Positions 1 to 64,000 of a DNA stretch of 64,000 nucleotides are shown one piece after another. The translations under genes were made by a program, and so were the position numbers. Origin of the DNA: an uncultured Chloroflexia bacterium. Its GTDB lineage: Bacteria; Chloroflexota; Limnocylindria; Limnocylindrales; CSP1-4. Each line of letters starts with the position of its first letter. Within the stretch, counting starts at the first letter, position 1. Under the pieces are notes generated by a model. It was not told where the DNA came from and did no database searches. It saw only the letters and a program-made list of their open reading frames with translations. Where the stretch lies: contig CAVWSL010000015.1 in NCBI GenBank assembly GCA_963757765.1, forward strand, positions 658,922-722,921. Reading direction: 5' to 3'.

Positions 1-1211
1 CGCGGTGGAGCGAGCCGTGTCGGTGTTCGGCACGGATGGCGACTGGGCGCGCGTCTATCGGCGCCACGGCCGGCCGTGGCGCCTGGGCGAACCGGTGCGT
101 CTGGTCGCGCTGGCCCGGACCCTGCGGATCATCGCCGCCGACGGACCTGCGGTGCTGTACACCGGGGCGCTCGCACGGCGAGCAGCCGCCTACCTCGAGG
201 GTGCCGGATCGACCTGTCCGCCTCCCCGACCTCTCGGCCCATCGATCGGACTGGGGCACCCCCATCGGCACCACGTATCGGGGGCTCACGTCCATCAGCC
301 ACCCGCCCAACAGCTGCGGCGTGGTGGCCCTCGAGACGCTGGCCATCCTCGATCACCTCCAGCCACCGCCTGCGTCCGACTTCGATGGCCTCGGGGTCGC
401 TGATGCGGGCTGGGTGCACCTGGGACTGGAGGCTTCCCGGCTGGCCCTCGCGGATCGGGACCGCTGGCTGACGGACCTCGACGCGATGGAGTCGGGCTCG
501 CCCGACCGGTTCCTCGACCGCGACCGGGCCAGGGTCCTGGCTGCATCCATCGACCCCGACCGTATCGGGACGCTGGGGCCCTCCACCATGCCCGGCGGCG
601 GAGGCACGGTCTACCTGTGTGCCGCTGACCGTGATGGCGGCGCGGTCAGCCTCATCGAGTCGAACTACGCCGGGTTCGGCTCCGGTCTCGTCGATCCCGC
701 GACCGGCGTCAGCTACCAGAACCGGGGTGCGTTCTTCCGGCTGGACGCCGGACACGCCAACGCATTGGCGCCCCGGAGACGGACCCTCCACACGCTCACG
801 CCGGGGATGCTGCTGCGTGATGGACGGCCGTGGATCATCCACGGGTCGATGGGCGGCGAGATCCAGCCCCAGGTGTTCGCGCAGGTCGTCTCGGCGATCG
901 TCGACGGCGGGGTCGACATCGCCACGGCCGTTGGCGCCCCGCGGTGGGCTGCGGACGTGCCACGACACCTTGGCCCGCCGTCACTGACCGTGCTCGAGTC
1001 GCGCTATCGGCCCGAGGTCGTGGCCGGTCTTCGGGATCGCGGCCATGACCTGCGGCTCATCGACCCCTGGTCATCGTCGATGGGCCATGCCCACGCCATC
1101 GAGCTCGTCCGGGACGTCGGAGCGGGGGGCCCGGCATCGGCAGACGGCTCGACACTGACGTTCGCGGCGACGACCGATCCACGCTCGGAGGGCCTGCCGG
1201 GCGCCTGGTAG
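1..1211 (+). CDS. ggt: gamma-glutamyltranspeptidase (Ntn-hydrolase), 5' end outside the window; reading frame switches from frame 2 to frame 3 at a CCCC run near 224-227 (frameshift or indel error)
   Basis: Frame 2 (5..403) reads the GGT-like stretch LARTLRIIAADGPAVLYTG...AYLEGAGS. Frame 3 (36..1211) continues with TTYRGLTSISHPPNSCGV and the GGT nucleophile region GTVYLCAADRDGGAVSLIESNYAGFGSG. The two frames join at cctcccc (221-227). Confidence 0.8.
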   Translation, partial: RWSEPCRCSARMATGRASIGATAGRGAWANRCVWSRWPGPCGSSPPTDLRCCTPGRSHGEQPPTSRVPDRPVRLPDLSAHRSDWGTPIGTTYRGLTSISHPPNSCGVVALETLAILDHLQPPPASDFDGLGVADAGWVHLGLEASRLALADRDRWLTDLDAMESGSPDRFLDRDRARVLAASIDPDRIGTLGPSTMPGGGGTVYLCAADRDGGAVSLIESNYAGFGSGLVDPATGVSYQNRGAFFRLDAGHANALAPRRRTLHTLTPGMLLRDGRPWIIHGSMGGEIQPQVFAQVVSAIVDGGVDIATAVGAPRWAADVPRHLGPPSLTVLESRYRPEVVAGLRDRGHDLRLIDPWSSSMGHAHAIELVRDVGAGGPASADGSTLTFAATTDPRSEGLPGAW

Positions 1212-1350
1212 CCGGTATACTCCACCCGGCCGGTCGCGCCGCGCTCACGACCTCCGCGGCTGGCCCATCGTCGGTGAAGCGCCTTCCAGTCCGCGCGCAG
1301 CGGCCGACGACCCGCCGATCCTCCGCCCTGTCCCATCCGGAGACCCTGCG

Positions 1351-1644
1351 TTGAGCTCCAACATCAGCCAGAGCTACCCCGCCGGCAGCGAGACCGAAAC
1401 ACAGCGAGCGGCTGCTGTGGAACGCGCGTTCGGCGCCTTCGATGGGCTGCGCGACAAGGTCGCCGCGGAGACCTCGCCACTCGGCGAGGTCCAGGACGCG
1501 GACCACGGCGCGCCGGCGCGCTGGTGGATCTGGGTCTGTCCCAAGGGGGACTTCACGGGCCGTCTGCACGTGGCCGGCTATGCCCTGGAGCGACATGGCC
1601 TATACGCGGTCTGCGACACGCACGGGGACACGTACCTCCGATAG
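1351..1644 (+). CDS. hypothetical small protein (97 aa), TTG start
   Basis: Intact ORF in the gap between ggt and the convergent M20 peptidase gene, with a weak GGAG upstream. No recognisable domain. Confidence 0.3.
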   Translation: MSSNISQSYPAGSETETQRAAAVERAFGAFDGLRDKVAAETSPLGEVQDADHGAPARWWIWVCPKGDFTGRLHVAGYALERHGLYAVCDTHGDTYLR

Positions 1645-1742
1645 GTCGCTCCGTGGATGGCGCCGTTCGATGCGCTCGGCGCACATCTCGCATGGACGCG
1701 CCGCGTCGGTCGTCCTTCGGGCGCGCGGGTACGGACGAGTCC

Positions 1743-2957
1743 TCAGGACCGGGCGCGGCGCTCCGCTGACCACCCGGCAACGACCGGGTCGCGCCCGAGC
1801 GCAAGGATGAGACCGGCGAGCAACGCGGTCCGGGGCACGATGGAGTCGACCTCGAGGTATTCGGCGGGCGAGTGGTCGCTGCCACCGATGGGCCCCAGCC
1901 CATCGATCGACGGCACGCCCATCCCAGCCGTGGTGTTCGCATCCGAGGCGCCGCCGGTGGCCGCATCCCGGAGCTCGAAACCAAGGCCCGCGGCTACCGC
2001 CACCGCGTGGTCGACGAGCCGCCCGGACCGCTCCAGCTTCTCCATGGGCCAGAAGCGACCCATGATGCTCACCTCGCACGTGGTGTCGGGGACCGTGGTC
2101 GACGCCGCGATGTCCCTGACCGCCGCCTCGGCGTGCTCGAGGGTTGCGCGCCGGACCGAGCGCAGGTCCACCTGGACGATCGTCTCGGCGGCGACCACGT
2201 TCGGGCGAGTGCCCCCGCGGACCACCCCGGCATTGACCGTGACGCCCGGCCACCGGCCGTTGAGGGCGTGCAGCGCGACGATCTTGTGGGCCGCCTCCAG
2301 GATGGCGCTGCGTCCCTTCTCGGGTTCGACGCCGGCGTGTGCCGCGCGCCCGGTGATCCGAAGCTCCAAGTCCGCGATGCCCTTGCGGGAGCTCACGATG
2401 TCCCCGTTGGCGCGCGCCCCTTCCATGACGAGCGCCACGTCCACGGTCGCGGCATGCGCCCGGATGACCGGCGTGCTGACGGGGGATCCGATCTCCTCGT
2501 CGGGGTTGGCCACGAAGACGATGCGACCGAAGGGCAGCGGACCGAACGCCTTGAGGATCCTGAGTGCGTACAGCCCGGCGAGGAGACCGCCCTTCATGTC
2601 CGACACCCCCGGCCCCGTGGCGATGCCGTCGCTGATCCGGAACGGTCGCTCGGCCACCGTGCCGGGGTCGAACACCGTGTCGATGTGACCGATCATCAGT
2701 AACGCCGCTCCCTCGGCTTCGCCCAGGACCCCCACCACGGTATCCCCATGATCGGCGTTCGGAACGACCTCCACCAGGGCGCCGAGGCCCCGGAACGTCT
2801 CCGCGACCCATCGCCCGACCTCGTCGACGCCAGGCTTTGTGTACGACCCGCAGTCGATGTCCACGAGGCGCTGGAGATCCGCGAGGAACGCCGGCAGCTG
2901 CGCGGTCATGAGCCTGGTGAGCCGATCGAGGTCGGCGGGATCGACGTGCTGGGCCAT
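1743..2957 (-). CDS. M20 family metallopeptidase (carboxypeptidase G2 / ArgE / DapE-like)
   Basis: Motifs HIDTVF, GVSDMKGG, NPDEEIGS and the dimerisation-domain pattern are typical of M20 peptidases. Start taken at the internal MAQHVDPADL; the upstream part of the ORF is low-complexity. Confidence 0.85.
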   Translation of the reverse strand: MAQHVDPADLDRLTRLMTAQLPAFLADLQRLVDIDCGSYTKPGVDEVGRWVAETFRGLGALVEVVPNADHGDTVVGVLGEAEGAALLMIGHIDTVFDPGTVAERPFRISDGIATGPGVSDMKGGLLAGLYALRILKAFGPLPFGRIVFVANPDEEIGSPVSTPVIRAHAATVDVALVMEGARANGDIVSSRKGIADLELRITGRAAHAGVEPEKGRSAILEAAHKIVALHALNGRWPGVTVNAGVVRGGTRPNVVAAETIVQVDLRSVRRATLEHAEAAVRDIAASTTVPDTTCEVSIMGRFWPMEKLERSGRLVDHAVAVAAGLGFELRDAATGGASDANTTAGMGVPSIDGLGPIGGSDHSPAEYLEVDSIVPRTALLAGLILALGRDPVVAGWSAERRARS

Positions 2958-2967
2958 GATCCCGAGT

Positions 2968-4242
2968 CTAGACGTCGGACGACCCGAACATGGCCGCCGC
3001 TGCGATACCTGATCGGACCGCGCCCTCCACGCATGGCTGCACCAGCCAGTCGCCCGCGAAGACGATCGGCGGACGCTGCTGGATCTGCCGGATGCGTGCG
3101 TGGTACCCGACACCGACTCGCGGCACCGCGTGACGCCACCTCACGATGTGCACGATCTCCGCCGATGCCAGCGGGAAGAGCCGCCCATCGATCCGCGAGC
3201 CGGCCTCCCAGAGCTCGGCCGCGAGGTCTTCATCGGAGAGGTCGAGCAAGCGGCCGCTCGAGGCCGCGGGGGCGCAGAGCAGTGCCCACTCCCAGCCGAC
3301 CGGGACACGGCCCCACGAACCGTCCCCTCCGGAACCGAGCTCGACCGTGGCGACGGTCTCATTCGGGAATGCGTGGATGCCGGAGCGCGGTAGGCCGATG
3401 CCCCGTCGGGCCAGATAGAGGCGGACATGCGGCGCGTACTCGATGTCCGCCACCGCCGTCGGGAGCGCTTCCCGGGCCACGATGCGCGCGGCGACCGGTG
3501 CCGGGACGGCGACGATGGCGCCGTCATACGACTCCTCGACGCCATCCACTATGATCTGCGCGCCTCCAGCCAGCGGCGCGACTCGTTCCACGGTCGCGCC
3601 AGCGCGAACACCCAGTCGCTCGCCGAGGTGCCGCCACGGGCTGTCCATGCCACCGTCCACGGTGTAGAACGTGCCGACCGACAGCGCCCGCATCCATGAG
3701 CGGACCAGGGCGGCAGACAGCTCCTGGAGGCGCGAGAAGAACGGCCCCTCGAACGATGGCCGGACCACCCACTGGGTCGCCGCGGCTCCGGCAGCGCGAA
3801 GGGCGTCCTCCGCGCTCTGCGCATCGTCGCGCTGGTCGATCCGGAGGTTGCCCGGTCGGGTCAGGAACAACCGAGCCATCCAGGTGAGGAATCGCAGCTG
3901 GTCCCCAGGGGACAGCAGGTCGGTGGTCAGGATCCGCCGCACCGAGTTGGGATTGGGGTGCAGTCGACCCTCCACGAGCAGGTCGCCGCCCCCTCGCAGA
4001 TGGAGGACCTGGAGGCGATCCCGAAGGCCGAGGTCCTGCAGCAGCTCGAGCGTGTCGGGGTAGAACGAGCCGAGCCAGCCCGCGCCATCATCGCTCCAGT
4101 GGCCCGGGCCGAAGTGCTGGGTGTGGGTCCGTCCGCCGGCCTCGGGCCCCGATTCCAGCACGATGGGCTCGTGGCCCGCTGCACGGAGTCGATAGGCGGC
4201 CGTGAGGCCCGCGGGGCCCGCTCCGACGACAGCGATGCGCAC
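2968..4242 (-). CDS. FAD-dependent oxidoreductase (protoporphyrinogen oxidase / amine oxidase-like)
   Basis: N-terminal Rossmann dinucleotide motif MRIAVVGAGPAGLTAAYRL...VLESGPEAGGR at ~420 aa. Lies directly upstream of the M20 gene, so probably an operon. Confidence 0.8.
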   Translation of the reverse strand: MRIAVVGAGPAGLTAAYRLRAAGHEPIVLESGPEAGGRTHTQHFGPGHWSDDGAGWLGSFYPDTLELLQDLGLRDRLQVLHLRGGGDLLVEGRLHPNPNSVRRILTTDLLSPGDQLRFLTWMARLFLTRPGNLRIDQRDDAQSAEDALRAAGAAATQWVVRPSFEGPFFSRLQELSAALVRSWMRALSVGTFYTVDGGMDSPWRHLGERLGVRAGATVERVAPLAGGAQIIVDGVEESYDGAIVAVPAPVAARIVAREALPTAVADIEYAPHVRLYLARRGIGLPRSGIHAFPNETVATVELGSGGDGSWGRVPVGWEWALLCAPAASSGRLLDLSDEDLAAELWEAGSRIDGRLFPLASAEIVHIVRWRHAVPRVGVGYHARIRQIQQRPPIVFAGDWLVQPCVEGAVRSGIAAAAMFGSSDV

Positions 4243-4298
4243 GACCGGCAGCGTACCAGACGCGTCGGTGGCGGCCTCGGCCCGCTATCCTCGCCGCC

Positions 4299-6056
4299 GT
4301 GCGACTCGTCGAGATCAGACTCCTGGACGGCCCCAACGTGTACCGGCTCGAGCCGACCGTGAAGGTCGAGGTCGCGGTCGGCCGTCGCCGGACGTGGTTC
4401 GGCCAGCGACTGCCCGGGACCCACGCGAGGGTCCGCCTGGGAGCGTCGGTCCCGCGGAGCGCAGCGCCCCGGTCCGTGGCGGACCTCGCCGGATGGATCA
4501 GGTCGCTCCACCGACTCTCGGACGCCGACGCCTGGCTGGTCGACGAGGGACGCGCCACATCCCGGTCACGTGCCCGGATGCCGGTGCACATCCATCGCAC
4601 GTCGGAACCGGGTGTCTGGGTCGTCGCCTACCCGTGGCGCGAGGATGGCCGCGCACGGGTGATCGCGGAGGCCGCCCTGCGTCTCGTGGAGCTGGACCTG
4701 GATCCGCATGCGACCCGACCCGCCACCCGACGGACCGCTGGCCGCCGCGGCCGATCCCGGACGCTCGCCCGCGCGCTCCGCACCATCGGTGACGCAGGTA
4801 CCGGACATCCGGCCTGGATCCACGATCCGGAACGGCGGATCCCCGCCATCAGCATCAGTGGCACGAACGGCAAGACGACGACGACCAGGATGATCGGCCA
4901 CGTCCTGCGCCAGGGCGGCCGGCACGTGGGCATGACGACCTCCGACGGGGTCCTGTTCGACGACCGGATGGGCGAATCGGGTGACCTCACCGGCCCGTAT
5001 GGGGCGCGCCTGGTGCTCGCCGACCCTGGGGTGGACGTGGCCGTGCTCGAGACCGCGCGTGGCGGCATGATGCTCCGTGGGGTCGGCTACGAGTCGAACG
5101 ATGCCTCGGTCATCACCAACATCAGCTCCGACCACATGGACCTGTACGGTATCCATACCCTGCCGGAGTTGGCCGAAGTCAAGTCGGTCATCAGCCGGAT
5201 CACGCGGCCGAAAGGCGTCGTGGTGCTCAACGCGGACGACCCGCTCGTGGTAGCCATGGCGCGTCATGTCGGGGCCCCCGTGTGGTGGTTCTCGATGCTC
5301 CCTCGATCCGAGCGTGTCCGACGCCACCTGGCGCGCGGCGGTCGCGCCTTTGTCATCGATGACGGACTCCTGGTCGAGTGCGAAGGCAAGGAACGCCGGC
5401 TGTTGGTCGCGGTCACGGATATCCCCGCGACGCTCCACGGCCTCGCACGCCACAACGTCGCGAACGCCCTGGCCGCCGCTGCCGGCGCACGCGCGATGGG
5501 CGCCACGCTCGCGGAGGTCGGTGCCGGGCTCCGCGACTTCGGCACCACCGGCGGCCAGCGCAACGGCCGACTGGATCTGTATCGCCGGGACGCGACCGTC
5601 GTCATCGTCGACTTCGCCCACAACGAGGCGGGGGTCCGCGCCGTCCTCGATGTCGCCCAGGGACTCATCGGCGACCGCGCCGCACGCGCCGGTCAGCGGG
5701 CACTGACCATCGTCGTGGGCACCGCCGGCGACCGACCCGACGACACCCTGCGGGGCATAGCACGCATCTCGGCGGAGCTCGCCGATCGGGTGGTCATCAA
5801 GGAGACGCTCGACTACCTGCGGGGACGGACCCGGGAGTCGATCGTGGGCGAGCTGCGCGCGGGCATCACGGCCGGTGGCGGAGTCGGTCGCCACGCCGTC
5901 CTGTACCACGATGAGCCATCCGCTGTCCGGGGTGAGCTCGACGACGCGGGACTGCTGGCACCGGACAGCCTGCCGGGTGCGCTCGTGGTCATGTGTCACG
6001 AGGATCGGGCCGGCGTCGTCACCGCGCTCCGGGAGCGCGGCTTCGAGCCAGCCTGA
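4299..6056 (+). CDS. cyanophycin synthetase-like protein with CphA N-domain fused directly to a Mur-ligase (M) domain; the ATP-grasp (G) domain is absent
   Basis: N-terminus MRLVEIRLLDGPNVY parallels the CphA N-domain of the neighbouring gene (LRVLETRVLRGPNVW). From residue ~175 onward (ISISGTNGKTTTTRMIGHVLRQGG...TSDHMDLYGIHT...NADDP...HNVANALAAAA) it aligns with the M-domain of the adjacent 939-aa CphA. No ATP-grasp segment lies between the two domains. Confidence 0.8.
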   Translation: MRLVEIRLLDGPNVYRLEPTVKVEVAVGRRRTWFGQRLPGTHARVRLGASVPRSAAPRSVADLAGWIRSLHRLSDADAWLVDEGRATSRSRARMPVHIHRTSEPGVWVVAYPWREDGRARVIAEAALRLVELDLDPHATRPATRRTAGRRGRSRTLARALRTIGDAGTGHPAWIHDPERRIPAISISGTNGKTTTTRMIGHVLRQGGRHVGMTTSDGVLFDDRMGESGDLTGPYGARLVLADPGVDVAVLETARGGMMLRGVGYESNDASVITNISSDHMDLYGIHTLPELAEVKSVISRITRPKGVVVLNADDPLVVAMARHVGAPVWWFSMLPRSERVRRHLARGGRAFVIDDGLLVECEGKERRLLVAVTDIPATLHGLARHNVANALAAAAGARAMGATLAEVGAGLRDFGTTGGQRNGRLDLYRRDATVVIVDFAHNEAGVRAVLDVAQGLIGDRAARAGQRALTIVVGTAGDRPDDTLRGIARISAELADRVVIKETLDYLRGRTRESIVGELRAGITAGGGVGRHAVLYHDEPSAVRGELDDAGLLAPDSLPGALVVMCHEDRAGVVTALRERGFEPA

Positions 6057-6063
6057 GCGACGC

Positions 6064-8883
6064 TCAGCCCTCCGGGACGGACAACTCCCCGGGCGCCGTG
6101 ATCGCGATGCCGGCTCCCCGGTCGTAGGCCATGGCCGCTCGGTAGACCTGGGTCGAATCGTCCGCGCAGATGACCACCAGGTCGCCCGGATGCGCCCGCC
6201 GCATGCCCGCCTCGGCCGCCTCAAGCTCATCGAGGACGGCGACCGCCCGGGCACAGCGCGCTCCGGCCGCCCGTGCCTCGTGGATGCCCTCAAGCACGTT
6301 CGCGGCACTCTCGCCCGGCTTTCGGCCGCGGAGGTTCTTGTCCTCGCGGACGTAGATCTCGTCGAAGGAGGCCGCTGCCAGGGCGCCATATCCCAGCTGG
6401 TCCTCGTCTCGCCGGTCACCCGGGATGCCGATGATGCCGATCGCCCGCCCGTGCCGCTCGCCCGGGTTCGCCACCTGGCCCGACTTGGCGTCGCGACGTC
6501 CACGTCTGCCGGCGCCGGTCATGGTCAGGTCCACGAACTCGCCCAGGCGGCGCATGCCATCGACGTTGTGGCAATAGTCGATGATGACCTTGAAGCCACG
6601 GACATCCACCTCGTTGAGGCGGCCGGGCGCCTGGAAGAACGAGGTGCTGAACGTCCGCAGCCCCTGCCGGATGTCGTGGAGATGCGCGCCGGTGGCCCAG
6701 GCAGCGGCGGCGGCGGCCAACGCGTTGGCCACATTCATGCGGGCCCGCCCATCGAGCGTGGCCGGGATGAGGTGGGAGTGGATGAGGGGCATCGTCCGGG
6801 GGCCCTGCCGGAGTGCCAGCAGCTCCCCGTCGTCGGTCTCGAGGATGACCATCGCGGCACCACCGCGACCGCAGTGGCCATCGACCCGGTCGAACCCCTC
6901 CTCCCCCTTGCGTGTCTGCATCGAGAAGTAGATGACCCGGCCATCGGACTGGCGCGCCATCCGGGCCACGAGCGGGTCGTCCGCGTTGAGCACCGCGGTG
7001 CCGTTGCGGGGCACGGCGTCCACGAGGACGCTCTTCACGGCCGCCAGCTGAGCGACCGTGTCGATGCCGTGGAGGCCCAGGTGGTCGCCGGTCACGTTGG
7101 TGACCACGGCGACATCATTCCGGTCGTAGCCCAGGCCCTCACGCAGCAGGCCACCACGGGCGACCTCGAACACCGCGGTGTCGACGAGCGGGTTCTGGAG
7201 GACGGTCCGGGCCGATCGGGGACCGCTCATGTCGCCTTTGCGGGTGAGGCGGCCGTCGATGACGATGCCGTCGGTCGTGGTCATGCCCACCCGGCGACCC
7301 ATGAGCTTGAGGATGTGGGCGATCATCCGGACCGTGGTCGTCTTGCCGTTGGTGCCCGTCACGCCGATGATCGGGATGCGCGCGTTGGAGCCAGCCGGGA
7401 ATAGCAGGTCGATCACCGGCTTGGCCACGTACTGCGGCTCGCCCTCGGTGGGATGGGTGTGCATCCGGAAACCTGGCGCGGCGTTGACCTCCACGATCGC
7501 ACCGCCCTGCTCGCGGATGGGCACGCCGATGTCGGGCACGACCATGTCGATGCCCGCGATGTCGAGTCCGACGACCTGTGCCGCGGTCTCCGCGATCTCG
7601 ATGTTCTCGGGGTGCGTCTCCATCGTCCGGTCGATGGCTGTGCCGCCAGTGGACATGTTGCCCGTGAGCGCGAGCTGGACACGGGTGCCCGCGTCGGGCA
7701 CCGAATCGGGCGTGTAACCCTGCTTCGCGATGAGCTCCAGGGCGGCGTCTTCGAGCCGGATGCGGGTGAGCACCTTCTCATGGCCGAAGCCGCGCCGCGG
7801 ATCGGCGTTCTCGAGGTCGACCAACTCGCGCACCGTGTGGGTTCCGTCCGCATCGACGCCGGCCGGCATACGTTCCGCGATGGCGACCATCCGGCCCCCG
7901 ATGATGAGCGCCCGATGGTCGGCGCCATGGACGTAGGTCTCGACCACGACGTCACCACCGCGGCTCTCGCGGAGGGCGATGGGGAACGCCTTGCGGACAT
8001 CCTCCTCGGAGCGCAGATCGAGACAGACGCCTCGGCCGTGATTGCCGTCGAGCGGCTTGACCACCACGGGATAGCCGATAGACCGCGCGGCGGCCACCGC
8101 ATCCTCATCGGTGTCCACGGTCTCCGAACGCGGCACCGGCAGGCCGGCCGCAGCCAGCAGCTGGTTCGTGAGCGCCTTGTCGGACGCGATGTCGACGGCG
8201 ATGGCCGACGTCTGGGACGTCATCGTCGCCCGGATGCGCTGCTGGTACTTTCCCTGCCCGAGCTGCACCAGGCTGTGGCGATCGAGCCGGATCCAGGGGA
8301 TGTCCCGCGACACCGCCTCATCGATGATGGCCTGCGTCGAGGGGCCGAAGGCGGACCGCTCCGCGATCCGGATGAGGCGCTCCAAGGCGGCCGGCAGGTC
8401 GAGATATGTCCCCGGATCGTCGGGCGCGACGAGGAAGTTGACGAGCGCCACCGCGATGCGGCCGGCCTCGAGCCCGACCTGCTCCTCGCGGTACTCGTAG
8501 ATGACCTCGTAGTGTCCGGTGCTGCCCGAGGAGCGCGTCTTGCCGATGCGCACCTCCGTCCCCGCGAGGCACTGGAGCTCGAGCGCGATGTGCTCCGCGA
8601 CGTGGCCCATCCAGGTGCCATCGGCGAGGCGGCTGAAGAACCCACCCCGCCGACCCAGCGAGCATGCGTGCTCCTCCATCGTCGGCAGCAGCTCGATGAG
8701 CGCCTCGTTGAAGCCCGGGATGGTGTTCGAGGGGTACTGCTCCAGGACGCCGAGGTCGACCGACATCCGGATGACTGGCTTTTTGACCCACACATTGGGA
8801 CCCCGGAGCACGCGGGTCTCGAGCACGCGCAGGGTCGGCACCAGCGGTGGCAGCGGCTCGACCGTCGGCTTGGGGTCCGGCAT
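6064..8883 (-). CDS. cphA: cyanophycin synthetase CphA, full length (N, ATP-grasp G and Mur-ligase M domains)
   Basis: 939 aa. N-domain at the start. ATP-grasp region: KALTNQLLAAAGLPVP...GYPVVVKPLDGNHGRGV. M-domain: IIGVTGTNGKTTTVRMIAHIL...TGDHLGLHGI...LNADDP. Sits directly downstream of cphB. Confidence 0.9.
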   Translation of the reverse strand: MPDPKPTVEPLPPLVPTLRVLETRVLRGPNVWVKKPVIRMSVDLGVLEQYPSNTIPGFNEALIELLPTMEEHACSLGRRGGFFSRLADGTWMGHVAEHIALELQCLAGTEVRIGKTRSSGSTGHYEVIYEYREEQVGLEAGRIAVALVNFLVAPDDPGTYLDLPAALERLIRIAERSAFGPSTQAIIDEAVSRDIPWIRLDRHSLVQLGQGKYQQRIRATMTSQTSAIAVDIASDKALTNQLLAAAGLPVPRSETVDTDEDAVAAARSIGYPVVVKPLDGNHGRGVCLDLRSEEDVRKAFPIALRESRGGDVVVETYVHGADHRALIIGGRMVAIAERMPAGVDADGTHTVRELVDLENADPRRGFGHEKVLTRIRLEDAALELIAKQGYTPDSVPDAGTRVQLALTGNMSTGGTAIDRTMETHPENIEIAETAAQVVGLDIAGIDMVVPDIGVPIREQGGAIVEVNAAPGFRMHTHPTEGEPQYVAKPVIDLLFPAGSNARIPIIGVTGTNGKTTTVRMIAHILKLMGRRVGMTTTDGIVIDGRLTRKGDMSGPRSARTVLQNPLVDTAVFEVARGGLLREGLGYDRNDVAVVTNVTGDHLGLHGIDTVAQLAAVKSVLVDAVPRNGTAVLNADDPLVARMARQSDGRVIYFSMQTRKGEEGFDRVDGHCGRGGAAMVILETDDGELLALRQGPRTMPLIHSHLIPATLDGRARMNVANALAAAAAAWATGAHLHDIRQGLRTFSTSFFQAPGRLNEVDVRGFKVIIDYCHNVDGMRRLGEFVDLTMTGAGRRGRRDAKSGQVANPGERHGRAIGIIGIPGDRRDEDQLGYGALAAASFDEIYVREDKNLRGRKPGESAANVLEGIHEARAAGARCARAVAVLDELEAAEAGMRRAHPGDLVVICADDSTQVYRAAMAYDRGAGIAITAPGELSVPEG

Positions 8884-8915
8884 CGATCCCTCCGTCGCGT
8901 GGTTGGGTGGCAGTG

Positions 8916-9752
8916 TCAGCTGGACGCCACGGCGTCGGTATCGAGCGCTCGCAGCATCGGCGCGGCGACCCGGACCCGTCGCCGAAGGTCGAATCGGTAA
9001 CCCACGGGCAGCGAGTGGAGCACGACGTTGCTGATCATGATGGGTCGATGCGCACGCACCTCCCAGGCATCGGTCTCGGACGCCTGGCCGTCGACGATGG
9101 TGACGCTCCGGCGGCCGATGACCTCCATGACCATGTCCGGCGACACGACACCGCAGGTGTCTTCGTCGATGCCGAGGCCGAGCAGCGCCGGGTTCTGGGC
9201 GATGGTCGCGAGGAGGCGCCCGAGCCGGTTGCGCTGCTGGAAGTGCTGGTCGACGATCACCCCGGGCAGGACACCCAGGCCCGCGGCCATCTGGACCATC
9301 CGCTGCTTGGGCGTGCCGCCGCTCGCGCCGAACGCGACCATGTGGGTGCTCATGGCCGAGGCACCGGCGCTCGTGCCGGCCACCACCGAGCCGTGCCGGT
9401 GTCGATCCGCGATGGCCTGGGCGATGGCGGTGCCACCGATGGTCGACGAGAGCCGCAGCTGGTTGCCGCCGGTCATGAACACGCCGGTGGCGTCTCGCAC
9501 GATGCGCGCGGCGTGGTCGTCGTTCGCCTGCTCCCGGGTCGTCGCGTGGATGGGCGAGACCTGGGCCGCGCCAAGCTCCGTGAACACCTTGCGATACATC
9601 TCGCCCGCGAGCGGCCCCAGGGAGGAGGCACTGCTGATGACCGCGATGCGTGCGTCGGGACCACCGGCAAGGGCGACGAAGCGGGTCAGGATGACGCGCT
9701 CGCGAACCTTGTCCTCGGCGCCCCCGATGACCATGATGTGCCCTTCGGACAC
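8916..9752 (-). CDS. cphB: cyanophycinase (peptidase S51)
   Basis: Motifs VIGGAED, FMTGGNQ and GTSAGA (serine nucleophile) at ~278 aa, upstream of cphA on the same strand. Confidence 0.9.
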   Translation of the reverse strand: MSEGHIMVIGGAEDKVRERVILTRFVALAGGPDARIAVISSASSLGPLAGEMYRKVFTELGAAQVSPIHATTREQANDDHAARIVRDATGVFMTGGNQLRLSSTIGGTAIAQAIADRHRHGSVVAGTSAGASAMSTHMVAFGASGGTPKQRMVQMAAGLGVLPGVIVDQHFQQRNRLGRLLATIAQNPALLGLGIDEDTCGVVSPDMVMEVIGRRSVTIVDGQASETDAWEVRAHRPIMISNVVLHSLPVGYRFDLRRRVRVAAPMLRALDTDAVASS

Positions 9753-10360
9753 AGACTTATACGTCCCGTCGATTGGTCATCTGCGAAGGATACGCGAGCA
9801 CGGACCCGGAGAACCCTTACGTTTCGGATGCCCGCGGTCGGCGCGCACGATCCCGGTGCTCCCCTCGGCCACGATGGCTGATGTCGGCTACTCCTGATCA
9901 CGCCACCAATCGGAAGGCAAGGGTGGACCCAGACGCCGGGTGCGGTCTTCGGTGAAGCGACCTTGGTGCGCGTATCTGGTGCCGCTCCCACGATCGTGAA
10001 CAGCTGATGCTTCAAGCTCTCGCATTCGCGGCAGAATGCGCCGTCGTAAATATCATCGAGCTCACGGAAGCTGGCCATTGCCAACGTCTCCATGCCTGCC
10101 TCGCGGGCGCGCGCAGTGCGCGTACGCGCCTCGCTATGCAGGGAGCCGATACGCCTCGTGCCCGTGACAAGCTCAAGTACACCCTGGACAAAGGCCGTAC
10201 GCGGTTCGGTCGGCCTAAGGGCTACCTGGCGGTCGAACTCCTGTAGAAAGAGCTGGGCGTCGATGGTTTCCAAGGCACTGTTGCCGGTCTGCTCGACCAT
10301 CCAGCGAAGCGCCCGCTCCACCCTCCCCCTACGTTCTGAAGGTACGGGCTCTGATGGCAT
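9686..10360 (-). CDS. hypothetical protein in a lower-GC stretch (start at MPSEP); the C-terminal extent is doubtful
   Basis: The region ~9900-10400 drops to ~58-60% GC. The minus frame reads protein-like text (ALETIDAQLFLQEFDRQVALRP...FRELDDIYDGAFCRECESLKHQLF) and then decays into low-complexity residues before the stop. Confidence 0.2.
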   Translation of the reverse strand: MPSEPVPSERRGRVERALRWMVEQTGNSALETIDAQLFLQEFDRQVALRPTEPRTAFVQGVLELVTGTRRIGSLHSEARTRTARAREAGMETLAMASFRELDDIYDGAFCRECESLKHQLFTIVGAAPDTRTKVASPKTAPGVWVHPCLPIGGVIRSSRHQPSWPRGAPGSCAPTAGIRNVRVLRVRARVSFADDQSTGRISLCPKGTSWSSGAPRTRFASASS

Positions 10361-10564
10361 CGGTCTCCGATCAGAGCAGAAACAGAAGGCGAGGTCAAAG
10401 GTCCCTCCTCCCCACCGCGACCACCGGCACCCGCCAGCGGGCTTCCACTCATGCGAGCGTGGTGCGCGGCCTCTCAGGACTCCGCTCTCAGGCGATCCCT
10501 TCCCATCCCGGGGCGGACGGAGCACGATGACCATGTCCACAGCCCCATCGCACGGAGGCCCGAG

Positions 10565-10927
10565 ATGAGTCGACTGCTGGTGCACATCGCGACCGGCCCC
10601 GAGAACCCCACCCGCGTCGCCCTCGCGCTCCTCGTCGCGAGGACGGCCCTTGATGCAGGCCACGCGGTGGATCTGTTCATCGCTGGCGACGGTGTCGCCG
10701 TCCTGCGTCCCGAGACCCTCGATGCCGGCCATGGCGTCGGGACCGGCAGCATGCGGGAGCACGTCGACGCGCTCGTCGCCGGCGGTGCGCGCCTGTTCGC
10801 ATCCGGCATGTCCAGCAAGGCACGGGGGTTGACGGTGGAGTCGCTCGGCGGATTGCCCGTGACGATGGCACCGCCGTCGCGGCTGGTGGAGCTCGCGTTC
10901 GAGGCGGACCGGGTCCTCAGCTACTAG
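10565..10927 (+). CDS. DsrE/DsrF-like family protein (sulfur-relay / peroxiredoxin-like fold)
   Basis: MSRLLVHIATGPENPTRVALALLVARTALDAGHAVDLFIAGDGV. Strong RBS: GGAGG, then 6 nt, then ATG at 10565. Confidence 0.7.
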   Translation: MSRLLVHIATGPENPTRVALALLVARTALDAGHAVDLFIAGDGVAVLRPETLDAGHGVGTGSMREHVDALVAGGARLFASGMSSKARGLTVESLGGLPVTMAPPSRLVELAFEADRVLSY

Positions 10928-11051
10928 CCCCGCACCTCTTCTGGCGTCGAATCACCGGTGCCCACCGGCGCTGCGTTCGACGGTAACCCTCCCGGTGACC
11001 TCCCCACCGCCACCACCGGCACCCACGGTCCCGCTGCTACCCTCGGCCTCC

Positions 11052-11279
11052 ATGGCCGACGCCCGTTACTCCATCGCACCGCCCCTCGATGCCGAGCGCA
11101 TCATCAGCGACCAGCTGCTCGACCATGGGGTCGTGGCACGCACGGGGACCGTGACGCCCGACCAGTGCCGGGCGTGCGGCCGGCTGACCGGCCAGTCCAT
11201 CTACGAGCACCAGGCGCGCGTCATCCGGAACCGGCTGGTACAGGCTGGCCTCATGAGCGAGGGCGAGCCGGAGGGCTAG
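11052..11279 (+). CDS. hypothetical small protein
   Basis: Short ORF (MADARYSIAPPLDAERIISDQLLDHGVVARTG...) with no RBS and no recognisable domain. Confidence 0.25.
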   Translation: MADARYSIAPPLDAERIISDQLLDHGVVARTGTVTPDQCRACGRLTGQSIYEHQARVIRNRLVQAGLMSEGEPEG

Positions 11280-11483
11280 CAGCGCGCCGCTCCAGACGGG
11301 AAGGAGGGTGGCTTGCCTGCAGGAAGCAGCGGAAGAGTCCAGCGGACCGTCCTTCTGGTTGGGGCGGCCCTTGGGGTCGCCGGGCCCTGATGGGCTGGGA
11401 TCGTGGTCCCAGCGAGCGCATACTCAGGCGCGCCGCCCAGCTGGCATCCAGCCGTCGTTGGCGCGGTGCCCGAGGAGCGCCCC

Positions 11484-12530
11484 ATGGCCAGGGAACGGAT
11501 GGTTCGATCAGGGAGACCGGTGCTCGCGGCAGCCGTGACCTGCGGCCTGCTCATCGCGGCTCTCGCCGGGGGCAGCATTGCAGCGTCCCCCGTGCCGGGG
11601 GCATCGACGGCGCCCGCGGCGTCCACGGCCACTGGGGTGCCTGCGCCCACGTCCGCCCCGGTGAGCGCCATCACGATGGACAGCCTCATCGCGCCGGGTG
11701 CCAAGGTCGAAACGCTCGCAACGGGCCTCTCGTTCGCCGAAGGCCCGCTGTGGCTCGGTGACGGGCGTCTGATCGCCAGCGATGTCGACGGGGATGCCGT
11801 GTACGCCTTCGATCCTACCGGCAGCAGGACCGAATTCCGGCGCCCGAGCAACCACGCCAACGGGCATGCGCTGGGCCCCGACGGGTCGGTGTTCCAGGCC
11901 GAGCACGGCGACGCGACGGCCAGGGGCGGCATCACGCGGCTGTCCGCCGGCGGCCCGGACACCGTCCTGGCCGACGCCTTCGATGGCAAGCGCTTCAACA
12001 GCCCCAACGACCTCATCGTCAAGAGCGACGGCAGCATCTGGTTCACCGATCCCGACTACGGCCAGCAGTTCTTCCCGTCCGAGATCGGGTTCTACGGGAT
12101 CTATCGGCTCGACCCGGCGAGCGGTGACGTGACCCTGCTGACCGACGCCGTGGACGAGCCCAACGGCATCGCCTTCTCGCCCGATGAGCGGACGCTCTAC
12201 GTCAGCACGACGAGCAGGGGTCTGATCACGGCCTTCCCGGTCAACGACGACGGGACCATCGGGCAGGGCGGGTGGTTCGGCCCGGGCTGCGATGGCATCG
12301 GCGTCGACGAACAGGGGAACGTCTGGGCGACCTCATGCAGCGGCACCGTCGACGTGACCGACCCCAAGGGGGCCAGGATCGGCTCGGTCCGTTTCCCCCG
12401 TGGCACCAGCAACCTGGCGTGGGGCGGAGCGGATGGCCGCACCCTGTTCGTGACGACCTACGACGGCAGCGTGTACAGCGTGCGACTGACGGTCCGGGAG
12501 ACACCCATGATGCATCCCACCGGTTCGTAG
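11484..12530 (+). CDS. SMP-30/gluconolactonase/LRE family protein, secreted
   Basis: Signal peptide followed by the beta-propeller motifs LSFAEGPLW, ANGHALGPDGS, FNSPNDLIVKSDGSIWFTDP and PNGIAFSPDERTLYV. GAGGAG RBS lies 6 nt before the ATG at 11484. Confidence 0.85.
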   Translation: MARERMVRSGRPVLAAAVTCGLLIAALAGGSIAASPVPGASTAPAASTATGVPAPTSAPVSAITMDSLIAPGAKVETLATGLSFAEGPLWLGDGRLIASDVDGDAVYAFDPTGSRTEFRRPSNHANGHALGPDGSVFQAEHGDATARGGITRLSAGGPDTVLADAFDGKRFNSPNDLIVKSDGSIWFTDPDYGQQFFPSEIGFYGIYRLDPASGDVTLLTDAVDEPNGIAFSPDERTLYVSTTSRGLITAFPVNDDGTIGQGGWFGPGCDGIGVDEQGNVWATSCSGTVDVTDPKGARIGSVRFPRGTSNLAWGGADGRTLFVTTYDGSVYSVRLTVRETPMMHPTGS

Positions 12531-12764
12531 CGCACGGACCCCAGCTTGGACCGCCCGACAGTGGTGGGCGCAAAAAGCATCGTCTCTCCCTCTCGCGCCA
12601 ACTGCGACTCCGCCCAGGCGCACCAGCGCCGCGACCCGCCATGCTTCGTCATCCCTTCCCGGTCGATGCCGGGTCCCCCGGTCGGCGGAGGCGGAGGGCG
12701 GCGCGGGCGGACGTTGGCAGCGTGCTGTGGACATCCACGATCATCGGCTCGCACGTGATGCCCA

Positions 12765-13721
12765 TTACTGATGGCGTCTCGACCGGGTCCCGTCGACGGT
12801 CCGCTCCGAACCACCGTCGGACACGCCCGAGGTCCCCACCAGGAGCAGCGCCTGCGACCGGTTCTGCACCCCGAGCTTCCGATAGGCGTTCGCCAGGTGC
12901 GTCTTGGCCGTCTCCGTCGAGATGCCGATGACGGATGCGATGGCGGCTGTCGTCCGACCCGTGGCAGCGATGCGGAGCACCGCGGTCTCCCGCCCTGTCA
13001 GAGGCCCTCCCGCACCGGGCACGAGCCCACGGCCGGCTTCCCGGAGGGCGGTCGGCCCGACCACATCGAGGAGCGCGGACGTGGCCGCCGCACGGGACCG
13101 GACCGCAGCCTTCGTGTATGCCTTGCCCAGCTGGGTACGGACCGTCGCCACCGAGAGCCCGAGGATCGACGCGATCGAGGGGAGCGAGAGGCCCACGCTG
13201 GCGAACGCGAACACCTCGGCCTCACGAAGCGCCAGGCCCCAGGCGCTCGCGGACGCATCCGCGACGCTGCTGACGGCGGCGCGACGCAATAGGCGCGACG
13301 CGGCCGGTCGGAGCTGGGCCAGGAGCCGGATGTCCTCGTCCGAGAAGCCGGTGGCCTCCCGGTAGCTGGCCAGATAGGAACGCTCGTGCGGGAAGTAGAC
13401 TGGCACGCCGACCATGTTCTCGATCCCGAACGGTCGCCAGAAGTGACCATAGTCGATCGTTGGCCGCAGCGATCGGCGGCTGCCGACGTCCGAACGGCGG
13501 CCGGTGATGAGCAGTCCCGTCGAGTCGTGGAGGGCGATCACGGGATGCTGGCGACCTCGCACGCTGGAGGTCCACAGGGGCAGGTCAGCGATCTGTCGCC
13601 CCTCGAGCCCGGACGGCCACGCATCCGTGATGCCTCCTCCTGGGCCGAGGCACGCCATCGAGAGATCGCGTGGCACGAGCGCGCCCGCGACCGTGACCAG
13701 CCTCCTGGCCGCGGCGTCCAT
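12765..13721 (-). CDS. transcriptional regulator with two tandem LuxR-type HTH domains and a GAF-like N-terminal region
   Basis: Two LuxR HTH signatures: LREAEVFAFASVGLSLPSIASILGLSVATVRTQLGKAY and LTGRETAVLRIAATGRTTAAIASVIGISTETAKTHLANAYRKLG. The start is uncertain; upstream in-frame candidates exist up to ~14066. Confidence 0.65.
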   Translation of the reverse strand: MDAAARRLVTVAGALVPRDLSMACLGPGGGITDAWPSGLEGRQIADLPLWTSSVRGRQHPVIALHDSTGLLITGRRSDVGSRRSLRPTIDYGHFWRPFGIENMVGVPVYFPHERSYLASYREATGFSDEDIRLLAQLRPAASRLLRRAAVSSVADASASAWGLALREAEVFAFASVGLSLPSIASILGLSVATVRTQLGKAYTKAAVRSRAAATSALLDVVGPTALREAGRGLVPGAGGPLTGRETAVLRIAATGRTTAAIASVIGISTETAKTHLANAYRKLGVQNRSQALLLVGTSGVSDGGSERTVDGTRSRRHQ

Positions 13722-14031
13722 GGCGGGCGCAGGGGAAGCGTCGAGCTCGCTCACCGCCGCGAGCAGGCGGGCCTCATCCGAGATCGCCCCGTTCCGCACC
13801 CGGGGACCATACGAGGATCGGTGGATGTCGCATAGCCCTCCAGCGACGGATACGTCGATCGGGGGATGCCGCCATACATGGATCGGGGGATGTCCGCCTG
13901 GCCCGCGGGTGGCCCATGGTCCGGGCCGCGGGGTCCGTCGGCGCGGAGACCATCCAGGATCGAGGCGAGCGACGGGACCATCCGGGTGTGATGGCCCCAG
14001 GGAACCCCGGGCGAGTTGGGAGGTCATGGAC

Positions 14032-14652
14032 ATGGGACACATGGCGCGAACGCAGGCTCGTCGCATGTCACGAACCGTCGCGATCGGTGCGGTGCTCGTG
14101 ATGGCGACGGCGGGCAGCGCGATGGCAGAGGCCGATACGGGCGAGCTCCCGGTGGCAGGCTTCACCCACATATCGGTGGTCGACGAGCAGGTCGAGGTGA
14201 GCCTTGCCGATATCTACTCCGGGCACGCGGATGCCGACCGGGTCGAGGTGAGCCTGGCCGATATCTACTCCGGGCACGGGGACGCCGACCGCGCCGACGG
14301 TGGAAGGGCGACTCGCGTCGGCGTGGATCTCGGCATCGCCGGACCGATCGCGGTCGAGACGACGTATACCCTCGAGGCGACCCACCCCGGGTACCGGTCC
14401 GGCTGGCGATACAACGCCGGTCCGGTCATCCTCACTGTGACGACGGGGACGCTCACCCTCGTCGACGACACGTGCAAGATGTTCCATCTCGTCGCGGGTC
14501 ATACCTACATCGGGACGACCGGCCAGGTGCTGAATGCCTTGCTCCTGCCCGAGAAGAACCCGGGTGTGTCGGAGGTCGGCTGGTTCACGACGCGGCTGTA
14601 CCCGGAAGGGGCGGCGGCTCTGGTCCCTGTCGACGCACCCTGTGCGATGTGA
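14032..14652 (+). CDS. secreted cupin-like protein with an internal 17-aa tandem duplication
   Basis: GGGAGG lies 8 nt before the ATG at 14032. Signal peptide MARTQARRMSRTVAIGAVLVMATAGSAMA. Cupin-like C-terminal half (GPVILTVTTGTLTLVDD...HLVAGHTYIG). Confidence 0.6.
   Translation: MGHMARTQARRMSRTVAIGAVLVMATAGSAMAEADTGELPVAGFTHISVVDEQVEVSLADIYSGHADADRVEVSLADIYSGHGDADRADGGRATRVGVDLGIAGPIAVETTYTLEATHPGYRSGWRYNAGPVILTVTTGTLTLVDDTCKMFHLVAGHTYIGTTGQVLNALLLPEKNPGVSEVGWFTTRLYPEGAAALVPVDAPCAM
14191..14292 (+). repeat. 51-bp direct tandem duplication (2 copies) inside the cupin gene
   Basis: Bases 14191-14241 and 14242-14292 differ at only ~5 positions. They encode VEVSLADIYSGHADADR and VEVSLADIYSGHGDADR. 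Confidence 0.75.
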
Positions 14653-15158
14653 CCTGGCGTGATCGGTGCGACCGACTACGCCCCCGATCCCTGGTCTGCA
14701 CTGGACCGTCGGGCGTGCTGGTCGCAGCGGACGCCCTGGAGGGCCTCACGCCGCTCCTCTCGCCCTGTCTCCAGAACGGCGAGGACGATGGCGACGGCGA
14801 CGCCGCCGGATGGTAGGAGATCCACGCCACGGTCCGGTTCATCGTGGGGTCGGCGCTTGTCACGTCGCGGCAGCTCGTCGTCTTCGATCCCGCCCGGAAT
14901 GGCCGGATCGTTCTCATCGCTGCCTCCTCCGAGCAGGTCGAATGGATATCCCGCTGGCCCCGTCTCGCAAGGGGCGGGCCTCCTCGTTTGAGTCGCGGGC
15001 CGCCTCACCCCTCCGCGCCGTCCCAGTCTCGGCCGGGTCCCCGGGCTCGGGGGAGGGCGGCGCCGCGGGCGTGAGTGTCGACGGGGCACTTATCGGCGGC
15101 TTATGCGGACGCTATGCTGCCGCGCACTGGGGGACACCTCGAAGAAGGGAGGCCTTCC

Positions 15159-15704
15159 GTGCGAAGTCGCGTCTGGTCCCTGTCCGCCGCGATCCTGATG
15201 CTGGTCCCGGTGATGGTGCCCGCATCCGTCCTGGCCCAGGCGAGTGCCAGCCTGGCACCGCCGGTCGCTCCCAGCATCGGGGCACCGTCGAGCGCCGGCG
15301 TCGCAACGCTCCCCCCGGACGGCACGTGGATGACCACCGTATCGGCCGACGAGCTGCTCACAGCCGGGGCGCCCGATACCCGGTTCGCGGGGACCGAGAC
15401 CTGGACGCTCGAGGCCGGCGTGGGGACGTGGCGCGACGACTTCCCCGACGGCGGCTTCAGCGAGTGTCGGGCGACCTACGCCGTGGTGGGTGACGTGGTG
15501 AGGTTCACCTATACGAGCGGCACCGACTGCACCGGTGAGGTGGATGACATCCGCTGGACCCTCGACGACGCGGGCCTGCATATCACGCTGGTCGCCACCC
15601 AGTACGGCGAGCCGGGCGAGAGCGCAGCGCTCTGGGGGACGCACCCCTGGACGATGGTCCAGATGTCACCGGCACCTAGCGCGTCCGCATCTGGCGGCTA
15701 CTAG
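15159..15704 (+). CDS. secreted hypothetical protein
   Basis: GTG start with AAGGGAGG upstream. Signal peptide VRSRVWSLSAAILMLVPVMVPASVLAQA. No recognisable domain. Confidence 0.5.
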   Translation: MRSRVWSLSAAILMLVPVMVPASVLAQASASLAPPVAPSIGAPSSAGVATLPPDGTWMTTVSADELLTAGAPDTRFAGTETWTLEAGVGTWRDDFPDGGFSECRATYAVVGDVVRFTYTSGTDCTGEVDDIRWTLDDAGLHITLVATQYGEPGESAALWGTHPWTMVQMSPAPSASASGGY

Positions 15705-15811
15705 CCCGGCACCCTGCGGCATCGAGCCTTCTCAGCGGGCCGCTGGCGCCCTCCGGTGTATCGTCGCCTGAGGATGGCTGGACATGTCTCGCCAGGTCGG
15801 GAGCTGCGCGG

Positions 15812-16108
15812 TTGAGGATATCCGGGTCGGCCGCCCCGAAGCGCGTCGTGGTTCGCACGTACGGCCGGGACAGCCTGCTGGTCTGGGCAAACGTGCTGCT
15901 AGCTCCGGTGATGGCGGCGCTAGGTCTGCGCGTCGGCCTGAGGTCCGAGGAGCAGCTCGCCGCGAGGATGGATGCCGATGCGGCGGTCATGAGGCAGAAG
16001 GGCTACCTCGTGACCTCCGTGCAGACCTTCTCCTTGCCGGTCATCGGGGCGCCGCGCCAGCCCGCCAACTGGTATCGCGTCACCTTCGAGCTAGGCCCGC
16101 CAAGCTAG
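15812..16108 (+). CDS. hypothetical small protein
   Basis: ORF reading ...AARMDADAAVMRQKGYLVTSVQTFSLPVIGAPRQPANWYRVTFELGPPS. Codon-like text but no recognisable domain. Confidence 0.35.
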   Translation: MRISGSAAPKRVVVRTYGRDSLLVWANVLLAPVMAALGLRVGLRSEEQLAARMDADAAVMRQKGYLVTSVQTFSLPVIGAPRQPANWYRVTFELGPPS

Positions 16109-16227
16109 CGAGTAGTGCGGCCCGCTCTGTCGTTCCGTCCCGGTCCCGGCCGGGTCCGAGAGGCACGGCACCTTGCGGCACCGGGCCTCTTCCACAGACT
16201 GACTGCGGCCGATAACGGCAGCCCGGG

Positions 16228-16758
16228 CTACGGGGCGGCACTCGCGGGAGCGGTGCTCGGCGGAGGGCCCATGGGGATGAGCTGCGTGGCCATGGGCTGG
16301 ACGGCGATGCGCGTGCCGGTGACGGTGAGCGGACCGAACTGACCGGGCGGGGTGCCCGCCCCGCCGCCGTACTCGATGCTGAACGTGCCGGACAGCGTGC
16401 CGTCCGCCGTGACCTCGAGCGTGGCACGGACCGTGGCGCTGCCGACCTCGCCGGTCGTCTCGACGCGGTACTGGGTCATGGTCAGCGCGCCGGACGTCGG
16501 TCCGGTCGCCTGCCAGGAGCCGATGCCGGTGCCGCTGCCATCGGTCTGGATGTAGGTCCCGTCGGCATGGAAGATGGCCGTGGTCGGGGCCGTGCCCGGA
16601 CCGGTGCCGACATCCAGCAGCCAGGCACCCACGATCGGGTTCCCGGTGATGGGCATGGCGCTGGCGCCCTGGGCCAGCGTGGCCGAGGCCGAGCCCGCCG
16701 CGAGCAACGTGATCGCCAGGATCGGACCCGCGAGAACGGAGATGGATCGACGCTTCAT
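16228..16758 (-). CDS. secreted hypothetical protein
   Basis: Start at MKRRSISVLAGPILAITLLAAGSASA (signal peptide). Gly/Thr-rich beta-type sequence follows. Confidence 0.55.
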   Translation of the reverse strand: MKRRSISVLAGPILAITLLAAGSASATLAQGASAMPITGNPIVGAWLLDVGTGPGTAPTTAIFHADGTYIQTDGSGTGIGSWQATGPTSGALTMTQYRVETTGEVGSATVRATLEVTADGTLSGTFSIEYGGGAGTPPGQFGPLTVTGTRIAVQPMATQLIPMGPPPSTAPASAAP

Positions 16759-17463
16759 GCAGGGACCCCTCGTCGCTGGCGCCGCAGGATCGGCTCGCCG
16801 CCGACCCGGCGCGGGTCGCGGCGAGGTCTGGCCCGCGGTCCCGCCCGCCGGTCGCGGGAGCATACGCGCCACGGACCCTCCGCGAGGGTCCGTTGTGAAC
16901 ACTCGTGTCCGTCGACCCTTGTCGGCTTTCGAGTTGGCCTGGGCGCTGGATGGCGCTGGCCCCGGTGCCGCCCAGAACTACCCAGGAGCGCCGCCTGGCA
17001 TCGGGACACGGGCGCAGCGTCGATCGGGCGGCGTGGGCCGGATCTGACGGGCTGGGGAATCGAGTCGCTGGCAATCAGCGGACTCTGCCGACAGTGCCGG
17101 CTCCAGCGAAGCGGCCTCTCTCGATGCCTTACGAAAGCTCCCGCAGCGAGCGTTGCAGGTTGAGGAGATCCTTGCGGCTGCTTGCTGCCTCGTATCGGAC
17201 CCACAGCTCGCGAGCCGCCGGCGTGTCCCCGAGGGCGGAGATGCCGGCCGCGACCCCCCCTCGGTCTGTGCTCGCCATCATCGGCGGAAGACGGCGACCC
17301 AGGACCGCCGGTGGGGTGCCCAGGGCCAGCTCAGCGTCCCGCGCCCACCGACGCCGCAGGGTGAATCCCAGCCCGTGGCATGGCCGCGCTCGCGGAGTGC
17401 TTGTCCGCGAGGGCGGGCCCACCAAGGGTGAGCCCGCCCGGGTGCTCGATCGGGTTCCGCGCG

Positions 17464-17964
17464 CTACGCAGGGCTGCCGCCGAGCGCGGGGCAGATCACC
17501 GCGGCGAACGACGTCGTGAGGCCGGGTGTGAACTTGATCACGTTGCTGCCGTTGTCGAAGCCGCTGGGGTCGGAGTAGATGGTCAGTCCCGCTTGGTGGA
17601 TGACCAGCATCCCGTTCGCGTCGCGAGCATGCCAGGCTTGCCCGACGACCTTCAGCGTCCCGTCCACCGCGTACGTGAAGTTGATGGCATCGCGCTCCGT
17701 CAAGGCGTAGGTCGTGTCCAGGTTCGTGTGCACCAGGGCGACCTCCCTGTGCACCCGGTACTGGCCGTCACTGAACGTGGTCACCTGGTCCGTGCCCGAG
17801 AAGGCGATCTGATAGTTGAAGTCGCAGAGGGTCCCGACGGGGAAGGTGACGGCGCCCGAGAAGGGCACCGTCGTCATGGTCGGCTGCGCCGCCGATGCCG
17901 CCGGGACGGCCAGCGCGGTTGCCAGCGCGGCGAGCGCGAACACGGGCACAAGTCTCTTGAACAT
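17464..17964 (-). CDS. secreted hypothetical protein
   Basis: Start at MFKRLVPVFALAALATALAVPAASA, with GGAGG 8 nt upstream. An alternative in-frame start at 18189 (MRSIRTSLALAGTMTAFEIPAAAHA) also carries a GGAGG RBS. Confidence 0.55.
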   Translation of the reverse strand: MFKRLVPVFALAALATALAVPAASAAQPTMTTVPFSGAVTFPVGTLCDFNYQIAFSGTDQVTTFSDGQYRVHREVALVHTNLDTTYALTERDAINFTYAVDGTLKVVGQAWHARDANGMLVIHQAGLTIYSDPSGFDNGSNVIKFTPGLTTSFAAVICPALGGSPA

Positions 17965-18458
17965 GGTGGTGCCTCCGGGGACTCGGGTTGGTGGCTTCCG
18001 GCGTGGGGATCGGGTGACTGCCGGAGCGCCGATGTCGCAAAGGCGGGACGGCGGGTCGGGGGTGGCGGCGCTCGTTCCTGACAACCGTCGCGGCGCTTGT
18101 GCCGCTGGGCTCTGGGCGTGGGCGGCGGCCGGGATCTCAAAGGCGGTCATGGTGCCCGCGAGGGCGAGGCTGGTCCTGATGGAGCGCATGAGGAACCTCC
18201 TGGTGTGACCGTGACGGAATGTCGTGGGCATGGTCTGGGTGCTGCCGGGTCGGCGGTGATGGATGGGCCTCCGATGCGGGTGCGGGGCATGGCTTCGAGG
18301 GTGCGCTCCGACGGAGCGAGCGGAGAAGGAGGCAGGGCTTCTGGATGCGGCTCGAGTCATTGCCAGACGACGGTCGCCGCACTTGATCGAGGTCAGGATC
18401 GGTGCCCGCCGCTGGATCGACGCCGGACCCCGATCAGAGGACCCGGCCAGAGTGGGCA

Positions 18459-19859
18459 CTAGAGGACGACCATCCGGATCCGGTCGTTGCCGGCATCGAC
18501 GATGTACAGGACACCGTCGTGGACGGCGACCCCGTTGGGCTCGCTCAGTCGGGCGTCGAGCGCCGGGCCGCAGTCGCCGGAGAAGCCCGCCTTGGAACCC
18601 GTGCCAGCAAGGGTCGTGATGGACCCGCCGGTGTCGACCCTGCGTACCGTCTGGTTGTCAGAGGAGAAATAGACGTTGCCAGCCGCATCGACGGCGATGC
18701 CATTGGATCGCCCGATGGCCGCATCGATCGCCGGTCCACCGTCGCCAGCATGGCCCGATAGGCCGTTCCCGGCGAACGTCGTGATGATCCCGGTCCTGTC
18801 GACCTTCCGGATCCGATGGTTGTTCGGGTCGGGCAGATACACGTTCCCCGCGAGGTCGACCGCCAGTGCGACCGGGTCCGAGCCGCCGCTCACCTGAGCC
18901 AATGTCGCCTGACCACCGTCTCCGGAGAAGCCAGGGAGGCCGTTGCCGGCGAAAGGACGGACGATGCCGGCCGTATCGACCTTGTGCCAGCCCTGGGTCC
19001 AGTCGTCGAAATAGATCTCGCCTGTGGGTCCGAACGCCAGGTTGCTCGCGCTGATCTTCGCGCTGAGGGCCGGTCCGGCCTCGCCATCCGAACCATCGAC
19101 ACCCGTGCCGACCACAGGGACAGAGGTTCCGGTGGGATCGATCCTCCAGATCCGGGCTGAGAAGTAGTCGGTGACGTAGAGGATGCCCTGGGTATCGAAC
19201 GCGACGCCCGTCGGAGCCTTGAACGTGGTGGTGGACGTGGGTCCGAGGGTGGCCGTCGTGATGATGCCGTCGGGACCGATCCGGCGGACCCCGTGAGACA
19301 CGCCACGGCCGAAATAGCCGGCCGAGTTGCCGACGTAGATCGCACCGGTCGGGTCGATCGCGATGCCATACGGTGCCGACAGCGTGGCAGACAGTGCGGG
19401 GCCGTCATCCCCGGTAATGCCATCGACGCCCGTGCCCGCGACGGTCGCGATATCGCCGCTCTTGAGCGTCGCCCCGGCCGGGCAACCGGTTGGCAGGAGC
19501 GCGACGGCCGGGAGGGTGTCGCGGCCGTCGTCGGGATCGTTCCGACTGCTGAGCCGGGATCCGACGATGGCACCGCCGGCCGCCAGGGCCAAGGCCAGGA
19601 GCGCCACCAGGAGCAAGGCGAGGACCGCCCGCATGGGTGCGGCCATCGGGGATCGATGAGCGATGAGGGTCGTGGGGAACAACCCTTCGGGGTCGAGCCA
19701 CCAAGCTCGGCGACGCGTGCGAGCGGTCCGATAGAGCGTGGCGTTGAGCAGACCGGCCGGCTCCTGGGGAGGCGCGTCCGTCTCGAACCACTCGGCCAGC
19801 ACCGTCGAGGTCTCCTCCAGGCGCATCGTGTCCTTGTTCGGGTCGGGGCGTGCGTTCAT
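18459..19859 (-). CDS. anti-sigma-factor-like membrane protein with an extracytoplasmic NHL-repeat beta-propeller domain
   Basis: Its ATG overlaps the sigma-factor stop as ATGA at 19856-19859. One TM helix (MRAVLALLLVALLALALAAGG) is followed by repeated NHL-type motifs (YGIAIDPTGAIYVG, GVAFDTQGILYVTD, NHRIRKVD, GIAVDAAGNVYFS). Confidence 0.7.
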   Translation of the reverse strand: MNARPDPNKDTMRLEETSTVLAEWFETDAPPQEPAGLLNATLYRTARTRRRAWWLDPEGLFPTTLIAHRSPMAAPMRAVLALLLVALLALALAAGGAIVGSRLSSRNDPDDGRDTLPAVALLPTGCPAGATLKSGDIATVAGTGVDGITGDDGPALSATLSAPYGIAIDPTGAIYVGNSAGYFGRGVSHGVRRIGPDGIITTATLGPTSTTTFKAPTGVAFDTQGILYVTDYFSARIWRIDPTGTSVPVVGTGVDGSDGEAGPALSAKISASNLAFGPTGEIYFDDWTQGWHKVDTAGIVRPFAGNGLPGFSGDGGQATLAQVSGGSDPVALAVDLAGNVYLPDPNNHRIRKVDRTGIITTFAGNGLSGHAGDGGPAIDAAIGRSNGIAVDAAGNVYFSSDNQTVRRVDTGGSITTLAGTGSKAGFSGDCGPALDARLSEPNGVAVHDGVLYIVDAGNDRIRMVVL

Positions 19860-20411
19860 GCCGGCCGTCCTTCGGGAAGTCGTGGAGGGGATTCGTCGGC
19901 AGCGAGGGCGGCGCGCATCGCGACCGTCCCACGGTGGATGCGCGACTTGACCGTGCCGATGGGGATACGCAGGGCATCCGCGATCTCGGGCACCGAGTAG
20001 CCCAGGTAGTGGTGCATGACGAGCGCGGTCCGCTGCTGGACATCGAGTCTGCGGAAGCCGCGCTCCAGTTCGTCTCGCAGTGCGTGCTGCGGACCGGGGT
20101 CCGCCGAGATGTCCGTGATGGGCCGGACGCGGCCCTCCACGAGGCTCCGCCGTCTCCCCCGGGATGCTTCGCGATAGCATTCCCGGACGAGCAGCCGATG
20201 CAGCCAGGGTTCGAAGCGATCGGGATCGGCGCAGGGACGCCATGTCCCGCCAGGCGGCGACGAGCGCCTCCTGGGTCGCGTCCTCCGCGGCTTCCGAGTC
20301 CCGCAGGATGAGCCAGGCCGTGGCATAGAGCCGGCGGATCCCGAGGCGTGCCAGTTCAGAGAACGCCTCGTGGTCACCCGCCATCGCCCGTTCGACCAGG
20401 TCCCGCGGCAT
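19856..20411 (-). CDS. ECF (sigma-70 family) RNA polymerase sigma factor, paralog 1; frame breaks near 20228-20231 (extra base in cgcc)
   Basis: Region 2 (MPRDLVERAMAGDHEAF...DATQEALVAAWRDMASLR) lies in one frame. The rest of region 2 and region 4 (DPDRFEPWLHRLLV...LDVQQRTALVMHHYLGYSVPEIADALRIPIGTVKSRIHRG) lie in the adjacent frame. Deleting one c restores colinearity with paralog 2 at 24703-25252. Confidence 0.75.
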
Positions 20412-20599
20412 CGGGTCTCCGCTTAGTGGTACGGCACATCCGGCCCCACTCACAAGGTATGGGGAGTGTCGAGGCCCAATCGTTCCCGGTCTGTTCCACG
20501 GAGTCATCACTGCCGGACAGCGACCCGATCATCCCATTCGGTCCCGTCCCTGACCCCTGGCGGTCGCATGCGACAATCAGGACGCCAGACGCCGCCCGA

Positions 20600-20700
20600 C
20601 CGGTGGGGTACCCACGTTCTCGAAGCGTCCATCCCCGATGACGCCGCTGGTAGCGTGTGCGCACGGCCGGGTTTCGGCGATCTTCCCGGGGCCCGCGCGC
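20600..20700. promoter_or_regulatory. conserved upstream element A: near-palindrome gtggggtacccac, then 35 nt on gacgccgctggtagcgtg and cggccgggtttc
   Basis: Near-identical block with the same internal spacing recurs at 25394-25490 upstream of the second ECF sigma gene. It lies between the sigma gene and the divergent cadD-like gene. Confidence 0.45.
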
Positions 20701-20763
20701 GCGAGGGCCGCACCGCGGCTCGCGGACCGGCCTCCGTCCGTGGCGCGACGCTACGCTCCAGTG

Positions 20764-21330
20764 ATGGACCTGCTCTCCACGGCCGGCATCGCCGTCGGCT
20801 TGTTCGTCGCCACGAACCTCGACGATGCGTTCCTGCTCGTCGGCTGGTTCGCGCGCGGGCGACCATCGGCCCGCCAGGTCGTGGTCGGGCAGTATCTCGG
20901 CATCGGGCTGCTCACCGTCGTCAGCGTCATCCTCGGGGCGGCGGTCGTAGCGGTGGCATCGGGGTGGGTCCGATACCTGGGACTCCTACCACTCGCGATC
21001 GGGGTGCGCGGGCTCGTGTCGATCGCTCGGGGCGACGACGAGGACGAGTCGGAGGCGCCGGCCGCGAAGGGTATCGCCGCGGTCGCCACCGTGACCATCG
21101 CGAGCGGGGCCGACAACGTGAGCGTCTACACCCCGGTCCTCGCCACGTTCGACGCGGGCGCGCTCGCGGTCACCGCCCTCGTGTTCGCGATCATGACCGG
21201 CCTCTGGTGTCTGGGTGCCCGCGCGCTGGTCGATCATCCGCGATACGGCGCGCCCCTGCGACACCACGGTCCGCTCATCGAGTCGCTGGCACTGATGGTG
21301 GTCGGGCTGGCCGTGCTCCTCGGCGTCTAG
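20764..21330 (+). CDS. CadD-family (cadmium-resistance transporter-like) membrane protein
   Basis: MDLLSTAGIAVGLFVATNLDDAFLLVGWFA..., 5-6 TM segments. Length and pattern fit the CadD family. Confidence 0.65.
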   Translation: MDLLSTAGIAVGLFVATNLDDAFLLVGWFARGRPSARQVVVGQYLGIGLLTVVSVILGAAVVAVASGWVRYLGLLPLAIGVRGLVSIARGDDEDESEAPAAKGIAAVATVTIASGADNVSVYTPVLATFDAGALAVTALVFAIMTGLWCLGARALVDHPRYGAPLRHHGPLIESLALMVVGLAVLLGV

Positions 21331-21432
21331 CCGAGCGTCGGTGAGCCTGCGGGGGATGACCACGAGACGACGGATGGAGACCGAACCGCCCCCGACTCGC
21401 GGCCGGGGCCGTTCGCGAAGAGGCGGGATGGC

Positions 21433-21789
21433 CTATCCGGCGGCGGCGTTCTCAGCCTCCGGTGCCGTCTCCACCTGCCCCTTGGAGCGTGGCCTCTGGC
21501 GCGGAGCCGGTGTCTCGATGGGCTCGCCCTCCCCGACCAGGGAGGCAGCCAGGGTGTGCTCGTGCGCGGGCGCCTCGGGAGCCGCGCCAGGCTCGCGCGC
21601 GGCCGGGGACTCGACCGGTTCGGTCGGCCCTTCCGCCTGGCGCGCCACGGCGCCCTTGCGGAGCGCGTTCGTGTACTGGCGCCAGTGGGTGTGGCACATC
21701 CGGCCAAGCTGGTCCTCGGCGCTCGGCTGGGTGGGGAACTCGTTCTCCGGGCGCCTCGTGACCCCCGATGGCGAAGCGGGTCGAGCCAA
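21433..21789 (-). CDS. hypothetical acidic low-complexity protein (very uncertain)
   Basis: ORF containing MCHTHWRQYTNALRKGAVARQAEGPTEPVESPAAREPG.... It lies in an ~890-bp stretch (21330-22217) with no confident gene. Confidence 0.2.
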   Translation of the reverse strand: MARPASPSGVTRRPENEFPTQPSAEDQLGRMCHTHWRQYTNALRKGAVARQAEGPTEPVESPAAREPGAAPEAPAHEHTLAASLVGEGEPIETPAPRQRPRSKGQVETAPEAENAAAG

Positions 21790-22216
21790 CGCAGCGGCGC
21801 ATCGGGATGGTCGTGTCCTGCGTAGTCATGGCGTGAGTGTCCTTCGTGGTCTACAGGCCGAACGAGGCGGCGAGTGCCTCGCTCTCGGTGGGTCCCGCGT
21901 CCATCGCGGCACCGAGCGCCGCGTGCATCGCTGCGTTGAATTGCTGGGCACCTGAGCCCATCGAGCGTCGGGTGCTCGACCCGCATCCAGGCCTCGACTG
22001 GCAGCAGCATTGGCCGTGGTCGTGGCGCTGTGCTGGCTGGGGCCGCCGTCGTGATCGGCGTAGAGGCAACGGCGATCGCCGCCTCGATGCTCGTCGCGAT
22101 GGGCACTGTCGCCGACCATCACATGAGCGGGTGGTACATTCCATCGAGTCCGCCGCACGGTCCGTGCAGCCGCCCACCCGTCGTCGCTCACGTCTGACCA
22201 AGAGGAACGAGCGCCT

Positions 22217-22657
22217 GTGAAGAAGCGATCGATCGGCCTCGCGATCGGCATCCCGATGATCGTCGTCCTCCTCAGCGCATCCGTGGTGAGTGCGCGAGCG
22301 GTCGTCCCCGGGGCCAGCATCGACGGCGTGCACATCGGCCAGGGCAAGGCCTCGGTCAAGCGCGTCCTCGGCCCGCCGCCCCACACGCAGAAGGGACCGC
22401 CTGGATCGGACACCGTGCGCTGGGACTACAAGGCGCACAACTCCCTCACGGTGCTCCTCGTGCAGGGCAGGGTGACGAGGGTGTTCGTCACGACCATCCC
22501 CGGGCGGGGCAGGGTGTTCGACCACACGACGAAGGGGATCGGACTGCTGTCGAAGATGTCCGCGGTGAGGAAGGCATACCCCGGTCACTGCGAGCCGCCG
22601 GTCCCATCCATGGGGATACCCCCGTGTGCCACTGGGACACCGCCACGACGCGCATGA
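22217..22657 (+). CDS. secreted hypothetical protein
   Basis: GTG start with AGAGGAA RBS. Signal peptide MKKRSIGLAIGIPMIVVLLSASVVSARA. Confidence 0.55.
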   Translation: MKKRSIGLAIGIPMIVVLLSASVVSARAVVPGASIDGVHIGQGKASVKRVLGPPPHTQKGPPGSDTVRWDYKAHNSLTVLLVQGRVTRVFVTTIPGRGRVFDHTTKGIGLLSKMSAVRKAYPGHCEPPVPSMGIPPCATGTPPRRA

Positions 22658-22678
22658 CGTTCACGGCCTCCGGTCGCT

Positions 22679-23151
22679 ATGGCAGCGGCTGGAATGCACC
22701 GGTCGAAACGATCCAACTGCAGTCGACCCTCCCCCACGGCTGAGACGCCACTGGAAGAACCGGGCGCGGCCGCCCGCCACGCGATCGGGCGGCTCGACAG
22801 GCACGGCCGTGTGGCCAGCGTGAGCCCGAGAGGGCGACCAGTGGTCACACCGTCGAGTCATGCGACACGCCACGCGCGCACACAGGGCGCCCCCACGAGG
22901 GTAGCCTCGTGCCATGGCTGGGCACCCGCACGGTCCCTCGCTGCGCCTGGACGGGTGTCGGTCATCACGAGGCTCTTGGAGGCGGGCAGCACTCCGCGTG
23001 CGGCGGCCGCCTTGCGCGGGATCGACCGGGCCACCCGCTTTCGCCGGCTGAGCGATCCACGGCCTTGGCGTGGCTGGTCGGGACCGCTGATGCCGCACTG
23101 GCCTTCGCGGACCTGGTGACCCGTGCTGAGGCACGCTGCGCGGCGCCATGA
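22679..23151 (+). other. ORF fragments with HTH-like text (possible degraded transposase or excisionase)
   Basis: Frame 2 reads RVSVITRLLEAGSTPRAAAALRGIDRATRFRRLSD. An overlapping frame reads LSPAERSTALAWLVGTADAALAFADLV. Neither is a complete gene, and the region lies just upstream of the HNH endonuclease. Confidence 0.2.
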
Positions 23152-23182
23152 CGACGCGGGTGTACGAAAGGAGCCGAGACGG

Positions 23183-23591
23183 ATGTCCTGCCGCCGGGCG
23201 ACCCGGGACCAACATGTAGGGCGCCGCGTCTTCTCGGGCGGACACGACGATCCGCCATCCCTGCCCGGGCTGCCTGCGCGTGACATCCCGTTCGGGTCGC
23301 TGCCTCGCCTGTGGCGGCGGGAGCACGACGCATCGCGGGTACGTGGCGCCCTGGGAGCGGCCACGGGCGCATCAGTTGCTGCGCCACCCCACGGGCGAGT
23401 GGAGGCGGACCGCGGACGGAGATCGCACGCGCCCAGCCACGGACGTCGACCACATCCTGCCCAAGGGCCGCGGCGGCAGCGATGGCTCCGAAAACCTCCA
23501 GGCCTTGTGCGCTCGCCACCACAGGCTGAAGTCCTCGGCGGTCGACCGAAGGTGGGGCCTGCACAGTCGAGCTACCTCGTTGGGATGCTGA
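23183..23591 (+). CDS. HNH endonuclease (small zinc-finger HNH family); N-terminus appears frame-shifted near 23225-23262
   Basis: AAGGAG RBS lies 9 nt before the ATG at 23183. The frame carrying CPGCLRVTSRSGRCLACGG...DVDHILPKGRGGSDGSENLQALCARHHRLKS is open only from 23218, while the ATG and first ~15 codons sit in the adjacent frame. Confidence 0.6.
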
Positions 23592-23748
23592 CCCCCCCCG
23601 CATCGCGGTACCGCGTGGGTGGACCCGAGTCGACGACGGTCCAGGCTCGCGCAGCGATCGCGAGCGCGACGATGCGCGGGCCTTCCTGGTCGCCGGGTTA
23701 AGGGGGAGACTCGTCTCCCCGCGCGATCCATCGTGGGCGGCGGCCCGG

Positions 23749-24706
23749 TCACGGTGTCCCAGCCCCAGATGGACCTGATGCTGGCGACTGACTGGGCGCT
23801 GGCAGGTCGATGCGGATGGAGGCGAGCATGGCCTCCATCGCCGCCAGGTCCTGCCCGCTGGTCTCGGGCCTGTGCCAAGTGTTCATCATGAAGCGGGTGC
23901 CGTCGATGTCCAGGATGTACAGCACGCTGAGCTGGCCGCTGACCTTGCGGGGAGCGACGAGCGGCTCGGGGACATTGAGCGCCGAATCGCCGAGGTCCAG
24001 GAAGTCCCGGTAGACCCCTTGGTCGCAGGTCGCCACATCGAGGTCGGCCGGCACCGACAGCTCGACCCGCTTGGCTGGCAGGCCGCCGAAGACCACGTCG
24101 GTGGGTTCGGAGCCCTCGCGTCCGATCTGCCCCGCGAACGCGTTCGCGAGGTCCTCGGTCGTGGGTCCGACGGGCGGATCGGAGAGTGTGTCCGCCCAAT
24201 GACAGGGATCGGTGAAGACGTTCGCCGGCTGCCACCAGCCGAAGGCGATCTCGCCGACCCCGCCGAGAGTCTCGAAGTCCCTACGCCCATCGACATCGGC
24301 CCAAAGGACACCGTAGTACTGCTCCCATCCATCAGGGACGGTCACCGTCCATCGGGCGGACCCGAGAGGGCCCTGGTATGCGCCGGGTGCGAGAGGCCCG
24401 GGTTCTCCGAACGGACCCGCTGACGGGCTGGGCGACGGGCTCTCCAGGATGGTCGGGGGTACCGGGGCCGGTGATCCTCGGCACGAGGCCACCGACGACG
24501 GCAAGGGCACTTATGGCTGCCACCACGGCAGCGATCCGGATGGGCGTGGTCATGGTGTTCAACCTCCACGCAGGCCATCTGGCGCGCCGCTGTGGGGTGG
24601 CCGGGACTTGGTCGAGCACGGAGTCCAGGACGCGGTCCGGGAGCGCCGTGACGCCCTCCTCCAGCCACGACTCGACGATGCGGATCACGTCGCGATCGGT
24701 GCTCAC
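23749..24706 (-). CDS. anti-sigma factor (cytoplasmic N-domain, one TM, extracytoplasmic domain), paralog-2 module; frame breaks at the GGGGG run 24455-24459
   Basis: ATGA overlap with the sigma-factor stop at 24703-24706. N-terminal part MSTDRDVIRIVESWLEEGVTALPDRVLD... is followed by a TM helix. The reading then continues in the adjacent frame (PTILESPSPSPSAGPF...WTVTVPDGWEQYYG...). Removing one C from the minus-sense CCCCC run joins the two frames. Confidence 0.55.
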
Positions 24707-25252
24707 GTGGCGACCTCCCGCTGCACCGTGCGCGCGTCGGCCTCGAGGGCCGCGCGCAGCCCGCGCATCGCACGCAACAGACGCGATCGGACCGTTCCGA
24801 CGGGGACACCCAGCGCTTCCGCGATCTCGTCGAGGGGCAGGTCGAGGTAGTGGTGCATCACCACCACCGCGCGATGGTCGAGGGACAGGCGCCGGAAGCC
24901 GCGCTCGAGCTGGTCGCGATCGACGACCGTGCTCGTGCCATTCGTCCTGGACGGCTCCTCAGCCGGCACGAGTCGGATGTTGGGCGACCACTGGCGCGCC
25001 CGGCGTCCCTCGGCGTAGCAGGCGCGCACGAGGAGCCGGTACGACCAGGCGTCGAAACGCGCCGGGTCGCGGAGCTGCGGAAGGTCCCGCCAGATGGCGA
25101 GCAGCGCCTGCTGCGTCGCGTCCTCGGCAAGCTCGATGTCGCGCAGGATCCTGTGCGCCACCCTTGTGGAGTCGGTCGCCTACGGCGATGGCGAGGCTCG
25201 CGAAGGCCTCCTCATCGCCTCGTTGCGCCCGTCCGATCAAGTCGGCATCCAC
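24703..25252 (-). CDS. ECF sigma factor, paralog 2; frame breaks near 25160-25165 (ccc/ggg run)
   Basis: GTG start reading (M)DADLIGRAQRGDEEAFASLAIAVGDRLH in one frame. VAHRILRDIELAEDATQQALLAIWRD...region 4 (LDHRAVVVMHHYLDLPLDEIAEALGVPVGTVRSRL) lies in the adjacent frame. Closely similar to paralog 1 throughout. Confidence 0.75.
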
Positions 25253-25393
25253 GCTGCTTCCGCCTTTGTGACGCCCGGTGGGTCCGTGCGTTCACAGGGT
25301 ATGGGGGTCACCTACGAGGGCGCGGCACCATCTTCGTGCGCGCCCGTCGCCCCCGATGGATGGGACGTCGCGATCGTGCCCGGGACGACATCG

Positions 25394-25490
25394 CCGGTGG
25401 GTACCCACATCGCCGAACGCAAGCCACGCCGTGACGCCGCTGGTAGCGTGCGTGCGCGGCCGGGTTTCACGACTTTTCTCGGCCGCGCGC
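25394..25490. promoter_or_regulatory. conserved upstream element B: perfect 12-bp palindrome gtgggtacccac, then 35 nt on gacgccgctggtagcgtg and cggccgggtttc
   Basis: Paralogous copy of element A, lying 140-240 nt upstream of the ECF sigma paralog 2 start. Confidence 0.45.
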
Positions 25491-25945
25491 TGGGACTCGG
25501 CCTTTTCCTGGCCGCCCCGGTACTCACTGGTCGTGAGGCTGATCATGGTCAGGATCGGTTCGCGGGTCCGCGGGACGGAACGCGCCGCCCGTTCGTTGTT
25601 GGTGTGTGGAACGGATGCTTCGGCGCGTGACGCATGACCTGGGGGAGGAGCTGCAAGGTCCGGCCACGAAGTCTCGCGCCGTCGGCGCGGGCGGGGAGGC
25701 CCCTCGATGGTCCCATCGTCTGCGGGCACGTCGATGCTCAGGGACCAACGATCATGAGGCTTCCGATGCGCTGACCGTGCCCTTCAGACACGATCGTGCC
25801 GCCCCTCCAATGGCCAGTTGGCCGTGCGCAGACACCGCACCGGTCTCGCTCGCACATGCGCTGGCCCCGAAAGCCCTGGGGTACTTTCGGGCCATGACTG
25901 CAGTACCATCCAACGGCGCTGCCTGCGTCCCAGGAGTGTCCACCG

Positions 25946-27925
25946 ATGGACGTGCCCAGCAGTGCGGAGGGAAAGATCGTGCCGTCACCCCTCAGGTTCC
26001 TCGCGACCCTGCTTGCCGTTGTCGTCAGTTGTGCCCTGGTCGGGGCATTGGTCGCATTGATGGTCGCGGCGGGGAGTCCTGCTTCGGGGATCCGACCCAG
26101 GAACGATACGGCTGCCAACGTCGGAACTTCGCCGACCCCGGTCCTGCCGACGCCGACCCCGGTCCTGCCGACGCCGACCCCGGTCCTGCCGACGCCGACC
26201 CCGGTCCTGCCGACGCCGACCCCGGTCCTGCCGACGCCGACCCCGGTCCTGCCGACGCCGACCCCGGTCCTGCCGACGCCGACCCCGGTCCTGCCGACGC
26301 CGACCCCGGTCCTGCCGACGCCGACCCCGGTCCTGCCGACGCCGACCCCGGTCCTGCCGACGCCGAAGACTCCTGCGATCGCACAACTGGCCGCGAACGG
26401 TGACACCTCTGTCGCTGCAGACCCCCAGGGTCCACAAGGCCCCAAAGGGGATACAGGTCCGGCTGGACCAACCGGACCCCAGGGTGTCCCGGGTGACACC
26501 GGACCCGCCGGACCCCAGGGCGACATCGGGCTCACCGGACCGCAGGGTCCGAAGGGCGACACGGGAGCGGTTGGCCCAGTCGGACCCCAGGGTCCGAAGG
26601 GAGATCCTGGTGTGACCGGCGCTCAGGGCCTCAAGGGCGATATCGGGCTTACCGGGCCGCAAGGTCCGAAGGGAGATCCTGGTGTGACCGGCGCTCAGGG
26701 CCTCAAGGGCGATATGGGGCTTACCGGGCCGCAGGGTCCGAAGGGCGACACGGGAGCGGTTGGCCAGGTCGGACCGCAGGGTACGAGGGGCGTGATCGGG
26801 CTGACCGGGCCGCAGGGTCCGAAGGGCGACACGGGAGCGGTTGGCCAGGTCGGACCCCAGGGTCCGAAGGGCGACACCGGGGCGACTGGCATGACCGGCG
26901 CCCAGGGTCCCAAGGGCGACACGGGGGCGACCGGCATGACCGGCGCCCAGGGTCTCAAGGGCGACACGGGGGCGACCGGGCCGCAGGGTCCCCCCGGCCC
27001 GCCAGGGCTTGCCGGCAATGGGTCGGCGCTGCGGGCCTTCATCGGGCCGATCGGGCCGAAGGGTGACACTGGTCCTCGCGGCCCCATGGGCGCGCGTGGT
27101 CTGACGGGGCCGCGCGGTCCCAAGGGCGACCAGGGACTCCGCGGCTTTACGGGCCCCCAAGGTCCGAAGGGTGATATCGGGCTGCGAGGTTTCACCGGCG
27201 CAACGGGGCCGATAGGGCCCCGCGGTCTGACCGGACTGACCGGCCCTCGAGGTCTGACCGGCGCTACCGGCCTGACCGGCCCCCAAGGCTCGATCGGCCT
27301 TCAGGGGCCCAAGGGTGACACTGGCGACAACGGGCAACGGGGTCTGACGGGCGCCACAGGGAACACCGGTCCGCAGGGCCCCAGGGGCGACACCGGGAAC
27401 ACGGGTCCCCAGGGTCCCAAGGGTGACCCCGGCGCGGACGGCACCCCGGGTCCGAAGGGCATCGCAGGAAACACGGGTCCCCAGGGTCCCAAAGGTGACC
27501 CCGGCGCGGACGGCGCCCCGGGTCCGAAGGGCATCGCAGGAAACACGGGTCCCCAGGGTCCCCAGGGTCCCCAGGGTCCCAAGGGTGATCCCGGCGCGGA
27601 CGGCGCCCCGGGTCCGAAGGGCAACGCCGGGGCCGACGGGAAGGACGGCAAGGACGGCAAGAATGGAGCCGACGGGGTGAGCGGCTGGGATCGGGTGACC
27701 GGCGGCACGGCCACGGTCGGGACTTCGGTTGAGGTCGTTACGGCCAACTGCCCGGCCGGCAGGGTCCTTGGAGGAGGCTTCGATACGTCCGGCGCCAGTG
27801 ACCCCAAGGACATCGTCATCGTTCGCAGCAGTCCCAGCGACAACAACACGTGGAGGGTGGAGGCGGTCAGCCGCGGCAACAGTTTCTCCGTTACCGCCTA
27901 CGCCATCTGCGCCGTCGTCAACTGA
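25946..27925 (+). CDS. collagen-like triple-helix repeat protein: N-terminal TM/signal anchor, (T/S)PTPVLP x11 linker, ~400 aa Gly-X-Y, small C-terminal globular domain
   Basis: MDVPSS...[25 protein letters not shown]. About 130 consecutive G-X-Y triplets ([19 protein letters not shown]...). C-terminal ~90 aa are non-collagenous ([37 protein letters not shown]...AYAICAVVN). Confidence 0.85.
26129..26361 (+). repeat. 21-bp perfect tandem repeat (gccgaccccggtcctgccgac) x11, in frame, encoding TPTPVLP
   Basis: Read directly from sequence. The last perfect unit ends at 26361. Confidence 0.85.
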
Positions 27926-28000
27926 GGCGCGCTCGGATGGCGCGTCGCTCCGGAGCAGGAGTGGTCGTGCAGGCGAGCGGCAGCGCCGTGGCGCCTCTTC

Positions 28001-29005
28001 ATGGTTGGGCCACGGGCCGTTAGCATGCCCGCGATGCAGATCGCGCCCGGCAGCTTCGATTTCCTCCAGGAACGGCGCCGCCTCCTGGCCATCCTGCTCA
28101 TCAGCCTGGCGGGCACCGCTGTCGTCGTCTTCCTGGTGGCACGCGGCGAGCTGGCAGGCGCGGACGCTCGTGCCTACTGGGGCGGTGTCCGTGTCTGGCT
28201 CGATGGCGGCAGCCCGATCACGCCACCCGCGCCATATCTGCCGTACGTGTACGCACCGTGGTCCGTGCCCATCTTCATGCCCTGGGCGCTGCTGCCATGG
28301 GATGTGGCCTGGTTCGTCTGGCGGGGCATCAACGTCCTGCTGCTGCTCTGGTCAGCGTCCTGGGCGTACAAGCAGCACCCGCTGGCCACCGCGATCCTGC
28401 TATGCGTCCTCGCGGCACCCATCGCGGCGACCCTGGACACCGGCAATATCACCCTGCTGTGCGCGCTCGGCATCTGGGCCGCGCAATTCGTGGGTCCCCG
28501 CCTGGGTGGTGGCCTCTGGGCGCTCGCGACGGTGCTGAAGTGGTTCCCGGCACCACTCTGGCTCATCCTACCGGCCCGCGCGCGACGCTGGGGACTCATC
28601 TGGATGGGACTGGCGGCCATCCTGTCACTCGCGACGTGGCCTCAGACCGTCACCCAGATCCAGGCCGCTGTCGCGTTCCCGCGGCCATTCCGGTTGGACT
28701 ACCTGCTGTTGCTGTGGGCTTGCGTGCCATGGGTCTGGGCCCGACCCCGACTGCTGGAACCGAACGACTGGCGGCCGTTGATGCGAGAGACCCAGGCAGC
28801 CATCCGTCGCGAGTGGGCTGGCATCCGCGCCGCAGATCGCCCGCTCCATGCTGCCGTGGCCTGGACCGTGCTGCATACCCGCTCGTCACTGGGCCTGTCG
28901 AACCCGTCGACGACCGAAGTGGTGGCGCCCGGCCAAGATCCGCCGCCAGCCGTGGCGCCGCTGGACGCCGAGCCGGAAGCCGCCGCGCGGACACCCGGCA
29001 GCTGA
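28001..29005 (+). CDS. polytopic membrane protein, DUF2029 / GT87-like candidate glycosyltransferase
   Basis: At least 7 predicted TM helices and a pattern rich in W, P and aromatic residues (YAPWSVPIFMPWALLPWDVAWFVWRG), reminiscent of lipid-linked-sugar-dependent GT-C/GT87 proteins. Lies directly downstream of the collagen-like gene. Confidence 0.6.
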   Translation: MVGPRAVSMPAMQIAPGSFDFLQERRRLLAILLISLAGTAVVVFLVARGELAGADARAYWGGVRVWLDGGSPITPPAPYLPYVYAPWSVPIFMPWALLPWDVAWFVWRGINVLLLLWSASWAYKQHPLATAILLCVLAAPIAATLDTGNITLLCALGIWAAQFVGPRLGGGLWALATVLKWFPAPLWLILPARARRWGLIWMGLAAILSLATWPQTVTQIQAAVAFPRPFRLDYLLLLWACVPWVWARPRLLEPNDWRPLMRETQAAIRREWAGIRAADRPLHAAVAWTVLHTRSSLGLSNPSTTEVVAPGQDPPPAVAPLDAEPEAAARTPGS

Positions 29006-29432
29006 CAGCGGCGTACCACGTTGCGGACGCGACAGTGCCCGCTCACCACGCTTCGGGATGCGAGTGCCGCAGCCGCGACGGGGTGGTCGCGGCTTGGGTC
29101 GAAACAACGCGGGTCGCCACTGCCTCTATGACGGTGATGGGTGTGGGCACCCATCGGCGACCCGGCGCGCCCAGAACGTGCCGGGTCGCGCTTCCCCGGC
29201 TGCGGGAGCTCGCGGGGAGGGAGCCTCCAGCCCCAGAAGCTGGGCTCGACCTCCACCACGGCTCGCCGGAGTCTGCACCGGACCGTACCAAACTGCAATC
29301 CCGAGAACGCGATCTGTGGATAACCTGCAAGCGTCCTCGGCCCGCTGCCGAGGGTTGGGCGAGACCGCCTGGTAACGGTGCATCTCGAAGCCCGTTGACG
29401 TACGGCCCTGGCAGACCAGGGAGGAGGCCACG

Positions 29433-29777
29433 ATGAGGAACGAACCGGCGGCACCCGAGACGATGGGGGTCACCGTGAGGTCGCTGACAGCGGTTGACCT
29501 AGGCCCGGAGATCGAGGGCATGGCGGGGCGCCAGCTTCGGATGCGGATGGTGACCATCGAACCTGGCGGTGTCTTCGGCCCGATCCACGACCATGTCGAT
29601 CGACCAGGCACCGTCTACATCCTCCAAGGAACGATCACCGACCATCGGAACGGGATCGCCACGGACTATGGGCCGGGACCGGGCTGGCCCGAGGACCGGG
29701 ACACGACACACTGGCTTGAGAACAGGGGGACCACGCCCGCGGTGGAGATCTCGGTCGATATCGTCAGGCTCGAATGA
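29433..29777 (+). CDS. cupin domain protein
   Basis: GGAGGAGG RBS. Cupin-like core (RMRMVTIEPGGVFGPIHDHVDRPGTVYILQG). Confidence 0.8.
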   Translation: MRNEPAAPETMGVTVRSLTAVDLGPEIEGMAGRQLRMRMVTIEPGGVFGPIHDHVDRPGTVYILQGTITDHRNGIATDYGPGPGWPEDRDTTHWLENRGTTPAVEISVDIVRLE

Positions 29778-29846
29778 GCCACGAGCTCGGCCTCGCCAGG
29801 GCGGCGGGCTCGTCGGGATGGTACGGAGGGCGAAGCGCGCTGCTTG

Positions 29847-30692
29847 CTAGTCGTGGTCGGGGACCGGGTCAGGTTGGCAGGTAGGGCACCAGAACACGCG
29901 GCGCGCCGGTTCCCCGAACACACGGGCCCGGATGGTCGTTCCGCAGCGCGGGCACGGCCGGCCGCTACGCCCATAGACGTTGAGTCTCCGCAGGCCCCGC
30001 CGCGGCCCGCCGGAGCCTGGCTGACCGCCGAGCGCATCCGGGGTCGTCACGCGGTTGGGCGTGTCCTTGTTGGCGCGCAGCAGTGCCACCCCCGAGCGGA
30101 CCAACAGCCGTAGTGTCTCCTCCCTGACGTCCCCGACAGCCACGAACGGAGACACAGAGCCGGACCACAGCAGTTCGCTGCGATAGACGTTGCCCAGGCC
30201 CGCAAGCGCACGCTGATCGAGCAGTGCCGCGCCGATCGGCGTCCTCATCCGGGCCGGCGCTCGCAGTCGGTCGATCGCACCGGTGATATCGGGCGACGCA
30301 GCGAGGAGGTCCGGACCGAGTCCCGCGAGGGCTGGGTGGATGGCGAGTGCTCGGGTGTCGATGAGCTCGACGACGGGTGCATCGAAGCAGACCGCGACCG
30401 CGTCGGGCACCTCGATGACACACACCGCGCGTGCCGGGCTTCGGCGCCACAGCTCGCCCGGTCGATAGCGATGCCACGAACCGTGCATCCGCAGATGCGT
30501 GTGGAGGGTGAGGCCGACATCGAAGCCGATGAGCAGGTGCTTGCCCTGCGCGGCAACGCGGTCGATCCGGCTGCCGACGACGCGACCCATGGCCACGCCA
30601 CCAGGCCTGGCACGCGAGGCGGTCACGTGCTTGTCGAGCAGGACCTCCCGGAGCACGGCCGCTGTACGGAAGAGGGTGTCGCCCTCAGGCAC
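29847..30692 (-). CDS. nei: Fpg/Nei-family DNA glycosylase / AP lyase (endonuclease VIII-like)
   Basis: GTG start giving (M)PEGDTLFRTA with the catalytic Pro2. Zinc finger CPRCGTTIRARVFGEPARRVFWCPTCQ at the C-terminus. Begins 2 nt after the lhr stop. Confidence 0.85.
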   Translation of the reverse strand: MPEGDTLFRTAAVLREVLLDKHVTASRARPGGVAMGRVVGSRIDRVAAQGKHLLIGFDVGLTLHTHLRMHGSWHRYRPGELWRRSPARAVCVIEVPDAVAVCFDAPVVELIDTRALAIHPALAGLGPDLLAASPDITGAIDRLRAPARMRTPIGAALLDQRALAGLGNVYRSELLWSGSVSPFVAVGDVREETLRLLVRSGVALLRANKDTPNRVTTPDALGGQPGSGGPRRGLRRLNVYGRSGRPCPRCGTTIRARVFGEPARRVFWCPTCQPDPVPDHD

Positions 30693-33600
30693 GCGGCCTC
30701 CCAGCCACGGCGCGGATGGCCAGCCCGCGGTAGCCCGCCTCGAACCCAGCGGCCTCGAGCGCGGCCCGATGCGGTGACGCGGCGATGGTCTCGCCGTCGA
30801 TGCGGGACACCTGGAGCGTACGCATCCGGCCATCGGTGACGAGGGTGGCCAGGGCCCGCAGCGCGAGCTCGGCAGTCGCCGAATCGGCGAACGCCGGCAG
30901 CGTCCTGATCGCCTTGCCGCCCCGCTCCAGGTAGACCACCGGGTCACCGTCGACGAGGACCACGTAGGCACCGGCGGCCCGCGGGAACGTGGCCCGGACA
31001 CCGTCGTCGCCAGACGATGGCCAGGGCAGCGTCACGCCATACGGATTGGCCGGATCGGTGGCCGCGAGCAGCAGTACCTCCCGTTCCCCGAATGTTCCCC
31101 CGCCGCTGTCGCCTGGCGCCGAGCGACCGGCACGGAGCCGGTCGAGGGCACCCGGCAACGCGAACTGGGCGCCCCCAAGGCCTTCGATGAAGTAGCCCCG
31201 CCGGATCCGCCCTCGGTCCTCCATCTCGCGCAGGATTGGGTAGATGGCGGAGAAGCCGCCGGGCACGTCCTCCGCCGCGGCCCCGTCCCGGGTGAGGATG
31301 CCGTTGCGGTCGAGCAGCCGGAGCGCGAGCGCGTGGCGCCGCTCGGTATCCGACGGGGGCGTACCGCCGCCGATGGCGACCGCAGTGCCGACGGCTTCCG
31401 ACACGAGCGACCAGCGCCCGGCGCCTTCCGGCGGGCCCACGCGGCCGGTTGCGCCCATCCGTGGTCGCGACGCCCGACGGTCACGCCCGGATCGTGGCCA
31501 TCGCAGCGCCCGGATGGGCAGGAACGTATCGTTGGTCAGCCGACCCGTCCAGACCAGGTCCCAGAGCGCGTCGAGCAGCTCCCGCTGGCTGGGTGGTCGG
31601 GTACCCGTCTCGGCGCCGGTGCGGAGCACGGCAGCGAGGATGTCCCGGTAGAACGACGCACCCCGATCCGTCAGCTGCCGGAGGATGACCGCCGACAGCC
31701 ACTCGTCGCTCTCCGGCGACGTAACCGGGGATCCAGGCGGGGCTCCCAGGGCCGCCAGTCGCTCCGATCGCCACAGGGACACCCGGCCATCGTCGCGGCC
31801 GAGGGAGCCGGCGCCGACCCAAGCCACCTCGCCCGCGGCGAGAAGCTCATCGAGCATCCGGGCGTTGTATCGCCCGACGCGCGCCGGCAGGATGTCCCGC
31901 TCCAGGACGCTGGCCGGCAGCGCGAGGCCCTCCAGCTGGCCCACGACCTCGAGCAGCCGGTCGGCGCCACCCAGCGATGACCCGACGCCCTGCCAGGCCG
32001 GCAGGAAGCGCCCGAGGGCCCGTGGCTCGACCGGCTCCACTTCGCGCCGCAGCCTCGCGAGCGATCGGCGGCGCAGCATCCGGAGGACCTCGGGGTCGCA
32101 CCACTCCCGCTCGACGCCACCCGGCCGGAACTCGCCACGCACGAGCACCCCGGCCGCCATGAGGTGCTCGAGGCCCGTCTCCACGACGCCACCCGGCAGA
32201 CCCCAGCGCGTCGCCGGGCCGATGGACAGGAACGGGCCATGTCGACGGGCGTAGCGCGACAACAACCCGCCGAGCGCATCACGGGTCGCGCCCAGGAACG
32301 CCTCCGGCACACCACGGGGTGGTACCACCCCGACACCGTCCCGGTATCGCCCCACGTCCTCGGTCGCGATCCAGCGGGACTCCCCACAGATGCGCACCTC
32401 GACCGCGCGTCGATCCGCGGCGAGCGCTCCCAGCCACTCCCCGGCAGCGCGTGCCCGGGTCGTGGCGTCCGTACCGCGGACCCGGTCCGCAACCTCCGTC
32501 GTCGACAGGTCCCCGAGGCCTCGCAGCAGGTCCTGGACCTGGTCCGCCGATCCCGCTGCCCGCTCGAGCGTGAGCGCCTGGAGCTCAAGCTCCAGCTCCG
32601 CGAGCGCATCGGCATCCAGCAGCTCCCGCAGCTCCTCGGCACCAAGCAGCTCCCGCAGCAGGTCCCGGTCGAGAGCCAGGGCCTGCGCCCGACGGTCGAC
32701 GAGCGGCGCATCACCTTCGTACATGTACGCCGCGATGTAGTCGAACAGGAGCGAGCTCGCGAACGGCGACGCGCGTGGCGTCTCCACGCTCACCATGCGC
32801 ACCTCCCGCCGTTCGATGGCCGCCAGCAGCTCCCGCAGCGCGGGCAGGTCGAACACGTCCTGGAGGCACTCCCGGTACGTCTCGAGGATGATGGGGAACG
32901 ATCCATAGCGGCTCGCGACCGCGAGCAGCTGCGATGACCGCTGGCGCATCTGCCACAGCGGCGTGCGGCTGCCCGGCCGGCGTCGAGGCAGCAGCAGCGC
33001 TCGCGCGGCGTTCTCGCGAAAGCGGCTGGCGAACAACGCCGACGAGCCGACCGCGCCCACGACCAGCTCCTCCACCTCGTCCGAAGCGATGAGCACCGCG
33101 GCCTCCGCGGCAGCGGTCGCATCCCGGCCGGAGGCGGCCCGGTCGAGCGTCTCGTCGTCGGCGGACCAGCCGATGCCCTCCTCGGCGGACGGCAGCCGGA
33201 CGACGATGCCATCATCTGACCAGATGGGTTGCACCTCGACGCCGAGCCGCTCCCGCAGGCGGGCCTCGATGGCGAGCGCCCAGGGCGCGTGGACACGGGC
33301 GCCGAACGGACTGAGCAGGCAGACACGCCAATCCCCCAGCTCGTCCCGGAACCGCTGGAGGACGATGGTGCGGTCGGTCGGCAGTGTGCCGGTGACGCTC
33401 CGCTCCTCCTCCAGGTACGCGAGCAGGTTGGTCGCGGCCAGCGCATCGAGGTCGTGGTGCTCCTGGAGCGTCGCGATCGCCCGCTCCTGACCTCGTGTCC
33501 CCGACGCCGCGAGCTCGCCCATCTCACGCGTGAAGGCACCCAGTGCCCGACCGAGATCCACTGGCCTGCCGACCCCATCCCCCTTCCAGAAGGGCACCTT

Positions 33601-35445
33601 GCCCGGCTCTCCGGGAGCCGGTGACACGAGCACCCGGTCATGACCGATGGACTCGATACGCCACGCCGAGGCTCCCAGGAGGATGACCTCGCCCTCACGG
33701 GCCTCGTAGACCATCTCCTCGTCGAGCTCGCCGACCCGGCGTCCACCGCCACGTGCGGCCCGGGCGCGGGTGCCCGCGCCATCCCGGGTCGACGCGCTCG
33801 TTTCGTCATCGGCGAGATAGACCGGGAAGAGACCACGTTCCGGGATGGTGCCGCCCGAGATGACCGCAACGGTCCGGGCGTCGCCGCGCGACCGGACGGT
33901 GCCCGCGGCGCGGTCCCAGATGACTCGCGGTCGCAGCTCCGCGAACTCGTCGCTGGGGTACTGGCCGGCGAGCATGCCAAGGACGGCCTCGAACGAGTCC
34001 CTGCCGAGCTCCGCGTAGTTCTCGGCACCACGGGCGAGCCCATAGAGCTCATCCGCGGTCCAGGGACGCTCGACGCATGCGGCGACGATCTGCTGGGCGA
34101 GCACGTCGAGCGGGTTGCGGGGCACGACCGTCGGTTCGATGGCGCCTTCGTGCATCAGCCGGGTGACCACGGCGCACTCGAGCAGGTCGCCGCGGTATTT
34201 GGGGAAGATGACGCCCTTCGATGGCTCGCCCACCTGGTGACCGGCTCGCCCGACCCGTTGCAGGCCGCGCGCGACCGAGAGCGGCGACTCGACCTGGATG
34301 ACGAGGTCCACGGCCCCCATGTCGATGCCCAGCTCCAGCGAGCTGGTGGCGACGAGCGCCGGCAGCCGGCCCTCCTTGAGCATCTCCTCGATGATCAGCC
34401 GCTGCTCACGCGCGAGCGAGCCGTGATGGGCCCGGACCAGGTCCTCGCCGGCCAGCTCGTTGAGCTTGAGCGCGAGCCGTTCTGCCAGTCTCCGGCTGTT
34501 GGCGAACACGATGGTGCTGCGATGCGACCGGATGAGCTCCAGGATGCGGGGATACACCGACGGCCAGATGCTCGTGCGTTGCTCGCCCGCTGCGGCCGGC
34601 CCGCCGGGCGCCTCGTCGAGCGGGATGGACTCGCCCATCCGACCCATGTCGTCCACGGGCACGACCACCTGGAGCTCGAGCGGCTTGCGCACGCCGACAT
34701 CGACGATGGTCACCGGTCGCGCTGGGCCAGCTGCGGCACCGTCCGCGGCATCACGGCCGCCCAGGAACGCCGCGACCGCCGACAAGGGTCGCTGGGTCGC
34801 CGACAGCCCGATGCGCTGCGGCGGCCGCCGGGCCAGGGACGTCAGCCGTTCCATCGACAGTGCCAGGTGAGCGCCGCGCTTCGTGCCCGCCATGGCATGG
34901 ATCTCGTCGATGATCACCCACTGCACCGACCGGAGCGCCTCGCGGGCGGCAGACGTCAGCATCAGGTACAGCGACTCGGGTGTCGTGACGAGGATGTCCG
35001 GTGGGTGCTTGCCGAATGCCCGCCGCTCGTCCGTGGGCGTGTCGCCCGTCCGGATGCCGACCCGGATGGGTGTCGTCATCGATCCCCTCCCCTGGGCGGC
35101 GAGCGCGATGCCGGCCATCGGCGAGCGGAGGTTCCGGTCGACGTCATGAACGAGCGCCTTGAGCGGCGATACGTACAGCACCCGCAGCCGGTCCAGCGGT
35201 TCCGCAGGTACCGGATCGCCCATCAGGCGGTCGAGGCACCAGAGGAACGCCGCGAGGGTCTTGCCACTGCCGGTGGGCGCGCAGATGAGGGTGTGCTCGC
35301 CTGCCGCGATGGCCGGCCAGCCCAGGGCCTGGGCCGCGGTCGGACCCTCGAACGACGACCGGAACCAGTCGCTCGTCGCGGGTCGGAACCCACCGAGCGG
35401 GTCGGGCTTCGGGGACGGCGGAGGCACGCTGGATCGTCGGGGCAC
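30685..35445 (-). CDS. lhr: ATP-dependent helicase Lhr (large helicase-related, DEAD/DEAH superfamily 2)
   Basis: N-terminal FRPATSDWFRSSFEGPTAAQALGWPAIAAGEHTLICAPTGSGKTLAAF, DEIH box, over 1500 aa. The Lhr plus Nei gene order matches mycobacteria. The start is uncertain; a GTG at 35445 was chosen and the N-terminal 80 aa of the ORF are low-complexity. Confidence 0.85.
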   Translation of the reverse strand: MPRRSSVPPPSPKPDPLGGFRPATSDWFRSSFEGPTAAQALGWPAIAAGEHTLICAPTGSGKTLAAFLWCLDRLMGDPVPAEPLDRLRVLYVSPLKALVHDVDRNLRSPMAGIALAAQGRGSMTTPIRVGIRTGDTPTDERRAFGKHPPDILVTTPESLYLMLTSAAREALRSVQWVIIDEIHAMAGTKRGAHLALSMERLTSLARRPPQRIGLSATQRPLSAVAAFLGGRDAADGAAAGPARPVTIVDVGVRKPLELQVVVPVDDMGRMGESIPLDEAPGGPAAAGEQRTSIWPSVYPRILELIRSHRSTIVFANSRRLAERLALKLNELAGEDLVRAHHGSLAREQRLIIEEMLKEGRLPALVATSSLELGIDMGAVDLVIQVESPLSVARGLQRVGRAGHQVGEPSKGVIFPKYRGDLLECAVVTRLMHEGAIEPTVVPRNPLDVLAQQIVAACVERPWTADELYGLARGAENYAELGRDSFEAVLGMLAGQYPSDEFAELRPRVIWDRAAGTVRSRGDARTVAVISGGTIPERGLFPVYLADDETSASTRDGAGTRARAARGGGRRVGELDEEMVYEAREGEVILLGASAWRIESIGHDRVLVSPAPGEPGKVPFWKGDGVGRPVDLGRALGAFTREMGELAASGTRGQERAIATLQEHHDLDALAATNLLAYLEEERSVTGTLPTDRTIVLQRFRDELGDWRVCLLSPFGARVHAPWALAIEARLRERLGVEVQPIWSDDGIVVRLPSAEEGIGWSADDETLDRAASGRDATAAAEAAVLIASDEVEELVVGAVGSSALFASRFRENAARALLLPRRRPGSRTPLWQMRQRSSQLLAVASRYGSFPIILETYRECLQDVFDLPALRELLAAIERREVRMVSVETPRASPFASSLLFDYIAAYMYEGDAPLVDRRAQALALDRDLLRELLGAEELRELLDADALAELELELQALTLERAAGSADQVQDLLRGLGDLSTTEVADRVRGTDATTRARAAGEWLGALAADRRAVEVRICGESRWIATEDVGRYRDGVGVVPPRGVPEAFLGATRDALGGLLSRYARRHGPFLSIGPATRWGLPGGVVETGLEHLMAAGVLVRGEFRPGGVEREWCDPEVLRMLRRRSLARLRREVEPVEPRALGRFLPAWQGVGSSLGGADRLLEVVGQLEGLALPASVLERDILPARVGRYNARMLDELLAAGEVAWVGAGSLGRDDGRVSLWRSERLAALGAPPGSPVTSPESDEWLSAVILRQLTDRGASFYRDILAAVLRTGAETGTRPPSQRELLDALWDLVWTGRLTNDTFLPIRALRWPRSGRDRRASRPRMGATGRVGPPEGAGRWSLVSEAVGTAVAIGGGTPPSDTERRHALALRLLDRNGILTRDGAAAEDVPGGFSAIYPILREMEDRGRIRRGYFIEGLGGAQFALPGALDRLRAGRSAPGDSGGGTFGEREVLLLAATDPANPYGVTLPWPSSGDDGVRATFPRAAGAYVVLVDGDPVVYLERGGKAIRTLPAFADSATAELALRALATLVTDGRMRTLQVSRIDGETIAASPHRAALEAAGFEAGYRGLAIRAVAGRPRA

Positions 35446-35500
35446 TGGACGACCGAGTATATCCCGCCTGGCCGGATATGGAACAGGTGTTCTGTCCTGG

Positions 35501-36331
35501 CTACCGGCCCGTGACGGCCTTCGCTGCCGACCACGGCCCGACGTTGCCAGCGGCGTCGCGGGCGCGGACCCGGAACTCGAACCGGGAGCCCCTGGCGGCG
35601 GTGAGGGCCACCGAGCGCTTGGTGGTCGCCGCCCTGATGATCGACCAGGCACCGCCCGGCTTGCGTCGCGCGAGGTCGTAGGAGGCAACGCCTGCCGTCC
35701 GGGCCACCAGCAGCGGGTCGCTGCCGGACCAGGCCAGCGAGATCGTCCGACTGCCGGCCGCGCTGGAGGCCTTCGTCAGGGACGCCGAGGGTGGGGTCCG
35801 GTCCGGGCCCTGGATGAAGATCACGGTCCAGATGCTCCGCACGCCATCGGTGGCCACGCCGACGCCGGCGTAGTTGTGGTCGGTGCTCAGCACCTGCTCC
35901 CGATGGCCCTGTGTCGAGTGCATCCACTGGCTCACGGCGGTCGCTGCCGCATCGTCGATGGGCGAGGTCATGTTCCAGGCGATGATCTCACCCGCCTCGT
36001 AGTAGCTGATGCGGGCATCGTTGAGGTGATCCCAGGGCCACTTGCCATCGGGGTCCTGGTGGGCGAAGTAGGCCCGGTCCACCATGTCCTGGGAGCGCGC
36101 CTGGGCCACCGTCCGGATCCGCCCGTCCATGCGGAAGTGCCGCAGACCGAACGCGTCGCGTTCGTGGTTGATGAGCTGCAGCACGCGGGTCCCGGCGGCG
36201 CGCAACTGTGCCGCGGTCGGACCGTTGGCGGCCCGGATCGGGGCTGGCAGGTTCGTGCCGAGCAGCAGACCGGCGATGAGCGCCGCGACCAGGAGCCGCA
36301 GGATCCGGGACAGGGACGAGGGGCGGGTCAC
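35501..36331 (-). CDS. CAP (SCP/PR-1-like) domain protein with N-terminal TM/signal and a C-terminal Fn3-like region
   Basis: LINHERDAFGLRHFRMD...AQARSQDM...YFAHQDPDG...GEIIAWN is CAP-domain text. GTG start at 36331 is followed by the hydrophobic LSRILRLLVAALIAGLLLG. Confidence 0.7.
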   Translation of the reverse strand: MTRPSSLSRILRLLVAALIAGLLLGTNLPAPIRAANGPTAAQLRAAGTRVLQLINHERDAFGLRHFRMDGRIRTVAQARSQDMVDRAYFAHQDPDGKWPWDHLNDARISYYEAGEIIAWNMTSPIDDAAATAVSQWMHSTQGHREQVLSTDHNYAGVGVATDGVRSIWTVIFIQGPDRTPPSASLTKASSAAGSRTISLAWSGSDPLLVARTAGVASYDLARRKPGGAWSIIRAATTKRSVALTAARGSRFEFRVRARDAAGNVGPWSAAKAVTGR

Positions 36332-36485
36332 GTCCGGATGGTCCCCGGGTGCCGGCACTCGTGCAGTCACCCACACGTACGGACCGGCGCTGGTACGCGT
36401 CCGAACCGCTCCGCCGTCGACCCCTCCGGACCCCAACGCCCTGGAGCTGCTGGAGGGTCCAGTCACCGGAACGAGGCCCGCAGCC

Positions 36486-37667
36486 TCAGCGGGGGCTCAG
36501 CAGCTCCAGCGCCTGGTCCAGTGCCAGTGCGGTCGTGTGCGCGTTGCGCTCCCGCGCCCCGGTCGGCTCGGCGGGCGCGGTGCCCGGCTCGTCGAGGAAT
36601 CGCGTGGGCAGCGGCGACCCGTCGTACCGCTGCGCCTCCCGCGACCAGCGCGAGCGCCAGGACTCCGGCAGTGCGCCCGGCACCTCGCGATGTGCCTGTG
36701 CGAGCCAGATGAGGGCCCACGAGCGCGGCACGACCCGATACGCCTCGTAGCCGCCGCCACCGGTCGCCAACCAGCGACCATCGCACCACGCATGGGCGAT
36801 GCCATCGAGCAGGCGCGTCGCGCGCTCGTATGCCGCGGTCGTCACCCGCAGGTGAGCGAGCGGATCGAGCACGTGGCTGTCACAGCCGTGCTGGCTCACC
36901 AGGAACGTCGGTCGGAAGGCCTCCGCGAGCCTCGGGATGACCGTTTCGACCGCGGCCAGCCAGCTCGCGTCACCCGAGTACGCCTCGAGCGGTACGTTCA
37001 CCACCGAGCCACGGGCTTGCGGCCCGCCGACCTCGTCGATGTCGCCGGTGCCCGGGAACAGGGACCGGCCCGACTCATGGATCGAGAACGTGAGCACGTC
37101 GGGGTCATCCCGGAACAGCTCCTGGGTGCCGTCGCCGTGATGCACGTCGAGATCGAGGTAGAGGACGCGGTGGCCGGCGTCACGGGCGGCTGCCACACCC
37201 AGGGCCACGTCGTTGTAGATGCAGAACCCCGATGCGCGGGCGGCCATCGCATGGTGCAGCCCACCACCGGGGTTGAAGGCATGCGCCGTCTCGCCAGCGA
37301 GGATGCGCTCCACGGCGCCGATCGAGCCCCCCGCGATGAGGGCGGCCGCCTCATGGATGCCGTGGAACGGCGGGCAGTCGCCGGGACCGATGCCCATGCT
37401 CGGTGGCTGCCATGGATCGCCCGAGTACGACTGGACCTGCCGGATGTAGCGCCGCTCATGGAGTCGGGCGAGCTGGTCGTCGGTCGCCTCGCCCGGCTCC
37501 ACGAACCGGGTCGCCCCGACATCCCCGATGAGCTCGATGCCCGGCCCGAAACGCCGCGGCGTCAGGGGGTGGCTGGGGCCGAAGTCGTAGCTCCGGATCC
37601 CGTCGGACCAGACGACCAGCGGCTCCAGGTCCGGCCCGGCCGCCTGATCGATGACCAGGTCATCCAT
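36486..37667 (-). CDS. histone deacetylase / acetoin utilisation AcuC family deacetylase
   Basis: Motifs GFCIYNDVA, DLDVHHGDGTQ and the HESGRSLFPGTGDIDEVG region. Confidence 0.8.
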   Translation of the reverse strand: MDDLVIDQAAGPDLEPLVVWSDGIRSYDFGPSHPLTPRRFGPGIELIGDVGATRFVEPGEATDDQLARLHERRYIRQVQSYSGDPWQPPSMGIGPGDCPPFHGIHEAAALIAGGSIGAVERILAGETAHAFNPGGGLHHAMAARASGFCIYNDVALGVAAARDAGHRVLYLDLDVHHGDGTQELFRDDPDVLTFSIHESGRSLFPGTGDIDEVGGPQARGSVVNVPLEAYSGDASWLAAVETVIPRLAEAFRPTFLVSQHGCDSHVLDPLAHLRVTTAAYERATRLLDGIAHAWCDGRWLATGGGGYEAYRVVPRSWALIWLAQAHREVPGALPESWRSRWSREAQRYDGSPLPTRFLDEPGTAPAEPTGARERNAHTTALALDQALELLSPR

Positions 37668-37678
37668 CGGCGCCGGAC

Positions 37679-39100
37679 TCACCCCTCGCCCTCGGGGACC
37701 TCCTCGCGGACCACCTCGACCGCGCCCAGGCCAGCGTCCTGCAACGCCGGCACGAACGCGTCGGCGTCGCCCACGATGACCACCGACGCCCCGTCGGGTC
37801 GGATGTAGCGGTTCGCCGCCGCCAGCACCTGTTCCGCGGTGACCGCCGCGATGCCCGGTCGATACCGGTCGAGCTCGTCATCGGGCAGGGCATGGGCGAC
37901 GAGACCGGCGATGGCCGCCGCGACCTGGCCGGACGTCTCATAGCGCAAGGGGAAGACACCCACGAGGTAGTCGCGGGCGATGGTCAGCTCTTCCTCGGTG
38001 GCGAGACCGCCGCGGATGCGCTGGAGCTCGCCCAAGGTCTCCACCACCGAGGGCACCGTGAACTCCGTCTGGACCGCCGTTCGCACCGCGAACGGCCCCG
38101 CACCGACCCGCATGTCGAACGTGGAGTGGACGCCGTAGGTGTAGCCCTTCTGCTCCCGGAGCAGCGCGTTCAGCCGCGAGCCGAAGAGCCCACCCAGCAG
38201 GGCGTTGAGGACCCCGATGGCATGGAAGTCCGGGTTCTGGCGGCGCACCCCGACATGGCCGATGCGCAGCTCCGACTGGGGTGAGCCCGGCCGGTCGACC
38301 ACCACGATGCGCCGACCGCCTGACGCGGCCGCGTCAGCGACCCCGCGCGCCGGTCGTGGCGCGCTCGACTCGGTCCAGGAGCCCAGGCTGTCCTCGGCCA
38401 GCCGTCGTGGGTCGACGCCCGTCAGGTCCCCGGCCAGCAGCAGGGTCGCTTTCGATGGTCGCATGAGCGACGCGTGACGCGCCGCGAGCACGTCCCGGCC
38501 GATGCCCGGCACCGTCGATTCGTCGCCGCCCATGGAGCGTCGGTAGGCTGCTCCATCGGCATAGATCGTCTCGGCGAAGGCACGCTCGACGCGCCGGCGG
38601 GGCTCGGCCTGTGCCTGGAGCAGATCGTTGAGCCGCTCCTCGCGGAGGCGCGCCACCTCCTCGGGCGGGAAGCTGGGCTGGAGCGCGACCTCCGCGAGCA
38701 GTGCGAGCGCGGGCGCGATGCGGGACCGGGGCACATCCACGGAGATGGAGAACGTCTCCCAGCCGGCATCCGCGGAGAGCTCGGCACCCAGCCGCTCGGA
38801 GGCCTCGATGAGCGAAACGGCATCGTGGTTCGCGGTGCCCTCGGTCATGGCGCGTGCCGCAAGGACGGTGGCGCCTGCCTGCGCGGCCGGTTCCCCGGTC
38901 ACGCCTGATCCATCGCCGTGGAGCAGCAGATTGGCCACGAGCAGCGGCCGTCCCGGCAGGTGCGCCGTCAGCAGCGTCAGCCCATTGTCGAGGCCCGAGC
39001 GCATGAACGACGGGAACCGGTAGTCGCGCGGTGATCCGGGCAGGGGCCGCTCGTCGAGGTACGCGAGCGGGTCGGAGGCGTCGGTGGTGACCGCGGTCAT
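37679..39100 (-). CDS. M16 family peptidase (insulinase-like; probably the non-catalytic partner)
   Basis: M16 fold text and length, but no HxxEH motif. ATGA overlap with the upstream M16 gene. Confidence 0.8.
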   Translation of the reverse strand: MTAVTTDASDPLAYLDERPLPGSPRDYRFPSFMRSGLDNGLTLLTAHLPGRPLLVANLLLHGDGSGVTGEPAAQAGATVLAARAMTEGTANHDAVSLIEASERLGAELSADAGWETFSISVDVPRSRIAPALALLAEVALQPSFPPEEVARLREERLNDLLQAQAEPRRRVERAFAETIYADGAAYRRSMGGDESTVPGIGRDVLAARHASLMRPSKATLLLAGDLTGVDPRRLAEDSLGSWTESSAPRPARGVADAAASGGRRIVVVDRPGSPQSELRIGHVGVRRQNPDFHAIGVLNALLGGLFGSRLNALLREQKGYTYGVHSTFDMRVGAGPFAVRTAVQTEFTVPSVVETLGELQRIRGGLATEEELTIARDYLVGVFPLRYETSGQVAAAIAGLVAHALPDDELDRYRPGIAAVTAEQVLAAANRYIRPDGASVVIVGDADAFVPALQDAGLGAVEVVREEVPEGEG

Positions 39101-40428
39101 GCTGCGCTCTCCTCGTCCTGCGCGGCGGTGTCTGCCGGCACATAGGTGATGACGGCCCGGTTGTCGGGCCGGAAGACCGCGGCCGCGGCCGCCTGGATCC
39201 GACCCGCATCGACCGCGAGGTATCGCCCCAGCTGCTCGTTGATGAGCTCCGGCCGATCGAAGTAGGTGGCGTATTGCGACAACCGGTCGGCGACCTCCTC
39301 GACGCGACCGACCGCGCCCAGCTCGGCCGACTCGATGAGCGCCCGTGCCCGTGCCAGCTCGTCATCGCTGACCGGCTCCGTGGCCAGTCGATGGGTCTCC
39401 TCGTGCCAGATGCGCTCCACCGTCTTGGCATCACTCTCCGGGCGCGCCGTCACCCAGCCCGCCAGGATCGCCGAGCCGCCGACCAGCGGCAGCGTGAATG
39501 CGGCCACATCCTGGGCGGCCCGCTCGGTGCGCACCAGCCGCTGGTAGAGGCGCGACCCACGACCACCGGCCAGGATCTGGGTGCCGACCTCGAGGGCATC
39601 GAACTCGGGCGTGCCGAACGCCGGCATCCGGTAGGCGAGATGGACCCGCACCAGCGGCACCGCATCCGGCACCGTCTCGCGGACCTCGCGGCCGATGGTG
39701 GGCGGCAGCTCGACCGGCCAGGCGCGGCCCAGGGTGGGATTGGCGGGGATAGGTCCGAACCAGCGCTCCGCGGCGGCGAAAGCGGTCTCCGTCTCGACGT
39801 CGCCCGCGATGGTCAGGACCGCGTTGTTGGGCGCGTACCAGGCCCGGAAGAAGCTCGTCACGTCGTCCAGGCTCGCCGCGTCGAGGTCCGCCATCGAGCC
39901 GATGGGCGTGTGATGGTACGGATGGTCCGCCGGGAACACCGCGGCCATCAGCTTCTCGTAGAACGAGCCGTAGGGACGGTTGTCATAGCTCTGGCGCTTC
40001 TCGTTCTTGACCACCTCGCGCTGGTTGTCGAGGTTCTCCTGGGACAGCGCATCAAGCAGCGTCGCCATCCGGTCGGCCTCCAGCCAGAGGCCGAGGTCGA
40101 GCTGATGGGACGGCAGCGTCTCGAAGTAGTTCGTCCGGTCGAAGAAGGTGGTCGCGTTGTTGACGCCGCCGGCCCCCTGGATGATGGACATGTGTTCCGA
40201 CTTGGAGACGTGGCGCGATCCCTGGAACATGAAGTGCTCGAACAGGTGCGCGAAGCCGGTCTTGCCCGGGACCTCGTGCCGTGATCCCACGTCGTACCAG
40301 AGGTTGATGGCCACGACCGGTGCCAGGTGCTCGGGCGCGACGATGACCCGGAGGCCATTGTCCAGCCGGCGCTGGGTGAACCGGACGTTGGGCAGGTCGG
40401 CGGCGATATCAGGCGGGATGAGCGACAT
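39097..40428 (-). CDS. M16 family zinc peptidase (HxxEH active-site subunit)
   Basis: GFAHLFEHFMFQGS contains the inverted zincin motif HxxEH. Start at MSLIPPDIA; the 83 aa of the ORF upstream of it are low-complexity. Confidence 0.8.
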   Translation of the reverse strand: MSLIPPDIAADLPNVRFTQRRLDNGLRVIVAPEHLAPVVAINLWYDVGSRHEVPGKTGFAHLFEHFMFQGSRHVSKSEHMSIIQGAGGVNNATTFFDRTNYFETLPSHQLDLGLWLEADRMATLLDALSQENLDNQREVVKNEKRQSYDNRPYGSFYEKLMAAVFPADHPYHHTPIGSMADLDAASLDDVTSFFRAWYAPNNAVLTIAGDVETETAFAAAERWFGPIPANPTLGRAWPVELPPTIGREVRETVPDAVPLVRVHLAYRMPAFGTPEFDALEVGTQILAGGRGSRLYQRLVRTERAAQDVAAFTLPLVGGSAILAGWVTARPESDAKTVERIWHEETHRLATEPVSDDELARARALIESAELGAVGRVEEVADRLSQYATYFDRPELINEQLGRYLAVDAGRIQAAAAAVFRPDNRAVITYVPADTAAQDEESAA

Positions 40429-40501
40429 GCCCGCGATCGTACCAGCGGGCGCCCGATGAGCGCCGGGACGCCGGGCTCCCTCGATCGGCCCGGCAGATCG
40501 C

Positions 40502-41551
40502 TCAGGGCACCGTGTCAGTGAACGTGATCCGATCACCCTTGGCCGTCGCGCACGTGAGCTCGAGCGCGTCGTTCGCAAGTGCCGTGAAGCCGGTCGCGCT
40601 GTCGTCATAGTGTCCGCCGGCATCGGTGGTGGCGGACGTCGCGAATCGCTGGACGCCAGCCCGGAAGACCCGGACATCGACGGGGGAGCTGGGCAGGCAG
40701 CGCACGGAGACGGCCGTGCCAGTCCAGGAGACGGCGAGGTGTGGCCAGACCACCCTCGCGTCGCTGGCCAGATCGGAGCGGATGATGTCGCCGACCGCGA
40801 TGTTCACTGCAGTGCCGTGCTTCCGGAACGTCGCATCGGGCAACGCACAGCCGCCCGCCCTGGCGAACGATCGGCCGGCGCGCAGCCTCCCGGAGGCGGA
40901 CCTGAGCGTGACGCTCACGACACGGGCCGGCTGGCATTCGATGTGGATCCGGTTGGGCTTCGAGAGCTGGAGATAGGGCACATGTTCCTGTGGCGTGTCG
41001 AACACGTCCCCGTGGCCGTCGGTATACGTCAGCGCCAGGCGGTCCGCGCCCTGCAGATCGAGGTGGCTGGTCAGGTCACGGCGATACCGACCCTGGCCAT
41101 CCACCGTTCGGTCCACTGACGAGAACCCTGCGCAGCCCGTCAGGCTGCAGTCGGAGAACAGGATCGTCACGTGCTTCGATGCCGGTCCGCGACCACTGAC
41201 CACGTCGGTGATCCGGTCGGCAGCGATGGTCAGGTCCGGGACGGTGACCCGTCGAGAGGCGTCCCCGTCGGTGATGGTGATCCGGTATCCAGCCTTGACC
41301 CGATGTGCGAAGCAGAATGCGTAGGAGCCATCGGAACTGGCGTCCTCCTGCGACCCGAGGTATGTCCCCGCGCCCGTCCACAGGACGAGCTTGACCAGGT
41401 CGCCGGGCGGCTTGAGGCCGGAGACGCATCGGTCTCCGATCGCAACGCGTACCGTGACCGGATCCGTGGCGGCGGCGGGACCGATGCCCATCGTCGACAT
41501 CAGCAGCGCAAGCAGGGCACTGACCGCCGCGCGTCGGCGTTGATGGGACAT
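40502..41551 (-). CDS. secreted hypothetical protein (Cys-containing beta-rich)
   Basis: Signal peptide MSHQRRRAAVSALLALLMSTMGIGPAAA. Confidence 0.55.
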   Translation of the reverse strand: MSHQRRRAAVSALLALLMSTMGIGPAAATDPVTVRVAIGDRCVSGLKPPGDLVKLVLWTGAGTYLGSQEDASSDGSYAFCFAHRVKAGYRITITDGDASRRVTVPDLTIAADRITDVVSGRGPASKHVTILFSDCSLTGCAGFSSVDRTVDGQGRYRRDLTSHLDLQGADRLALTYTDGHGDVFDTPQEHVPYLQLSKPNRIHIECQPARVVSVTLRSASGRLRAGRSFARAGGCALPDATFRKHGTAVNIAVGDIIRSDLASDARVVWPHLAVSWTGTAVSVRCLPSSPVDVRVFRAGVQRFATSATTDAGGHYDDSATGFTALANDALELTCATAKGDRITFTDTVP

Positions 41552-41605
41552 GACCGATGACCTCCACACACGGCGCACTTGGCGAGACATCAGGCCCCGA
41601 TGCTA

Positions 41606-42103
41606 TCAGCCACCCGGGGCGGTATCGCCGCTGCCGGATCGCGCGTCCAGCACCAACCGAAGACCCTCGGCCCCCATGTCCTCGATGGCGGCGGCCAGGA
41701 GCGTCCGATGGCGACGCAGCACATCCTCGGGCACCGTCCGCGCACGACCGCTGTTGCGTTGGAGCAACACCTCGATGGGTGGGTCGAACACCACCGCGAC
41801 CGTCGGGCGCCCATAGCGGTGGGCCAGTGCCAGGAGCGGCCTACGGGCCGATCGCTGGAGGTTGGTCGCGTCGATGACCGTGAGCAGGCCGCGTTTCAGG
41901 CGCGCACCGGCCGCCGCGTGGAGAAGGCGGAACGCATCACTCGACGCGGACTGGTCCGAAGCATCGCCCGCGACCATCTCCCGGAAGGCATCGCTGGACA
42001 GGACCTCGCTGGGGCGGGAATGGCGCGCCGCCCAGGTGCTCTTGCCCGATGCCGCGGGACCGACCAGGATCACCAGGGCGTCGACGGGGATGGCGGGCGT
42101 CAT
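41606..42103 (-). CDS. P-loop NTPase, AAA_33 / polynucleotide-kinase-like predicted kinase
   Basis: Walker A (LVILVGPAASGKST) and Walker B (LLTVIDATN). Confidence 0.65.
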   Translation of the reverse strand: MTPAIPVDALVILVGPAASGKSTWAARHSRPSEVLSSDAFREMVAGDASDQSASSDAFRLLHAAAGARLKRGLLTVIDATNLQRSARRPLLALAHRYGRPTVAVVFDPPIEVLLQRNSGRARTVPEDVLRRHRTLLAAAIEDMGAEGLRLVLDARSGSGDTAPGG

Positions 42104-42158
42104 CGCCGCGAGGATAGCCGCGTGGTTGCGGTCCTGACGGCGACCGTGGTCGGCCGGC

Positions 42159-45100
42159 TCAGAGCGCGGGCACCGGCTCCAGGAGCCAGGCGTCGAGCGG
42201 CCTGACGTCCGACACCTGGGCCTGGACGGATGCGTCCAGCGAACGTGCCGCGGTGATGGCCGTGTCCATGCTCGTCAGGCAGAGGATCCCCTCCGAGACC
42301 GCCGCCAGTCGGATGGCCGCCGCGTCGCGCACCGGCCCCGAGCGTGGCGATGGCGTGTTGACCACGAGCGATACCTGGCCAGACGCGATGACGTCGAGGA
42401 TGAGCGGGGCGCCGATCACCCCTGCCGACCCGACCGCACCCGCGAGCGGCGTCACATCCGTGACCTCGTAGCCGCTGGCCCGAAGGGCTGCCGCCGTGCC
42501 CGCCGTGGCGGCGAACCGGTAGCCGACCGCAGCCAGGGATGCCGCGAGCTCCGGCAATCGCGGCTTGTCCCGGTCGGAGATCGACACCAGCACGAGCGCG
42601 CCGTCGGGACCCGGCACCGGCGGCCGCAGGGCGGCCGCGAGGAGCGCCTTCGCCAGCGCCACCCGCTCGTCGGTGTGGATCCCGATGACCTCGCCCGTGG
42701 AACGCATCCCGGGTCCGACGGCCGGATCGACCCCCTTGAGCTTGCTGGTGGAGAACACCGGCGCCTTGACCGCGACGACACCCGGCGGCCGGCGCAGCCC
42801 GCCGGACCAGCCAAGCTCCGGGAGCGTCGCGCCCAGCGCCACGCGGGTCGCCAGCTCCACCATCGGCACACCGGTGACCTTGGACAGGAACGGCACCGTC
42901 CGGCTGGCGCGAGGGTTGACCTCCAGCAGGTAGACCCCGTCGTCACGGACGATGAACTGGGCGTTGATGAGCCCTCGGACGCCGATGGCCAGCGCGACAC
43001 GGGTCATGGCGTCGACGATGAGCCCCTGGTCGGCGGCGGATAGCCGCTGCGGGGGGAACACCGCCACCGAGTCACCCGAGTGGACGCCGGCTCGCTCGAC
43101 ATGCTCCATGAGCCCCGGGATGAGCACGTCGACACCGTCGCAGACCGCGTCGACGTCGACCTCGAGGCCCTCGAGATAGGCATCGATGCGCACCGGTCGA
43201 TCCTCATCGACCGCCGTCGCCAGGGCCAGCTGACGGGTCAGGTCCTCGGGTCCGTAGCAGAACTCGATGGCGAGGCCGCCGATGACGAAGCTGGGTCGGA
43301 CGATGACCGGATACCCGACCCGGTCGGCGACCGCGATGGCCTCTTCGATGGAGGTCGCCATACCCCCCTCGGGCTGTGGGATACCGAGCCGGTCGACCAG
43401 GTTCGCGAAGCGGGTCCGCTCCTCCGCGAGGTCGATGGTCTCGAGCGACAGCCCGGGCAGGTCGACCCCACCCGCGACCAGCGACGCGGCCAGGTTGAGA
43501 GGCGTCTGGCCGCCGAACTGGACGAGCGCCGGCAGGGGCGCGTCGCCGGGCGCGGTCTCGGCGTGGATGACCTCGAGCACGCTTTCGGGATCCAATGGCT
43601 CGAAATAGAGTCGGGATGAGGCATCGAAGTCGGTGGACACGGTCTCGGGGTTGGAATTGACCATCACCGCCTGCCAGCCATCCCGGCGGAGCACCTCGGC
43701 TGCCTGGACGGCGCAGTAGTCGAACTCGATGCCCTGACCGATGCGCACGGGACCCGATCCGATGACGAGCGCCGCTGGCCGGGTCACGGGTGGCGCCTCG
43801 GGGGGCGACCCGGTGGCCGCGTACGTGGCGTAGAAGTAGGGCGTCTCGGCAGCGAACTCGGCAGCACAGGTATCCACCATGGCGAACCCGGGCCGCAGGC
43901 CGATGGCGATCCGGCGGTCCGCCACGGCACGCTGCGACAGGCCCGTCAGGGTCGCGATGTCCCGATCACCGAACGATGCCCGCTTGGCCGCCACGAGCAG
44001 GCCATCGGTGATGGCGCTCCCCTCCTCGGTCATCTGGTGGGCCAGATCCACGAGGCGCTCCATCTCCGCCAGGAACCACGGCGCGACACCGGTGACCTGG
44101 TGCAGCTCGGCGGCCTGGACGCCCCGTCGGAGGAGCGCCAGCAGTCGCCACAGGCGCGAGTCGGACGGCGCCAGGAACTGCCGCAGCAGGCGCGGCCGGG
44201 AGGCGACACGCCCGCCTATGGCCGGCCCCGACAATGCCGCGAGATCGTCGTCCCAGGTCAGGTCCTCCGCCAGGAATCCCGCCCCCGCCTGCTCCAGGCC
44301 GCGGAGCGCCTTGTTGAGCGCAGCGCCGAAGGTCCGGTCGATGGCCATCACCTCGCCGGTCGCCTTCATCTGCGAGCCCAGGGAGCGGTCGGCACCCGGG
44401 AACTTGTCGAACGGGAAGCGCGGCAGCTTGACCACCACGTAGTCGAGGGCAGGCTCGAAGGCCGCCACCGTCGTCTTCGTGATCGCGTTGGGGATCTCAG
44501 CGAGTCGGCGCCCGATGGCGATCTGTGCCGCGACCCGTGCGATGGGGTAGCCGGTCGCCTTGGAGGCCAGCGCGGACGACCGCGACACGCGCGGGTTGAC
44601 CTCGATGACCGCGTAGTCGTTGGAGTCTGGGGAAAGCGCGAACTGGACGTTGCAGCCACCCTCCACGCCCAGCGCCCGGATGATGGCCAGCGCGGCGGAC
44701 CGCAGGCGCTGATGGACCGGGTCGGGCAGTGTCTGGACGGGCGCGACCACGATGGAGTCGCCGGTGTGGACGCCCAGCGGGTCGACGTTCTCCATCGAAC
44801 ACACCGCGATGCAGGTGTCGTCGGCATCGCGCATGACCTCGTATTCGATCTCCTGCCAGCCCACGAGGCAGCGCTCGATCATCACCTGACCGATGGGGCT
44901 CAACCGAAGCCCGGCACGACATCGTTCCCGGTATGCCTCCTCCGTGTCCACGATGCCGCCACCGGTACCACCCAGGGTGAACGCGGGACGGATGACGGCC
45001 GGCAGCCCGATCTCGACCAGCGCCTGCTCGATGCCCGCCTGGCGCTCATCCTCCGTGTCGCCCTGGATGATCACCGACGGCGCATACGGCTGGCCGATCC

Positions 45101-46718
45101 GATGGAGCAGGTCCCGGAACCGCTCCCGGTCCTCGGCCATCTCGATGGCCTCGATGGACGTGCCCAGCAGCCGCGTCCCGTACCGCTCCAGCAGCCCCGC
45201 ATGGGCGACATCGACCGCCAGGTTGAGCGCGGTCTGGCCACCCAGCCCGGCCAGGATGCCCTCCGGCCGCTCGCGCTCCAGGATCCGCTCCACGGACGCC
45301 ACGGTGAGCGGCTCGAGGTAGACGGCGTCGGCCACCCCGGGGTCGGTCATGATCGTGGCCGGGTTGGAGTTGAGCAGGATGGTCCGGATGCCCTCCTCGC
45401 GAAGGGCTCGACACGCCTGGGTGCCCGCATAGTCGAACTCGGCTGCCTGGCCGATGACGACCGGTCCGGATCCGATGATGAGCACCGACGCAGGCTTGGG
45501 CGGCGGTGGCGTTCGGGGTGCCGCGGTGACCCGGCTGGGTTGGATCGATCCGGCCGCCACGATGCGAGCGAGGAATCGGTCGAACACCTCGACCGCGTCG
45601 AGCGGCCCGGGCGACCCCTCCGGGTGGTACTGGACGGTCTCGATGGGCAGCCTCTCGTGCCGGAGCCCCTCGACGCTGCCGTCATTGAGGTTGCGCTGGC
45701 TGACCGCGAACCCCGAGCCACGGGGCAGCGAGTCGGCGTCGACCGTGACCTCGTGGTTCTGGGCGGTGACCTGCACCCGGCCGGTGCCCAGGTCCTCCAC
45801 GGGGTGGTTGGCACCGTGATGCCCGAACCGGAGCCGACGTGTCTCGGCTCCCGCCGCACGAGCCACGATCTGGTGACCGAGGCAGATGCCCAGGAGCGGC
45901 CGGCCATCGGCGATGAGTGCCTTCGCGAGCGCGATGGGCCGCTCCAGCCGGACCGGGTCACCGGGACCGGGTGAGAGCACCACGCCCGAGACATCGGGCC
46001 GGAGCACATCCGCGGCGGTCGCGGTATGGGGCAGCACCCGGACACGTGCCCCGCGCCGCCGGAGCGAGCGCACGATGTTCGCCTTGAGACCGTAGTCCAC
46101 GACCGTCACGAGAGGTCCCCGGTCGCCCGCTTCATAAGGCGCCGCAACGGACACCCGGCTCACGAAGTCCTGGTCCTCCCAGCGCGGCAGCGACTGTGCC
46201 CGAAGGACGGCACTCGCCGCATCCGTCTCGCCGGGGGCGGTGATGATGGCCCGCTGACAGCCGGTCTGGCGCATGTGACGCGCCAGTGCCCGCGTGTCCA
46301 GGCCAGCGATCGCAGGCACGCCCTCGGAGCGCAGGAGGTGGACGATCTGACGCGCGCGGCCCAGGACCGCTGCGGTCGCATGGCTGACGACAAGGCCGCG
46401 CAGCCAGGGTCGCTCGGACTGGTCGTCACCCGCCGACCGGCCGTGATTGCCGATGAGCGGATAGGTCATCACGACCACCTGCCCGGCGTACGAGGGGTCG
46501 GTACAGACCTCCTGGTACCCGGTCTGGGAGGTGTTGACGACCAGGTCGCCACCCGACGCCACCGGCGCACCGAACGACACGCCGTGGAACACCGTGCCGT
46601 CCTCGAGGGCAAGCAGGGCCGGCCCGTGGGCGCCGATGCGTGGGTCGACCACGGCATCCGAAGGTATCGGCACGCTGAAGCGCACCTGTGCGCCGTCGGT
46701 GCCGCCCATGAGGGTCAC
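42159..46718 (-). CDS. carAB: carbamoyl-phosphate synthase, small (glutamine amidotransferase) and large subunits fused in one ORF
   Basis: 1519 aa. CarA region (LGICLGHQIV...HHGANHP) joins through a Pro-rich linker (AAGSIQPSRVTAAPRTPPPPKP) to the CarB start (ASVLIIGSGPVVIGQAAEFDYAGTQ). Two ATP-grasp halves and a C-terminal MGS-like domain follow. Confidence 0.85.
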   Translation of the reverse strand: MTLMGGTDGAQVRFSVPIPSDAVVDPRIGAHGPALLALEDGTVFHGVSFGAPVASGGDLVVNTSQTGYQEVCTDPSYAGQVVVMTYPLIGNHGRSAGDDQSERPWLRGLVVSHATAAVLGRARQIVHLLRSEGVPAIAGLDTRALARHMRQTGCQRAIITAPGETDAASAVLRAQSLPRWEDQDFVSRVSVAAPYEAGDRGPLVTVVDYGLKANIVRSLRRRGARVRVLPHTATAADVLRPDVSGVVLSPGPGDPVRLERPIALAKALIADGRPLLGICLGHQIVARAAGAETRRLRFGHHGANHPVEDLGTGRVQVTAQNHEVTVDADSLPRGSGFAVSQRNLNDGSVEGLRHERLPIETVQYHPEGSPGPLDAVEVFDRFLARIVAAGSIQPSRVTAAPRTPPPPKPASVLIIGSGPVVIGQAAEFDYAGTQACRALREEGIRTILLNSNPATIMTDPGVADAVYLEPLTVASVERILERERPEGILAGLGGQTALNLAVDVAHAGLLERYGTRLLGTSIEAIEMAEDRERFRDLLHRIGQPYAPSVIIQGDTEDERQAGIEQALVEIGLPAVIRPAFTLGGTGGGIVDTEEAYRERCRAGLRLSPIGQVMIERCLVGWQEIEYEVMRDADDTCIAVCSMENVDPLGVHTGDSIVVAPVQTLPDPVHQRLRSAALAIIRALGVEGGCNVQFALSPDSNDYAVIEVNPRVSRSSALASKATGYPIARVAAQIAIGRRLAEIPNAITKTTVAAFEPALDYVVVKLPRFPFDKFPGADRSLGSQMKATGEVMAIDRTFGAALNKALRGLEQAGAGFLAEDLTWDDDLAALSGPAIGGRVASRPRLLRQFLAPSDSRLWRLLALLRRGVQAAELHQVTGVAPWFLAEMERLVDLAHQMTEEGSAITDGLLVAAKRASFGDRDIATLTGLSQRAVADRRIAIGLRPGFAMVDTCAAEFAAETPYFYATYAATGSPPEAPPVTRPAALVIGSGPVRIGQGIEFDYCAVQAAEVLRRDGWQAVMVNSNPETVSTDFDASSRLYFEPLDPESVLEVIHAETAPGDAPLPALVQFGGQTPLNLAASLVAGGVDLPGLSLETIDLAEERTRFANLVDRLGIPQPEGGMATSIEEAIAVADRVGYPVIVRPSFVIGGLAIEFCYGPEDLTRQLALATAVDEDRPVRIDAYLEGLEVDVDAVCDGVDVLIPGLMEHVERAGVHSGDSVAVFPPQRLSAADQGLIVDAMTRVALAIGVRGLINAQFIVRDDGVYLLEVNPRASRTVPFLSKVTGVPMVELATRVALGATLPELGWSGGLRRPPGVVAVKAPVFSTSKLKGVDPAVGPGMRSTGEVIGIHTDERVALAKALLAAALRPPVPGPDGALVLVSISDRDKPRLPELAASLAAVGYRFAATAGTAAALRASGYEVTDVTPLAGAVGSAGVIGAPLILDVIASGQVSLVVNTPSPRSGPVRDAAAIRLAAVSEGILCLTSMDTAITAARSLDASVQAQVSDVRPLDAWLLEPVPAL

Positions 46719-46900
46719 GAGCAGCCGGACGCAGAACGACCACCGCCCGTCGAGCGGTGGTGGTCGTGACAGGGCGTGAGCATCGGGACCCCTCCTTGCC
46801 GGCCTCTCTGGACCCTATCCGGCCTCACGGGACCGGTCATGCAAGAGATGGTCGGTAGCCTAGCACGAGCGACGCGCCGCGGGCACCCGCGACACGAGCG

Positions 46901-47359
46901 TCAGCGGATGTGCTGCACCTTCCGCTGGAACCGGACGAGCCGGCGCCGCAGTGCCTTGCGACGGCGCGGACCTGCCTGCGGGTGCAGCAGCCAGGCGAGG
47001 ACGCCACCGACCACGGCACCGACCACGAGCACCACCACGCCCAGCGCGAGCGCCGGACCCAGGGAGCCGCGCCGGTGGGGCAGGCCCAGCAGTCGGCGCA
47101 GGGCGGGCACGGCCAGATGCGGCCGTTCCAGGTCGAGATGCGGCAGGTCGATCCTGCCGATACCCTCGCGCAGGTCACCCAGGGTGGCCGACAGGTCGAT
47201 CCGTTCGAGCTCACGGCGCAGGTCAGCTGCGGTCGGCAGGTCGCGCTCGGCAAGATCGGCCCGCAGCGCCGTCAAGCGTGACATGTCCAGCTCTCGCAGG
47301 TCGCGGACCACGTCGCGCAGTGGTTCGGTGTCCACATGCGGCAGCCTCATCACAGTCAT
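46901..47359 (-). CDS. hypothetical protein with repeated (I/L)DLxxL motifs and a C-terminal TM helix
   Basis: ORF located upstream of carAB on the same strand. No recognisable domain. Confidence 0.4.
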   Translation of the reverse strand: MTVMRLPHVDTEPLRDVVRDLRELDMSRLTALRADLAERDLPTAADLRRELERIDLSATLGDLREGIGRIDLPHLDLERPHLAVPALRRLLGLPHRRGSLGPALALGVVVLVVGAVVGGVLAWLLHPQAGPRRRKALRRRLVRFQRKVQHIR

Positions 47360-47416
47360 CGTCGCGCTCTCCCTTGCCCTAGGTGCGGCCTGGGCCGGCC
47401 GGGCATCCCGTGCGGT

Positions 47417-48349
47417 TCATGGTGACACCGATGACCCCGGTGCATCCGGCGCAGCCGGCGAGGGCGCCGTGACGAGCCGCAGCGGCGCGCCGGCCGCGTC
47501 CGATGCGTCCCTGGATGGCGGCGCCTCGTGGAACAGCGGCCGCACCGCCTCCGCGACCAGGTCCGCCCAGCCTGCGTACTGCTTGCCCGACGGATGGAGG
47601 TCGCGCCCGTCGACCGGCACCGCGACGAGCGAGGGGTCCTGCTGGACGCGGTCGCTGATGGGCGAGATGTCCACGACCGCGATACCGCGCGCCTCCGCCG
47701 CTGCACGGAGCAGGTCATTGAACTCGCGGATGCGCGCGCTCTTCACCTCCGGCTCCCCGTAGATGTCGCCGTCGGGCATGAGGGTGTAGTCCGGGGTCGT
47801 GACCACCACGACCCGATCGGCGTCCACGAGCGTCAGGACGGTATCGAGGATGTGGGCCATGTTGGCGCTGTACGTCTCCGCGGGCGTGCGCAGGATGACG
47901 TCGTTCACGCCCACCTGGACGCTCACGAACTGGGGCTCGAGCTCGACGAGCTGCGGCAGCTGGTCCTGGATCACCTGGCGGCTGGCACTGCTGCGTCCGG
48001 CGAGGTTCGCCACGATGTCCAGGTCCAGGTCCGGTCGCAGGATGCGCACCAGCTGGTTGGGCCAGCGGTCGGACTGCTTGACACCATCGCCAAAGCTGTA
48101 CGAATCGCCGAGCACGACATATCGCAACGCCCCGGGACCGACGGTCGGCGCCACGGGGCCGACGAGGCCGGTCGGCAGCGCCTCGGGCGACTCACTCGTC
48201 TCATCCGGGGCTGTCACGGCGCAACCCGCGAGCAGCGGGACGAGCATCACGATGCCCAGCAACCAGGGGATGACGGAGGGACGACGCACTGCCCCGAGGA
48301 TAGCGCGAGCGTCCGCGGAGCTCCTCGCACGGGTCTGCTTGCGCCTCAC
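47417..48349 (-). CDS. SGNH/GDSL hydrolase, lipoprotein
   Basis: Lipobox LLAGC, GDSY block (YVVLGDSYSFG) and a GVNDV block. Confidence 0.7.
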   Translation of the reverse strand: MRRKQTRARSSADARAILGAVRRPSVIPWLLGIVMLVPLLAGCAVTAPDETSESPEALPTGLVGPVAPTVGPGALRYVVLGDSYSFGDGVKQSDRWPNQLVRILRPDLDLDIVANLAGRSSASRQVIQDQLPQLVELEPQFVSVQVGVNDVILRTPAETYSANMAHILDTVLTLVDADRVVVVTTPDYTLMPDGDIYGEPEVKSARIREFNDLLRAAAEARGIAVVDISPISDRVQQDPSLVAVPVDGRDLHPSGKQYAGWADLVAEAVRPLFHEAPPSRDASDAAGAPLRLVTAPSPAAPDAPGSSVSP

Positions 48350-48432
48350 GGGTATCCTCGATGCCTTCGAGCGTCCGAAGCGACCGGCTGGTCCACCGAT
48401 GACGCCCGGCAGGCACCAGACTGGAGGTCCAC

Positions 48433-49407
48433 TTGGCGCGATCGATGTGGCGGGGAGCCATCCAGTTCGGGCTGGTCACCATCCCGGTGCGCCTCTACCT
48501 GGCGACCGAGTCGCGCGGCGGTCTCTCGTTCAACCTGCTGCACAAGGAGGCGAAGGAGGACGGCAAGGTCGTGCCCTGCCTCCGACGCATCCAGATGAAG
48601 ACGTACTGCCCGGAGCACGGTGAGATCCCGCGCTCCGACACGCTCCGCGGCTACGAATGGAGCAAGGGCCAGTACGTGATCATCGAGGAGTCCGACTTCG
48701 AGGCCGTGCCGCTCCGGACCGTGCGCGCCATCGAGATCGACCAGTTCGTGGAGACCACCGCCCAGCGGAGCGCGCCCATCTTCGTCAAGCAGGCCTACTA
48801 CCTCGAACCGGAGCCCATCGGTCGCAAGGCGTTCGGGCTGCTCAAGACCGTGCTCGCGGAGTCGGGCCTCCAGGGCATCTGCAAGATCGTGCTCAAGGAC
48901 AGGGAGCAGCTGTCGGTGCTCGATCCCTATCAGTCCACGATGCTCCTGTCGACCATCTACTGGCCGGACGAGGTCCGGGACCTGGGCGAGCTGGACGTCC
49001 CCGCGGAGGAGGCGGAACCAAAGCCGGCAGAGATCGCTATGGCCAAGCAGCTGGTCGCGGCCATGACGGGCGAGTTCGAGCCGGAACGATATCGGGACGA
49101 GTACCGGGAGGCACTGCTCAAGGTCATCGAGGCCAAGGTGGACGGACAGCCGGTCGCGATGCCCGAGCCGGTCGCCGAGTCGAAGGGCCTCACCGATCTG
49201 ATGGCCGTGCTCGAGGCGAGCGTCGCGGCGGCCCGCGACGCTCGCAAGACGGCACCGGCAGCGATGGCCACCGCGGATCCCGACGAGCCCATCCCGGTCA
49301 CCCGCGGCCGCGCCAAGGCGAAGCCCAAGGCGAGCGCCGCAGGCGCGCCCGAGGCGGCGACCGAGGCAAAGGCGGCGACCCCGCAGCGGCGCCGCAAGTC
49401 GGCCTGA
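48433..49407 (+). CDS. ku: Ku protein (non-homologous end-joining DNA-end binding)
   Basis: MWRGAIQFGLVTIPVRLY... with a C-terminal Lys/Ala-rich tail. The start may be the ATG at 48445. Confidence 0.9.
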   Translation: MARSMWRGAIQFGLVTIPVRLYLATESRGGLSFNLLHKEAKEDGKVVPCLRRIQMKTYCPEHGEIPRSDTLRGYEWSKGQYVIIEESDFEAVPLRTVRAIEIDQFVETTAQRSAPIFVKQAYYLEPEPIGRKAFGLLKTVLAESGLQGICKIVLKDREQLSVLDPYQSTMLLSTIYWPDEVRDLGELDVPAEEAEPKPAEIAMAKQLVAAMTGEFEPERYRDEYREALLKVIEAKVDGQPVAMPEPVAESKGLTDLMAVLEASVAAARDARKTAPAAMATADPDEPIPVTRGRAKAKPKASAAGAPEAATEAKAATPQRRRKSA

Positions 49408-49440
49408 TGTGGCCGGTCCCGTGACGGTCCCGCTCCGCAC

Positions 49441-50157
49441 ATGACCGCCCGGGTACGAGCCGCACCCGACCAGCTGGCGCTGGCCCTGGATGCCCTCGTC
49501 ACCCCCGGGGACACCGGGCGGTCCGACGCCTGGTCCGAGCCCATGCTGCCGGGTGCCGGCGAGGGCCCATTCGACGATGCCGCCTGGTTCTTCGAGCCCT
49601 GGTGGCCGGGTATCCAGGCCATGGTCGTCATCGAGGGGACACACCTCAGCCTTCGGACGACCCAGCTCAGCGACCCCCTTCCCGCGTTCCCGGAGCTGGC
49701 CACGATGCCCCAGCAGGTGGCGGCGCGGCAGGCGGTCATCGTGGGCACGCTGCTCGTCCTGGACGCGGACGGCCGTCCCGATCCGGACGCCCTGCGGCAG
49801 CGACTTGCCGACCCGGATGCGCGGACGGGCAGCGGGGCCTTCATCGCCGCCGATCTCATCGGATGGGAGCAGCGACCCCTCATCAATCAGCCCTTCGCGA
49901 CCCGGCGGAGCAGTTTGCTCGAGGTCGTCGCCGATGGCGACCGCTTCCTGGTCAGCCGGGGACTCCACGGTGAGGGCGAGACGCTCGCCAGTGCCGCGGC
50001 GGCGATGGGCATCGATGGCGTCTCGGCGCGCCGGCTCGATGCACCCTGGCATCCCGGCATGGCCAGTGAGGCGTGGCTGCGCCTGCCGGTGGCCGCGACC
50101 ACGGTCGGTCCAGTCCGGCCACTGCTGGTCCTACTCCAGCGTCTGCCGCTCGACTGA
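49441..50157 (+). CDS. ATP-dependent DNA ligase nucleotidyltransferase-like domain protein with the catalytic lysines substituted (probable pseudoenzyme)
   Basis: Motif I FEPKWDG is replaced by FEPWWPG. Motif III-like FIAADLIGWEQRPL. Motif IV/V-like DGVSARRLDAPWHPGMASEAWLRLPV carries R where the ligase lysines normally sit. There is no OB domain. Confidence 0.55.
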   Translation: MTARVRAAPDQLALALDALVTPGDTGRSDAWSEPMLPGAGEGPFDDAAWFFEPWWPGIQAMVVIEGTHLSLRTTQLSDPLPAFPELATMPQQVAARQAVIVGTLLVLDADGRPDPDALRQRLADPDARTGSGAFIAADLIGWEQRPLINQPFATRRSSLLEVVADGDRFLVSRGLHGEGETLASAAAAMGIDGVSARRLDAPWHPGMASEAWLRLPVAATTVGPVRPLLVLLQRLPLD

Positions 50158-50418
50158 CGGGTCGTGACGTACGGCCCGGGGTGGTGCGGGGCGGTACCGT
50201 CGGCCCGTCGGTACCAAGGTACGGGGGGACAGGGGACGATCGTGCTGTCAGCATGCGGGACGTCGGGAGAGCGCTGAAGCGGGCGCCGACCCCACGACGG
50301 TGCACGCTCACCGCGTCACATGATCGGAGCCGCCACTGCCCAGGGTGGCGGGTGCCGAAGACCCCTTCGCCGAGTCCTGCTCGACGGAGGGGTCGTTCAT
50401 GTCCGGCTGGCTGACGAG

Positions 50419-51081
50419 TCAGGGTCCGGGAGACGCCGGGGGTGCGGTCAGCTGCGGCAGATCCGGATACGTGGGTGTCTGGAGGATGCCGATGTTGTCC
50501 AGCGGCCAGAATCGCAGCCAGGCGCGGCCGATGATCTCGCTGATCCTGACCGGCCCGAACGTCCTCGAGTCGACCGAGTGCAGGCGATTGTCACCCATGA
50601 CCCAGACCTCGTCGGGGCCCAGGTCCACGGTATCGAACGCAGGGTCCTCCGACCGCGTGGCGGCACCGTCCGGGACGTACGGCTCATCCAGCCTGACACC
50701 ATTGATCCAGACGCCGCCGGCCCGGATCTCCACATGGTCGCCTGGCACCCCGATGACCCGCTTGATGTACGGGGTCGATGCCTCGGCCTGGTCCGGCGGA
50801 TGGAGGACGACGATATCCCCGCGGCTGTAGCTGTCGAAGCGGGGCGTGAGCTTGTCGATGAGCAGGTGCTGACCGTCGTGGAGGGTCCGGTCCATCGACT
50901 GACCCTCGACCCGGTATGTCTGGACGATGAACGTCTGGATCACGAAGTAGAGCGCGATCGCGAGACCCACCGTCACGGCGATCTCGATGACCCAGCCGAC
51001 GCCCCGGGAGCGCTGATGCGGTGGTGGCTGCTCGATCGGGGGCATGGGCGCAGGCGGGTCAGGCGGTTGGGATGTCGTCAT
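50419..51081 (-). CDS. lepB: signal peptidase I
   Basis: N-terminal TM, SMxxTL box (GQSMDRTL), box D (YIKRVIGVPGD) and GDNRLHSVDSR. Confidence 0.85.
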   Translation of the reverse strand: MTTSQPPDPPAPMPPIEQPPPHQRSRGVGWVIEIAVTVGLAIALYFVIQTFIVQTYRVEGQSMDRTLHDGQHLLIDKLTPRFDSYSRGDIVVLHPPDQAEASTPYIKRVIGVPGDHVEIRAGGVWINGVRLDEPYVPDGAATRSEDPAFDTVDLGPDEVWVMGDNRLHSVDSRTFGPVRISEIIGRAWLRFWPLDNIGILQTPTYPDLPQLTAPPASPGP

Positions 51082-51149
51082 CGCGCGTCAGGGTAGTCGA
51101 GCGGACGCTCGGCCGTGTCCAACGGTCGGCGCGAGCGCATCATCGATCG

Positions 51150-51815
51150 ATGCGCGCGGAGATGACGGACGCGGATCAGTGGCAGCCGGTGTCCATCGCG
51201 ACCGTCGCCGCCCGGGTCGCGGCGCTCGCGTCCGGCACCGCGCCGCCGGTCATCCTGGCCGTCGACGGGCGGTCGGGCAGCGGCAAGACGACGGTCGCGG
51301 CCGAGCTCGCGGCCCGGCTGGACGCCGCGCCGGTCATCCACACCGATGACGTCGCGTGGCATCACTCGTTCTTCGACTGGTGGCCGATGATGCGCGATGA
51401 GCTACTGCTGCCGCTCCGCTCGGGCCGGCCTGTGGCGTGGCGGCCGCCCGGCTGGGTCGCCCGCGGCCGTAGCGGCTCGATCGACGTGCCTGCCGCTTCC
51501 GTCGTGCTGGTGGAAGGTGTCGGCGCGAGTCGACGCGCGCTCGTGGACCTGCTCGACGCCACCATCTGGGTCGCCGGCGATCGGGTCGTGCAGGAGCGAC
51601 GGGGTGTCCTGCGCGACGGCGGCGATGCCGCCGCCCAGCGGTTCTGGGACGAGTGGCAAGCGGAGGAGCGACCGTTCATGTCCGCGGACCGACCATGGGA
51701 GCGCGCCGACATACGGGTCCAGGGGACCCCGACGGCGCCCGCACCGGACGGCTGCTGGTGGGCCTCCTGGGGGCCCAGCGGCCGCCTCGGAGACGGCTCG
51801 GCGACAGCGCCCTGA
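51150..51815 (+). CDS. P-loop nucleoside/nucleotide kinase-like protein
   Basis: Walker A VDGRSGSGKTTVAAELA. Start at MRAEMTDAD. Confidence 0.55.
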   Translation: MRAEMTDADQWQPVSIATVAARVAALASGTAPPVILAVDGRSGSGKTTVAAELAARLDAAPVIHTDDVAWHHSFFDWWPMMRDELLLPLRSGRPVAWRPPGWVARGRSGSIDVPAASVVLVEGVGASRRALVDLLDATIWVAGDRVVQERRGVLRDGGDAAAQRFWDEWQAEERPFMSADRPWERADIRVQGTPTAPAPDGCWWASWGPSGRLGDGSATAP

Positions 51816-51865
51816 TCCACCCGACGGCTCGCCCACGGCTGAGCTCGTGCTCCTATCCTGCTTCG

Positions 51866-52153
51866 ATGGAGTTGACGGTCACCGGCGAGATCTGGTCCTG
51901 GCGTGGGCCGGCGCCTCATCACTTCGTCACCGTTCCCGCCAGTGGGTCCCGCAGGCTGCGCGCCATCGCATCGTCGGTGACCTACGGCTGGGGCATGATC
52001 CCCGTCGCCCTGCGCATCGGTGACACCGCCTGGACGACGGCCCTGTGGCCCAAGGACGGGCTGTACGTCGTGCCGCTCAAGCAATGGGTGCGAAAGGCCG
52101 AAGGGCTCGAGGTCGGCGACACCGTGACCATCGAGCTCACCGTCGTCGGCTGA
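51866..52153 (+). CDS. DUF1905 family protein
   Basis: MELTVTGEIWSWRGPAPHHFVTVPA...GWGMIPV...GDTAWTTALWPKDGLYVVPLK. Confidence 0.55.
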   Translation: MELTVTGEIWSWRGPAPHHFVTVPASGSRRLRAIASSVTYGWGMIPVALRIGDTAWTTALWPKDGLYVVPLKQWVRKAEGLEVGDTVTIELTVVG

Positions 52154-52631
52154 CGTCCGAAGCAGCTGCGCCGCACAGGCAGGCCCGGCGTGGTTCCGAG
52201 CCCGCCGGGCCTCAGCACCCCGGACAAGGACGAAGCCGGGGCGACTCCTGAAGCTGCATGATGCCGCGTCTGTCGTGACGGTGCTACGGGACCAAGGGAC
52301 CATGGGCCCCGACCGATCGTCAGGCAGCCCTCATCTACCGGCCACGTTGCCGCTGACTGGGTCGATCGACGCCGCGCCAGCAGGCCGGGAACGAGATCCG
52401 TCCACATACGCAGGAATGCGCAGTGAGGTCATGTGGAGTCCGGTGCGAGACTTCGCGGGCCGTGGTGGAGGTCGAGCCGGCTTCTGGGATCCAGGCTCCC
52501 TTCCCGCGCGCTCTCGATCGCATCGCGTGACGCCGATCGATGCGTCTGGTGACGACGACCGGAACCGCCTTGACCCGCCGAACGCAGGAGCCGTCAATGG
52601 CGCTCGCCGGGGCGATATCGAGCGGGGATGC

Positions 52632-52706
52632 TGGTGAGCCGGGAAGGACTCGAACCTTCAACCAAGTGATTAAGAGTCACTTGCTCTGCCATTGAGCTAC
52701 CGGCCC
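52632..52706 (-). tRNA. tRNA-Lys (anticodon CTT), CCA encoded
   Basis: Minus strand reads GGGCCGGTAGCTCAATGGCAGAGCAAGTGACTCTTAATCACTTGGTTGAAGGTTCGAGTCCTTCCCGGCTCACCA. Seven-bp acceptor stem with one G-U pair, anticodon loop CUCUUAA, T-loop TTCGAGT. Confidence 0.85.
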
Positions 52707-52768
52707 AGACCGGGCATTCTACCGTGCCGGCTCTGGGAACGTGACGATCGGCGAGTGACGCGCGAGCG

Positions 52769-53305
52769 CTACTGTACCGTCGCCATCTGGTCGATGGCCG
52801 ACTGGAGCGACGCGGCATAGCCCTCGGTGGTGTATGTGGCGCCGGAGATGAGGTCGATCTGGGCGCTCTGTGCCTGGAGCGCCATCTGCCGCAGGTACGG
52901 CTCCACGTAGTCGCTGATCTGGGCGGAGTAGTCCCGGTCGCGCGGCAGCTGGAGCGCCTGCACATCGGTGATCTGGGTGCCGTTGACGGTGATCTGGACC
53001 TGGATGTCGCCGTAGCGCGTCTGGACGACCTGGCCCACCAGCACCTGATCGATCGCGACCGGGGCGGTCGCCACCGGGCTCGCCGCCGGCGTGCACGGTA
53101 CAGCGGAGGCGCCGGGCGAACCGAGCGGCAGCAGTGACGCTGCCGGCGACGCGGACGGACTCACCGATGCGCACGGCACGGCGGACGCGCCCGCCGATGG
53201 GCTGGCATCGGCGAGCGCGGCATCGGTCGGGCTCGCGCCGAAGCCGGGACTCTGGAAGCCCAGCAGCAGCGCGGTCGCGCCGGCCGACATCACCGCCAGG
53301 CCCAT
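52769..53305 (-). CDS. secreted FMN-binding domain protein
   Basis: C-terminal ...DLISGATYTTEGYAASLQSAID is typical of the FMN-binding (NosR/NqrC-type) domain. Signal peptide MGLAVMSAGATALLLGF. Confidence 0.55.
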   Translation of the reverse strand: MGLAVMSAGATALLLGFQSPGFGASPTDAALADASPSAGASAVPCASVSPSASPAASLLPLGSPGASAVPCTPAASPVATAPVAIDQVLVGQVVQTRYGDIQVQITVNGTQITDVQALQLPRDRDYSAQISDYVEPYLRQMALQAQSAQIDLISGATYTTEGYAASLQSAIDQMATVQ

Positions 53306-53621
53306 GCCCCGGCGCCGAAGGCCGCGGCGCGAAGGTGCCCGCGATGTCGCTGCTGCCGGGCCATCGGGCGAGGCCGAGGCGTGCGGAGCGGTCGATCCGC
53401 GGAGCGGTCCGCCCGCGGAGGGGTCGGGATACGAGTGGAGCGTCATCGAGAGGTTCTCCGTGGCTGATGGCGTCGAGTGCGCTTGATCGACCCGCGTGCG
53501 CGGCTCGACCAGGGCGCCAGCGTCCGCCGCGGGCATGAGACGCACATGAGACATAAGGGACCCGTGAGACGGGCACGCGACTGCGAGCAACCGGACCAGC
53601 CGCGTCCCGTAGGATGCGGCG

Positions 53622-54080
53622 GTGGACCACGCCGCCGCCGATACCATCATCGGCATCCTGCCATTCCTCGACGAGCAGCAGATCACCTTGCTCCAGGCCA
53701 CCTGGAATGGCGGAGATGCGGGTACCCGACAGCGAGCGTGGCGTCACGGCAGGCTCGCACTTGCCGCGCAGGGGCAGGAGCATACCCTCGAGATCGCCCA
53801 GGACGCGGTCGGACGCTGGCTCCGGGACCAGGGCAGCGGCTTCGTCGGGCGTCCGTTCCAGGTATATGCGGGGATGTCCAACCAGACCCGGCTGGACGCT
53901 CGCATCGGCGCCGCTCCGGCCATCCTGGACGCGGTCCTGGCCGCCTTGCTCCACGATGTGCTGACGCCGGATGAGCGCGACGAGCTCATCGGGCCGTGGC
54001 TGGTGGCGACTGGCCCTGCCAGTCCTGCGAGCGACCCATCCACCCTCGGTCCCCACCCACGAGGCGTCACCGACCCATGA
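53622..54080 (+). CDS. hypothetical protein
   Basis: GTG start. Its stop forms an ATGA overlap with the start of the downstream aldolase gene at 54077-54080. Confidence 0.45.
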   Translation: MDHAAADTIIGILPFLDEQQITLLQATWNGGDAGTRQRAWRHGRLALAAQGQEHTLEIAQDAVGRWLRDQGSGFVGRPFQVYAGMSNQTRLDARIGAAPAILDAVLAALLHDVLTPDERDELIGPWLVATGPASPASDPSTLGPHPRGVTDP

Positions 54081-54862
54081 CCCAGCCTGCCCCCCTGCGC
54101 AGCCGCGTCCTCGCCGGCGAGACGCTCTTCGGCACCTTCCTCAACCTGGGTTCCATCCAGGCGGCCGAGGTATGCGCCCGGGCGGGTCTCGACTGGGTGC
54201 TCGTCGACCTGGAGCACGGCGCTGGGACAGAGGCCGACCTACTGCCGCAGCTGACCGCCATCTCGGGCGCCGGATCGGGCGCCACCGCGCTCGTGCGGCT
54301 CGAGGAAGGTACCCGACTGCGCATCGGACGCGCCCTCGATCTGGGCGCGGAAGGCGTCATGGTGCCCCAGGTCGGCAGCGACACGGCGGCCGCGGATATC
54401 GCGGGCTGGCTTCGCTTCCCCCCGGAGGGGCGACGCGGCGTGGCCCTGTTCACGCGCGGGCTGGCCTACGGTGCCGGCGGCCACGACTCGGTCGACGCCC
54501 GCAACACGACCATCGTGGGCATCGTCCAGATCGAGTCCCGCGAAGGTGTCGCAGCCGCCGCGGACATGGCGGCCATCGAGGGCATCGATGTCCTGTTCGT
54601 GGGGCCCGCCGACCTGTCGCATGCCCTGGGCGTCCGAGGGCAGCTCGACCACCCGGATTTCGACGCGGCCATCCGGACCGTCGCGGACGCGGCCCGGGCG
54701 CACGGCAAGGCCGCCGGCATCCTGCTCTGGAAGCCCGAGGAAGCGGCCCGATACGCCGCCCTCGGCTACACGTTCTTCAGCCTCTCGACCGACGGCGCGC
54801 TGCTCAACGCGGCCATCCGGGGATCGCTTCAGGCAGGGCGGGCCGCGAGCTCGTCGAGATAG
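54077..54862 (+). CDS. HpcH/HpaI aldolase / citrate-lyase family protein
   Basis: MTQPAPLRSRVLAGETLFGTFLNLGS...WVLVDLEHGAG...VRLEEG...GAEGVMVPQV...IVQIESREGV...FVGPADLS. Confidence 0.8.
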   Translation: MTQPAPLRSRVLAGETLFGTFLNLGSIQAAEVCARAGLDWVLVDLEHGAGTEADLLPQLTAISGAGSGATALVRLEEGTRLRIGRALDLGAEGVMVPQVGSDTAAADIAGWLRFPPEGRRGVALFTRGLAYGAGGHDSVDARNTTIVGIVQIESREGVAAAADMAAIEGIDVLFVGPADLSHALGVRGQLDHPDFDAAIRTVADAARAHGKAAGILLWKPEEAARYAALGYTFFSLSTDGALLNAAIRGSLQAGRAASSSR

Positions 54863-54961
54863 TCCGCGATGCATGGGATCAAGCGCAGCACCGGCCGGAA
54901 GGCGGCATCGACCCCGGCCAGCGCCTCCTCGGGCGTGCTTGCCTGGCTCACGACGTCCGGC

Positions 54962-56464
54962 TCAGGCAGGCTGGTTGTCGATCTGGGCACGCTGGAGACG
55001 CTCGGAGTAGTCGACGTACACCGACTTCCATTCCGTGAACGTGTCCAACGCAGCATGGCCCGCCTCCCGGTGGCCGTTGCCGGTCTGGCGCGTGCCCCCG
55101 AACGGCAGGTGCGTCTCTGCGCCGATCGTGCCCGCGTTGACATACACGATGCCCGTGGCGAGGTCGCGCATCGCCCGGAAGGCGACATTCACGTCCCGGG
55201 TGTAGATGCTCGACGAGAGCCCGTACCGGACCTGGTTGACGACGGTCACGGCTGCAGCGTAGTCGGGCACCCGGATGACCGACAGCACGGGCCCGAAGAT
55301 CTCCTCCTGGCCCAACCGGCACATCGGGTCGACCCGGTCGAAGACGGTCGGCTGGAAGAAGTGGCCGTGCTCCAGTCCCGCACCGGTGGCCCTGGCGCCG
55401 CCGGTGAGCAGCTCCGCGCCCTCCTCCTGGCCGATGCCCACGTAGTTCGCGACGTTGGCCACGGCCGCCGCGTTGATGAGCGGTCCCACCTGTGTCAGCG
55501 GATCGAGGCCCGACCCCAGGCGCAGCGCCGACGCCCGGTCGACAAGCCGCTGGAGGAGCGCGTCCGCGACCGTCTCCTGGACGACGACCCGGCTGCACGC
55601 GGTGCAGCGCTGACCGGTGGTCCCGAACGCGGACCAGAGGATGCCTTCGACCGCGAGGTCGAGATCGGCGTCCTCGAGCACGACGATGGCGTTCTTGCCC
55701 CCCAATTCGAGGGAGAGCCGCTTGAGCCGCCGCCCGGCGACCTCCGCGATGCGCTTGCCGGTGGCGCTGCTGCCAGTGAAGCTGATGACCGGCACGTCGG
55801 GGCTCTCCACGAGGCCCATGCCCGCCGTGTCCCCGGCGCCCGTGACGAGGTTGACGACACCCGGCGGCAGGCCCGCCTGCTCCAGCAGCTCCACGAGCAA
55901 CAGGGCGCAGCCCGGGGTGTCCGACGCGGGCTTCAGGACGACGGTGTTGCCGCTGATGAGCGCGGGCATCATCTTCCAGCAGGGGATGGCCATCGGGAAG
56001 TTCCAGGGTGTGATGAGCCCCGCCACGCCGATGGGCTCCCTGATGCTCATCGCCCATTTGTCGGGCAGCTCCGAGGGCACCGTGTCGCCGAACAGACGAC
56101 GGCCCTCCCCTGCCATCAGGTAGGCGATATCGATGCCCTCCTGGACATCGCCGCGCGCCTCATCGAGGACCTTGCCCATCTCGAGGCTCATGTGCCGCGC
56201 CAACCGTTCCTTGTGCCGCGCCATGAGCGCCCCGAAGGCGTACAGGATCTCGCCCCGCCTGGGCGCCGGGGTGCGCTTCCAGGCCTCGCCCGCGTCGCCA
56301 GCCGCCCGGATGGCGTTCGCGATGTCCGATGCGTCGGACGCTGCGAATGTGCCGATGACCTGACGTTCGTCCGCCGGGTCGCGCGACTCGAAGACCAGCC
56401 CCGAGTTCGCCGCGTGCCACTCGCCGCCGATGCGATTGCCGTACTGGGCTGCCGCTTCGCTCAT
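54962..56464 (-). CDS. NAD(P)-dependent aldehyde dehydrogenase
   Basis: ITPWNFP, the catalytic ELGGKNA / CTACSR cysteine context, and EEIFGPVL. Confidence 0.85.
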   Translation of the reverse strand: MSEAAAQYGNRIGGEWHAANSGLVFESRDPADERQVIGTFAASDASDIANAIRAAGDAGEAWKRTPAPRRGEILYAFGALMARHKERLARHMSLEMGKVLDEARGDVQEGIDIAYLMAGEGRRLFGDTVPSELPDKWAMSIREPIGVAGLITPWNFPMAIPCWKMMPALISGNTVVLKPASDTPGCALLLVELLEQAGLPPGVVNLVTGAGDTAGMGLVESPDVPVISFTGSSATGKRIAEVAGRRLKRLSLELGGKNAIVVLEDADLDLAVEGILWSAFGTTGQRCTACSRVVVQETVADALLQRLVDRASALRLGSGLDPLTQVGPLINAAAVANVANYVGIGQEEGAELLTGGARATGAGLEHGHFFQPTVFDRVDPMCRLGQEEIFGPVLSVIRVPDYAAAVTVVNQVRYGLSSSIYTRDVNVAFRAMRDLATGIVYVNAGTIGAETHLPFGGTRQTGNGHREAGHAALDTFTEWKSVYVDYSERLQRAQIDNQPA

Positions 56465-56520
56465 CGTCCGATCGTAGGCCATCGCGGGCCCGCCGCGCGC
56501 GTGGCGCTATCCTCGGACGG

Positions 56521-57615
56521 GTGACGACCGATCCGACCGGAACCGACCAGCCCGCTGGCGACCCGACCGACCCTCCCGACATCCCGGGGCATCCCGAGGC
56601 ACTCGCACGCCCCCGATCGTCGAAGCGGACGGGCAAGGAGCTGCCCCCGCCGGAGCTGCGGGCACTGGCGCGGGAGCGCTCCGAGGCGCGACGCGCTCAC
56701 GATTGGGTGGAGGCCGACCGCCTCCGAGCGAGCATCGAGGCGACTGGCTGGAAGGTCATCGACAAGGGCGCGGAGGGTCGCATCGTCCGCGCCCATCCCG
56801 AGGACGTGGCCGAGGACGATGGTGCGACCCGCTATGGTTGGACCGGGTCGGTGCCCGCGATCGAGGTCGAGCGGTCGACCGGGGCGATCACCATCGTCGC
56901 CCGCGCGACCCCCGAGCCCGACGACACGGTCCGGCTGCTGTCGCGCCTGATCGACGCGCCGGTCGGCACGCAACGGCTCATCGTCGCGGACGCGGCCGCC
57001 GTGCTGCCCGGCGACCTCGGCGACCGCGGCGACCGCGGCGACCTCGGCGACCTCGGCGACGTGGAGATCATCCGGATCCTGGCCCCGGCCACGGCCGGTG
57101 TCGCGCTCGCCATCGCGCTCCGCAGGGCGCGGGGCGCCATCGTGGTCGTGGGCGAGGGCTGGCCGGCCGAGGCGACCGTCGATCGCATCCCGGAGCTGAC
57201 CACGGCACTCGCGGACCCCGCGGTCGCGGTGGCCGGCTGGTCGGGCGTGACCTCACCCGACCTGCGCCATCTCGTGCCCATCGACCCCGGTGGCGGGGAC
57301 CCGGTCGCGGTCGCCTGGGCGGGCCTTGCGTTCCGGACCACCGACGGGCTGGACCGCGCTCCTGTGGACGAGGCGTTCGGGGATCCCGAGATGCTCGCCA
57401 CCTGGTGGAGCCTGGTGTTGCGCGACGAGGGACCCGAGGCGGCTCCGCGGCGGGCCATCTCGCTGCTCGACGCCACGAACGGCCGGACCATGCCGGAGCG
57501 ACTCGACCGGGTCAGCCGGCGCGACCGATATCGCATCATCGACCGCTTCGGCCAGCGCTACGACCTGCTCACAGACCCCATCGCAGCGGACCGATCACGA
57601 TCGCTGCACAGATGA
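56521..57615 (+). CDS. hypothetical protein; N-terminal helical motif resembling the CysRS C-terminal region, and an internal DLGDRGDRGDLGDLGD repeat
   Basis: ELRALARERSEARRAHDWVEADRLRASIEATGWKVID. A 9-bp tandem repeat (gcgacctcg / gcgaccgcg) spans 57009-57060. The 3' end overlaps the convergent rhomboid gene by ~47 nt. Confidence 0.5.
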   Translation: MTTDPTGTDQPAGDPTDPPDIPGHPEALARPRSSKRTGKELPPPELRALARERSEARRAHDWVEADRLRASIEATGWKVIDKGAEGRIVRAHPEDVAEDDGATRYGWTGSVPAIEVERSTGAITIVARATPEPDDTVRLLSRLIDAPVGTQRLIVADAAAVLPGDLGDRGDRGDLGDLGDVEIIRILAPATAGVALAIALRRARGAIVVVGEGWPAEATVDRIPELTTALADPAVAVAGWSGVTSPDLRHLVPIDPGGGDPVAVAWAGLAFRTTDGLDRAPVDEAFGDPEMLATWWSLVLRDEGPEAAPRRAISLLDATNGRTMPERLDRVSRRDRYRIIDRFGQRYDLLTDPIAADRSRSLHR

Positions 57616-58801
57616 ACAGCGCGACCGTCGCGACACCCAGGATCGCAGCCACGCGCGTGGAGACCGGCGAGCGGCCATGGACCGAGACGGCGCCATCGGC
57701 CGAGGTCCCCGGCGACCAGTAGGACGCGAGCGTCGCGGCACCCCGGGGCACCAGGGTCAGTCCCAGCCAGCAGCCTGCCAACAGTCCGCCGATATGGGCG
57801 GCATTGTCGATGGACGTGACCGAGAAACCGATGACCAGGTTGACGCCGATGAGCACGCCGATCTGCATCGTCAGGCCGCGCGCCTGCCGGGTGAGTGCCG
57901 GCTTGTGTACCCGGTCCGCGACCAGCAGAACCCCGAACAGCCCGAACACCGCGCCGCTGGCACCCACCGACACGTCCGCGTTCGAGAACACGTAGCTCGC
58001 CGCGGACCCGGCCGCACCGCAGACGAGGTAGATGATCAGGAACCGGACCGGCCCGTAGAGCGCCTCCACCGTGGGCCCGATGAGATAGAGGGCGTACATG
58101 TTGAAGGCTAGATGGATGATGCCGGCATGGACCAGCACGACCGAGAACAGGCGCCAGTACTCGCCTGCCGCGACGCCCGTCTTGGTCAGCGCCAGCCAGT
58201 CGAACCAGATCTGCTCCTGGCTCATCAGCAGCGATGAGATGCCGATGGCCACGGTGACCGCCAGGATGGCCCAGGTCATCGTTGGAGCTGCCATCCCACC
58301 CGCACGCGAGCGATCGAAGTAGCGACCGGCCGCCCGCTCGTTGCCCGTCTCCTTGGCGAGCCAGCCCAGGCGCGAGGCGATCTCGGCGCGCTCGTTGGGA
58401 GGGGCTCGTCGCTCCGCCTCGCGATAGCCGCGCGCGGCGCCCGTGAGATCGCCGGTTCGCACGCGTGAGGCCGCGAGCTGCTTCCAGGCACGCCACGTGA
58501 GCGGACCCTCAGGCGCCTGCGTCGCGCTGATCCAGCACTGGACGGCGCCCGGCTCGTCATCCATCCGATAGCGGCACTCGGCGAGCCCCAGCAGGGCCGC
58601 GACATGGAGGTTGGGGTCGTCGTTGCCGACGACCCGCGCGAAGGTGTTCGCCGCCAGCTGCCAGTCGCCCTGTTCCGTGAGCGTCTGCGCACGCTGGAGC
58701 AAGCCGACGGCGATGGCAGGATCCAGGGGTCCTGCACGCCCGGGGTCGGACGACGGCGTTGGCGGGTAGCCGGTCCGGTCGGGCACGGCGGGTCGGGACA
58801 T
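57569..58801 (-). CDS. rhomboid-family intramembrane serine protease with an N-terminal TPR-like region
   Basis: GASGAVFGL contains the catalytic serine and AHIGGLLAG the catalytic histidine, within a 6-TM core. Start at MSRPAVPDRTG. Confidence 0.75.
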   Translation of the reverse strand: MSRPAVPDRTGYPPTPSSDPGRAGPLDPAIAVGLLQRAQTLTEQGDWQLAANTFARVVGNDDPNLHVAALLGLAECRYRMDDEPGAVQCWISATQAPEGPLTWRAWKQLAASRVRTGDLTGAARGYREAERRAPPNERAEIASRLGWLAKETGNERAAGRYFDRSRAGGMAAPTMTWAILAVTVAIGISSLLMSQEQIWFDWLALTKTGVAAGEYWRLFSVVLVHAGIIHLAFNMYALYLIGPTVEALYGPVRFLIIYLVCGAAGSAASYVFSNADVSVGASGAVFGLFGVLLVADRVHKPALTRQARGLTMQIGVLIGVNLVIGFSVTSIDNAAHIGGLLAGCWLGLTLVPRGAATLASYWSPGTSADGAVSVHGRSPVSTRVAAILGVATVALFICAAIVIGPLRWGL

Positions 58802-58812
58802 GTCGGGCGAGT

Positions 58813-60705
58813 CTAGCGGGACCGGCGCAGGACCCCCGAGAGCAGGACCAGCCAGGGCGGCCCAGGCGCGTGGCTGCCCAGATGTTCCACGAGCCGGTCG
58901 CCGATCTCGGCCAGGCGACGGGCGTCGGGACCGGACGGGTGCTCCCGATGGACGCCGGCGCCGAACGCCCGCAACCGGTCGACCGTGTCGAACAGCAGGC
59001 ACGTGAGTGCCGCCGACAGCTCCACCTGCCACGACACGTGCTGCTCCAGCGATCGCATCCGTCGTTCACCGGACACCAGGGTCACCAGGGCATCGCCCGC
59101 CAGCCCATGCTTCCGACGCTCGCGGATGACCACATCCGCGAGCTCCGGTCGATGGCGCAATGACCAGCTGAGGCGGACCGCGAGCTCCGGCAGCCGCTCC
59201 AGCGCGCTCCGCTCGATGACGGCAAGACCGATCAGTGGCACCAGCCCCACGGCCGAGCGGCCGGGTACGGCACGTGTCCCACCGTTGGTGGTCCGGGCGA
59301 CATCGCGGTGCACGTCCTCAGACTCATCCCACATGCCGCTGCCGCTGCCGCCCAGGTCATCGAGCGCCCCGATCATCGCCAGCGACATGTCCAGGAACGT
59401 GACCGCGACATCCTCGTACGTCGGGTCGTCCCGGGCGAGCTCGATGGCCAGCGCCAGCATCCAGACGCTGTAGCACCCCATCCAGGCCGTGCCTGCGACG
59501 GAATCGGACGTCCCGTCCAGACCGATGACGCCACCCTGGAGAGCGTTCCGGCCGTCGTCATCGACCCGGTCCACCCATCGCGAGTAGTCATCGAGCAGGA
59601 ACCGGAAGACCCCCTCGAGGAACGCGTGGTCGAGCGCACCTGCGAATGTCTCGCCCAGCTCGTGGATGCGCAACGCCGCCCAGGCATCGATGGGTGGTTC
59701 GAGGCGGTTGCCGGGGGCGTCAAGGCGATGGTCGAGCGATGCGAGCAGCCGCGCCTTCGCAGCCTCCGGATCGGCCACGGCAAGGGCGAGGGCGCTGAAG
59801 GTCCGCTGGGTATGGAGTCCGTCGCCATGCGATCCGGCGAGCAGCGCTGCGAGCGCGGCTCGGCCGGCCGCACGCTCGTCGACCGTGGCATCACGCGGCA
59901 GGAGCGCGTCATGGAACGCGGCTGCCTCGCGTCCGCGGGTGCCGAGCGTCGCTGCCGCATCCGGTCCGACCGGGGCTCGCGGCTCGATCCCCCGGCAGAG
60001 ACGCAGCTGGGTGGTGGCGGTGGATCCCGGGGCCACGCACACGTCGAACCGGACCGTCGCCGACACCCCTCCTGTGCCGTCCCGAGTATCGGTGTCGAGC
60101 GCGCCATCGGTGGCAGACAGCCACCACGTGGCAACCCCGGGACGCGCGGCACACAGGAGCGTCATCCCATCCCGGATGCCCGGTCGCACGCTGCCCCATG
60201 TCGCTTGGACGTTCCCTGACGACGGCCCGGCTGCGCCCTCCGACGGCGCGTCGGTGAACGACAGCCGCGCGATGAGACCAGCCATGACCGACTCCGGGCC
60301 ACGATTCGCGATGACCAGGCGGAGGATGACGTCCTCGGGGCGACGCTTCGCGGCCGTGATCCGGAGCTCGCAGCTCAACGATGGGTCGGCGGCCGCGGAC
60401 GTGCGGACCGCGACGACAGGCTTTTCGCCCTCGATCGACTGGACCGCCTCGACGAAGCTGTACGTGGGTGTGGCGGACGCCAGCTGGACGGGCCCGGGCG
60501 TCGGTCGCTCACCCGCCGCTGCGGTCACCCTGTGACCGGGCGCCAGGGAGATGTCGAGTCGGATGCCCTGCCCAGCGTCGGCGATGCCGAAGACCGGTCC
60601 CTCGGCCACCGCCCGCCACTGTCGCCAGGGCTGCAGCCCTCGGTCGGCGGCGAGCACCCGGGCGCGTTCCGCCTCGGCGCCCAGGGCGACGGGTGGTCGA
60701 CCCAT
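58813..60705 (-). CDS. glycoside hydrolase, (alpha/alpha)6-barrel, GH63/GH15-like (mannosylglycerate / glucosylglycerate hydrolase-like)
   Basis: ~630 aa. Text such as WMGCYSVWMLALAIELARDD and FLLDDYSRWVDRVDDDG resembles that family. Assignment is by eye only. Confidence 0.55.
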   Translation of the reverse strand: MGRPPVALGAEAERARVLAADRGLQPWRQWRAVAEGPVFGIADAGQGIRLDISLAPGHRVTAAAGERPTPGPVQLASATPTYSFVEAVQSIEGEKPVVAVRTSAAADPSLSCELRITAAKRRPEDVILRLVIANRGPESVMAGLIARLSFTDAPSEGAAGPSSGNVQATWGSVRPGIRDGMTLLCAARPGVATWWLSATDGALDTDTRDGTGGVSATVRFDVCVAPGSTATTQLRLCRGIEPRAPVGPDAAATLGTRGREAAAFHDALLPRDATVDERAAGRAALAALLAGSHGDGLHTQRTFSALALAVADPEAAKARLLASLDHRLDAPGNRLEPPIDAWAALRIHELGETFAGALDHAFLEGVFRFLLDDYSRWVDRVDDDGRNALQGGVIGLDGTSDSVAGTAWMGCYSVWMLALAIELARDDPTYEDVAVTFLDMSLAMIGALDDLGGSGSGMWDESEDVHRDVARTTNGGTRAVPGRSAVGLVPLIGLAVIERSALERLPELAVRLSWSLRHRPELADVVIRERRKHGLAGDALVTLVSGERRMRSLEQHVSWQVELSAALTCLLFDTVDRLRAFGAGVHREHPSGPDARRLAEIGDRLVEHLGSHAPGPPWLVLLSGVLRRSR

Positions 60706-61395
60706 CTAAGCGTCGCTCTCGAGCTGCAGCTCCAGCTGCGGGTCGATGCTCGCGGTCGCCGTCACCACGACCGGACGCGACCGTGGGCGGGCGCGTCGCG
60801 GCAGACGGACACCGGGGGCGCAGAGCGGTTCCCCGACGGTGTTCGCCAGTCGCTCCGCGATGGGCCACCAATCGTGGTCCTCGGTCACCTCGGACGCGTC
60901 CATCACGATGAGTCGATCCGGGGGCACGAGGCCGGGCAGGGTGGCATCGAGGATGGCTTCGATGTCGTCACGGAAGACGTCGTCGGTGGATCGGGTGCCG
61001 TCGGCCCGCAACGCCACGTCGGGCAGCAGCCGGACCACCAGGTCGTAGGTGCCGGCCCAGGCCCGGACCAGCGGCCCCACCGAGAACCGGTCGACGCCGC
61101 CGCATGCCCGCAGGTAATACGCGTGGTTGTCCATCGCTCCCCGGTCCGTCACCAGCACCTCGGCCTTGGTCGCGAGTTCCAGCTCTTGCCGGATCTGCGA
61201 CATGAGCACCCACAGCTGCGCCTCGCCGGTGGCACCCTCGTTGATGCCCAGGGGGTTGTCGCGGACGACCTCGCGACCGAACTCCACCGAACGACCCGCC
61301 CGCTGGATGGAGCCCGCGAAGGCATGCGCGGCCGTGGTCTTCCGGATCCCGTGGGATCCGATGAACGCGATCTTGGCACGGCGCTTCCACGTCAC
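60706..61395 (-). CDS. AAA-family ATPase (NadR-type kinase domain-like)
   Basis: Walker A IAFIGSHGIRKTTAA. Lies immediately upstream of the glycoside hydrolase; its stop abuts that gene's start. Confidence 0.6.
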   Translation of the reverse strand: MTWKRRAKIAFIGSHGIRKTTAAHAFAGSIQRAGRSVEFGREVVRDNPLGINEGATGEAQLWVLMSQIRQELELATKAEVLVTDRGAMDNHAYYLRACGGVDRFSVGPLVRAWAGTYDLVVRLLPDVALRADGTRSTDDVFRDDIEAILDATLPGLVPPDRLIVMDASEVTEDHDWWPIAERLANTVGEPLCAPGVRLPRRARPRSRPVVVTATASIDPQLELQLESDA

Positions 61396-61646
61396 CGGGG
61401 CAGGGTACTAGCCCTGCGGGCCGGGTGGCGGGATCGGCCATCTTGCTGCGCTTGCTCCCGGTCACCGGGCCGGTCGATGCCCATCATCGGCCGTGTTCGG
61501 CGCCCGGCCGGACGTTGGGACGCGTCGCGTCCGACCGGGCTTCCACCATGTTGCCGGACCGACCGCCCGCAGGTCATAACACGCGCATGACAAACGCCAC
61601 CAGGGCGGCCTGTGAGGCTTGCATCCGTGGTGCGCCCCGTCCCGGC

Positions 61647-62039
61647 CTAGTGCGCGATCTCCCAGATGTGGCCGCCCGGGTCTGCGAAACAGGCGGTCCG
61701 GATACCCCACGGCCGGTCGATGGGACCATTGATGAGCCGCACCCCACGACGCTCCAGCTCGGCGCACGTCGCGTCGACGTCCTCCACGTCCAGGGTCAAC
61801 TGGAGACGAGATCCGGCGGCCTGGTCGGCGACCACCGCGGGCCTGATGAGGGCCGGTGCGGCGGTGCTCACCAGCAGGTTGATGAGCGTGTTGCCGAACG
61901 AGAACACCACCAATTCGGGGTCCTCGAAGTGCACGGGCAGGCCGAAGACCTCCACGTAGAAGCGCTTCGTCGCGGCGAGGTCATCGACGAACAGCGTGAT
62001 GGCGCTCACGCCACCGGGCCAGCCAGCCAATCCGAGCAC
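61647..62039 (-). CDS. VOC (glyoxalase / bleomycin-resistance) family protein
   Basis: ITLFVDDLAATKRFYVEVFGL...DRPWGIRTACFADPGGHIWEIA. Confidence 0.7.
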   Translation of the reverse strand: MLGLAGWPGGVSAITLFVDDLAATKRFYVEVFGLPVHFEDPELVVFSFGNTLINLLVSTAAPALIRPAVVADQAAGSRLQLTLDVEDVDATCAELERRGVRLINGPIDRPWGIRTACFADPGGHIWEIAH

Positions 62040-62140
62040 CTCACTCTATGGTCGCGTGCCGCGACACCGGGCCGAGTCTACGGGAGCCGGGGTGCCCAGC
62101 GTCGTCCGCCACGGTGGTGCGATACTTCGCCGCTAGGCAC

Positions 62141-62178
62141 GCGCCCGTAGCTTAGCGGATAGAGCATCTGACTTCGGA
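62141..62178 (+). pseudogene. orphan 5' half of a tRNA-Arg(TCG)-like gene (acceptor 5' strand, D-arm, anticodon stem-loop); no matching 3' half
   Basis: GCGCCCG TA GCTTAGCGGATAGAGC A TCTGA CTTCGGA folds as a canonical tRNA 5' half up to position 38. The next bases (CCATC) cannot close the anticodon stem, and no T-arm or acceptor 3' strand occurs within 300 nt. Confidence 0.45.
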
Positions 62179-62425
62179 CCATCCGGATGGTATCGACGTG
62201 CTCGTGAGCGTGGGAATCACTCAGGAATCGGTCAGGTTAGATGCTGTATCGCGGCCGACTCCTGGAGCGTCTAACCCCTGCTTACGTGCTACCTAGCGCG
62301 GCCCGCCTCGCCCTCCGCACGGTCCCGGTCGATGCCGGGTCCCCAGGCTCGGGGGTGGAGGGCAGGGCCGCGGTCGTGATGATGGCGCGCGGTCCTAATC
62401 GCGGGCTTATGCGCACGGCATAGCA

Positions 62426-62463
62426 GGAGGCCCGGCAGCACTCGGTACCGGGCCTCCTGCGTA
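62426..62463 (-). terminator. 13-bp perfect stem, 12-nt loop hairpin immediately downstream of the minus-strand gene 62477-62956 (probable intrinsic terminator lacking a U-tract)
   Basis: Stem arms gcaggaggcccgg and ccgggcctcctgc flank a 12-nt loop (cagcactcggta). The hairpin starts 14 nt past the stop codon. Confidence 0.4.
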
Positions 62464-62476
62464 GTTGGCGCGGTCT

Positions 62477-62956
62477 CTAGCGGTCCTTGGCCTGGATGTT
62501 GCCGGTCTCGATCGCGACACCCGGCACGGGCGTGGCGGTCGTGCACGGACGCGTCGTGCCGTACGTGGTCGACGACCAGAGATCGGGCAGCGCGTTCGCC
62601 CCCTCGCCCCGGTCGAGATACGCGGCGTAGCCGGGGTATCCGACGTACGCCGCGGCCTGGCCCGGCGTGCCCGAGACGTAGCGGCCGCTGATGATGGCGC
62701 GCGTGCTGCCGTCGGCATCGGTGGTCACCTTGAGGCAGTCGATGTCGAAGACGGAGGTGCTGCCGTCCACGTACACGATGGTGCGCATCCCGCGTGCCTC
62801 GGAGCCGCTGCCCACGTTCCGTGCCGAGATCTCGAACGAGATGCCACCGGTGGCGAACGTGCCGTTGACCTGGTCCGGGCCGGCGGCGGAGGCGGCGACC
62901 GGGAGCATTAGAGAGGCGGTGACGCCGAGAAGGACGATGGCGGAACGTACGCGCAT
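62477..62956 (-). CDS. secreted hypothetical protein
   Basis: Signal peptide MRVRSAIVLLGVTASLMLPVAASAAG. Confidence 0.55.
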   Translation of the reverse strand: MRVRSAIVLLGVTASLMLPVAASAAGPDQVNGTFATGGISFEISARNVGSGSEARGMRTIVYVDGSTSVFDIDCLKVTTDADGSTRAIISGRYVSGTPGQAAAYVGYPGYAAYLDRGEGANALPDLWSSTTYGTTRPCTTATPVPGVAIETGNIQAKDR

Positions 62957-63481
62957 GGGGCGACTCCTGTCAGGCTCTCCCGGCGGGTGCCGGGCAATCG
63001 GCCGATGGTGACAGGTCGGGCCTCGGCGTTCCGGGCGCGTTCGCAGCCCCTGATGCATGGGGCCGCCCGCCTGGTGCGTGGCAGCAACGCAGCGACAAGG
63101 GCGGCGGTCACAGCGGCGCCGCCGTATCCGACAACAGGGCCCGCCAGCCTCTGCCCTCGACGGTCACCATGCAGATGACCTCCCACGAAGGCGCCACCTG
63201 ACCAGCCCTGACAGGGTCCGGCGCGTCCCAATCCCGGCCAGCGGCCCTCGCCCAGCTCGCGCAGGCAGCGGGCCATCTCCCCATCACAGGTTTGCGAGAC
63301 GACCCGGGCAGGGGCCAGGAGGCCCTTCGGGATCGGCCCCGGCGCGGCGTGGCCAACGGTGGTCGGGGCGGCTCTGGTGGGCTAGACGGCCCGCCTATGC
63401 TGTGCCGACAGCGTCCGGCTGCCGCTGCACCTGTCACGCGCAGGGGATACACATCCCCGATCCCAATGGGAGGAAGCACCC

Positions 63482-64000
63482 GTGTCCGGCACCGGCGGAT
63501 CGAGTCTCCTCGCTATCTCGATCATCTCGATCGCGGTGACGTGCAGCGTCACGCCCTCCCTCGGCGCGAGCCCAGCGGCCGGCTCCTCGCCCGCGGTCCC
63601 TGTCCCCGTCCCTGGCGAGGCCTGGGTCGCCTACCAGTGGCTCGACGCCGTGGGTGGTGACACGATCTACCTGGTCCGTCCGGACGGGACCGGACTCCAT
63701 CCGCTGATGCCCGACGTCCCTGGCGACGAGCTGCACCCGGACTGGTCGCCCGATGGCGCGCGGATCGCCTATGTCAGGACCACGCCCGCGGGCCAGAGCG
63801 AGCTGTGGGTGGTCGATGCCGACGGCACCGACGCCCGGCGACTCGTGGACTGCTCCGCCCCTTGCAACGAGCTGAACTATCCGGACTGGGCGCCGGACGG
63901 CGCGTCCATCTACTACGGCCTGAGCGCGGATGTCACCGACGGGCCACCTGCCACGTTCGGAGTCGGCCGGGTCGATGTGGGCACGGCGACCGTCGTGCTC
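63482..64000 (+). CDS. secreted TolB-like / PD40 beta-propeller repeat protein, 3' end outside the window
   Basis: GTG start with GGGAGG ~9 nt upstream. Signal peptide LLAISIISIAVTCSV. WD40-like beta-propeller (PD40) repeats: HPDWSPDGARIAYV and YPDWAPDGASIYYG. Confidence 0.6.
   Translation, partial: MSGTGGSSLLAISIISIAVTCSVTPSLGASPAAGSSPAVPVPVPGEAWVAYQWLDAVGGDTIYLVRPDGTGLHPLMPDVPGDELHPDWSPDGARIAYVRTTPAGQSELWVVDADGTDARRLVDCSAPCNELNYPDWAPDGASIYYGLSADVTDGPPATFGVGRVDVGTATVVL

What the first reader, a model, noticed from the sequence alone, without database searches (positions are those of the whole stretch)
4299..6056. Cyanophycin-synthetase paralog that has lost the entire ATP-grasp (G) domain: N-domain fused directly to the Mur-ligase (M) domain
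Canonical CphA1 is N+G+M and the known CphA2 variants are N+G with a truncated M. Here a 585-aa protein keeps a recognisable CphA N-domain (MRLVEIRLLDGPNVY..., parallel to the adjacent full-length CphA) and a complete-looking M-domain with the P-loop ISISGTNGKTTT. The ~330-aa G-domain that extends the Asp backbone is missing. The gene is convergent with, and 8 bp from, a canonical cphB-cphA operon, so both proteins are probably expressed together. An N+M enzyme could only perform the M-domain reaction (adding Arg/Lys to the beta-carboxyl of Asp). It might re-arginylate poly-Asp, modify or prime cyanophycin, or act on another substrate. I am not aware of a characterised member with this architecture.
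Basis: partly seen in the sequence, partly recalled or inferred. Interest (0 to 1): 0.8.

Follow-up and report, generated by a model that had tools for sequence, protein, structure and literature searches.

The report
Cyanophycin-synthetase relative lacking the ATP-grasp domain
Next to an ordinary cyanophycin synthetase/cyanophycinase gene pair lies an intact, conserved gene for a shorter relative that keeps only the polymer-holding N domain and the arginine-adding ligase domain; it belongs to a widespread family that no paper I could search describes, and it probably modifies the nitrogen-storage polymer cyanophycin.

Summary
ORF 4299-6056 (+) encodes 585 aa: a divergent CphA-type N domain (about 1-136), a short linker, and a complete Mur-ligase-type M domain (about 177-585). 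There is no ATP-grasp G domain. All Mur-ligase catalytic residues are conserved, including D278-H279, the pair whose mutation inactivates the M domain of Synechocystis CphA1.

It is not a remnant. dN/dS is 0.15-0.37 in both halves. More than 120 close homologues share the architecture, and 88 of the 150 best representative clusters are "short N + M".

In 15 of 16 informative loci (Chloroflexota, Methylomirabilota, Actinomycetota including cultured Terrabacter) the gene lies within 7 kb of an intact cphB-cphA, usually convergent. In most Chloroflexota-type loci a CPG2-like M20 hydrolase is transcribed divergently from it.

New points:
- The N domain has lost the Cx19HxxEH primer-cutting site.
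- The N domain is strongly basic (median net +12, against -4 in CphA1).
- A rough M-domain tree places the family outside the CphA1 clade. "Lost the G domain" is therefore not shown.

Best reading (inferred): a stand-alone, in-trans side-chain ligase for cyanophycin-type chains. No curated family, solved structure or searchable paper covers it. New variant of a known kind. Interest 0.6.

The parts
4299..6056 (+). Gene for the 585-aa N+M (G-less) CphA-like ligase
   Evidence: ORF. Pfam Mur_ligase_M and Mur_ligase_C only. Matches TIGR02068 over the M half only. Family alignment A1. dN/dS 0.15-0.37.
4299..4706 (+). N domain (residues about 1-136). It has the CphA N-domain fold, is strongly basic, and lacks the Cx19HxxEH metallopeptidase motif.
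   Evidence: BLASTP against CphA 18-154, E 6e-5. HHalign probability 92.6%. Foldseek alignment spans N and M of 7LGJ/7LGQ. Net charge and pI. Motif definition from PMC9262961.
4707..4826 (+). Arg-rich linker (residues about 137-176, with a helix at 154-165). It occupies the place where CphA1 has its roughly 330-aa G domain.
   Evidence: AF2 secondary structure and pLDDT above 90. Alignment A1. No ATP-grasp hit.
4827..6053 (+). M domain (residues about 177-585): Mur-ligase central (Mcore) and C-terminal (Mlid) domains, equivalent to SuCphA1 486-847
   Evidence: hmmsearch against PDB, E 3.5e-99 to 7LG5. 42% identity to the neighbouring CphA M domain. Conserved catalytic columns.
4848..4883 (+). 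P-loop ISISGTNGKTTT (residues 184-195)
   Evidence: Sequence. Invariant in A1 and shared with CphA1. Role of the Lys/Thr from PMC9427784.
5130..5135 (+). D278-H279, equivalent to SuCphA1 D585-H586
   Evidence: Alignment to the SuCphA1 sequence. The D585A/H586A mutant is M-inactive (PMC9262961).
6064..8883 (-). Canonical cphA1 (939 aa, N+G+M). Cx19HxxEH is present and the M-domain catalytic motifs are intact.
   Evidence: TIGR02068 at 1133 bits against a cut-off of 850. Pfam. Motif check.
8916..9752 (-). cphB, cyanophycinase (278 aa)
   Evidence: TIGR02069 at 266 bits against a cut-off of 126.6. Peptidase_S51.
1743..3113 (-). M20 metallohydrolase, CPG2-like (glutamate carboxypeptidase-like). 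The true start is probably near 2942. It is a conserved upstream neighbour of the N+M gene in Chloroflexota and Methylomirabilota loci.
   Evidence: Pfam. NCBIfam best match PRK06133 at 295 bits, below its cut-off of 349. Synteny.
36..1211 (+). Gamma-glutamyltransferase-family gene, cut by the window edge. Part of the conserved block in the closer relatives.
   Evidence: NCBIfam TIGR00066, E 1.2e-47. Synteny in L001, L002, L083 and L084.

Best explanation
The gene encodes an active, ATP-dependent amide ligase. It is a free-standing copy of the "N + M" half of cyanophycin synthetase.

[quoted passage not shown] There the M domain phosphorylates the Asp side-chain carboxylate and joins the alpha-amino group of Arg to it. 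This protein retains that two-domain site. It has no ATP-grasp domain to extend the backbone and no metallopeptidase site to cut primers.

The most likely mechanism is that it works in trans on chains made by the neighbouring CphA1. It would attach an amino acid (Arg or a related one) to free carboxylates of the polymer. Its strongly basic N domain suggests a preference for acidic, Arg-poor stretches, so the role would be finishing, repairing or re-loading side chains.

Shown here: the architecture, the fold, the conservation of catalytic residues, purifying selection, and synteny with cphA-cphB. Inferred: catalytic activity, both substrates, and action in trans.
For: **No G domain; N and M arranged as in CphA1.**
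- Domain searches find no ATP-grasp domain.
- The AF2 model is confident.
- Foldseek's best hits are whole CphA1 chains (7LGJ, 7WAE, 7LGQ, 7LG5), with E about 1e-37 and TM 0.74 on the query. MurE hits reach about 0.5.
- HHalign matches the N region to CphA1 N domains at 92.6% probability.

**Literature on CphA1.**
- A hydrophobic N-domain loop contacts the M domain (PMC9262961). The corresponding GPN-loop is the best-conserved N-terminal motif shared by both protein types.

**Catalytic residues.** These residues are at least 90% conserved in 40 N+M and 78 CphA1 sequences: the P-loop, E251, N274, D278-H279, K295, N311, D314, G423-R424, D438/H441/N442, G477-D478-R479 and R508-G509.

**Selection and spread.**
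- dN/dS is 0.15-0.37 in both the N and M parts.
- More than 120 homologues at 56-100% identity have the same length and architecture.

**Synteny.**
- cphA lies within 7 kb in 15 of 16 informative loci, from three phyla.
- The partner CphA1s keep all M-domain catalytic residues, so the protein is not a replacement for a dead M domain.

**Charge.**
- The N region has a median net charge of +12 and pI 11.5. CphA1 N domains have -4 and pI 5.9. The protein's own M region is neutral.
- R300 replaces SuCphA1 E607, a residue that contacts the polymer.
Against: - No substrate was identified, and no biochemical data exist for any member.
- CphA1 is not known to leave unmodified Asp residues, so the proposed acidic substrate is hypothetical.
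- In CphA1 the region aligned by eye (my own alignment from memory, not computed here) with the MurE DNPR motif, which selects the amino-acid substrate in MurE, reads KED(D/x)xRGR. In this family it reads KETxxYLRGR, and in Terrabacter KVARHYLRGR. The added amino acid therefore need not be Arg.
- High Arg content is partly a trait of a genome with 70% G+C.
- One related subtype with an acidic N domain (L009) has no cphA within the 10 kb available.
- Convergent orientation gives no evidence of co-transcription.
Confidence: 0.5

Rival explanations
1. The protein is a cyanophycin-modifying ligase with different chemistry. It would add a non-Arg residue (Lys, Orn, Glu or Asp) to the Asp side chain, or extend the branch by ligating onto the free alpha-carboxylate of the side-chain Arg, much as Mur ligases extend a peptide stem. 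The product would be a decorated polymer.
For: - Sequence near the presumed amino-acid-selecting region differs from CphA1 and varies between subfamilies: KETxxYLRGR, or KVARHYLRGR in Terrabacter, against KEDDDKRGR or REDKNLRGR.
- Discriminating positions include G235/S542, L259/R566 and E443/P750.
- The partner CphA1 already has a competent M domain, so a redundant activity seems less likely than a different one.
- A basic N domain would suit the many free carboxylates of the polymer.
Against: - No structural or biochemical evidence exists for a changed pocket.
- Several discriminating positions may simply be former G-domain interface residues.
- I know of no reported natural cyanophycin with extended branches (own knowledge).
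Confidence: 0.2
2. The protein is a ligase for another acidic substrate that merely shares a neighbourhood with cphA. Candidates are another polyanion such as poly-gamma-glutamate, or a small molecule such as a dipeptide.
For: - The very basic N domain fits any polyanion.
- A GGT-family gene is part of the conserved block in the closer relatives. My own knowledge is that this family includes poly-gamma-glutamate-processing CapD.
- The L009 subtype has no cphA nearby.
Against: - Linkage to cphB-cphA persists across Chloroflexota, Methylomirabilota and Actinomycetota. The other neighbours (GGT, M20) do not persist.
- The M domain is far closer to CphA (384 bits) than to any Mur ligase (116 bits or less).
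- The N domain has the CphA fold, not a UDP-binding or CapB-type domain.
Confidence: 0.15
3. The protein is a non-catalytic accessory. It would be a scaffold or regulatory subunit that joins CphA1 oligomers or granules and tunes chain length.
For: - In CphA1, Mcore forms oligomer contacts (PMC9427784).
- CphA2 shows that an M domain can persist without catalysis (PMC10273328).
- The Terrabacter orthologues carry a TPR protein-interaction domain.
Against: - Every ATP-binding, Mg-binding and catalytic residue is invariant across subfamilies that are only 35-40% identical.
- The inactive M domain of CphA2 is truncated, whereas this one is complete.
Confidence: 0.08
4. The ORF is a decaying remnant of a disrupted full-length cphA.
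For: None beyond the shortened length.
Against: - The ORF is intact and its start agrees with homologues.
- dN/dS is well below 1.
- Hundreds of homologues share the architecture.
- The junction region is confidently structured in the model.
Confidence: 0.01

Closest known systems
Cyanophycin synthetase 1 (CphA1; structures 7LG5, 7LGJ, 7LGQ, 7WAE)
   Same: - It has a homologous N domain and a complete M domain in the same mutual arrangement.
- The M-domain catalytic residues are identical.
- It is genomically linked to cphB.
   Different: - It has no ATP-grasp G domain, so it cannot extend the Asp backbone.
- The N domain lacks Cx19HxxEH and is strongly basic.
- It scores 384 bits against the 850-bit cut-off of TIGR02068.
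- In a rough tree it lies outside the CphA1 clade.
Cyanophycin synthetase 2 (CphA2)
   Same: It is a CphA relative that has dispensed with one of the two ligase activities, and its N domain has no hydrolytic site.
   Different: CphA2 keeps G and has a truncated, inactive M domain (PMC10273328). This protein is the reverse: it has no G domain and a complete, apparently active M domain.
MurE and other peptidoglycan Mur ligases (MurC-F, Mpl), pseudomurein ligases, MurT, CapB/PgsB, FolC
   Same: It has the Mur_ligase_M and Mur_ligase_C domains and the P-loop. From the family chemistry, it should share the acyl-phosphate mechanism that joins an amino group to a carboxylate.
   Different: - The N-terminal domain is of the CphA type, not the UDP-binding Mur domain 1.
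- All scores are far below the family cut-offs.
- Its genomic context is cyanophycin genes, not a cell-wall (dcw) cluster.
Other G-less CphA relatives seen here (uncharacterised). These are "type B" proteins with an acidic N domain directly downstream of cphA1 (Plesiocystis, Acidobacteria), and N + G-stub + M proteins inside the CphA1 clade (Duganella and others).
   Same: They have a short N region followed by a complete CphA-type M domain, and they are linked to cphA1.
   Different: - The N regions differ in sequence and carry the opposite charge (net -15 to -23).
- They lie on the same strand as cphA1, immediately downstream.
- Their M domains are closer to CphA1.

Membership tests
CphA1 (cyanophycin synthetase 1) | N-terminal CphA N domain | tested here: met
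   BLASTP E 6e-5. HHalign 92.6%. Foldseek alignment over N and M. Pfam PF18921 itself gives no hit.
CphA1 (cyanophycin synthetase 1) | ATP-grasp G domain that extends the Asp backbone | tested here: not met
   No ATP-grasp family at E <= 0.1, while the neighbour hits eight. TIGR02068 is matched only from model position 475. Only about 40 residues separate N and M.
CphA1 (cyanophycin synthetase 1) | Complete Mur-ligase-type M domain with catalytic residues | tested here: met
   D278-H279 correspond to Su D585-H586.
CphA1 (cyanophycin synthetase 1) | Score at or above the curated cut-off of TIGR02068 or NF010623 | tested here: not met
   384 against 850 bits, and 332 against 877 bits.
CphA1 (cyanophycin synthetase 1) | Synthesis of cyanophycin from Asp, Arg and ATP | not testable with these tools
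   Needs an enzyme assay.
CphA2 | N + G + truncated, inactive M domain | tested here: not met
   G is absent and M is full-length with intact motifs. Definition from PMC10273328.
Mur ligase superfamily | Mur_ligase_M and Mur_ligase_C domains with a GxxGKT P-loop | tested here: met
   Pfam 80.8 bits and 36.1 bits, both above the gathering thresholds.
Peptidoglycan Mur ligases (MurC-F) | N-terminal UDP-MurNAc-binding domain, and a score above the family cut-offs | tested here: not met
   The best match, murE TIGR01085, scores 106 against 257 bits. The alignments start at about residue 172, so the N region is unmatched. The N region has the CphA fold.
CphA1 N-domain primer-generating metallopeptidase | Cx19HxxEH motif | tested here: not met
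   The motif is present in the neighbouring CphA at C74. The aligned stretch here reads WLV--DEGRA, with no Cys and no His pair. Motif from PMC9262961.

The most novel reading that the evidence does not exclude
The ligase and the divergently transcribed CPG2-like M20 hydrolase form a writer/eraser pair. Together they would load Arg onto a persistent poly-Asp backbone and strip it off again. That would be a second mode of cyanophycin nitrogen turnover that does not depolymerise the backbone.

A related reading: this old, diverse N+M lineage preserves the ancestral architecture, and CphA1 arose from it by insertion of an ATP-grasp domain.
Probability: 0.12. Interest if true: 0.8.

Novelty: new variant of a known kind. 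Interest (0 to 1): 0.6.

Why it matters
Cyanophycin metabolism is currently described with two synthetases, CphA1 and CphA2, plus cyanophycinase and dipeptidases.

A third, widespread, conserved CphA-derived enzyme would add a step to that pathway if it is active. It consists only of the polymer-holding domain and the side-chain ligase, and it is syntenic with cphA-cphB in at least three phyla. The step could be side-chain finishing, repair, re-loading or decoration.

It would also offer a small, single-activity ligase for tailoring cyanophycin or poly-aspartate with chosen side chains. That is of interest for biopolymer engineering.

It bears on how the three-domain CphA1 machine was assembled in evolution.

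Cultured hosts (Terrabacter aerolatus NBRC 106305, Terrabacter sp. BE26) carry orthologues, so the hypothesis can be tested directly.

Tried and rejected
- **Pfam PF18921** did not detect the N domain. Homology had to be shown by BLASTP, HHalign and fold comparison.
- **The look-up of encoding contigs** had no record for the window's own protein. The source organism is therefore only inferred from its nearest relatives, which are Chloroflexota, Chloroflexia or Limnocylindrales MAGs.
- **The primary CphA1 structure paper** (Sharon 2021) is not held. I could not look up the residues that contact the polymer and Arg in the M site.
The conserved basic residues could not be mapped relative to the active site.
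- **The afdb50 fold library** was unavailable.
- **The promoter scan** found nothing. A terminator-like hairpin inside the ORF (5330-5348) is taken as chance.
- **Ten literature searches** found no description of a G-less CphA. "CphA3" refers only to an Aeromonas beta-lactamase.
- **Replacement for a dead M domain in the partner CphA1:** rejected, because all partner M motifs are intact.
- **Recent deletion derivative of the neighbour:** rejected, given 42% identity and the tree position.
- **Pseudogene:** rejected.
Full report
**1. What is there**

ORF 4299-6056 on the + strand (GTG start, 585 aa) begins MRLVEIRLLDGPNVY and contains ISISGTNGKTTT at residues 184-195.

Seven nucleotides past its stop codon, on the opposite strand, a 939-aa ORF ends (6064-8883). 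A 278-aa ORF precedes that one (8916-9752).
- The 939-aa protein is a full cyanophycin synthetase. It scores 1133 bits on TIGR02068 against a cut-off of 850, and it hits Pfam Cyanophycin_syn, several ATP-grasp families, Mur_ligase_M and Mur_ligase_C.
- The 278-aa protein is cyanophycinase (TIGR02069, Peptidase_S51).

The 585-aa protein hits only Mur_ligase_M (186-395) and Mur_ligase_C (423-544).
- It matches TIGR02068 only over model positions 475-860, at 384 bits.
- It has no ATP-grasp hit at E <= 0.1.

**2. Is the N-terminal part really a CphA N domain?**

Pfam's N-domain model does not see it. Three independent comparisons do.
- BLASTP aligns residues 1-136 with residues 18-154 of the neighbouring CphA (27% identity, E 6e-5).
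- A profile of 30 family N regions matches a profile of 74 CphA1 N domains over 129 columns (HHalign probability 92.6%, E 4.6e-7).
- An AlphaFold2 model built from the family alignment is confident (pLDDT 89.7, pTM 0.88). Its best PDB matches are whole CphA1 chains (7LGJ, 7WAE, 7LGQ, 7LG5).
  - These have E about 1e-37, with alignments of about 913 columns running from the N domain to the M domain and skipping G.
  - The TM-score is 0.74 normalised to the query. MurE-type ligases reach about 0.5.

So N and M have the CphA1 folds and roughly the CphA1 mutual arrangement. About 40 residues (137-176, Arg-rich, with a confident helix at 154-165) stand where CphA1 has its roughly 330-residue G domain.

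**3. Is the M domain competent?**

The family profile aligns to SuCphA1 486-847 with E 3.5e-99.

I aligned 40 N+M sequences with 78 CphA1 M domains. The following residues are at least 90% conserved and identical in both groups:
- the P-loop G188-T195;
- E251, N274, D278-H279, K295, N311 and D314;
- G423-R424, D438/H441/N442, G477-D478-R479 and R508-G509.

D278-H279 correspond to SuCphA1 D585-H586, whose double mutation is used to inactivate the M domain (PMC9262961). The P-loop Lys, the Thr and the Glu correspond to the ATP/Mg ligands described for TeCphA1 (PMC9427784). The C-terminal lid domain is complete.

**4. Not a remnant, but a family**

- A search of 5.8 billion proteins returned more than 120 clusters at 56-100% identity. 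All are 560-645 aa except four shorter, apparently partial entries, and all have the same Pfam content. They come mostly from Chloroflexota and Limnocylindrales metagenome bins. NCBI names them "Mur ligase family protein" and JGI names them "cyanophycin synthetase".
- Invariant columns are spread over both the N and M parts.
- dN/dS against four homologues is 0.15-0.37 in both parts, although dS is close to saturation.
- A profile search of 1.84 billion representatives gave 88 "short N (120-260 aa) + M" proteins among the best 150, next to 25 full CphA1s.
- No NCBIfam model covers any subtype. All are best matched by the M half of cyanophycin synthetase, below the cut-off.
- No PDB entry has this architecture.

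**5. Genomic context**

Seventeen loci carry a relative of this protein.

Fifteen of them, counting the window itself, have an intact or assembly-split cphA within 7 kb: the window, L001-L006, L008, L010, L017, L020, L022 and L082-L084.
- cphA is usually convergent and less than 1 kb away.
- cphB lies beyond cphA wherever the locus extends that far; L006 and L082 end too early to show it.
- The hosts are labelled Chloroflexia/Chloroflexota, Methylomirabilota, Actinomycetota, and the cultured Terrabacter aerolatus NBRC 106305 and Terrabacter sp. BE26.
- Identities to the window protein fall as low as 35-40%.

The other two loci are exceptions. L007 is too short to judge. L009 (Sphaerobacteraceae, with an acidic N region) shows no cphA in the 10 kb available.

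In the Chloroflexota and Methylomirabilota loci an M20 hydrolase is transcribed divergently from the N+M gene.
- Its best NCBIfam match is glutamate carboxypeptidase (CPG2-like), below the cut-off.
- In the closer relatives a GGT-family gene and a conserved 97-aa ORF lie beyond it.
- These neighbours are absent from the Actinomycetota loci. The only universal partner is cphB-cphA.
- In the window alone, an amine-oxidase-like gene (2968-4242) is inserted between M20 and N+M.

The partner CphA1s keep every M-domain catalytic residue, so the N+M protein does not stand in for a dead M domain.

**6. How it differs from CphA1**

(a) The N-domain metallopeptidase motif is absent.
- The motif is Cx19HxxEH. 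It makes primers and is present in 83% of CphA1s (PMC9262961).
- It is present in the neighbouring CphA at C74.
- In the N+M protein the aligned stretch reads WLV--DEGRA.

(b) The N region is strongly basic.
- It has a median net charge of +12 and pI 11.5 in 31 members. Terrabacter has +10.
- 74 CphA1 N domains have a median net charge of -4 and pI 5.9.
- The M regions of the same proteins are about neutral.
- The loop that is acidic in CphA1 (LEELEDYP-like) reads GRRRTW here.
- R300 is nearly invariant. It replaces SuCphA1 E607, one of two M-domain residues reported to contact the polymer.

(c) Positions that discriminate the two groups are G235/S542, L259/R566, T302/V609, E443/P750, V452/F759 and A495/F793. 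Some of these may be former G-domain interface positions.

(d) One stretch differs in a region that may select the amino-acid substrate.
- By my own alignment from memory, not computed here, it corresponds to the DNPR region that selects the amino-acid substrate in MurE.
- It reads KETxxYLRGR here and KVARHYLRGR in Terrabacter. CphA1 has KEDDDKRGR or REDKNLRGR.
- The amino acid that is added may therefore differ.

**7. Evolution**

- The M domain is 42% identical to the neighbour's. It is 33-44% identical to CphA1s of other phyla and about 41% identical to the Terrabacter N+M.
- In a rough NJ tree of 149 M domains (no outgroup, no bootstrap), CphA1s form one clade.
- That clade also contains a few N + G-stub + M proteins, which look like independent G losses.
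- "Type B" G-less proteins are sister to the CphA1 clade.
- The window's type, together with the related type that has an acidic N domain, lies outside.
- The gene is therefore not a recent deletion derivative of its neighbour. Whether the lineage lost G or never had it cannot be decided here.

**8. Mechanism**

[quoted passage not shown] The chain bound at that site lies between N and Mcore (PMC9427784, PMC9262961).

Shown here: this protein is exactly that N + Mcore + Mlid unit. It has intact catalytic residues, is under purifying selection, and is tied to cphA-cphB.

Inferred:
- It is an ATP-dependent ligase that acts in trans on cyanophycin-type chains and adds an amino acid to a free carboxylate.
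- The basic N domain points to acidic, Arg-poor chains as the preferred substrate. The role would be finishing, repair or re-loading.
- The divergent CPG2-like hydrolase belongs to a family that cleaves N-acyl amino acids with a free alpha-carboxylate (own knowledge). It could be the matching hydrolase, acting on beta-Asp-Arg or on polymer side chains.

Rivals are listed separately: different chemistry on the same polymer, another acidic substrate, a non-catalytic partner, and a remnant.

**9. Novelty**

- Ten full-text searches found nothing on a G-less CphA.
- Reading the CphA1, CphA2 and bioinformatics papers found nothing either.
- The library lacks most subscription papers, including Sharon 2021 and older Steinbüchel surveys, so an earlier mention cannot be excluded.
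- Members of the family are in public databases under generic names.

I rate it a new variant of a known kind: a CphA-derived enzyme with a new domain composition and probably a new role. It is of clear interest to the cyanophycin field but is not a new principle. Interest 0.6.

Noticed in passing
L033 from 11325 (+) (Plesiocystis pacifica SIR-1); L012 from 11054 (+) (Acidobacteria MAG); L018 from 3012 (+): A second G-less CphA-like subtype ("type B"). It has about 175-200 aa of strongly acidic N region starting ..DSRRLTGPN.., then a complete M domain. It lies directly downstream of cphA1 on the same strand. There are 22 representative clusters among the top 150. Its N region matches the CphA1 N domain only weakly (HHalign 78%).
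   Followed up: partly
L017 2447-4630 (+) (Terrabacter aerolatus NBRC 106305); L022 (Terrabacter sp. BE26); representative P0154: The actinobacterial orthologues of the N+M ligase carry a C-terminal fusion of about 170 aa to a TPR_5 tetratricopeptide domain (E 4e-23). This hints at a protein partner.
   Followed up: partly
Representatives P0192, P0220, P0245, P0197, P0268; L073 (Duganella sp.), 701-aa ORF: These proteins fall inside the CphA1 clade. They have a CphA1-type N domain (some with HxxEH), only the first roughly 50-130 residues of G, and then the M domain. They look like independent partial losses of the ATP-grasp domain.
   Followed up: partly
window 1351-1644 (+): This 97-aa ORF follows the GGT-family gene. 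It has no NCBIfam hit, but it is conserved at the same position in L001, L083, L084 (62-75% identity) and L002.
   Followed up: partly
window 2968-4242 (-): An amine-oxidase/FAD-family gene lies between the M20 hydrolase and the N+M gene. Its weak best matches are HpnE and protoporphyrinogen oxidase, both below cut-off. None of the related loci has it, so it is probably a local insertion. Its ORF overlaps the long upstream extension of the M20 ORF (1743-3113).
   Followed up: partly
L001 11849-14669; L002 12239-15007; L003 12039-14768: In three metagenome-assembled relatives cphA is split into two or more reading frames. These are probably assembly frameshifts rather than real pseudogenes.
   Followed up: no
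window 6064-8883 (-), CphA residues about 783-812: The window's CphA1 has an Arg/Gly-rich insertion in the M domain (LTMTGAGRRGRRDAKSGQVANPGERHGR). It is absent from the N+M protein and from SuCphA1.
   Followed up: no
window 5330-5348 (+): A terminator-like GC hairpin with a T-rich tail lies inside the N+M coding region. It is probably a chance match in a region with about 70% G+C.
   Followed up: no
window 52635-52706 (-): One tRNA gene is the only Rfam match in the whole 64-kb window.
   Followed up: no

Follow-up and report, generated by a model that had tools for sequence, protein, structure and literature searches.

A collagen-like gene in a Chloroflexota bacterium with a probable type-II membrane anchor and a predicted resistin-like C-terminal head

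Bacterial lollipop collagens such as Scl, BclA, Lcl and Pcl are well known, so that the kind of system described here is not a new one. Lcl of Legionella pneumophila binds the membrane through an N-terminal element, which is followed by a collagen stalk with a variable number of repeats; its C-terminal head is trimeric and probably nucleates folding and binds the ligand, and the lollipop shape of the protein was seen by electron microscopy (PMC11162425). In general, C-terminal trimerisation domains initiate the folding of collagen (PMC11162425). In BclA and the other exosporium glycoproteins of Bacillus the triplets of the collagen stalk are rich in Thr, the trimeric head at the C-terminus nucleates the helix and the length is polymorphic; BclA is in addition glycosylated (PMC8968730). 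The streptococcal proteins Scl1 and Scl2 form homotrimeric lollipops exposed on the surface, which vary in the number of repeats and trimerise through a globular domain. Animals have collagenous proteins in type-II orientation, which cross the membrane with an N-terminal helix and carry an interrupted triple helix outside the cell: the MACITs (types XIII, XVII, XXIII and XXV; this class is described in PMC8968730) and the collagenous scavenger receptors.

A collagen-like gene was analysed in a 64,000-nt stretch of DNA (the window, which here always means the whole stretch) from a soil Chloroflexota-type bacterium. New in this case is that a probable type-II membrane anchor is joined to a Pro/Thr spacer and a stalk of 138 triplets with an interruption, a combination which is unusual for bacteria and occurs here in a member of the Chloroflexota. 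Among the six papers listed by a full-text literature search, judged from titles and abstracts, collagen-like proteins and Chloroflexi are mentioned together just incidentally. Orthologues with the same six-part layout exist in two related metagenomic loci, L001 (631 aa, 133 triplets) and L006 (80 triplets), and a third contig, L005, keeps only the 3' end of the collagen gene including the head. A genomic locus search with a single head-bearing protein gave two loci only. We favour, with a probability of about 0.6, a homotrimeric collagen-like surface fibre, a 'lollipop' in type-II membrane orientation. The features of the locus are:

24703–25252, minus strand: ECF sigma factor gene (Pfam Sigma70_r2/r4), apparently frameshifted near 25163
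25885–25945, plus strand: upstream block with homology to L001, candidate promoter and 5' UTR
25946–27925, plus strand: coding sequence of the fibre protein, ORF of 659 aa
25946–26071, plus strand: N-terminal tail aa 1–17 (K10, R17) and hydrophobic helix aa 18–42, from hydropathy
26072–26428, plus strand: Pro/Thr-rich linker aa 43–161, from composition
26130–26366, plus strand: perfect tandem array of 21 bp x 11.3 (Tandem Repeats Finder), unit CGCCGACCCCGGTCCTGCCGA, in frame, encoding (T)PTPVLP heptads
26429–27022, plus strand: COL1, run of 66 Gly-X-Y triplets, aa 162–359 (PF01391)
27023–27043, plus strand: interruption SALRAFI between the Gly-X-Y runs, aa 360–366, with a register shift of one residue
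27044–27673, plus strand: COL2, Gly-X-Y run of 70 triplets to aa 576 (PF01391)
27674–27922, plus strand: head domain aa 577–659 (83 aa), predicted six-stranded beta-sandwich similar to resistin, the PCSK9-CTD module and APCbeta
25985–27337, minus strand: longest of four antisense ORFs (450 aa), read as spurious
25738–26562, 26695–27195 and 27301–27879, minus strand: the other antisense ORFs, read as spurious
28001–29005, plus strand: GT87 (DUF2029) membrane glycosyltransferase of GT-C type (Pfam PF09594)

The ORF starts with ATG, encodes a protein of 62 kDa with a pI of 9.0 and is open over 1980 nt at 72 % G+C (GC3 0.78 versus GC2 0.66), which is far beyond chance. Both ends are recognisable non-repetitive modules conserved in related genomes, and the Pfam family Collagen (PF01391) matches with 223.4 bits (cut-off 27.2, E 1.9e-67). 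The true start may be GTG 25952, to which the ATG of L001 is aligned. Homology to L001 begins at about 25835, 111 nt upstream of the ATG, and becomes near-identical from about 25885. The block from there to 25945 is a candidate promoter and 5' UTR, and an AGGAG is located at 25932–25936, 9 nt before the ATG. A sigma-70 scan around the gene gave no promoter-like site or consensus, and a terminator scan of the same region gave two sites only, both upstream in the non-conserved spacer. Neither the fibre protein nor a version reduced to the head ('MSGW...') nor the GT87 protein had an exact match in a contig index. In the Rfam gathering scan of the window a tRNA-Lys was the sole match. Two other long ORFs of the window (1667 and 1519 aa) are intact. 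The first-pass annotation had warned of long antisense ORFs which could mislead automated annotation, and rightly so: ORFs of 450, 274, 192 and 166 aa overlap the gene, and public gene calls of the head family often cover the head alone or are broken up by frameshifts. All four antisense ORFs are read as spurious because only the plus-strand frame contains the anchor helix together with the linker and the conserved head. The collagen-like protein outlined at that stage is supported as genuine: a hydrophobic segment at the N-terminus, an anchor or signal, is followed by a Pro/Thr linker, an extended Gly-X-Y region and a folded domain at the C-terminus.

The stalk comprises 138 Gly-X-Y triplets, for which about 130 had been claimed at first. 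They form two runs, aa 162–359 with 66 triplets and aa 367–582 with 72, the register of COL2 running two triplets into the head. Proline occupies X in 51 of the 138 triplets (37 %) and threonine occupies Y in 38; Thr and Gln together account for 46 % of the Y positions, and 18 KGD motifs are present. This usage of X and Y residues agrees with published norms for bacterial collagens (PMC8968730). COL1 holds internal duplications of 72, 81 and 45 bp. The break between the runs is a probable hinge; it is equally placed in L001 (LALRSFI) and L006 (AAAWAQLL), each time after GPPG(PPG). If triple-helical, the stalk would be about 118–120 nm long.

The small C-terminal globular domain postulated in the first-pass annotation is a folded domain of 83 aa in the AF2 model (pLDDT 95.5, pTM 0.84), with six strands. 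A C1q/TNF jelly roll, which had been named as a possible outcome of fold prediction, was rejected on fold: the predicted six-stranded module of about 80 residues can be superposed on the structures of resistin, the PCSK9-CTD module and the APCbeta domain of an apicomplexan perforin-like protein, the latter being among the closest known systems to the head. Identities to resistin and PCSK9 are 15–24 %, and the fold is predicted to be resistin-like. A structural homology exists between the modules M1–M3 of PCSK9 and the resistin homotrimer (PMC9113161), and APCbeta is built from three disulfide-linked six-stranded repeats of about 80 residues which form a pseudo-threefold prism (PMC5943054). These structural neighbours have no ligand class (proteins or lipids) in common. 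Unlike resistin/RELM homotrimers and the PCSK9 CHRD, the protein of the window has a collagen stalk and not a coiled coil; the PCSK9 modules have three disulfides each (PMC9113161), whereas the head has one conserved Cys pair (Cys602 and Cys655, its only cysteines). The head had no match in Pfam (E ≤ 10) or NCBIfam (E ≤ 0.1), the resistin and PCSK9 families included, and a profile of it gave a weak match to TgPLP1 among PDB sequences (E 0.097). A common ancestry of the head with resistin or PCSK9 is not established.

The family to which the head belongs ('GVSGW...CPxG..vGGG...W...YAICA') comprises 586 cluster representatives (50 % identity) at E ≤ 1e-3 and 15 at E ≤ 1e-10, and its profile matches the ORF of the window with E 2.6e-29. 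The positions C26, G35, W60 and C79 are invariant, and G33 and G34 of the GGG motif nearly so. Of the 120 members listed, about 15 carry a precomputed match to Pfam PF27479.1; a literature search on this family and on bacterial collagens with a resistin-like head found nothing relevant. Since gene calls are often truncated or split, as mentioned above, the abundance of the family is under-counted. Among the best 152 relatives of the head, 32 proteins contain collagen, 30 of them with a single copy of the head at the very C-terminus; 58 proteins carry three tandem copies. Both classes are homologous to each other (hhalign probability 99.1 %, E 5e-19). The three copies of a natural homologue with 27 % identity are predicted to pack around a (pseudo) three-fold axis, from which a three-fold packing may be transferred to the head of the fibre protein. 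Ordinary cleavable signal peptides precede collagen and head in the relatives; together with the invariant Cys pair they point to an extracytoplasmic location of the fibre.

The linker (119 residues with 38 Pro and 30 Ser plus Thr) is read as an extended spacer spanning the wall and would be a candidate region for O-glycosylation. Its perfect 21-bp repeat, already described from inspection of the sequence, was confirmed by Tandem Repeats Finder (11.3 copies, 100 % matches, no indels); the copy number is that of one genome as assembled. The unit has 11 starts, occurs nowhere else in the window and encodes SPTPVLP followed by ten exact TPTPVLP heptads (aa 62–138). The array is absent from both L001 and L006 and judged by these sequences is lineage-specific. 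The orthologous linkers are similar in length and different in sequence, and from the imperfect, APTPTAV-type linker of L001 it follows that the linker evolves by repeat turnover.

An initially claimed resemblance to BclA and Scl holds for the collagen lollipop layout and not beyond it. The scores of the NCBIfam models SclB (286.3, cut-off 325), SclA (205.9, cut-off 400) and adhesin_Lcl (255.5, cut-off 500) are all below the cut-offs; the Scl matches lie in the Gly-X-Y region only, and the Lcl match covers positions 56–283 of 431, the collagen part of that profile. In contrast to Scl1 and Scl2, which have an N-terminal head (V domain) and a C-terminal LPXTG anchor, the polarity is reversed with the head at the C-terminus, and no LPXTG-like motif was found in the protein. 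Instead of the exosporium-targeting N-terminus and the sporulation context of the BclA type, the gene encodes a hydrophobic helix of 25 residues and has GT87, Nei, Lhr and sigma genes as neighbours. Lcl is a T2SS substrate which re-binds the outer membrane via an amphipathic helix and has a head of another fold that binds glycosaminoglycans, whereas in the protein of the window a Pro/Thr linker follows a hydrophobic, probably transmembrane helix, the stalk is interrupted and much longer, and the head is predicted to be resistin-like. With the MACITs there is no homology beyond Gly-X-Y; the protein is bacterial, has a different head and no hydroxyproline machinery was seen, so that the likeness is an analogy only.

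From these elements a mechanism can be proposed. The chain would be exported in an unfolded state, with the N-terminal helix remaining in the cytoplasmic membrane as signal-anchor and a spacer of about 120 residues rich in Pro and Thr, to which the 11 TPTPVLP heptads belong, reaching through the wall in extended form. Outside the cell the 83-aa domains of three chains, each presumably a disulfide-stapled six-stranded beta-sandwich, would pack about a three-fold axis in the manner of three resistin heads or of the three C-terminal modules of PCSK9. The packed heads would set the chains in register and nucleate a triple helix zipping from C to N, first through the 72 triplets of COL2, then across the conserved break with its GPPGPP clamp as hinge and finally through the 66 triplets of COL1. 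In place of hydroxyproline, the KGD motifs as ion pairs, the proline content at X and the Thr/Gln content at Y might stabilise the stalk. The distal head would be the likely ligand-binding or adhesive end, and we infer that the fibre acts as an adhesin or as a spacer.

The orientation of the fibre depends on its N-terminus. The hydrophobic stretch (aa 18–42; Kyte-Doolittle mean of 19-mers up to 2.87) is probably a type-II signal-anchor which tethers the fibre, and L006 has the same kind of N-terminal segment. Net charge is similar on either side of the helix, for which reason the positive-inside rule is not decisive for the topology. Alternatively, the segment could be a cleaved Sec signal peptide; cleavage after VAAG(42) would release the mature fibre, which might then assemble extracellularly as matrix, sheath or S-layer-associated material and have no membrane tether. 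Small residues following the hydrophobic stretch (VAAG/S in the window, VSAA/N in L006) are possible signal peptidase I sites, and most relatives with collagen and head have, as stated, ordinary cleavable signal peptides. However, a hydrophobic core of 25 residues is long for a signal peptide, and the spacer directly after the helix fits best to a tether. In a codon comparison with L001 the strongest constraint fell on aa 1–47, i.e., the tail, the helix and the first five residues of the linker, where all 16 differences in 45 aligned codons are synonymous; the head has 18 non-synonymous and 22 synonymous ones. Furthermore, a Pfam scan and a motif search revealed no other module for wall attachment (LPXTG, SLH or LysM) in the fibre protein. 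Release by cleavage therefore appears unlikely, although it deserves consideration.

The gene encoding the GT87 protein starts 75 nt downstream of the fibre gene (44.8 bits for PF09594, cut-off 25, E 1.7e-11), or probably at the conserved ATG 28025 according to the alignment of boundaries; its homologues are named DUF2029 or glycosyltransferase family 87 in Chloroflexi/Chloroflexota. Enzymes of this family (PimE-type) use lipid-linked donors at the outer leaflet of the membrane. The fibre and GT87 might form a dedicated two-gene module in which O-glycans are added by the GT-C enzyme to the Pro/Thr linker or to the Y positions rich in Thr, on the outer side of the membrane, a reading which elaborates the tethered fibre and is no alternative to it. 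The GT-like membrane protein noted at first pass is indeed a GT87 protein, which directly follows the collagen gene in four out of four collagen-positive loci (window, L001, L005 and L006), with a gap of about 75–100 nt and no predicted terminator; the glycosylation of BclA-type proteins offers a precedent (PMC8968730). The coupling suggested by this arrangement is nevertheless weak, because the collagen gene precedes GT87 in only two, L005 and L006, of the 80 metagenomic loci with GT87. Close GT87 relatives with 79–91 % identity (L003, L004, L083, L084 and one JGI contig) retain the conserved core GT87-Nei-Lhr with other genes upstream, and conservation between collagen-positive and collagen-negative loci starts only at the start of GT87. 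This argues for a role of GT87 independent of the fibre and makes the dedicated module rather doubtful.

Regulation by the ECF sigma/anti-sigma pair is very improbable. The two genes are present and divergent from the fibre gene, as had been described, at a distance of about 690 nt, but the proposed link is not conserved: homology to L001 ends upstream of the fibre gene within 111 nt, the pair lies in a 14.5-kb stretch (11262–25835) which has no counterpart beside the L001 orthologue, and no homologue of the sigma factor was found in L001 or L006. Moreover, two frames are needed to read the sigma gene, and Sigma70_r2 scores 39.5 bits after repair of the frameshift as against 32.8 before; visual inspection of the conserved block upstream of the fibre gene revealed no GGAAC..CGT-type motif. 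The apparent frameshifts of this neighbourhood lie at about 25163, 24330–24400 and 20228 and may reflect either real pseudogenes or indel errors. Judged by these comparisons the sigma gene is outside the conserved unit.

A lipid anchor is still less probable. The VVSC ending at Cys29 fits a relaxed lipobox pattern after an n-region with K10 and R17 and a hydrophobic stretch of ten residues, and it is kept in L001, so that signal peptidase II might cleave there and leave the lipid on Cys29. However, 13 more hydrophobic residues follow beyond the cysteine, and mainly the L006 orthologue, which has the same type of helix and no Cys at all, led to the rejection of this motif as a lipobox.

An artefact of assembly or a pseudogene can be practically dismissed as an explanation of the ORF: the gene is highly repetitive, and apparent frameshifts occur in the nearby sigma genes and in collagen genes of related long-read assemblies, but the frame is intact between functional modules at both ends, the full architecture recurs at similar length in the independently assembled L001 and also in L006, codon comparison with L001 shows a signal of purifying selection, and the further long ORFs of the window are unbroken. 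Equally negligible is an origin as tail fibre of a phage or prophage with collagen repeats, an identity rejected since all PHROG matches fall within Gly-X-Y and none were found for the head alone or the three-copy homologue, 2.9 million viral contigs contain no relative, BFVD gave no match at E ≤ 1e-3, the N-terminus is hydrophobic, the ORFs scanned from about 11.4 kb to 29.8 kb include no phage genes and the flanks are chromosomal core genes (Nei, Lhr).

For the membrane-tethered fibre a further proposal is possible, if only tentatively. The head may be a true prokaryotic homologue of the resistin/PCSK9-CHRD/APCbeta module that exists in two interchangeable formats, either singly on each chain of a trimeric collagen stalk or as a tandem of three within one chain. 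The family would then be the ancestral pool of the vertebrate resistin head and the C-terminal domain of PCSK9, and the gene a bacterial counterpart of the type-II membrane collagens nucleated by a resistin-type trimer. The head family is a large and almost unannotated family of bacterial domains, with at least 586 clusters at 50 % identity. Its two formats, one copy on three chains or three copies on one chain, provide a clean testable rule for how a collagen helix is set in register, and the compact head would be useful for the design of recombinant collagens, which needs a small trimerisation tag.

The fibre gene has a G+C content of 72% (GC3 0.78, GC2 0.66), and Collagen is the sole Pfam family matched by its product (E 1.9e-67). 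Dissection of the ORF agrees with the layout described in the first-pass annotation, namely a helix of the membrane-anchor type, a TPTPVLP linker, a Gly-X-Y region and a C-terminal domain; its count of ~130 triplets has to be corrected to 138. This anatomy is assigned with high confidence:

25946-27925, + strand: fibre gene, encoding 659 aa
aa 1-17: short N-terminal tail bearing K10 and R17
aa 18-42: hydrophobic stretch of 25 residues, highest Kyte-Doolittle 19-mer mean 2.87
aa 43-161: Pro/Thr-rich linker of 119 residues, 38 Pro and 30 Ser+Thr
26130-26366: perfect 21-bp array within the linker, 11.3 copies as assembled, 100% matches, no indels
aa 162-359: first Gly-X-Y run (COL1), 66 triplets
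aa 360-366: break SALRAFI with register shift
aa 367-582: second Gly-X-Y run (COL2), 72 triplets
aa 577-659: C-terminal head, 83 aa, non-repetitive, two Cys

A head-domain search of species-representative genomes revealed an orthologue in a Chloroflexia MAG (CAWJKF010000011.1, locus L001), where the conserved genes are 83-93% DNA-identical to the window. Its protein (631 aa, 133 triplets) has the same six-part layout, with the break LALRSFI at the same position and a shared head of 76% identity. In addition, the metagenomic contig L006 encodes a hydrophobic helix, a Pro/Ser/Thr linker, COL1, a break (AAAWAQLL), COL2 and the head with 80 triplets in total, and at L005 the head alone is left at the contig end.

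Codon comparison of the fibre gene with L001
aa 1-47, N-terminal region including the helix: 45 aligned codons, 0 non-synonymous, 16 synonymous
Head: 81 aligned codons, 18 non-synonymous, 22 synonymous

Judged by the aligned codons of these two regions, the fibre gene shows purifying selection, and by the same comparisons it is a real, conserved gene. An artefact or a pseudogene, the objection foreseen in the first-pass annotation, is ruled out because the frame is intact, orthologues occur independently and selection has left its signal. On the antisense strand, four ORFs of 166-450 aa lie over the gene. A phage tail-fibre was rejected: the PHROG matches of the protein are limited to the Gly-X-Y region, neither the head nor a homologue with three tandem heads and no collagen matched any PHROG, the viral contigs searched held no relatives, BFVD gave no significant match, and the flanks are chromosomal. 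Identity with Scl or Lcl was likewise dismissed, as the NCBIfam models score below their cut-offs and no LPXTG motif was found in the protein.

Many database "proteins" of 79-95 aa are the head alone, with the Val in the conserved GVSGW as first residue; a collagen-plus-head gene spread over three frames (ena:ERZ25039555 contig_999, 4256-5441; L085) was called as a 146-aa product (P0071). These cases support the earlier warning about automated annotation of such genes. In a Methyloligellaceae MAG (44.5% G+C; L002, 1935-2858) the head stands behind a short collagen of 31 triplets, and the N-terminus consists of a cleavable signal peptide and a domain of ~100 residues. The collagen-plus-head cassette is thus joined to varied N-terminal parts across phyla.

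The GT87 (DUF2029) gene downstream (28001-29005, + strand), probably starting at the ATG at 28025, was confirmed by Pfam as a membrane glycosyltransferase; its named homologues are attributed by their sources to Chloroflexi/Chloroflexota. In each of the four collagen-positive loci it stands directly behind the collagen gene, and only two of 80 metagenomic GT87 loci (L005, L006) contain a collagen gene. Relatives at 79-91% GT87 identity (L003, L004, L083, L084 and a JGI contig) keep the order GT87-Nei-Lhr, with another gene and a cyanophycin cluster upstream. Because this order persists without collagen, and conservation between collagen-positive and collagen-negative loci sets in only at the GT87 start, GT87 is, on synteny, a core gene and the collagen gene an accessory inserted beside it. 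The membrane protein noticed earlier is real; its dedicated role in fibre glycosylation is possible but unsupported, since GT87 is kept without the collagen gene. At L003/L083/L084 the upstream site (about 1500-5400) is filled by a cyanophycin synthetase/cyanophycinase cluster together with a secreted protein of 250 aa and no known family. The L001 locus, syntenic in other respects, lacks a small cupin-domain gene that lies between GT87 and Nei in the window (29433-29777, + strand).

Upstream, homology with L001 begins 111 nt before the fibre ATG, and the ECF sigma/anti-sigma pair lies within a 14.5-kb stretch (11262-25835) without counterpart in L001. The sigma gene reads in two frames:

24703-25252, - strand: ECF sigma gene; N-terminal 30 aa (MDADLIGRAQRGDEEAFASL...) at 25252-25163, remainder at 25164-24706

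With both frames joined, the Sigma70_r2 score climbs to 39.5 bits, against 32.8 before. Since the pair is not conserved beside the fibre gene (no sigma homologue was found in L001 or L006) and the sigma gene is split, the regulatory link proposed in the first-pass annotation is not supported. An extra base occurs in a GGG run near 25163, so that the gene is a pseudogene or else the sequence carries an indel error. By comparison with L001, 11262-25835 is a variable island ending 111 nt before the collagen gene. L001 has a different 7 kb in its place; the window has a gluconolactonase-like gene, a LuxR/sigma-r4 regulator, a CadD-like transporter, an HNH endonuclease ORF (23280-23591) and the sigma genes. 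A 253-aa ORF in another frame (23749-24510, - strand) overlaps the putative anti-sigma ORF (24332-24706, - strand; N-terminal part, helix, Arg-rich tail) by 178 nt, and the GC3 phase changes near 24330-24400; the two could be one anti-sigma gene that encodes an extracytoplasmic domain and carries a second frameshift. A 683-aa ORF (18459-20510, - strand) matches sigma-70 region 2 and also contains NHL/teneurin-type beta-propeller repeats; the match to it in a paralogue comparison is split over two frames (20411-20229, 20227-19943), pointing to a further frameshift or to a sigma-NHL fusion of an unusual kind. The ~580 nt from the sigma start to the conserved block (25253-25835) show no codon-position GC periodicity, are unconserved in L001 and contain the only two terminator-like hairpins of the region (25489, 25578).

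The hydrophobic stretch falls in the part of the protein under strongest constraint in the codon comparison and is directly followed by a ~120-residue spacer. Because of its 25-residue length, this constraint and the spacer behind it, we read the N-terminus as a type-II signal-anchor with a wall-spanning tether. Relatives with collagen and head carry ordinary signal peptides, which together with the invariant Cys pair argues for an extracytoplasmic location; cleavage by signal peptidase after VAAG is a less likely alternative for the fibre protein itself. A lipoprotein site at the lipobox-like VVSC is improbable because hydrophobic residues continue beyond the Cys, which L006 lacks. In the linker, the 21-bp array translates to SPTPVLP followed by ten exact TPTPVLP, and the rest of the window contains no copy of its unit. 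The L001 linker carries imperfect APTPTAV units instead and lacks the 21-bp array; the kind of linker is kept but not its sequence, and the array is thus a recent, lineage-specific expansion. Being in frame, it alters linker length and does not switch the gene on or off.

The stalk would measure ~118 nm (138 triplets x 3 x 0.286 nm) and contains 18 KGD motifs, with Pro at 37% of X and Thr/Gln at 46% of Y positions, a composition typical of bacterial collagens without hydroxyproline (PMC8968730). GPPG(PPG) precedes the break in all three full versions (window, L001, L006). Triple-helix formation would begin at the head and proceed toward the membrane, and the conserved GPPGPP clamp may aid re-nucleation of COL1.

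Pfam and NCBIfam scans of the head gave no match; in phmmer, run exhaustively against 1.84 billion cluster representatives, it had 586 matches (E<=1e-3). Among 152 relatives retained from the matches listed, 32 have collagen, 30 of these with exactly one head 0-7 residues from the C-terminus, and 58 have three tandem heads without collagen. Both classes are clearly homologous by profile comparison (hhalign probability 99.1%, E 4.8e-19). In the alignment of relatives C26, G35, W60 and C79 (domain numbering) are invariant and G33 and G34 nearly so. PF27479.1 is precomputed on ~15 of 120 listed members (P0286, P0287 and P0310 among them), and a curated Pfam family may therefore already exist.

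Structural matches of the predicted head fold (entry, protein, score)
4k8r_B: PCSK9 C-terminal domain, 8.3, 23% identity over 65 residues
1rgx: Resistin, 6.1
5ouo: Toxoplasma PLP1 APCbeta, 6.1
1rh7: RELM-beta, 6.0

The C1q/TNF jelly roll suggested earlier finds no counterpart among the top 60 matches, and an independent profile search of PDB sequences ranked TgPLP1 first, weakly (E 0.097). The PCSK9 modules M1-M3 share structural homology with the resistin homotrimer (PMC9113161), and APCbeta consists of three ~80-residue six-stranded disulfide-linked repeats forming a pseudo-threefold prism (PMC5943054). The simplest reading is that three head modules form one compact three-fold body, which bacteria would supply as one chain or as one module per chain on a collagen trimer. 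The fibre head would then be a knob that trimerises the chains and sets their register, as the C-terminal heads do in BclA and Lcl, whose fold it does not share (PMC11162425, PMC8968730). Confidence in this mechanism is moderate, and low to moderate in a predicted adhesive function; the ligands of the structural relatives are proteins or lipids. The fibre protein is a bacterial collagen-like lollipop protein, a kind already known, and is set apart within it by a probable type-II membrane anchor, a fast-evolving Pro/Thr repeat spacer, a long interrupted stalk and a head resembling the resistin/PCSK9 module.

What the first reader, a model, noticed from the sequence alone, without database searches (positions are those of the whole stretch)
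48433..50157. Ku gene followed by a ligase-like nucleotidyltransferase domain whose catalytic lysines are all substituted; no LigD in the window
Downstream of ku sits a 238-aa protein alignable to the LigD ligase NTase domain (motif III FxADLxxW, motif IV/V region DGVSARRLDAPWHPG…WLRLPV). Motif I KxDG has become WxPG, and the motif IV/V lysines are arginines. It lacks an OB domain. The signature is that of a pseudoenzyme: a Ku partner or scaffold without adenylation activity, or a decaying LigD remnant.
Basis: partly seen in the sequence, partly recalled or inferred. Interest (0 to 1): 0.6.

Follow-up and report, generated by a model that had tools for sequence, protein, structure and literature searches.

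The report
Dead ligase partner gene beside Ku
Next to the DNA-end-binding gene ku sits a conserved, selection-maintained copy of a DNA-ligase catalytic domain that has lost every residue needed for ligation, which suggests that bacterial end-joining repair in this lineage has a previously undescribed third, non-enzymatic component.

Summary
Window 48433-49407 encodes a bona fide bacterial Ku. Window 49441-50157 encodes a 238-aa protein with the adenylation (NTase) fold of LigD-type ATP-dependent ligases. All nucleotidyl-transfer residues are replaced (motif I KWDGxR to WWPGxx, III E to T, IIIa F to A, IV K to R, V KxK to RxP), and there is no OB domain. It is not a decaying remnant. More than 100 species-level genomes of class Limnocylindria (Chloroflexota) carry it, never with the lysine, with dN/dS of 0.04-0.26. 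Ku lies immediately upstream in 78 of 80 loci, often with overlapping stop and start codons. In 19 related loci a complete LigD follows directly (ku-pLig-ligD). The window itself has no LigD. Lysine-less relatives occur in Dormibacterota inside ligD-HNH-ku-pLig-helicase clusters. All groups share two disordered terminal peptide motifs: an N-terminal QLxLx[LF], which matches the beta-clamp-binding consensus, and a C-terminal RPhhxhhxRLP[LF]. The most likely function is a non-catalytic NHEJ accessory or scaffold subunit working with Ku, and with LigD where present. Clamp tethering is a hypothesis. No curated family or paper found describes it.

The parts
48433..49407 (+). ku gene (324 aa): Ku core plus a basic C-terminal tail
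   Evidence: TIGR02772 scores 240 bits against a cutoff of 150. PF02735 matches at 2.9e-34. The core and the minimal C-terminal motif DLMAxLExSV are conserved across 77 loci. The tail (residues 261-324) has net charge +6.
49441..50157 (+). pLig: 238-aa lysine-less LigD-type adenylation-domain protein (pseudo-ligase). No OB, Pol or PE domain
   Evidence: Sequence, profile and fold matches to ligase adenylation domains. Motif comparison with real LigD. Family conservation. Purifying selection.
49471..49488 (+). N-terminal peptide motif QLALAL (residues 11-16) in a low-confidence, presumably disordered segment. It matches the hexameric beta-clamp-binding consensus QLxLxL
   Evidence: Q11, L12 and L14 are invariant or nearly so. 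The motif is present in 64 of 84 loci, and the others carry xLPL[EQ]F. pLDDT is 53-57 for residues 1-30. The consensus is taken from PMC4564189. The background rate is at most 0.7% of ORF N-termini.
49588..49611 (+). Motif I remnant FFEPWWPG (residues 50-57). W54 occupies the position of the adenylated lysine, and P56 that of the aspartate
   Evidence: Alignment to Mtb LigD FEGKWDGYR and to same-class LigD FEPKWDGYR. W in 115, R in 3 and K in none of 118 homologues aligned at this position (2 further sequences are gapped there).
49741..49764 (+). Motif III remnant VGTLLVLD (residues 101-108). T103 replaces the ribose-contacting glutamate
   Evidence: T in 108 of 120 homologues.
49840..49857 (+). 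Motif IIIa remnant FIAADL (residues 134-139). A137 replaces the adenine-stacking phenylalanine.
   Evidence: S or A in 117 of 120 homologues.
50014..50034 (+). Motif IV remnant DGVSARR (residues 192-198). R197 replaces the lysine
   Evidence: R197 in 119 of 120 homologues.
50074..50091 (+). Motif V remnant WLRLPV (residues 212-217). R214 and P216 replace the two lysines
   Evidence: R214 in 118 of 120 and P216 in 116 of 120 homologues.
50116..50154 (+). C-terminal peptide motif RPLLVLLQRLPLD (residues 226-238), nearly invariant, in a low-confidence segment. Presumed docking peptide for an unknown partner
   Evidence: R226, P227, L228, L229, L231, L232, R234, L235 and P236 are invariant. pLDDT is 57-60. 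The motif is also present after the OB domain in P0139 and in the Dormibacterota group, so it is not an OB remnant.

Best explanation
The 238-aa protein (called pLig here) is a catalytically dead descendant of the LigD ligase adenylation domain. [quoted passage not shown]

Shown:
- It has the ligase NTase fold but lacks the adenylatable lysine and every other canonical AMP-binding or catalytic side chain, and it has no OB domain. It therefore cannot carry out the canonical self-adenylylation, AMP transfer and nick-sealing reaction.
- It is under strong purifying selection.
- It is co-transcribed, and often translationally coupled, with ku across class Limnocylindria.
- In many relatives it sits between ku and a complete ligD.

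Inferred:
- It is made in step with Ku and joins the Ku or Ku-LigD complex at broken ends as a scaffold or regulator. This would be analogous to the catalysis-independent structural role of eukaryotic ligase IV and the XRCC4/XLF scaffolds.
- Its folded core is acidic. Its two conserved disordered terminal peptides serve as docking motifs.
- The N-terminal QLxLx[LF] most plausibly binds the hydrophobic cleft of the beta sliding clamp.
- The C-terminal RPLLxLLxRLPL binds a second partner: Ku, LigD, or the second clamp protomer.
For: Fold and homology:
- LigD profile matches, the Mtb LigD structure by sequence, and the AlphaFold model with its Foldseek matches.

Loss of all catalytic residues:
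- Comparison with 19 same-class LigD proteins that keep them.

The family is real and constrained:
- 693 homologues, and the top 120 all have W or R, never K, at the lysine position.
- 113 species-representative genomes carry it, all Chloroflexota/Limnocylindria apart from one record titled Pleomorphomonadaceae (L050).
- dN/dS is 0.04-0.26.

Linkage to NHEJ genes:
- Ku is directly upstream on the same strand in 78 of 80 loci, with a median gap of 8 nt and 26 of 82 pairs overlapping or abutting.
- ku-pLig-ligD (PE-Lig-OB-Pol) in 19 loci.
- Dormibacterota relatives (K to D/E) lie in ligD-x-HNH-ku-pLig(-UvrD/PD-(D/E)XK helicase) clusters.
- P0139 (K to S) lies 4 nt upstream of a 932-aa LigD.

Terminal motifs:
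- They are conserved across all lysine-less groups and sit in low-pLDDT termini.
- The N-terminal motif equals the published clamp-binding consensus QLxLxL / QLxLF (QL(S/D)LF).
- One relative begins MPQLSLF.

No new catalytic site:
- No invariant His or Cys appears. Most invariant residues are structural ones shared with LigD.
Against: - No interaction or activity was measured. Everything about function rests on gene order, conservation and motif resemblance.
- A large paralogous group (G2) has the same two terminal motifs but stands alone, away from ku and ligD. The motifs therefore need not be Ku-specific, and the superfamily may have a role beyond NHEJ.
- The G1 core is acidic (median net charge -6.5, pI about 4.9), whereas real ligase cores are about +1. 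This argues against simple DNA-end binding and leaves the molecular role of the fold open.
- Whether the window's genome has a LigD or LigC elsewhere could not be checked.
- Clamp-binding motifs are short and degenerate. The LigD-linked subclade often lacks the Q.
Confidence: 0.6

Rival explanations
1. pLig is a decaying LigD fragment (a pseudogene or a recent truncation) with no function.
For: It lacks the catalytic residues and the OB domain. PF01068 scores below its gathering threshold.
Against: The degenerate motifs are nearly invariant in 118 of 120 homologues. dN/dS is 0.04-0.26. The ORF is intact in 113 species-level genomes. New invariant residues and terminal motifs have been gained.
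Confidence: 0.02
2. pLig is still an enzyme with a non-canonical chemistry on the ligase fold. Examples would be acting on pre-adenylated DNA ends (sealing or de-adenylation) or using a different nucleophile or cofactor.
For: The fold is intact with high confidence. Arginines replace the motif IV and V lysines and are invariant (R197, R214), so a phosphate-binding site could survive. Group G2 keeps the motif III Glu and the motif IIIa Phe.
Against: In the window's group, every adenine, ribose and metal-contacting side chain is replaced at once (K, D, R, E, F, K, K). No invariant His, Cys, Ser or Lys nucleophile appears. The residue at the lysine position differs between groups (W, S, A, D, E, L), which is not what a new conserved nucleophile would look like. 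There is no OB domain to complete a ligase active site.
Confidence: 0.1
3. pLig is a negative regulator: a decoy that occupies Ku, or the LigD-binding surface of Ku, to restrain end joining. An example would be keeping Ku off replication-associated one-ended breaks when tethered to the clamp.
For: It is acidic, whereas the Ku C-terminal tail is basic (+6). It is co-expressed with Ku. It is a ligase look-alike without activity. It carries a clamp-type motif.
Against: Stable operonic coupling with ku, and with ligD in 19 loci, is more typical of subunits of one machine than of an antagonist. There is no direct evidence either way.
Confidence: 0.15
4. In genomes like this one, where ku-pLig has no adjacent LigD, pLig adapts Ku to a different ligase. 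Candidates are NAD-dependent LigA or a LigB/LigC-type ATP ligase. This would give LigD-independent end joining.
For: There is no LigD, PE or Pol gene in the 64-kb window. 61 of 80 related loci also lack an adjacent LigD. Five loci have a three-domain ATP-dependent ligase 3.5-4 kb upstream. The review PMC9690074 states that the clamp contacts DNA ligase directly in E. coli.
Against: LigD may simply be encoded elsewhere in these genomes, which could not be tested. Where LigD is adjacent, pLig is still present, so it is not an alternative to LigD.
Confidence: 0.12

Closest known systems
Ligase (adenylation + OB) domain of bacterial LigD, e.g. M. tuberculosis Rv0938 LigDom (PDB 1VS0, 6NHX); NCBIfam TIGR02779 / PRK09632
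   Same: The adenylation-domain fold is the same, and sequence similarity is clear (E 1e-13 to 8e-26). It is encoded next to ku. Structural residues are shared: PFDD...W.FEP, FPEL, VLD..GRPD, DLL.
   Different: It has no motif I lysine, and motifs I, III, IIIa, IV and V are all substituted. It has no OB domain with motif VI and no Pol or PE domains. The core is acidic. It has gained conserved N- and C-terminal peptide motifs. It scores far below the family cutoffs (74 against 228 bits for TIGR02779).
Stand-alone ATP-dependent ligases LigC / Lig-only LigD homologues (NCBIfam PRK08224, PRK07636)
   Same: It is a small stand-alone protein derived from the same ligase lineage (E 2e-15 and 2e-13).
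   Different: LigC-type proteins keep the lysine and the OB domain and are active ligases. pLig has neither.
Catalysis-independent structural role of eukaryotic DNA ligase IV, and the XRCC4/XLF/PAXX scaffolds, in NHEJ (from my own knowledge of the field, e.g. yeast Dnl4 catalytic mutants, PMC3694833 listed)
   Same: Conceptually the same. A ligase-fold protein contributes to end joining without ligating, and short terminal peptides tether the accessory factors.
   Different: There is no homology of the accessory parts. Ligase IV is still an enzyme. The bacterial protein is a dedicated dead paralogue, and its role is inferred, not shown.
Bacterial beta-clamp-binding proteins with a terminal QLxLF / QLxLxL motif, e.g. 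Hda with an N-terminal motif and Pol II, IV and V with C-terminal motifs (PMC4564189, PMC9690074)
   Same: A short Q-L-x-L-x-[LF] peptide in a disordered terminus. One relative starts MPQLSLF.
   Different: Clamp binding was not tested here. The Q is often missing in the LigD-linked subclade and in Dormibacterota (xLPLEF, TLPIAL). No NHEJ factor has been reported to bind the clamp, as far as I could find.

Membership tests
ATP-dependent DNA ligase / covalent nucleotidyltransferase (Pfam PF01068 DNA_ligase_A_M) | Adenylation (NTase) domain fold | tested here: met
   The AlphaFold model has pLDDT 86. Foldseek hits to ligase adenylation domains have E 6e-15 to 1e-12 and TM-score about 0.65-0.71 normalised to the query.
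ATP-dependent DNA ligase / covalent nucleotidyltransferase (Pfam PF01068 DNA_ligase_A_M) | Motif I KxDGxR with the adenylatable lysine | tested here: not met
   WWPGIQ aligns with KWDGYR. None of 118 homologues has K at this position.
ATP-dependent DNA ligase / covalent nucleotidyltransferase (Pfam PF01068 DNA_ligase_A_M) | Motif III Glu, motif IIIa aromatic residue, and motif IV and V lysines | tested here: not met
   E to T103, F to A137, K to R197, K to R214, K to P216.
ATP-dependent DNA ligase / covalent nucleotidyltransferase (Pfam PF01068 DNA_ligase_A_M) | Profile score at or above the curated threshold | tested here: not met
   PF01068 scores 23.2 bits against a gathering score of 26.2.
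ATP-dependent DNA ligase / covalent nucleotidyltransferase (Pfam PF01068 DNA_ligase_A_M) | C-terminal OB domain (PF04679, motif VI) | tested here: not met
   There is no PF04679 match. The protein ends 21 residues after motif V.
ATP-dependent DNA ligase / covalent nucleotidyltransferase (Pfam PF01068 DNA_ligase_A_M) | Self-adenylylation and nick sealing | not testable with these tools
   This needs a biochemical assay.
LigD (NCBIfam TIGR02776 / TIGR02779 / PRK09632) | Score above the equivalog cutoff, and presence of Pol and/or PE modules | tested here: not met
   Scores are 55.5 against 373, 74.4 against 228, and 90.5 against 989 bits. No Pol or PE similarity exists anywhere in the window.
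Bacterial NHEJ gene cluster (Ku with partner genes) | Conserved adjacency and co-orientation with ku | tested here: met
   78 of 80 genome loci, with the other 2 cut off at a contig end. The median ku-stop to pLig-start gap is 8 nt.
Bacterial NHEJ gene cluster (Ku with partner genes) | Co-occurrence with a catalytically competent LigD | tested here: inconclusive
   LigD is adjacent in 19 of 80 related loci and in Dormibacterota clusters. It is absent from this 64-kb window. The rest of the genome is not available.
Beta-clamp-binding proteins | QLxLF / QLxLxL-type peptide in an accessible, disordered segment | tested here: met
   QLALAL at residues 11-16, with pLDDT 53-57. Conserved in 64 of 84 G1 loci and 108 of 120 G2 proteins. 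The consensus comes from PMC4564189.
Beta-clamp-binding proteins | Physical binding to the DnaN cleft | not testable with these tools

The most novel reading that the evidence does not exclude
Bacterial NHEJ in Chloroflexota and Dormibacterota is a three-component system. In this reading, a dedicated dead-ligase subunit uses a clamp-binding motif to couple Ku-bound DNA ends to the beta sliding clamp, and through it to clamp-bound polymerases or ligases. This would be a bacterial counterpart of PCNA/XRCC4-type scaffolding. In genomes lacking LigD it could allow LigD-independent end joining.
Probability: 0.25. Interest if true: 0.85.

Novelty: new variant of a known kind. Interest (0 to 1): 0.66.

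Why it matters
Bacterial NHEJ is treated as a minimal two-protein system of Ku and LigD. A conserved, selection-maintained dead paralogue of the ligase domain is translationally coupled to ku across more than 100 species, and related forms occur in a second phylum. It would be a third core component, and a natural example of a ligase fold used structurally. That idea is so far supported mainly by engineered catalytic mutants of eukaryotic ligase IV.

The possible clamp-binding motif would link end joining to the replication clamp, which has not been reported for bacterial NHEJ.

There is also a practical consequence. These proteins are annotated in public metagenomes as 'bifunctional NHEJ protein LigD' or 'ATP-dependent DNA ligase'. 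Surveys that score genomes as NHEJ-positive from a ligase-domain hit next to ku will therefore mis-score these lineages.

Tried and rejected
- Looking up the window's own protein in the contig index, to reach the rest of its 2.95-Mb genome, found nothing. Whether a LigD lies elsewhere in this genome therefore stays open.
- I first took the C-terminal tail for a remnant of the first OB strand. I rejected this because P0139 and the Dormibacterota group have an OB domain and still end in the same motif.
- P0158 (526 aa) looked like a natural Ku-pLig fusion. Its sequence shows out-of-frame stretches on both sides, so it is an artefact of a frameshifted assembly and not fusion evidence.
- I considered DNA-end binding by the retained arginines as the main role. 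This is weakened by the acidic core, with pI about 4.9 against about 8.1 for real ligase cores.
- The complete absence of lysine in the protein looked striking. It is only mildly unusual in this lysine-poor genome: about 4 expected, P about 0.02.
- The promoter and terminator scan around the pair found nothing.
- PADLOC defence models gave no hit.
- NCBIfam has no model that claims any of the lysine-less groups.
- The afdb50 structure library was unavailable.
- Conservation of the Ku C-terminus showed only the usual minimal motif and no obvious pLig-specific feature.
Full report
**What is there**

The window is about 70% G+C throughout. At 48433-49407 (+) lies a standard bacterial ku gene of 324 aa. 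It scores 240 bits against TIGR02772, above the cutoff of 150, and matches PF02735 at 2.9e-34. Its TGA stop is at 49405-49407.

Thirty-three bases later, in the same reading frame, the first available start codon (ATG 49441) opens a 238-aa ORF that ends at 50157. I call this protein pLig.

The neighbours are a divergently transcribed GDSL hydrolase upstream and a convergent signal peptidase downstream.

**pLig is a ligase adenylation domain**

- NCBIfam LigD models match at E 8e-26 (PRK09632) and 9e-21 (TIGR02779), but far below their cutoffs.
- PF01068 scores 23.2 bits, just under its gathering score of 26.2.
- The M. tuberculosis LigD ligase domain (1VS0, 6NHX) aligns at E 1e-13 over residues 45-214.
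- An AlphaFold model built on 45 family members is confident (mean pLDDT 86, residues 31-220 mostly above 90).
- Foldseek places the model among adenylation domains of ATP-dependent ligases, including LigD, at E 6e-15 to 1e-12.

**The catalytic apparatus is gone**

I aligned pLig with Mtb LigD and with 19 LigD proteins from the same bacterial class.

| Motif | Real LigD | pLig | Change |
|---|---|---|---|
| I | EPKWDGYR | EPWWPGIQ | The adenylated K becomes W54, D becomes P, R becomes Q |
| III | DGEVV | VGTLL | E becomes T103 |
| IIIa | AFDL | AADL | The adenine-stacking F becomes A137 |
| IV | EGAMAK | DGVSAR | K becomes R197 |
| V | WLKLK | WLRLP | K becomes R214, K becomes P216 |

The chain stops 21 residues after motif V and has no OB domain.

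Its 'motif III' (FxADLxxW) is motif IIIa.

Its statement that the window lacks LigD also holds. tblastn with PE, ligase-OB and Pol queries from a same-class LigD hits only pLig in the 64 kb. Queries from the related lysine-less groups give the same result.

**It is a conserved family, not a wreck**

- A search of 5.8 billion proteins returned 693 homologues. The best 120 are all 146-270 aa and carry Chloroflexota or Limnocylindrales labels where named.
- In their alignment, FFEPWWPG is present in 118 of 120. The lysine position is W in 115, R in 3 and never K.
- GTLLVLD, SARR and WLRLPV are nearly invariant too.
- A scan of one genome per species found the gene in 113 genomes. Of the 80 loci retrieved, all are MAGs of Chloroflexota, mostly labelled Limnocylindria or Limnocylindrales. 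One is titled Pleomorphomonadaceae (L050).
- Nei-Gojobori dN/dS for the 45 most similar ortholog pairs (86-97% amino-acid identity) of 341 computed is 0.04-0.26, mostly near 0.1.

This rules out a decaying remnant. It also rules out a sequencing or mutational oddity.

**Linkage to NHEJ genes**

- Ku is immediately upstream on the same strand in 78 of the 80 genome loci. The other two are cut off by a contig end.
- The distance from the ku stop to the first usable pLig start has a median of 8 nt. In 26 of 82 cases the genes overlap by 1-4 nt or abut.
- In 19 loci a complete LigD (PE, ligase with KWDG, OB, Pol) starts about 20-100 nt after pLig, giving ku-pLig-ligD.
- Five other loci have a three-domain ATP-dependent ligase 3.5-4 kb upstream.

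pLig therefore coexists with a working LigD rather than replacing it, at least in part of the class.

**A wider lysine-less superfamily**

I ran a profile search of 1.84 billion cluster representatives. It showed about a dozen clusters (at the library's 50% identity clustering) of the window's type, which I call G1. Interleaved with true ligases were other LigD-like groups that lack the lysine.

- **G2** (about 250-290 aa). Motif I is FEP[W/S/A]WGG. It is also from Limnocylindria/Chloroflexota, with 1406 hits. In the two long contigs examined it stands alone, away from ku.
- **G3** (about 330-375 aa, adenylation plus OB domain). Motif I is FSV[D/E]W[D/E]G. It comes from Dormibacterota. It lies directly after ku in L085. 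In L088 and L092 it sits inside the cluster ligD, small protein, HNH, ku, pLig. In L092 a UvrD/PD-(D/E)XK helicase-nuclease follows.
- **P0139** (K to S, with a weak OB match) sits 4 nt upstream of a 932-aa LigD.
- **P0147** (Dehalococcoidia label, K to L) stands alone on a short contig.

In a crude neighbour-joining tree of the adenylation core, all lysine-less groups fall on one side and all lysine-bearing ligases on the other. That includes the Limnocylindria LigD proteins. This is consistent with a single loss, but it is not a rigorous test.

No NCBIfam, Pfam or PADLOC model claims any of these groups.

**Two conserved terminal peptides**

Residues 1-30 and 221-238 of the model have low confidence (pLDDT 53-60). 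Both segments nevertheless contain the most conserved short motifs in the family.

*N-terminus.* The motif is Q-L-x-L-x-[L/I/F], which is QLALAL at residues 11-16 in the window.
- It occurs in 64 of 84 G1 loci. The LigD-linked subclade carries xLPL[E/Q]F instead.
- It occurs in 108 of 120 G2 proteins, mostly as QLSLRL.
- G3 has TLPIAL, and P0147 begins MPQLSLF.
- The background frequency of the pattern in the first 30 residues of ORFs from the same DNA is at most 0.7%.
- It coincides with the published beta-clamp-binding consensus, pentameric QLxLF or hexameric QLxLxL (PMC4564189; QL(S/D)LF in PMC9690074).

*C-terminus.* The motif is RPLLVLLQRLPL(D).
- It is invariant at nine positions in G1.
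- It occurs in 119 of 120 G2 proteins.
- G3 has RPTVLSTLPF.
- It follows the OB domain where one exists, so it is an independent motif and not an OB leftover.

**How it most likely works**

Shown:
- The protein has a ligase fold without any canonical catalytic residue.
- It is under strong purifying selection.
- It is tightly coupled to ku.
- It is frequently adjacent to ligD.
- Conserved peptide motifs sit in both disordered termini.

Inferred:
- pLig is a non-catalytic accessory subunit of the end-joining machinery. It is made together with Ku and acts as a scaffold or regulator at Ku-bound ends.
- The terminal peptides are docking sites. The N-terminal one most plausibly binds the beta clamp. 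The C-terminal one binds Ku, LigD or a second clamp protomer.

Points that limit this reading:
- The G1 core is acidic (median net charge -6.5, pI about 4.9), whereas catalytic ligase cores have about +1 and pI about 8.1. The Ku tail is basic (+6). This fits protein binding better than DNA binding.
- The unlinked G2 paralogues share the motifs, so the partner need not be Ku.

I put 0.6 on the accessory-subunit model and about 0.35 on genuine clamp binding.

Rivals:
- Cryptic enzyme, 0.1.
- Negative regulator, 0.15. This overlaps with the main model.
- Adaptor to another ligase in LigD-less genomes, 0.12.
- Pseudogene, 0.02.

**Comparison with what is known**

- The closest family is the LigD ligase domain. 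pLig fails its defining tests: lysine, motifs III to V, OB domain and profile cutoffs. It should not be annotated as a ligase, although JGI pipelines name these proteins 'bifunctional NHEJ protein LigD'.
- Functionally, the nearest analogy is the catalysis-independent structural role of eukaryotic ligase IV and its scaffolds. The yeast Dnl4 paper PMC3694833 is listed. The rest of this analogy comes from my own knowledge.
- The literature searches that ran (two further attempts failed on a term that was too short) and look-ups in a LigD review, a ligase-diversity review, an NHEJ phylogenomic survey and a metagenomic repair-enzyme survey found no description of such proteins.

**Verdict**

The finding is real and its main interpretation is supported. 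It is a new variant of the bacterial NHEJ system: an undescribed pseudo-ligase family that appears to be a third component beside Ku and LigD in Limnocylindria, with relatives in Dormibacterota.

Function and partners remain to be shown. Whether this particular genome has a LigD elsewhere could not be determined.

Noticed in passing
window 42159-46718 (-): A single 1519-aa ORF joins the carbamoyl-phosphate synthase small (CarA, GATase) and large (CarB) chains. In the related locus L002 they are two separate genes whose ends touch (402 aa and 1159 aa). This could be a real fusion or a lost stop codon.
   Followed up: partly
window 52635-52706 (-): A tRNA gene, the only Rfam match at gathering score in the window (71.9 bits).
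   Followed up: no
L086:10001-10792 and L087:10001-10735; also L084:317-1060: The stand-alone lysine-less paralogue family G2 has the same N- and C-terminal motifs but is not next to ku. In both long contigs a polyphosphate gene set lies 4-6 kb downstream (PPK1, CYTH/CHAD, Ppx). In L084 a PPK2 fragment is immediately upstream. The recurrence may be synteny or may be meaningful.
   Followed up: partly
L092:5216-13988 and L088:2680-8578: Dormibacterota carry an extended double-strand-break repair cluster: ligD, a small protein (a 162-aa protein with weak zinc-ribbon matches in L092; 156 aa with no Pfam match in L088), an HNH nuclease, ku, and a lysine-less ligase with an OB domain. In L092 a 962-aa UvrD/PD-(D/E)XK helicase-nuclease follows.
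   Followed up: partly
L003:4833-5762 and 9051-10004 (same contig as L021): There are two Ku paralogues about 3 kb apart. Only the second is followed by pLig.
   Followed up: no
window 47417-48349 (-): A GDSL-family hydrolase is transcribed divergently from ku, with 83 bp between the two start codons. The same arrangement recurs in about 31 of 83 related loci. It is probably conserved synteny within the class.
   Followed up: partly
window 49441-50157 (+): pLig contains no lysine at all, and the family median is also 0. It is acidic (pI 4.7). The genome is lysine-poor (about 1-1.7% in neighbouring genes), so about 4 lysines would be expected (P about 0.02). This is mildly unusual rather than decisive.
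   Followed up: yes
window 48346-50052 (-): A 568-aa ORF on the opposite strand overlaps both ku and pLig. It looks like the long antisense 'shadow' ORFs common in 70% G+C DNA. It was not examined further.
   Followed up: no
P0158 (protein from the representative search): This is an apparent 526-aa Ku-pLig fusion protein in a public assembly. Its sequence contains out-of-frame stretches, so it is a frameshifted gene call and not a natural fusion.
   Followed up: yes
L079:4734-6530 (also L050, L062, L073, L076): A three-domain (LigB/Lig1-like) ATP-dependent DNA ligase with intact motif I (EDKYDGIR) lies 3.5-4 kb upstream of ku-pLig in five loci of one subclade.
   Followed up: partly
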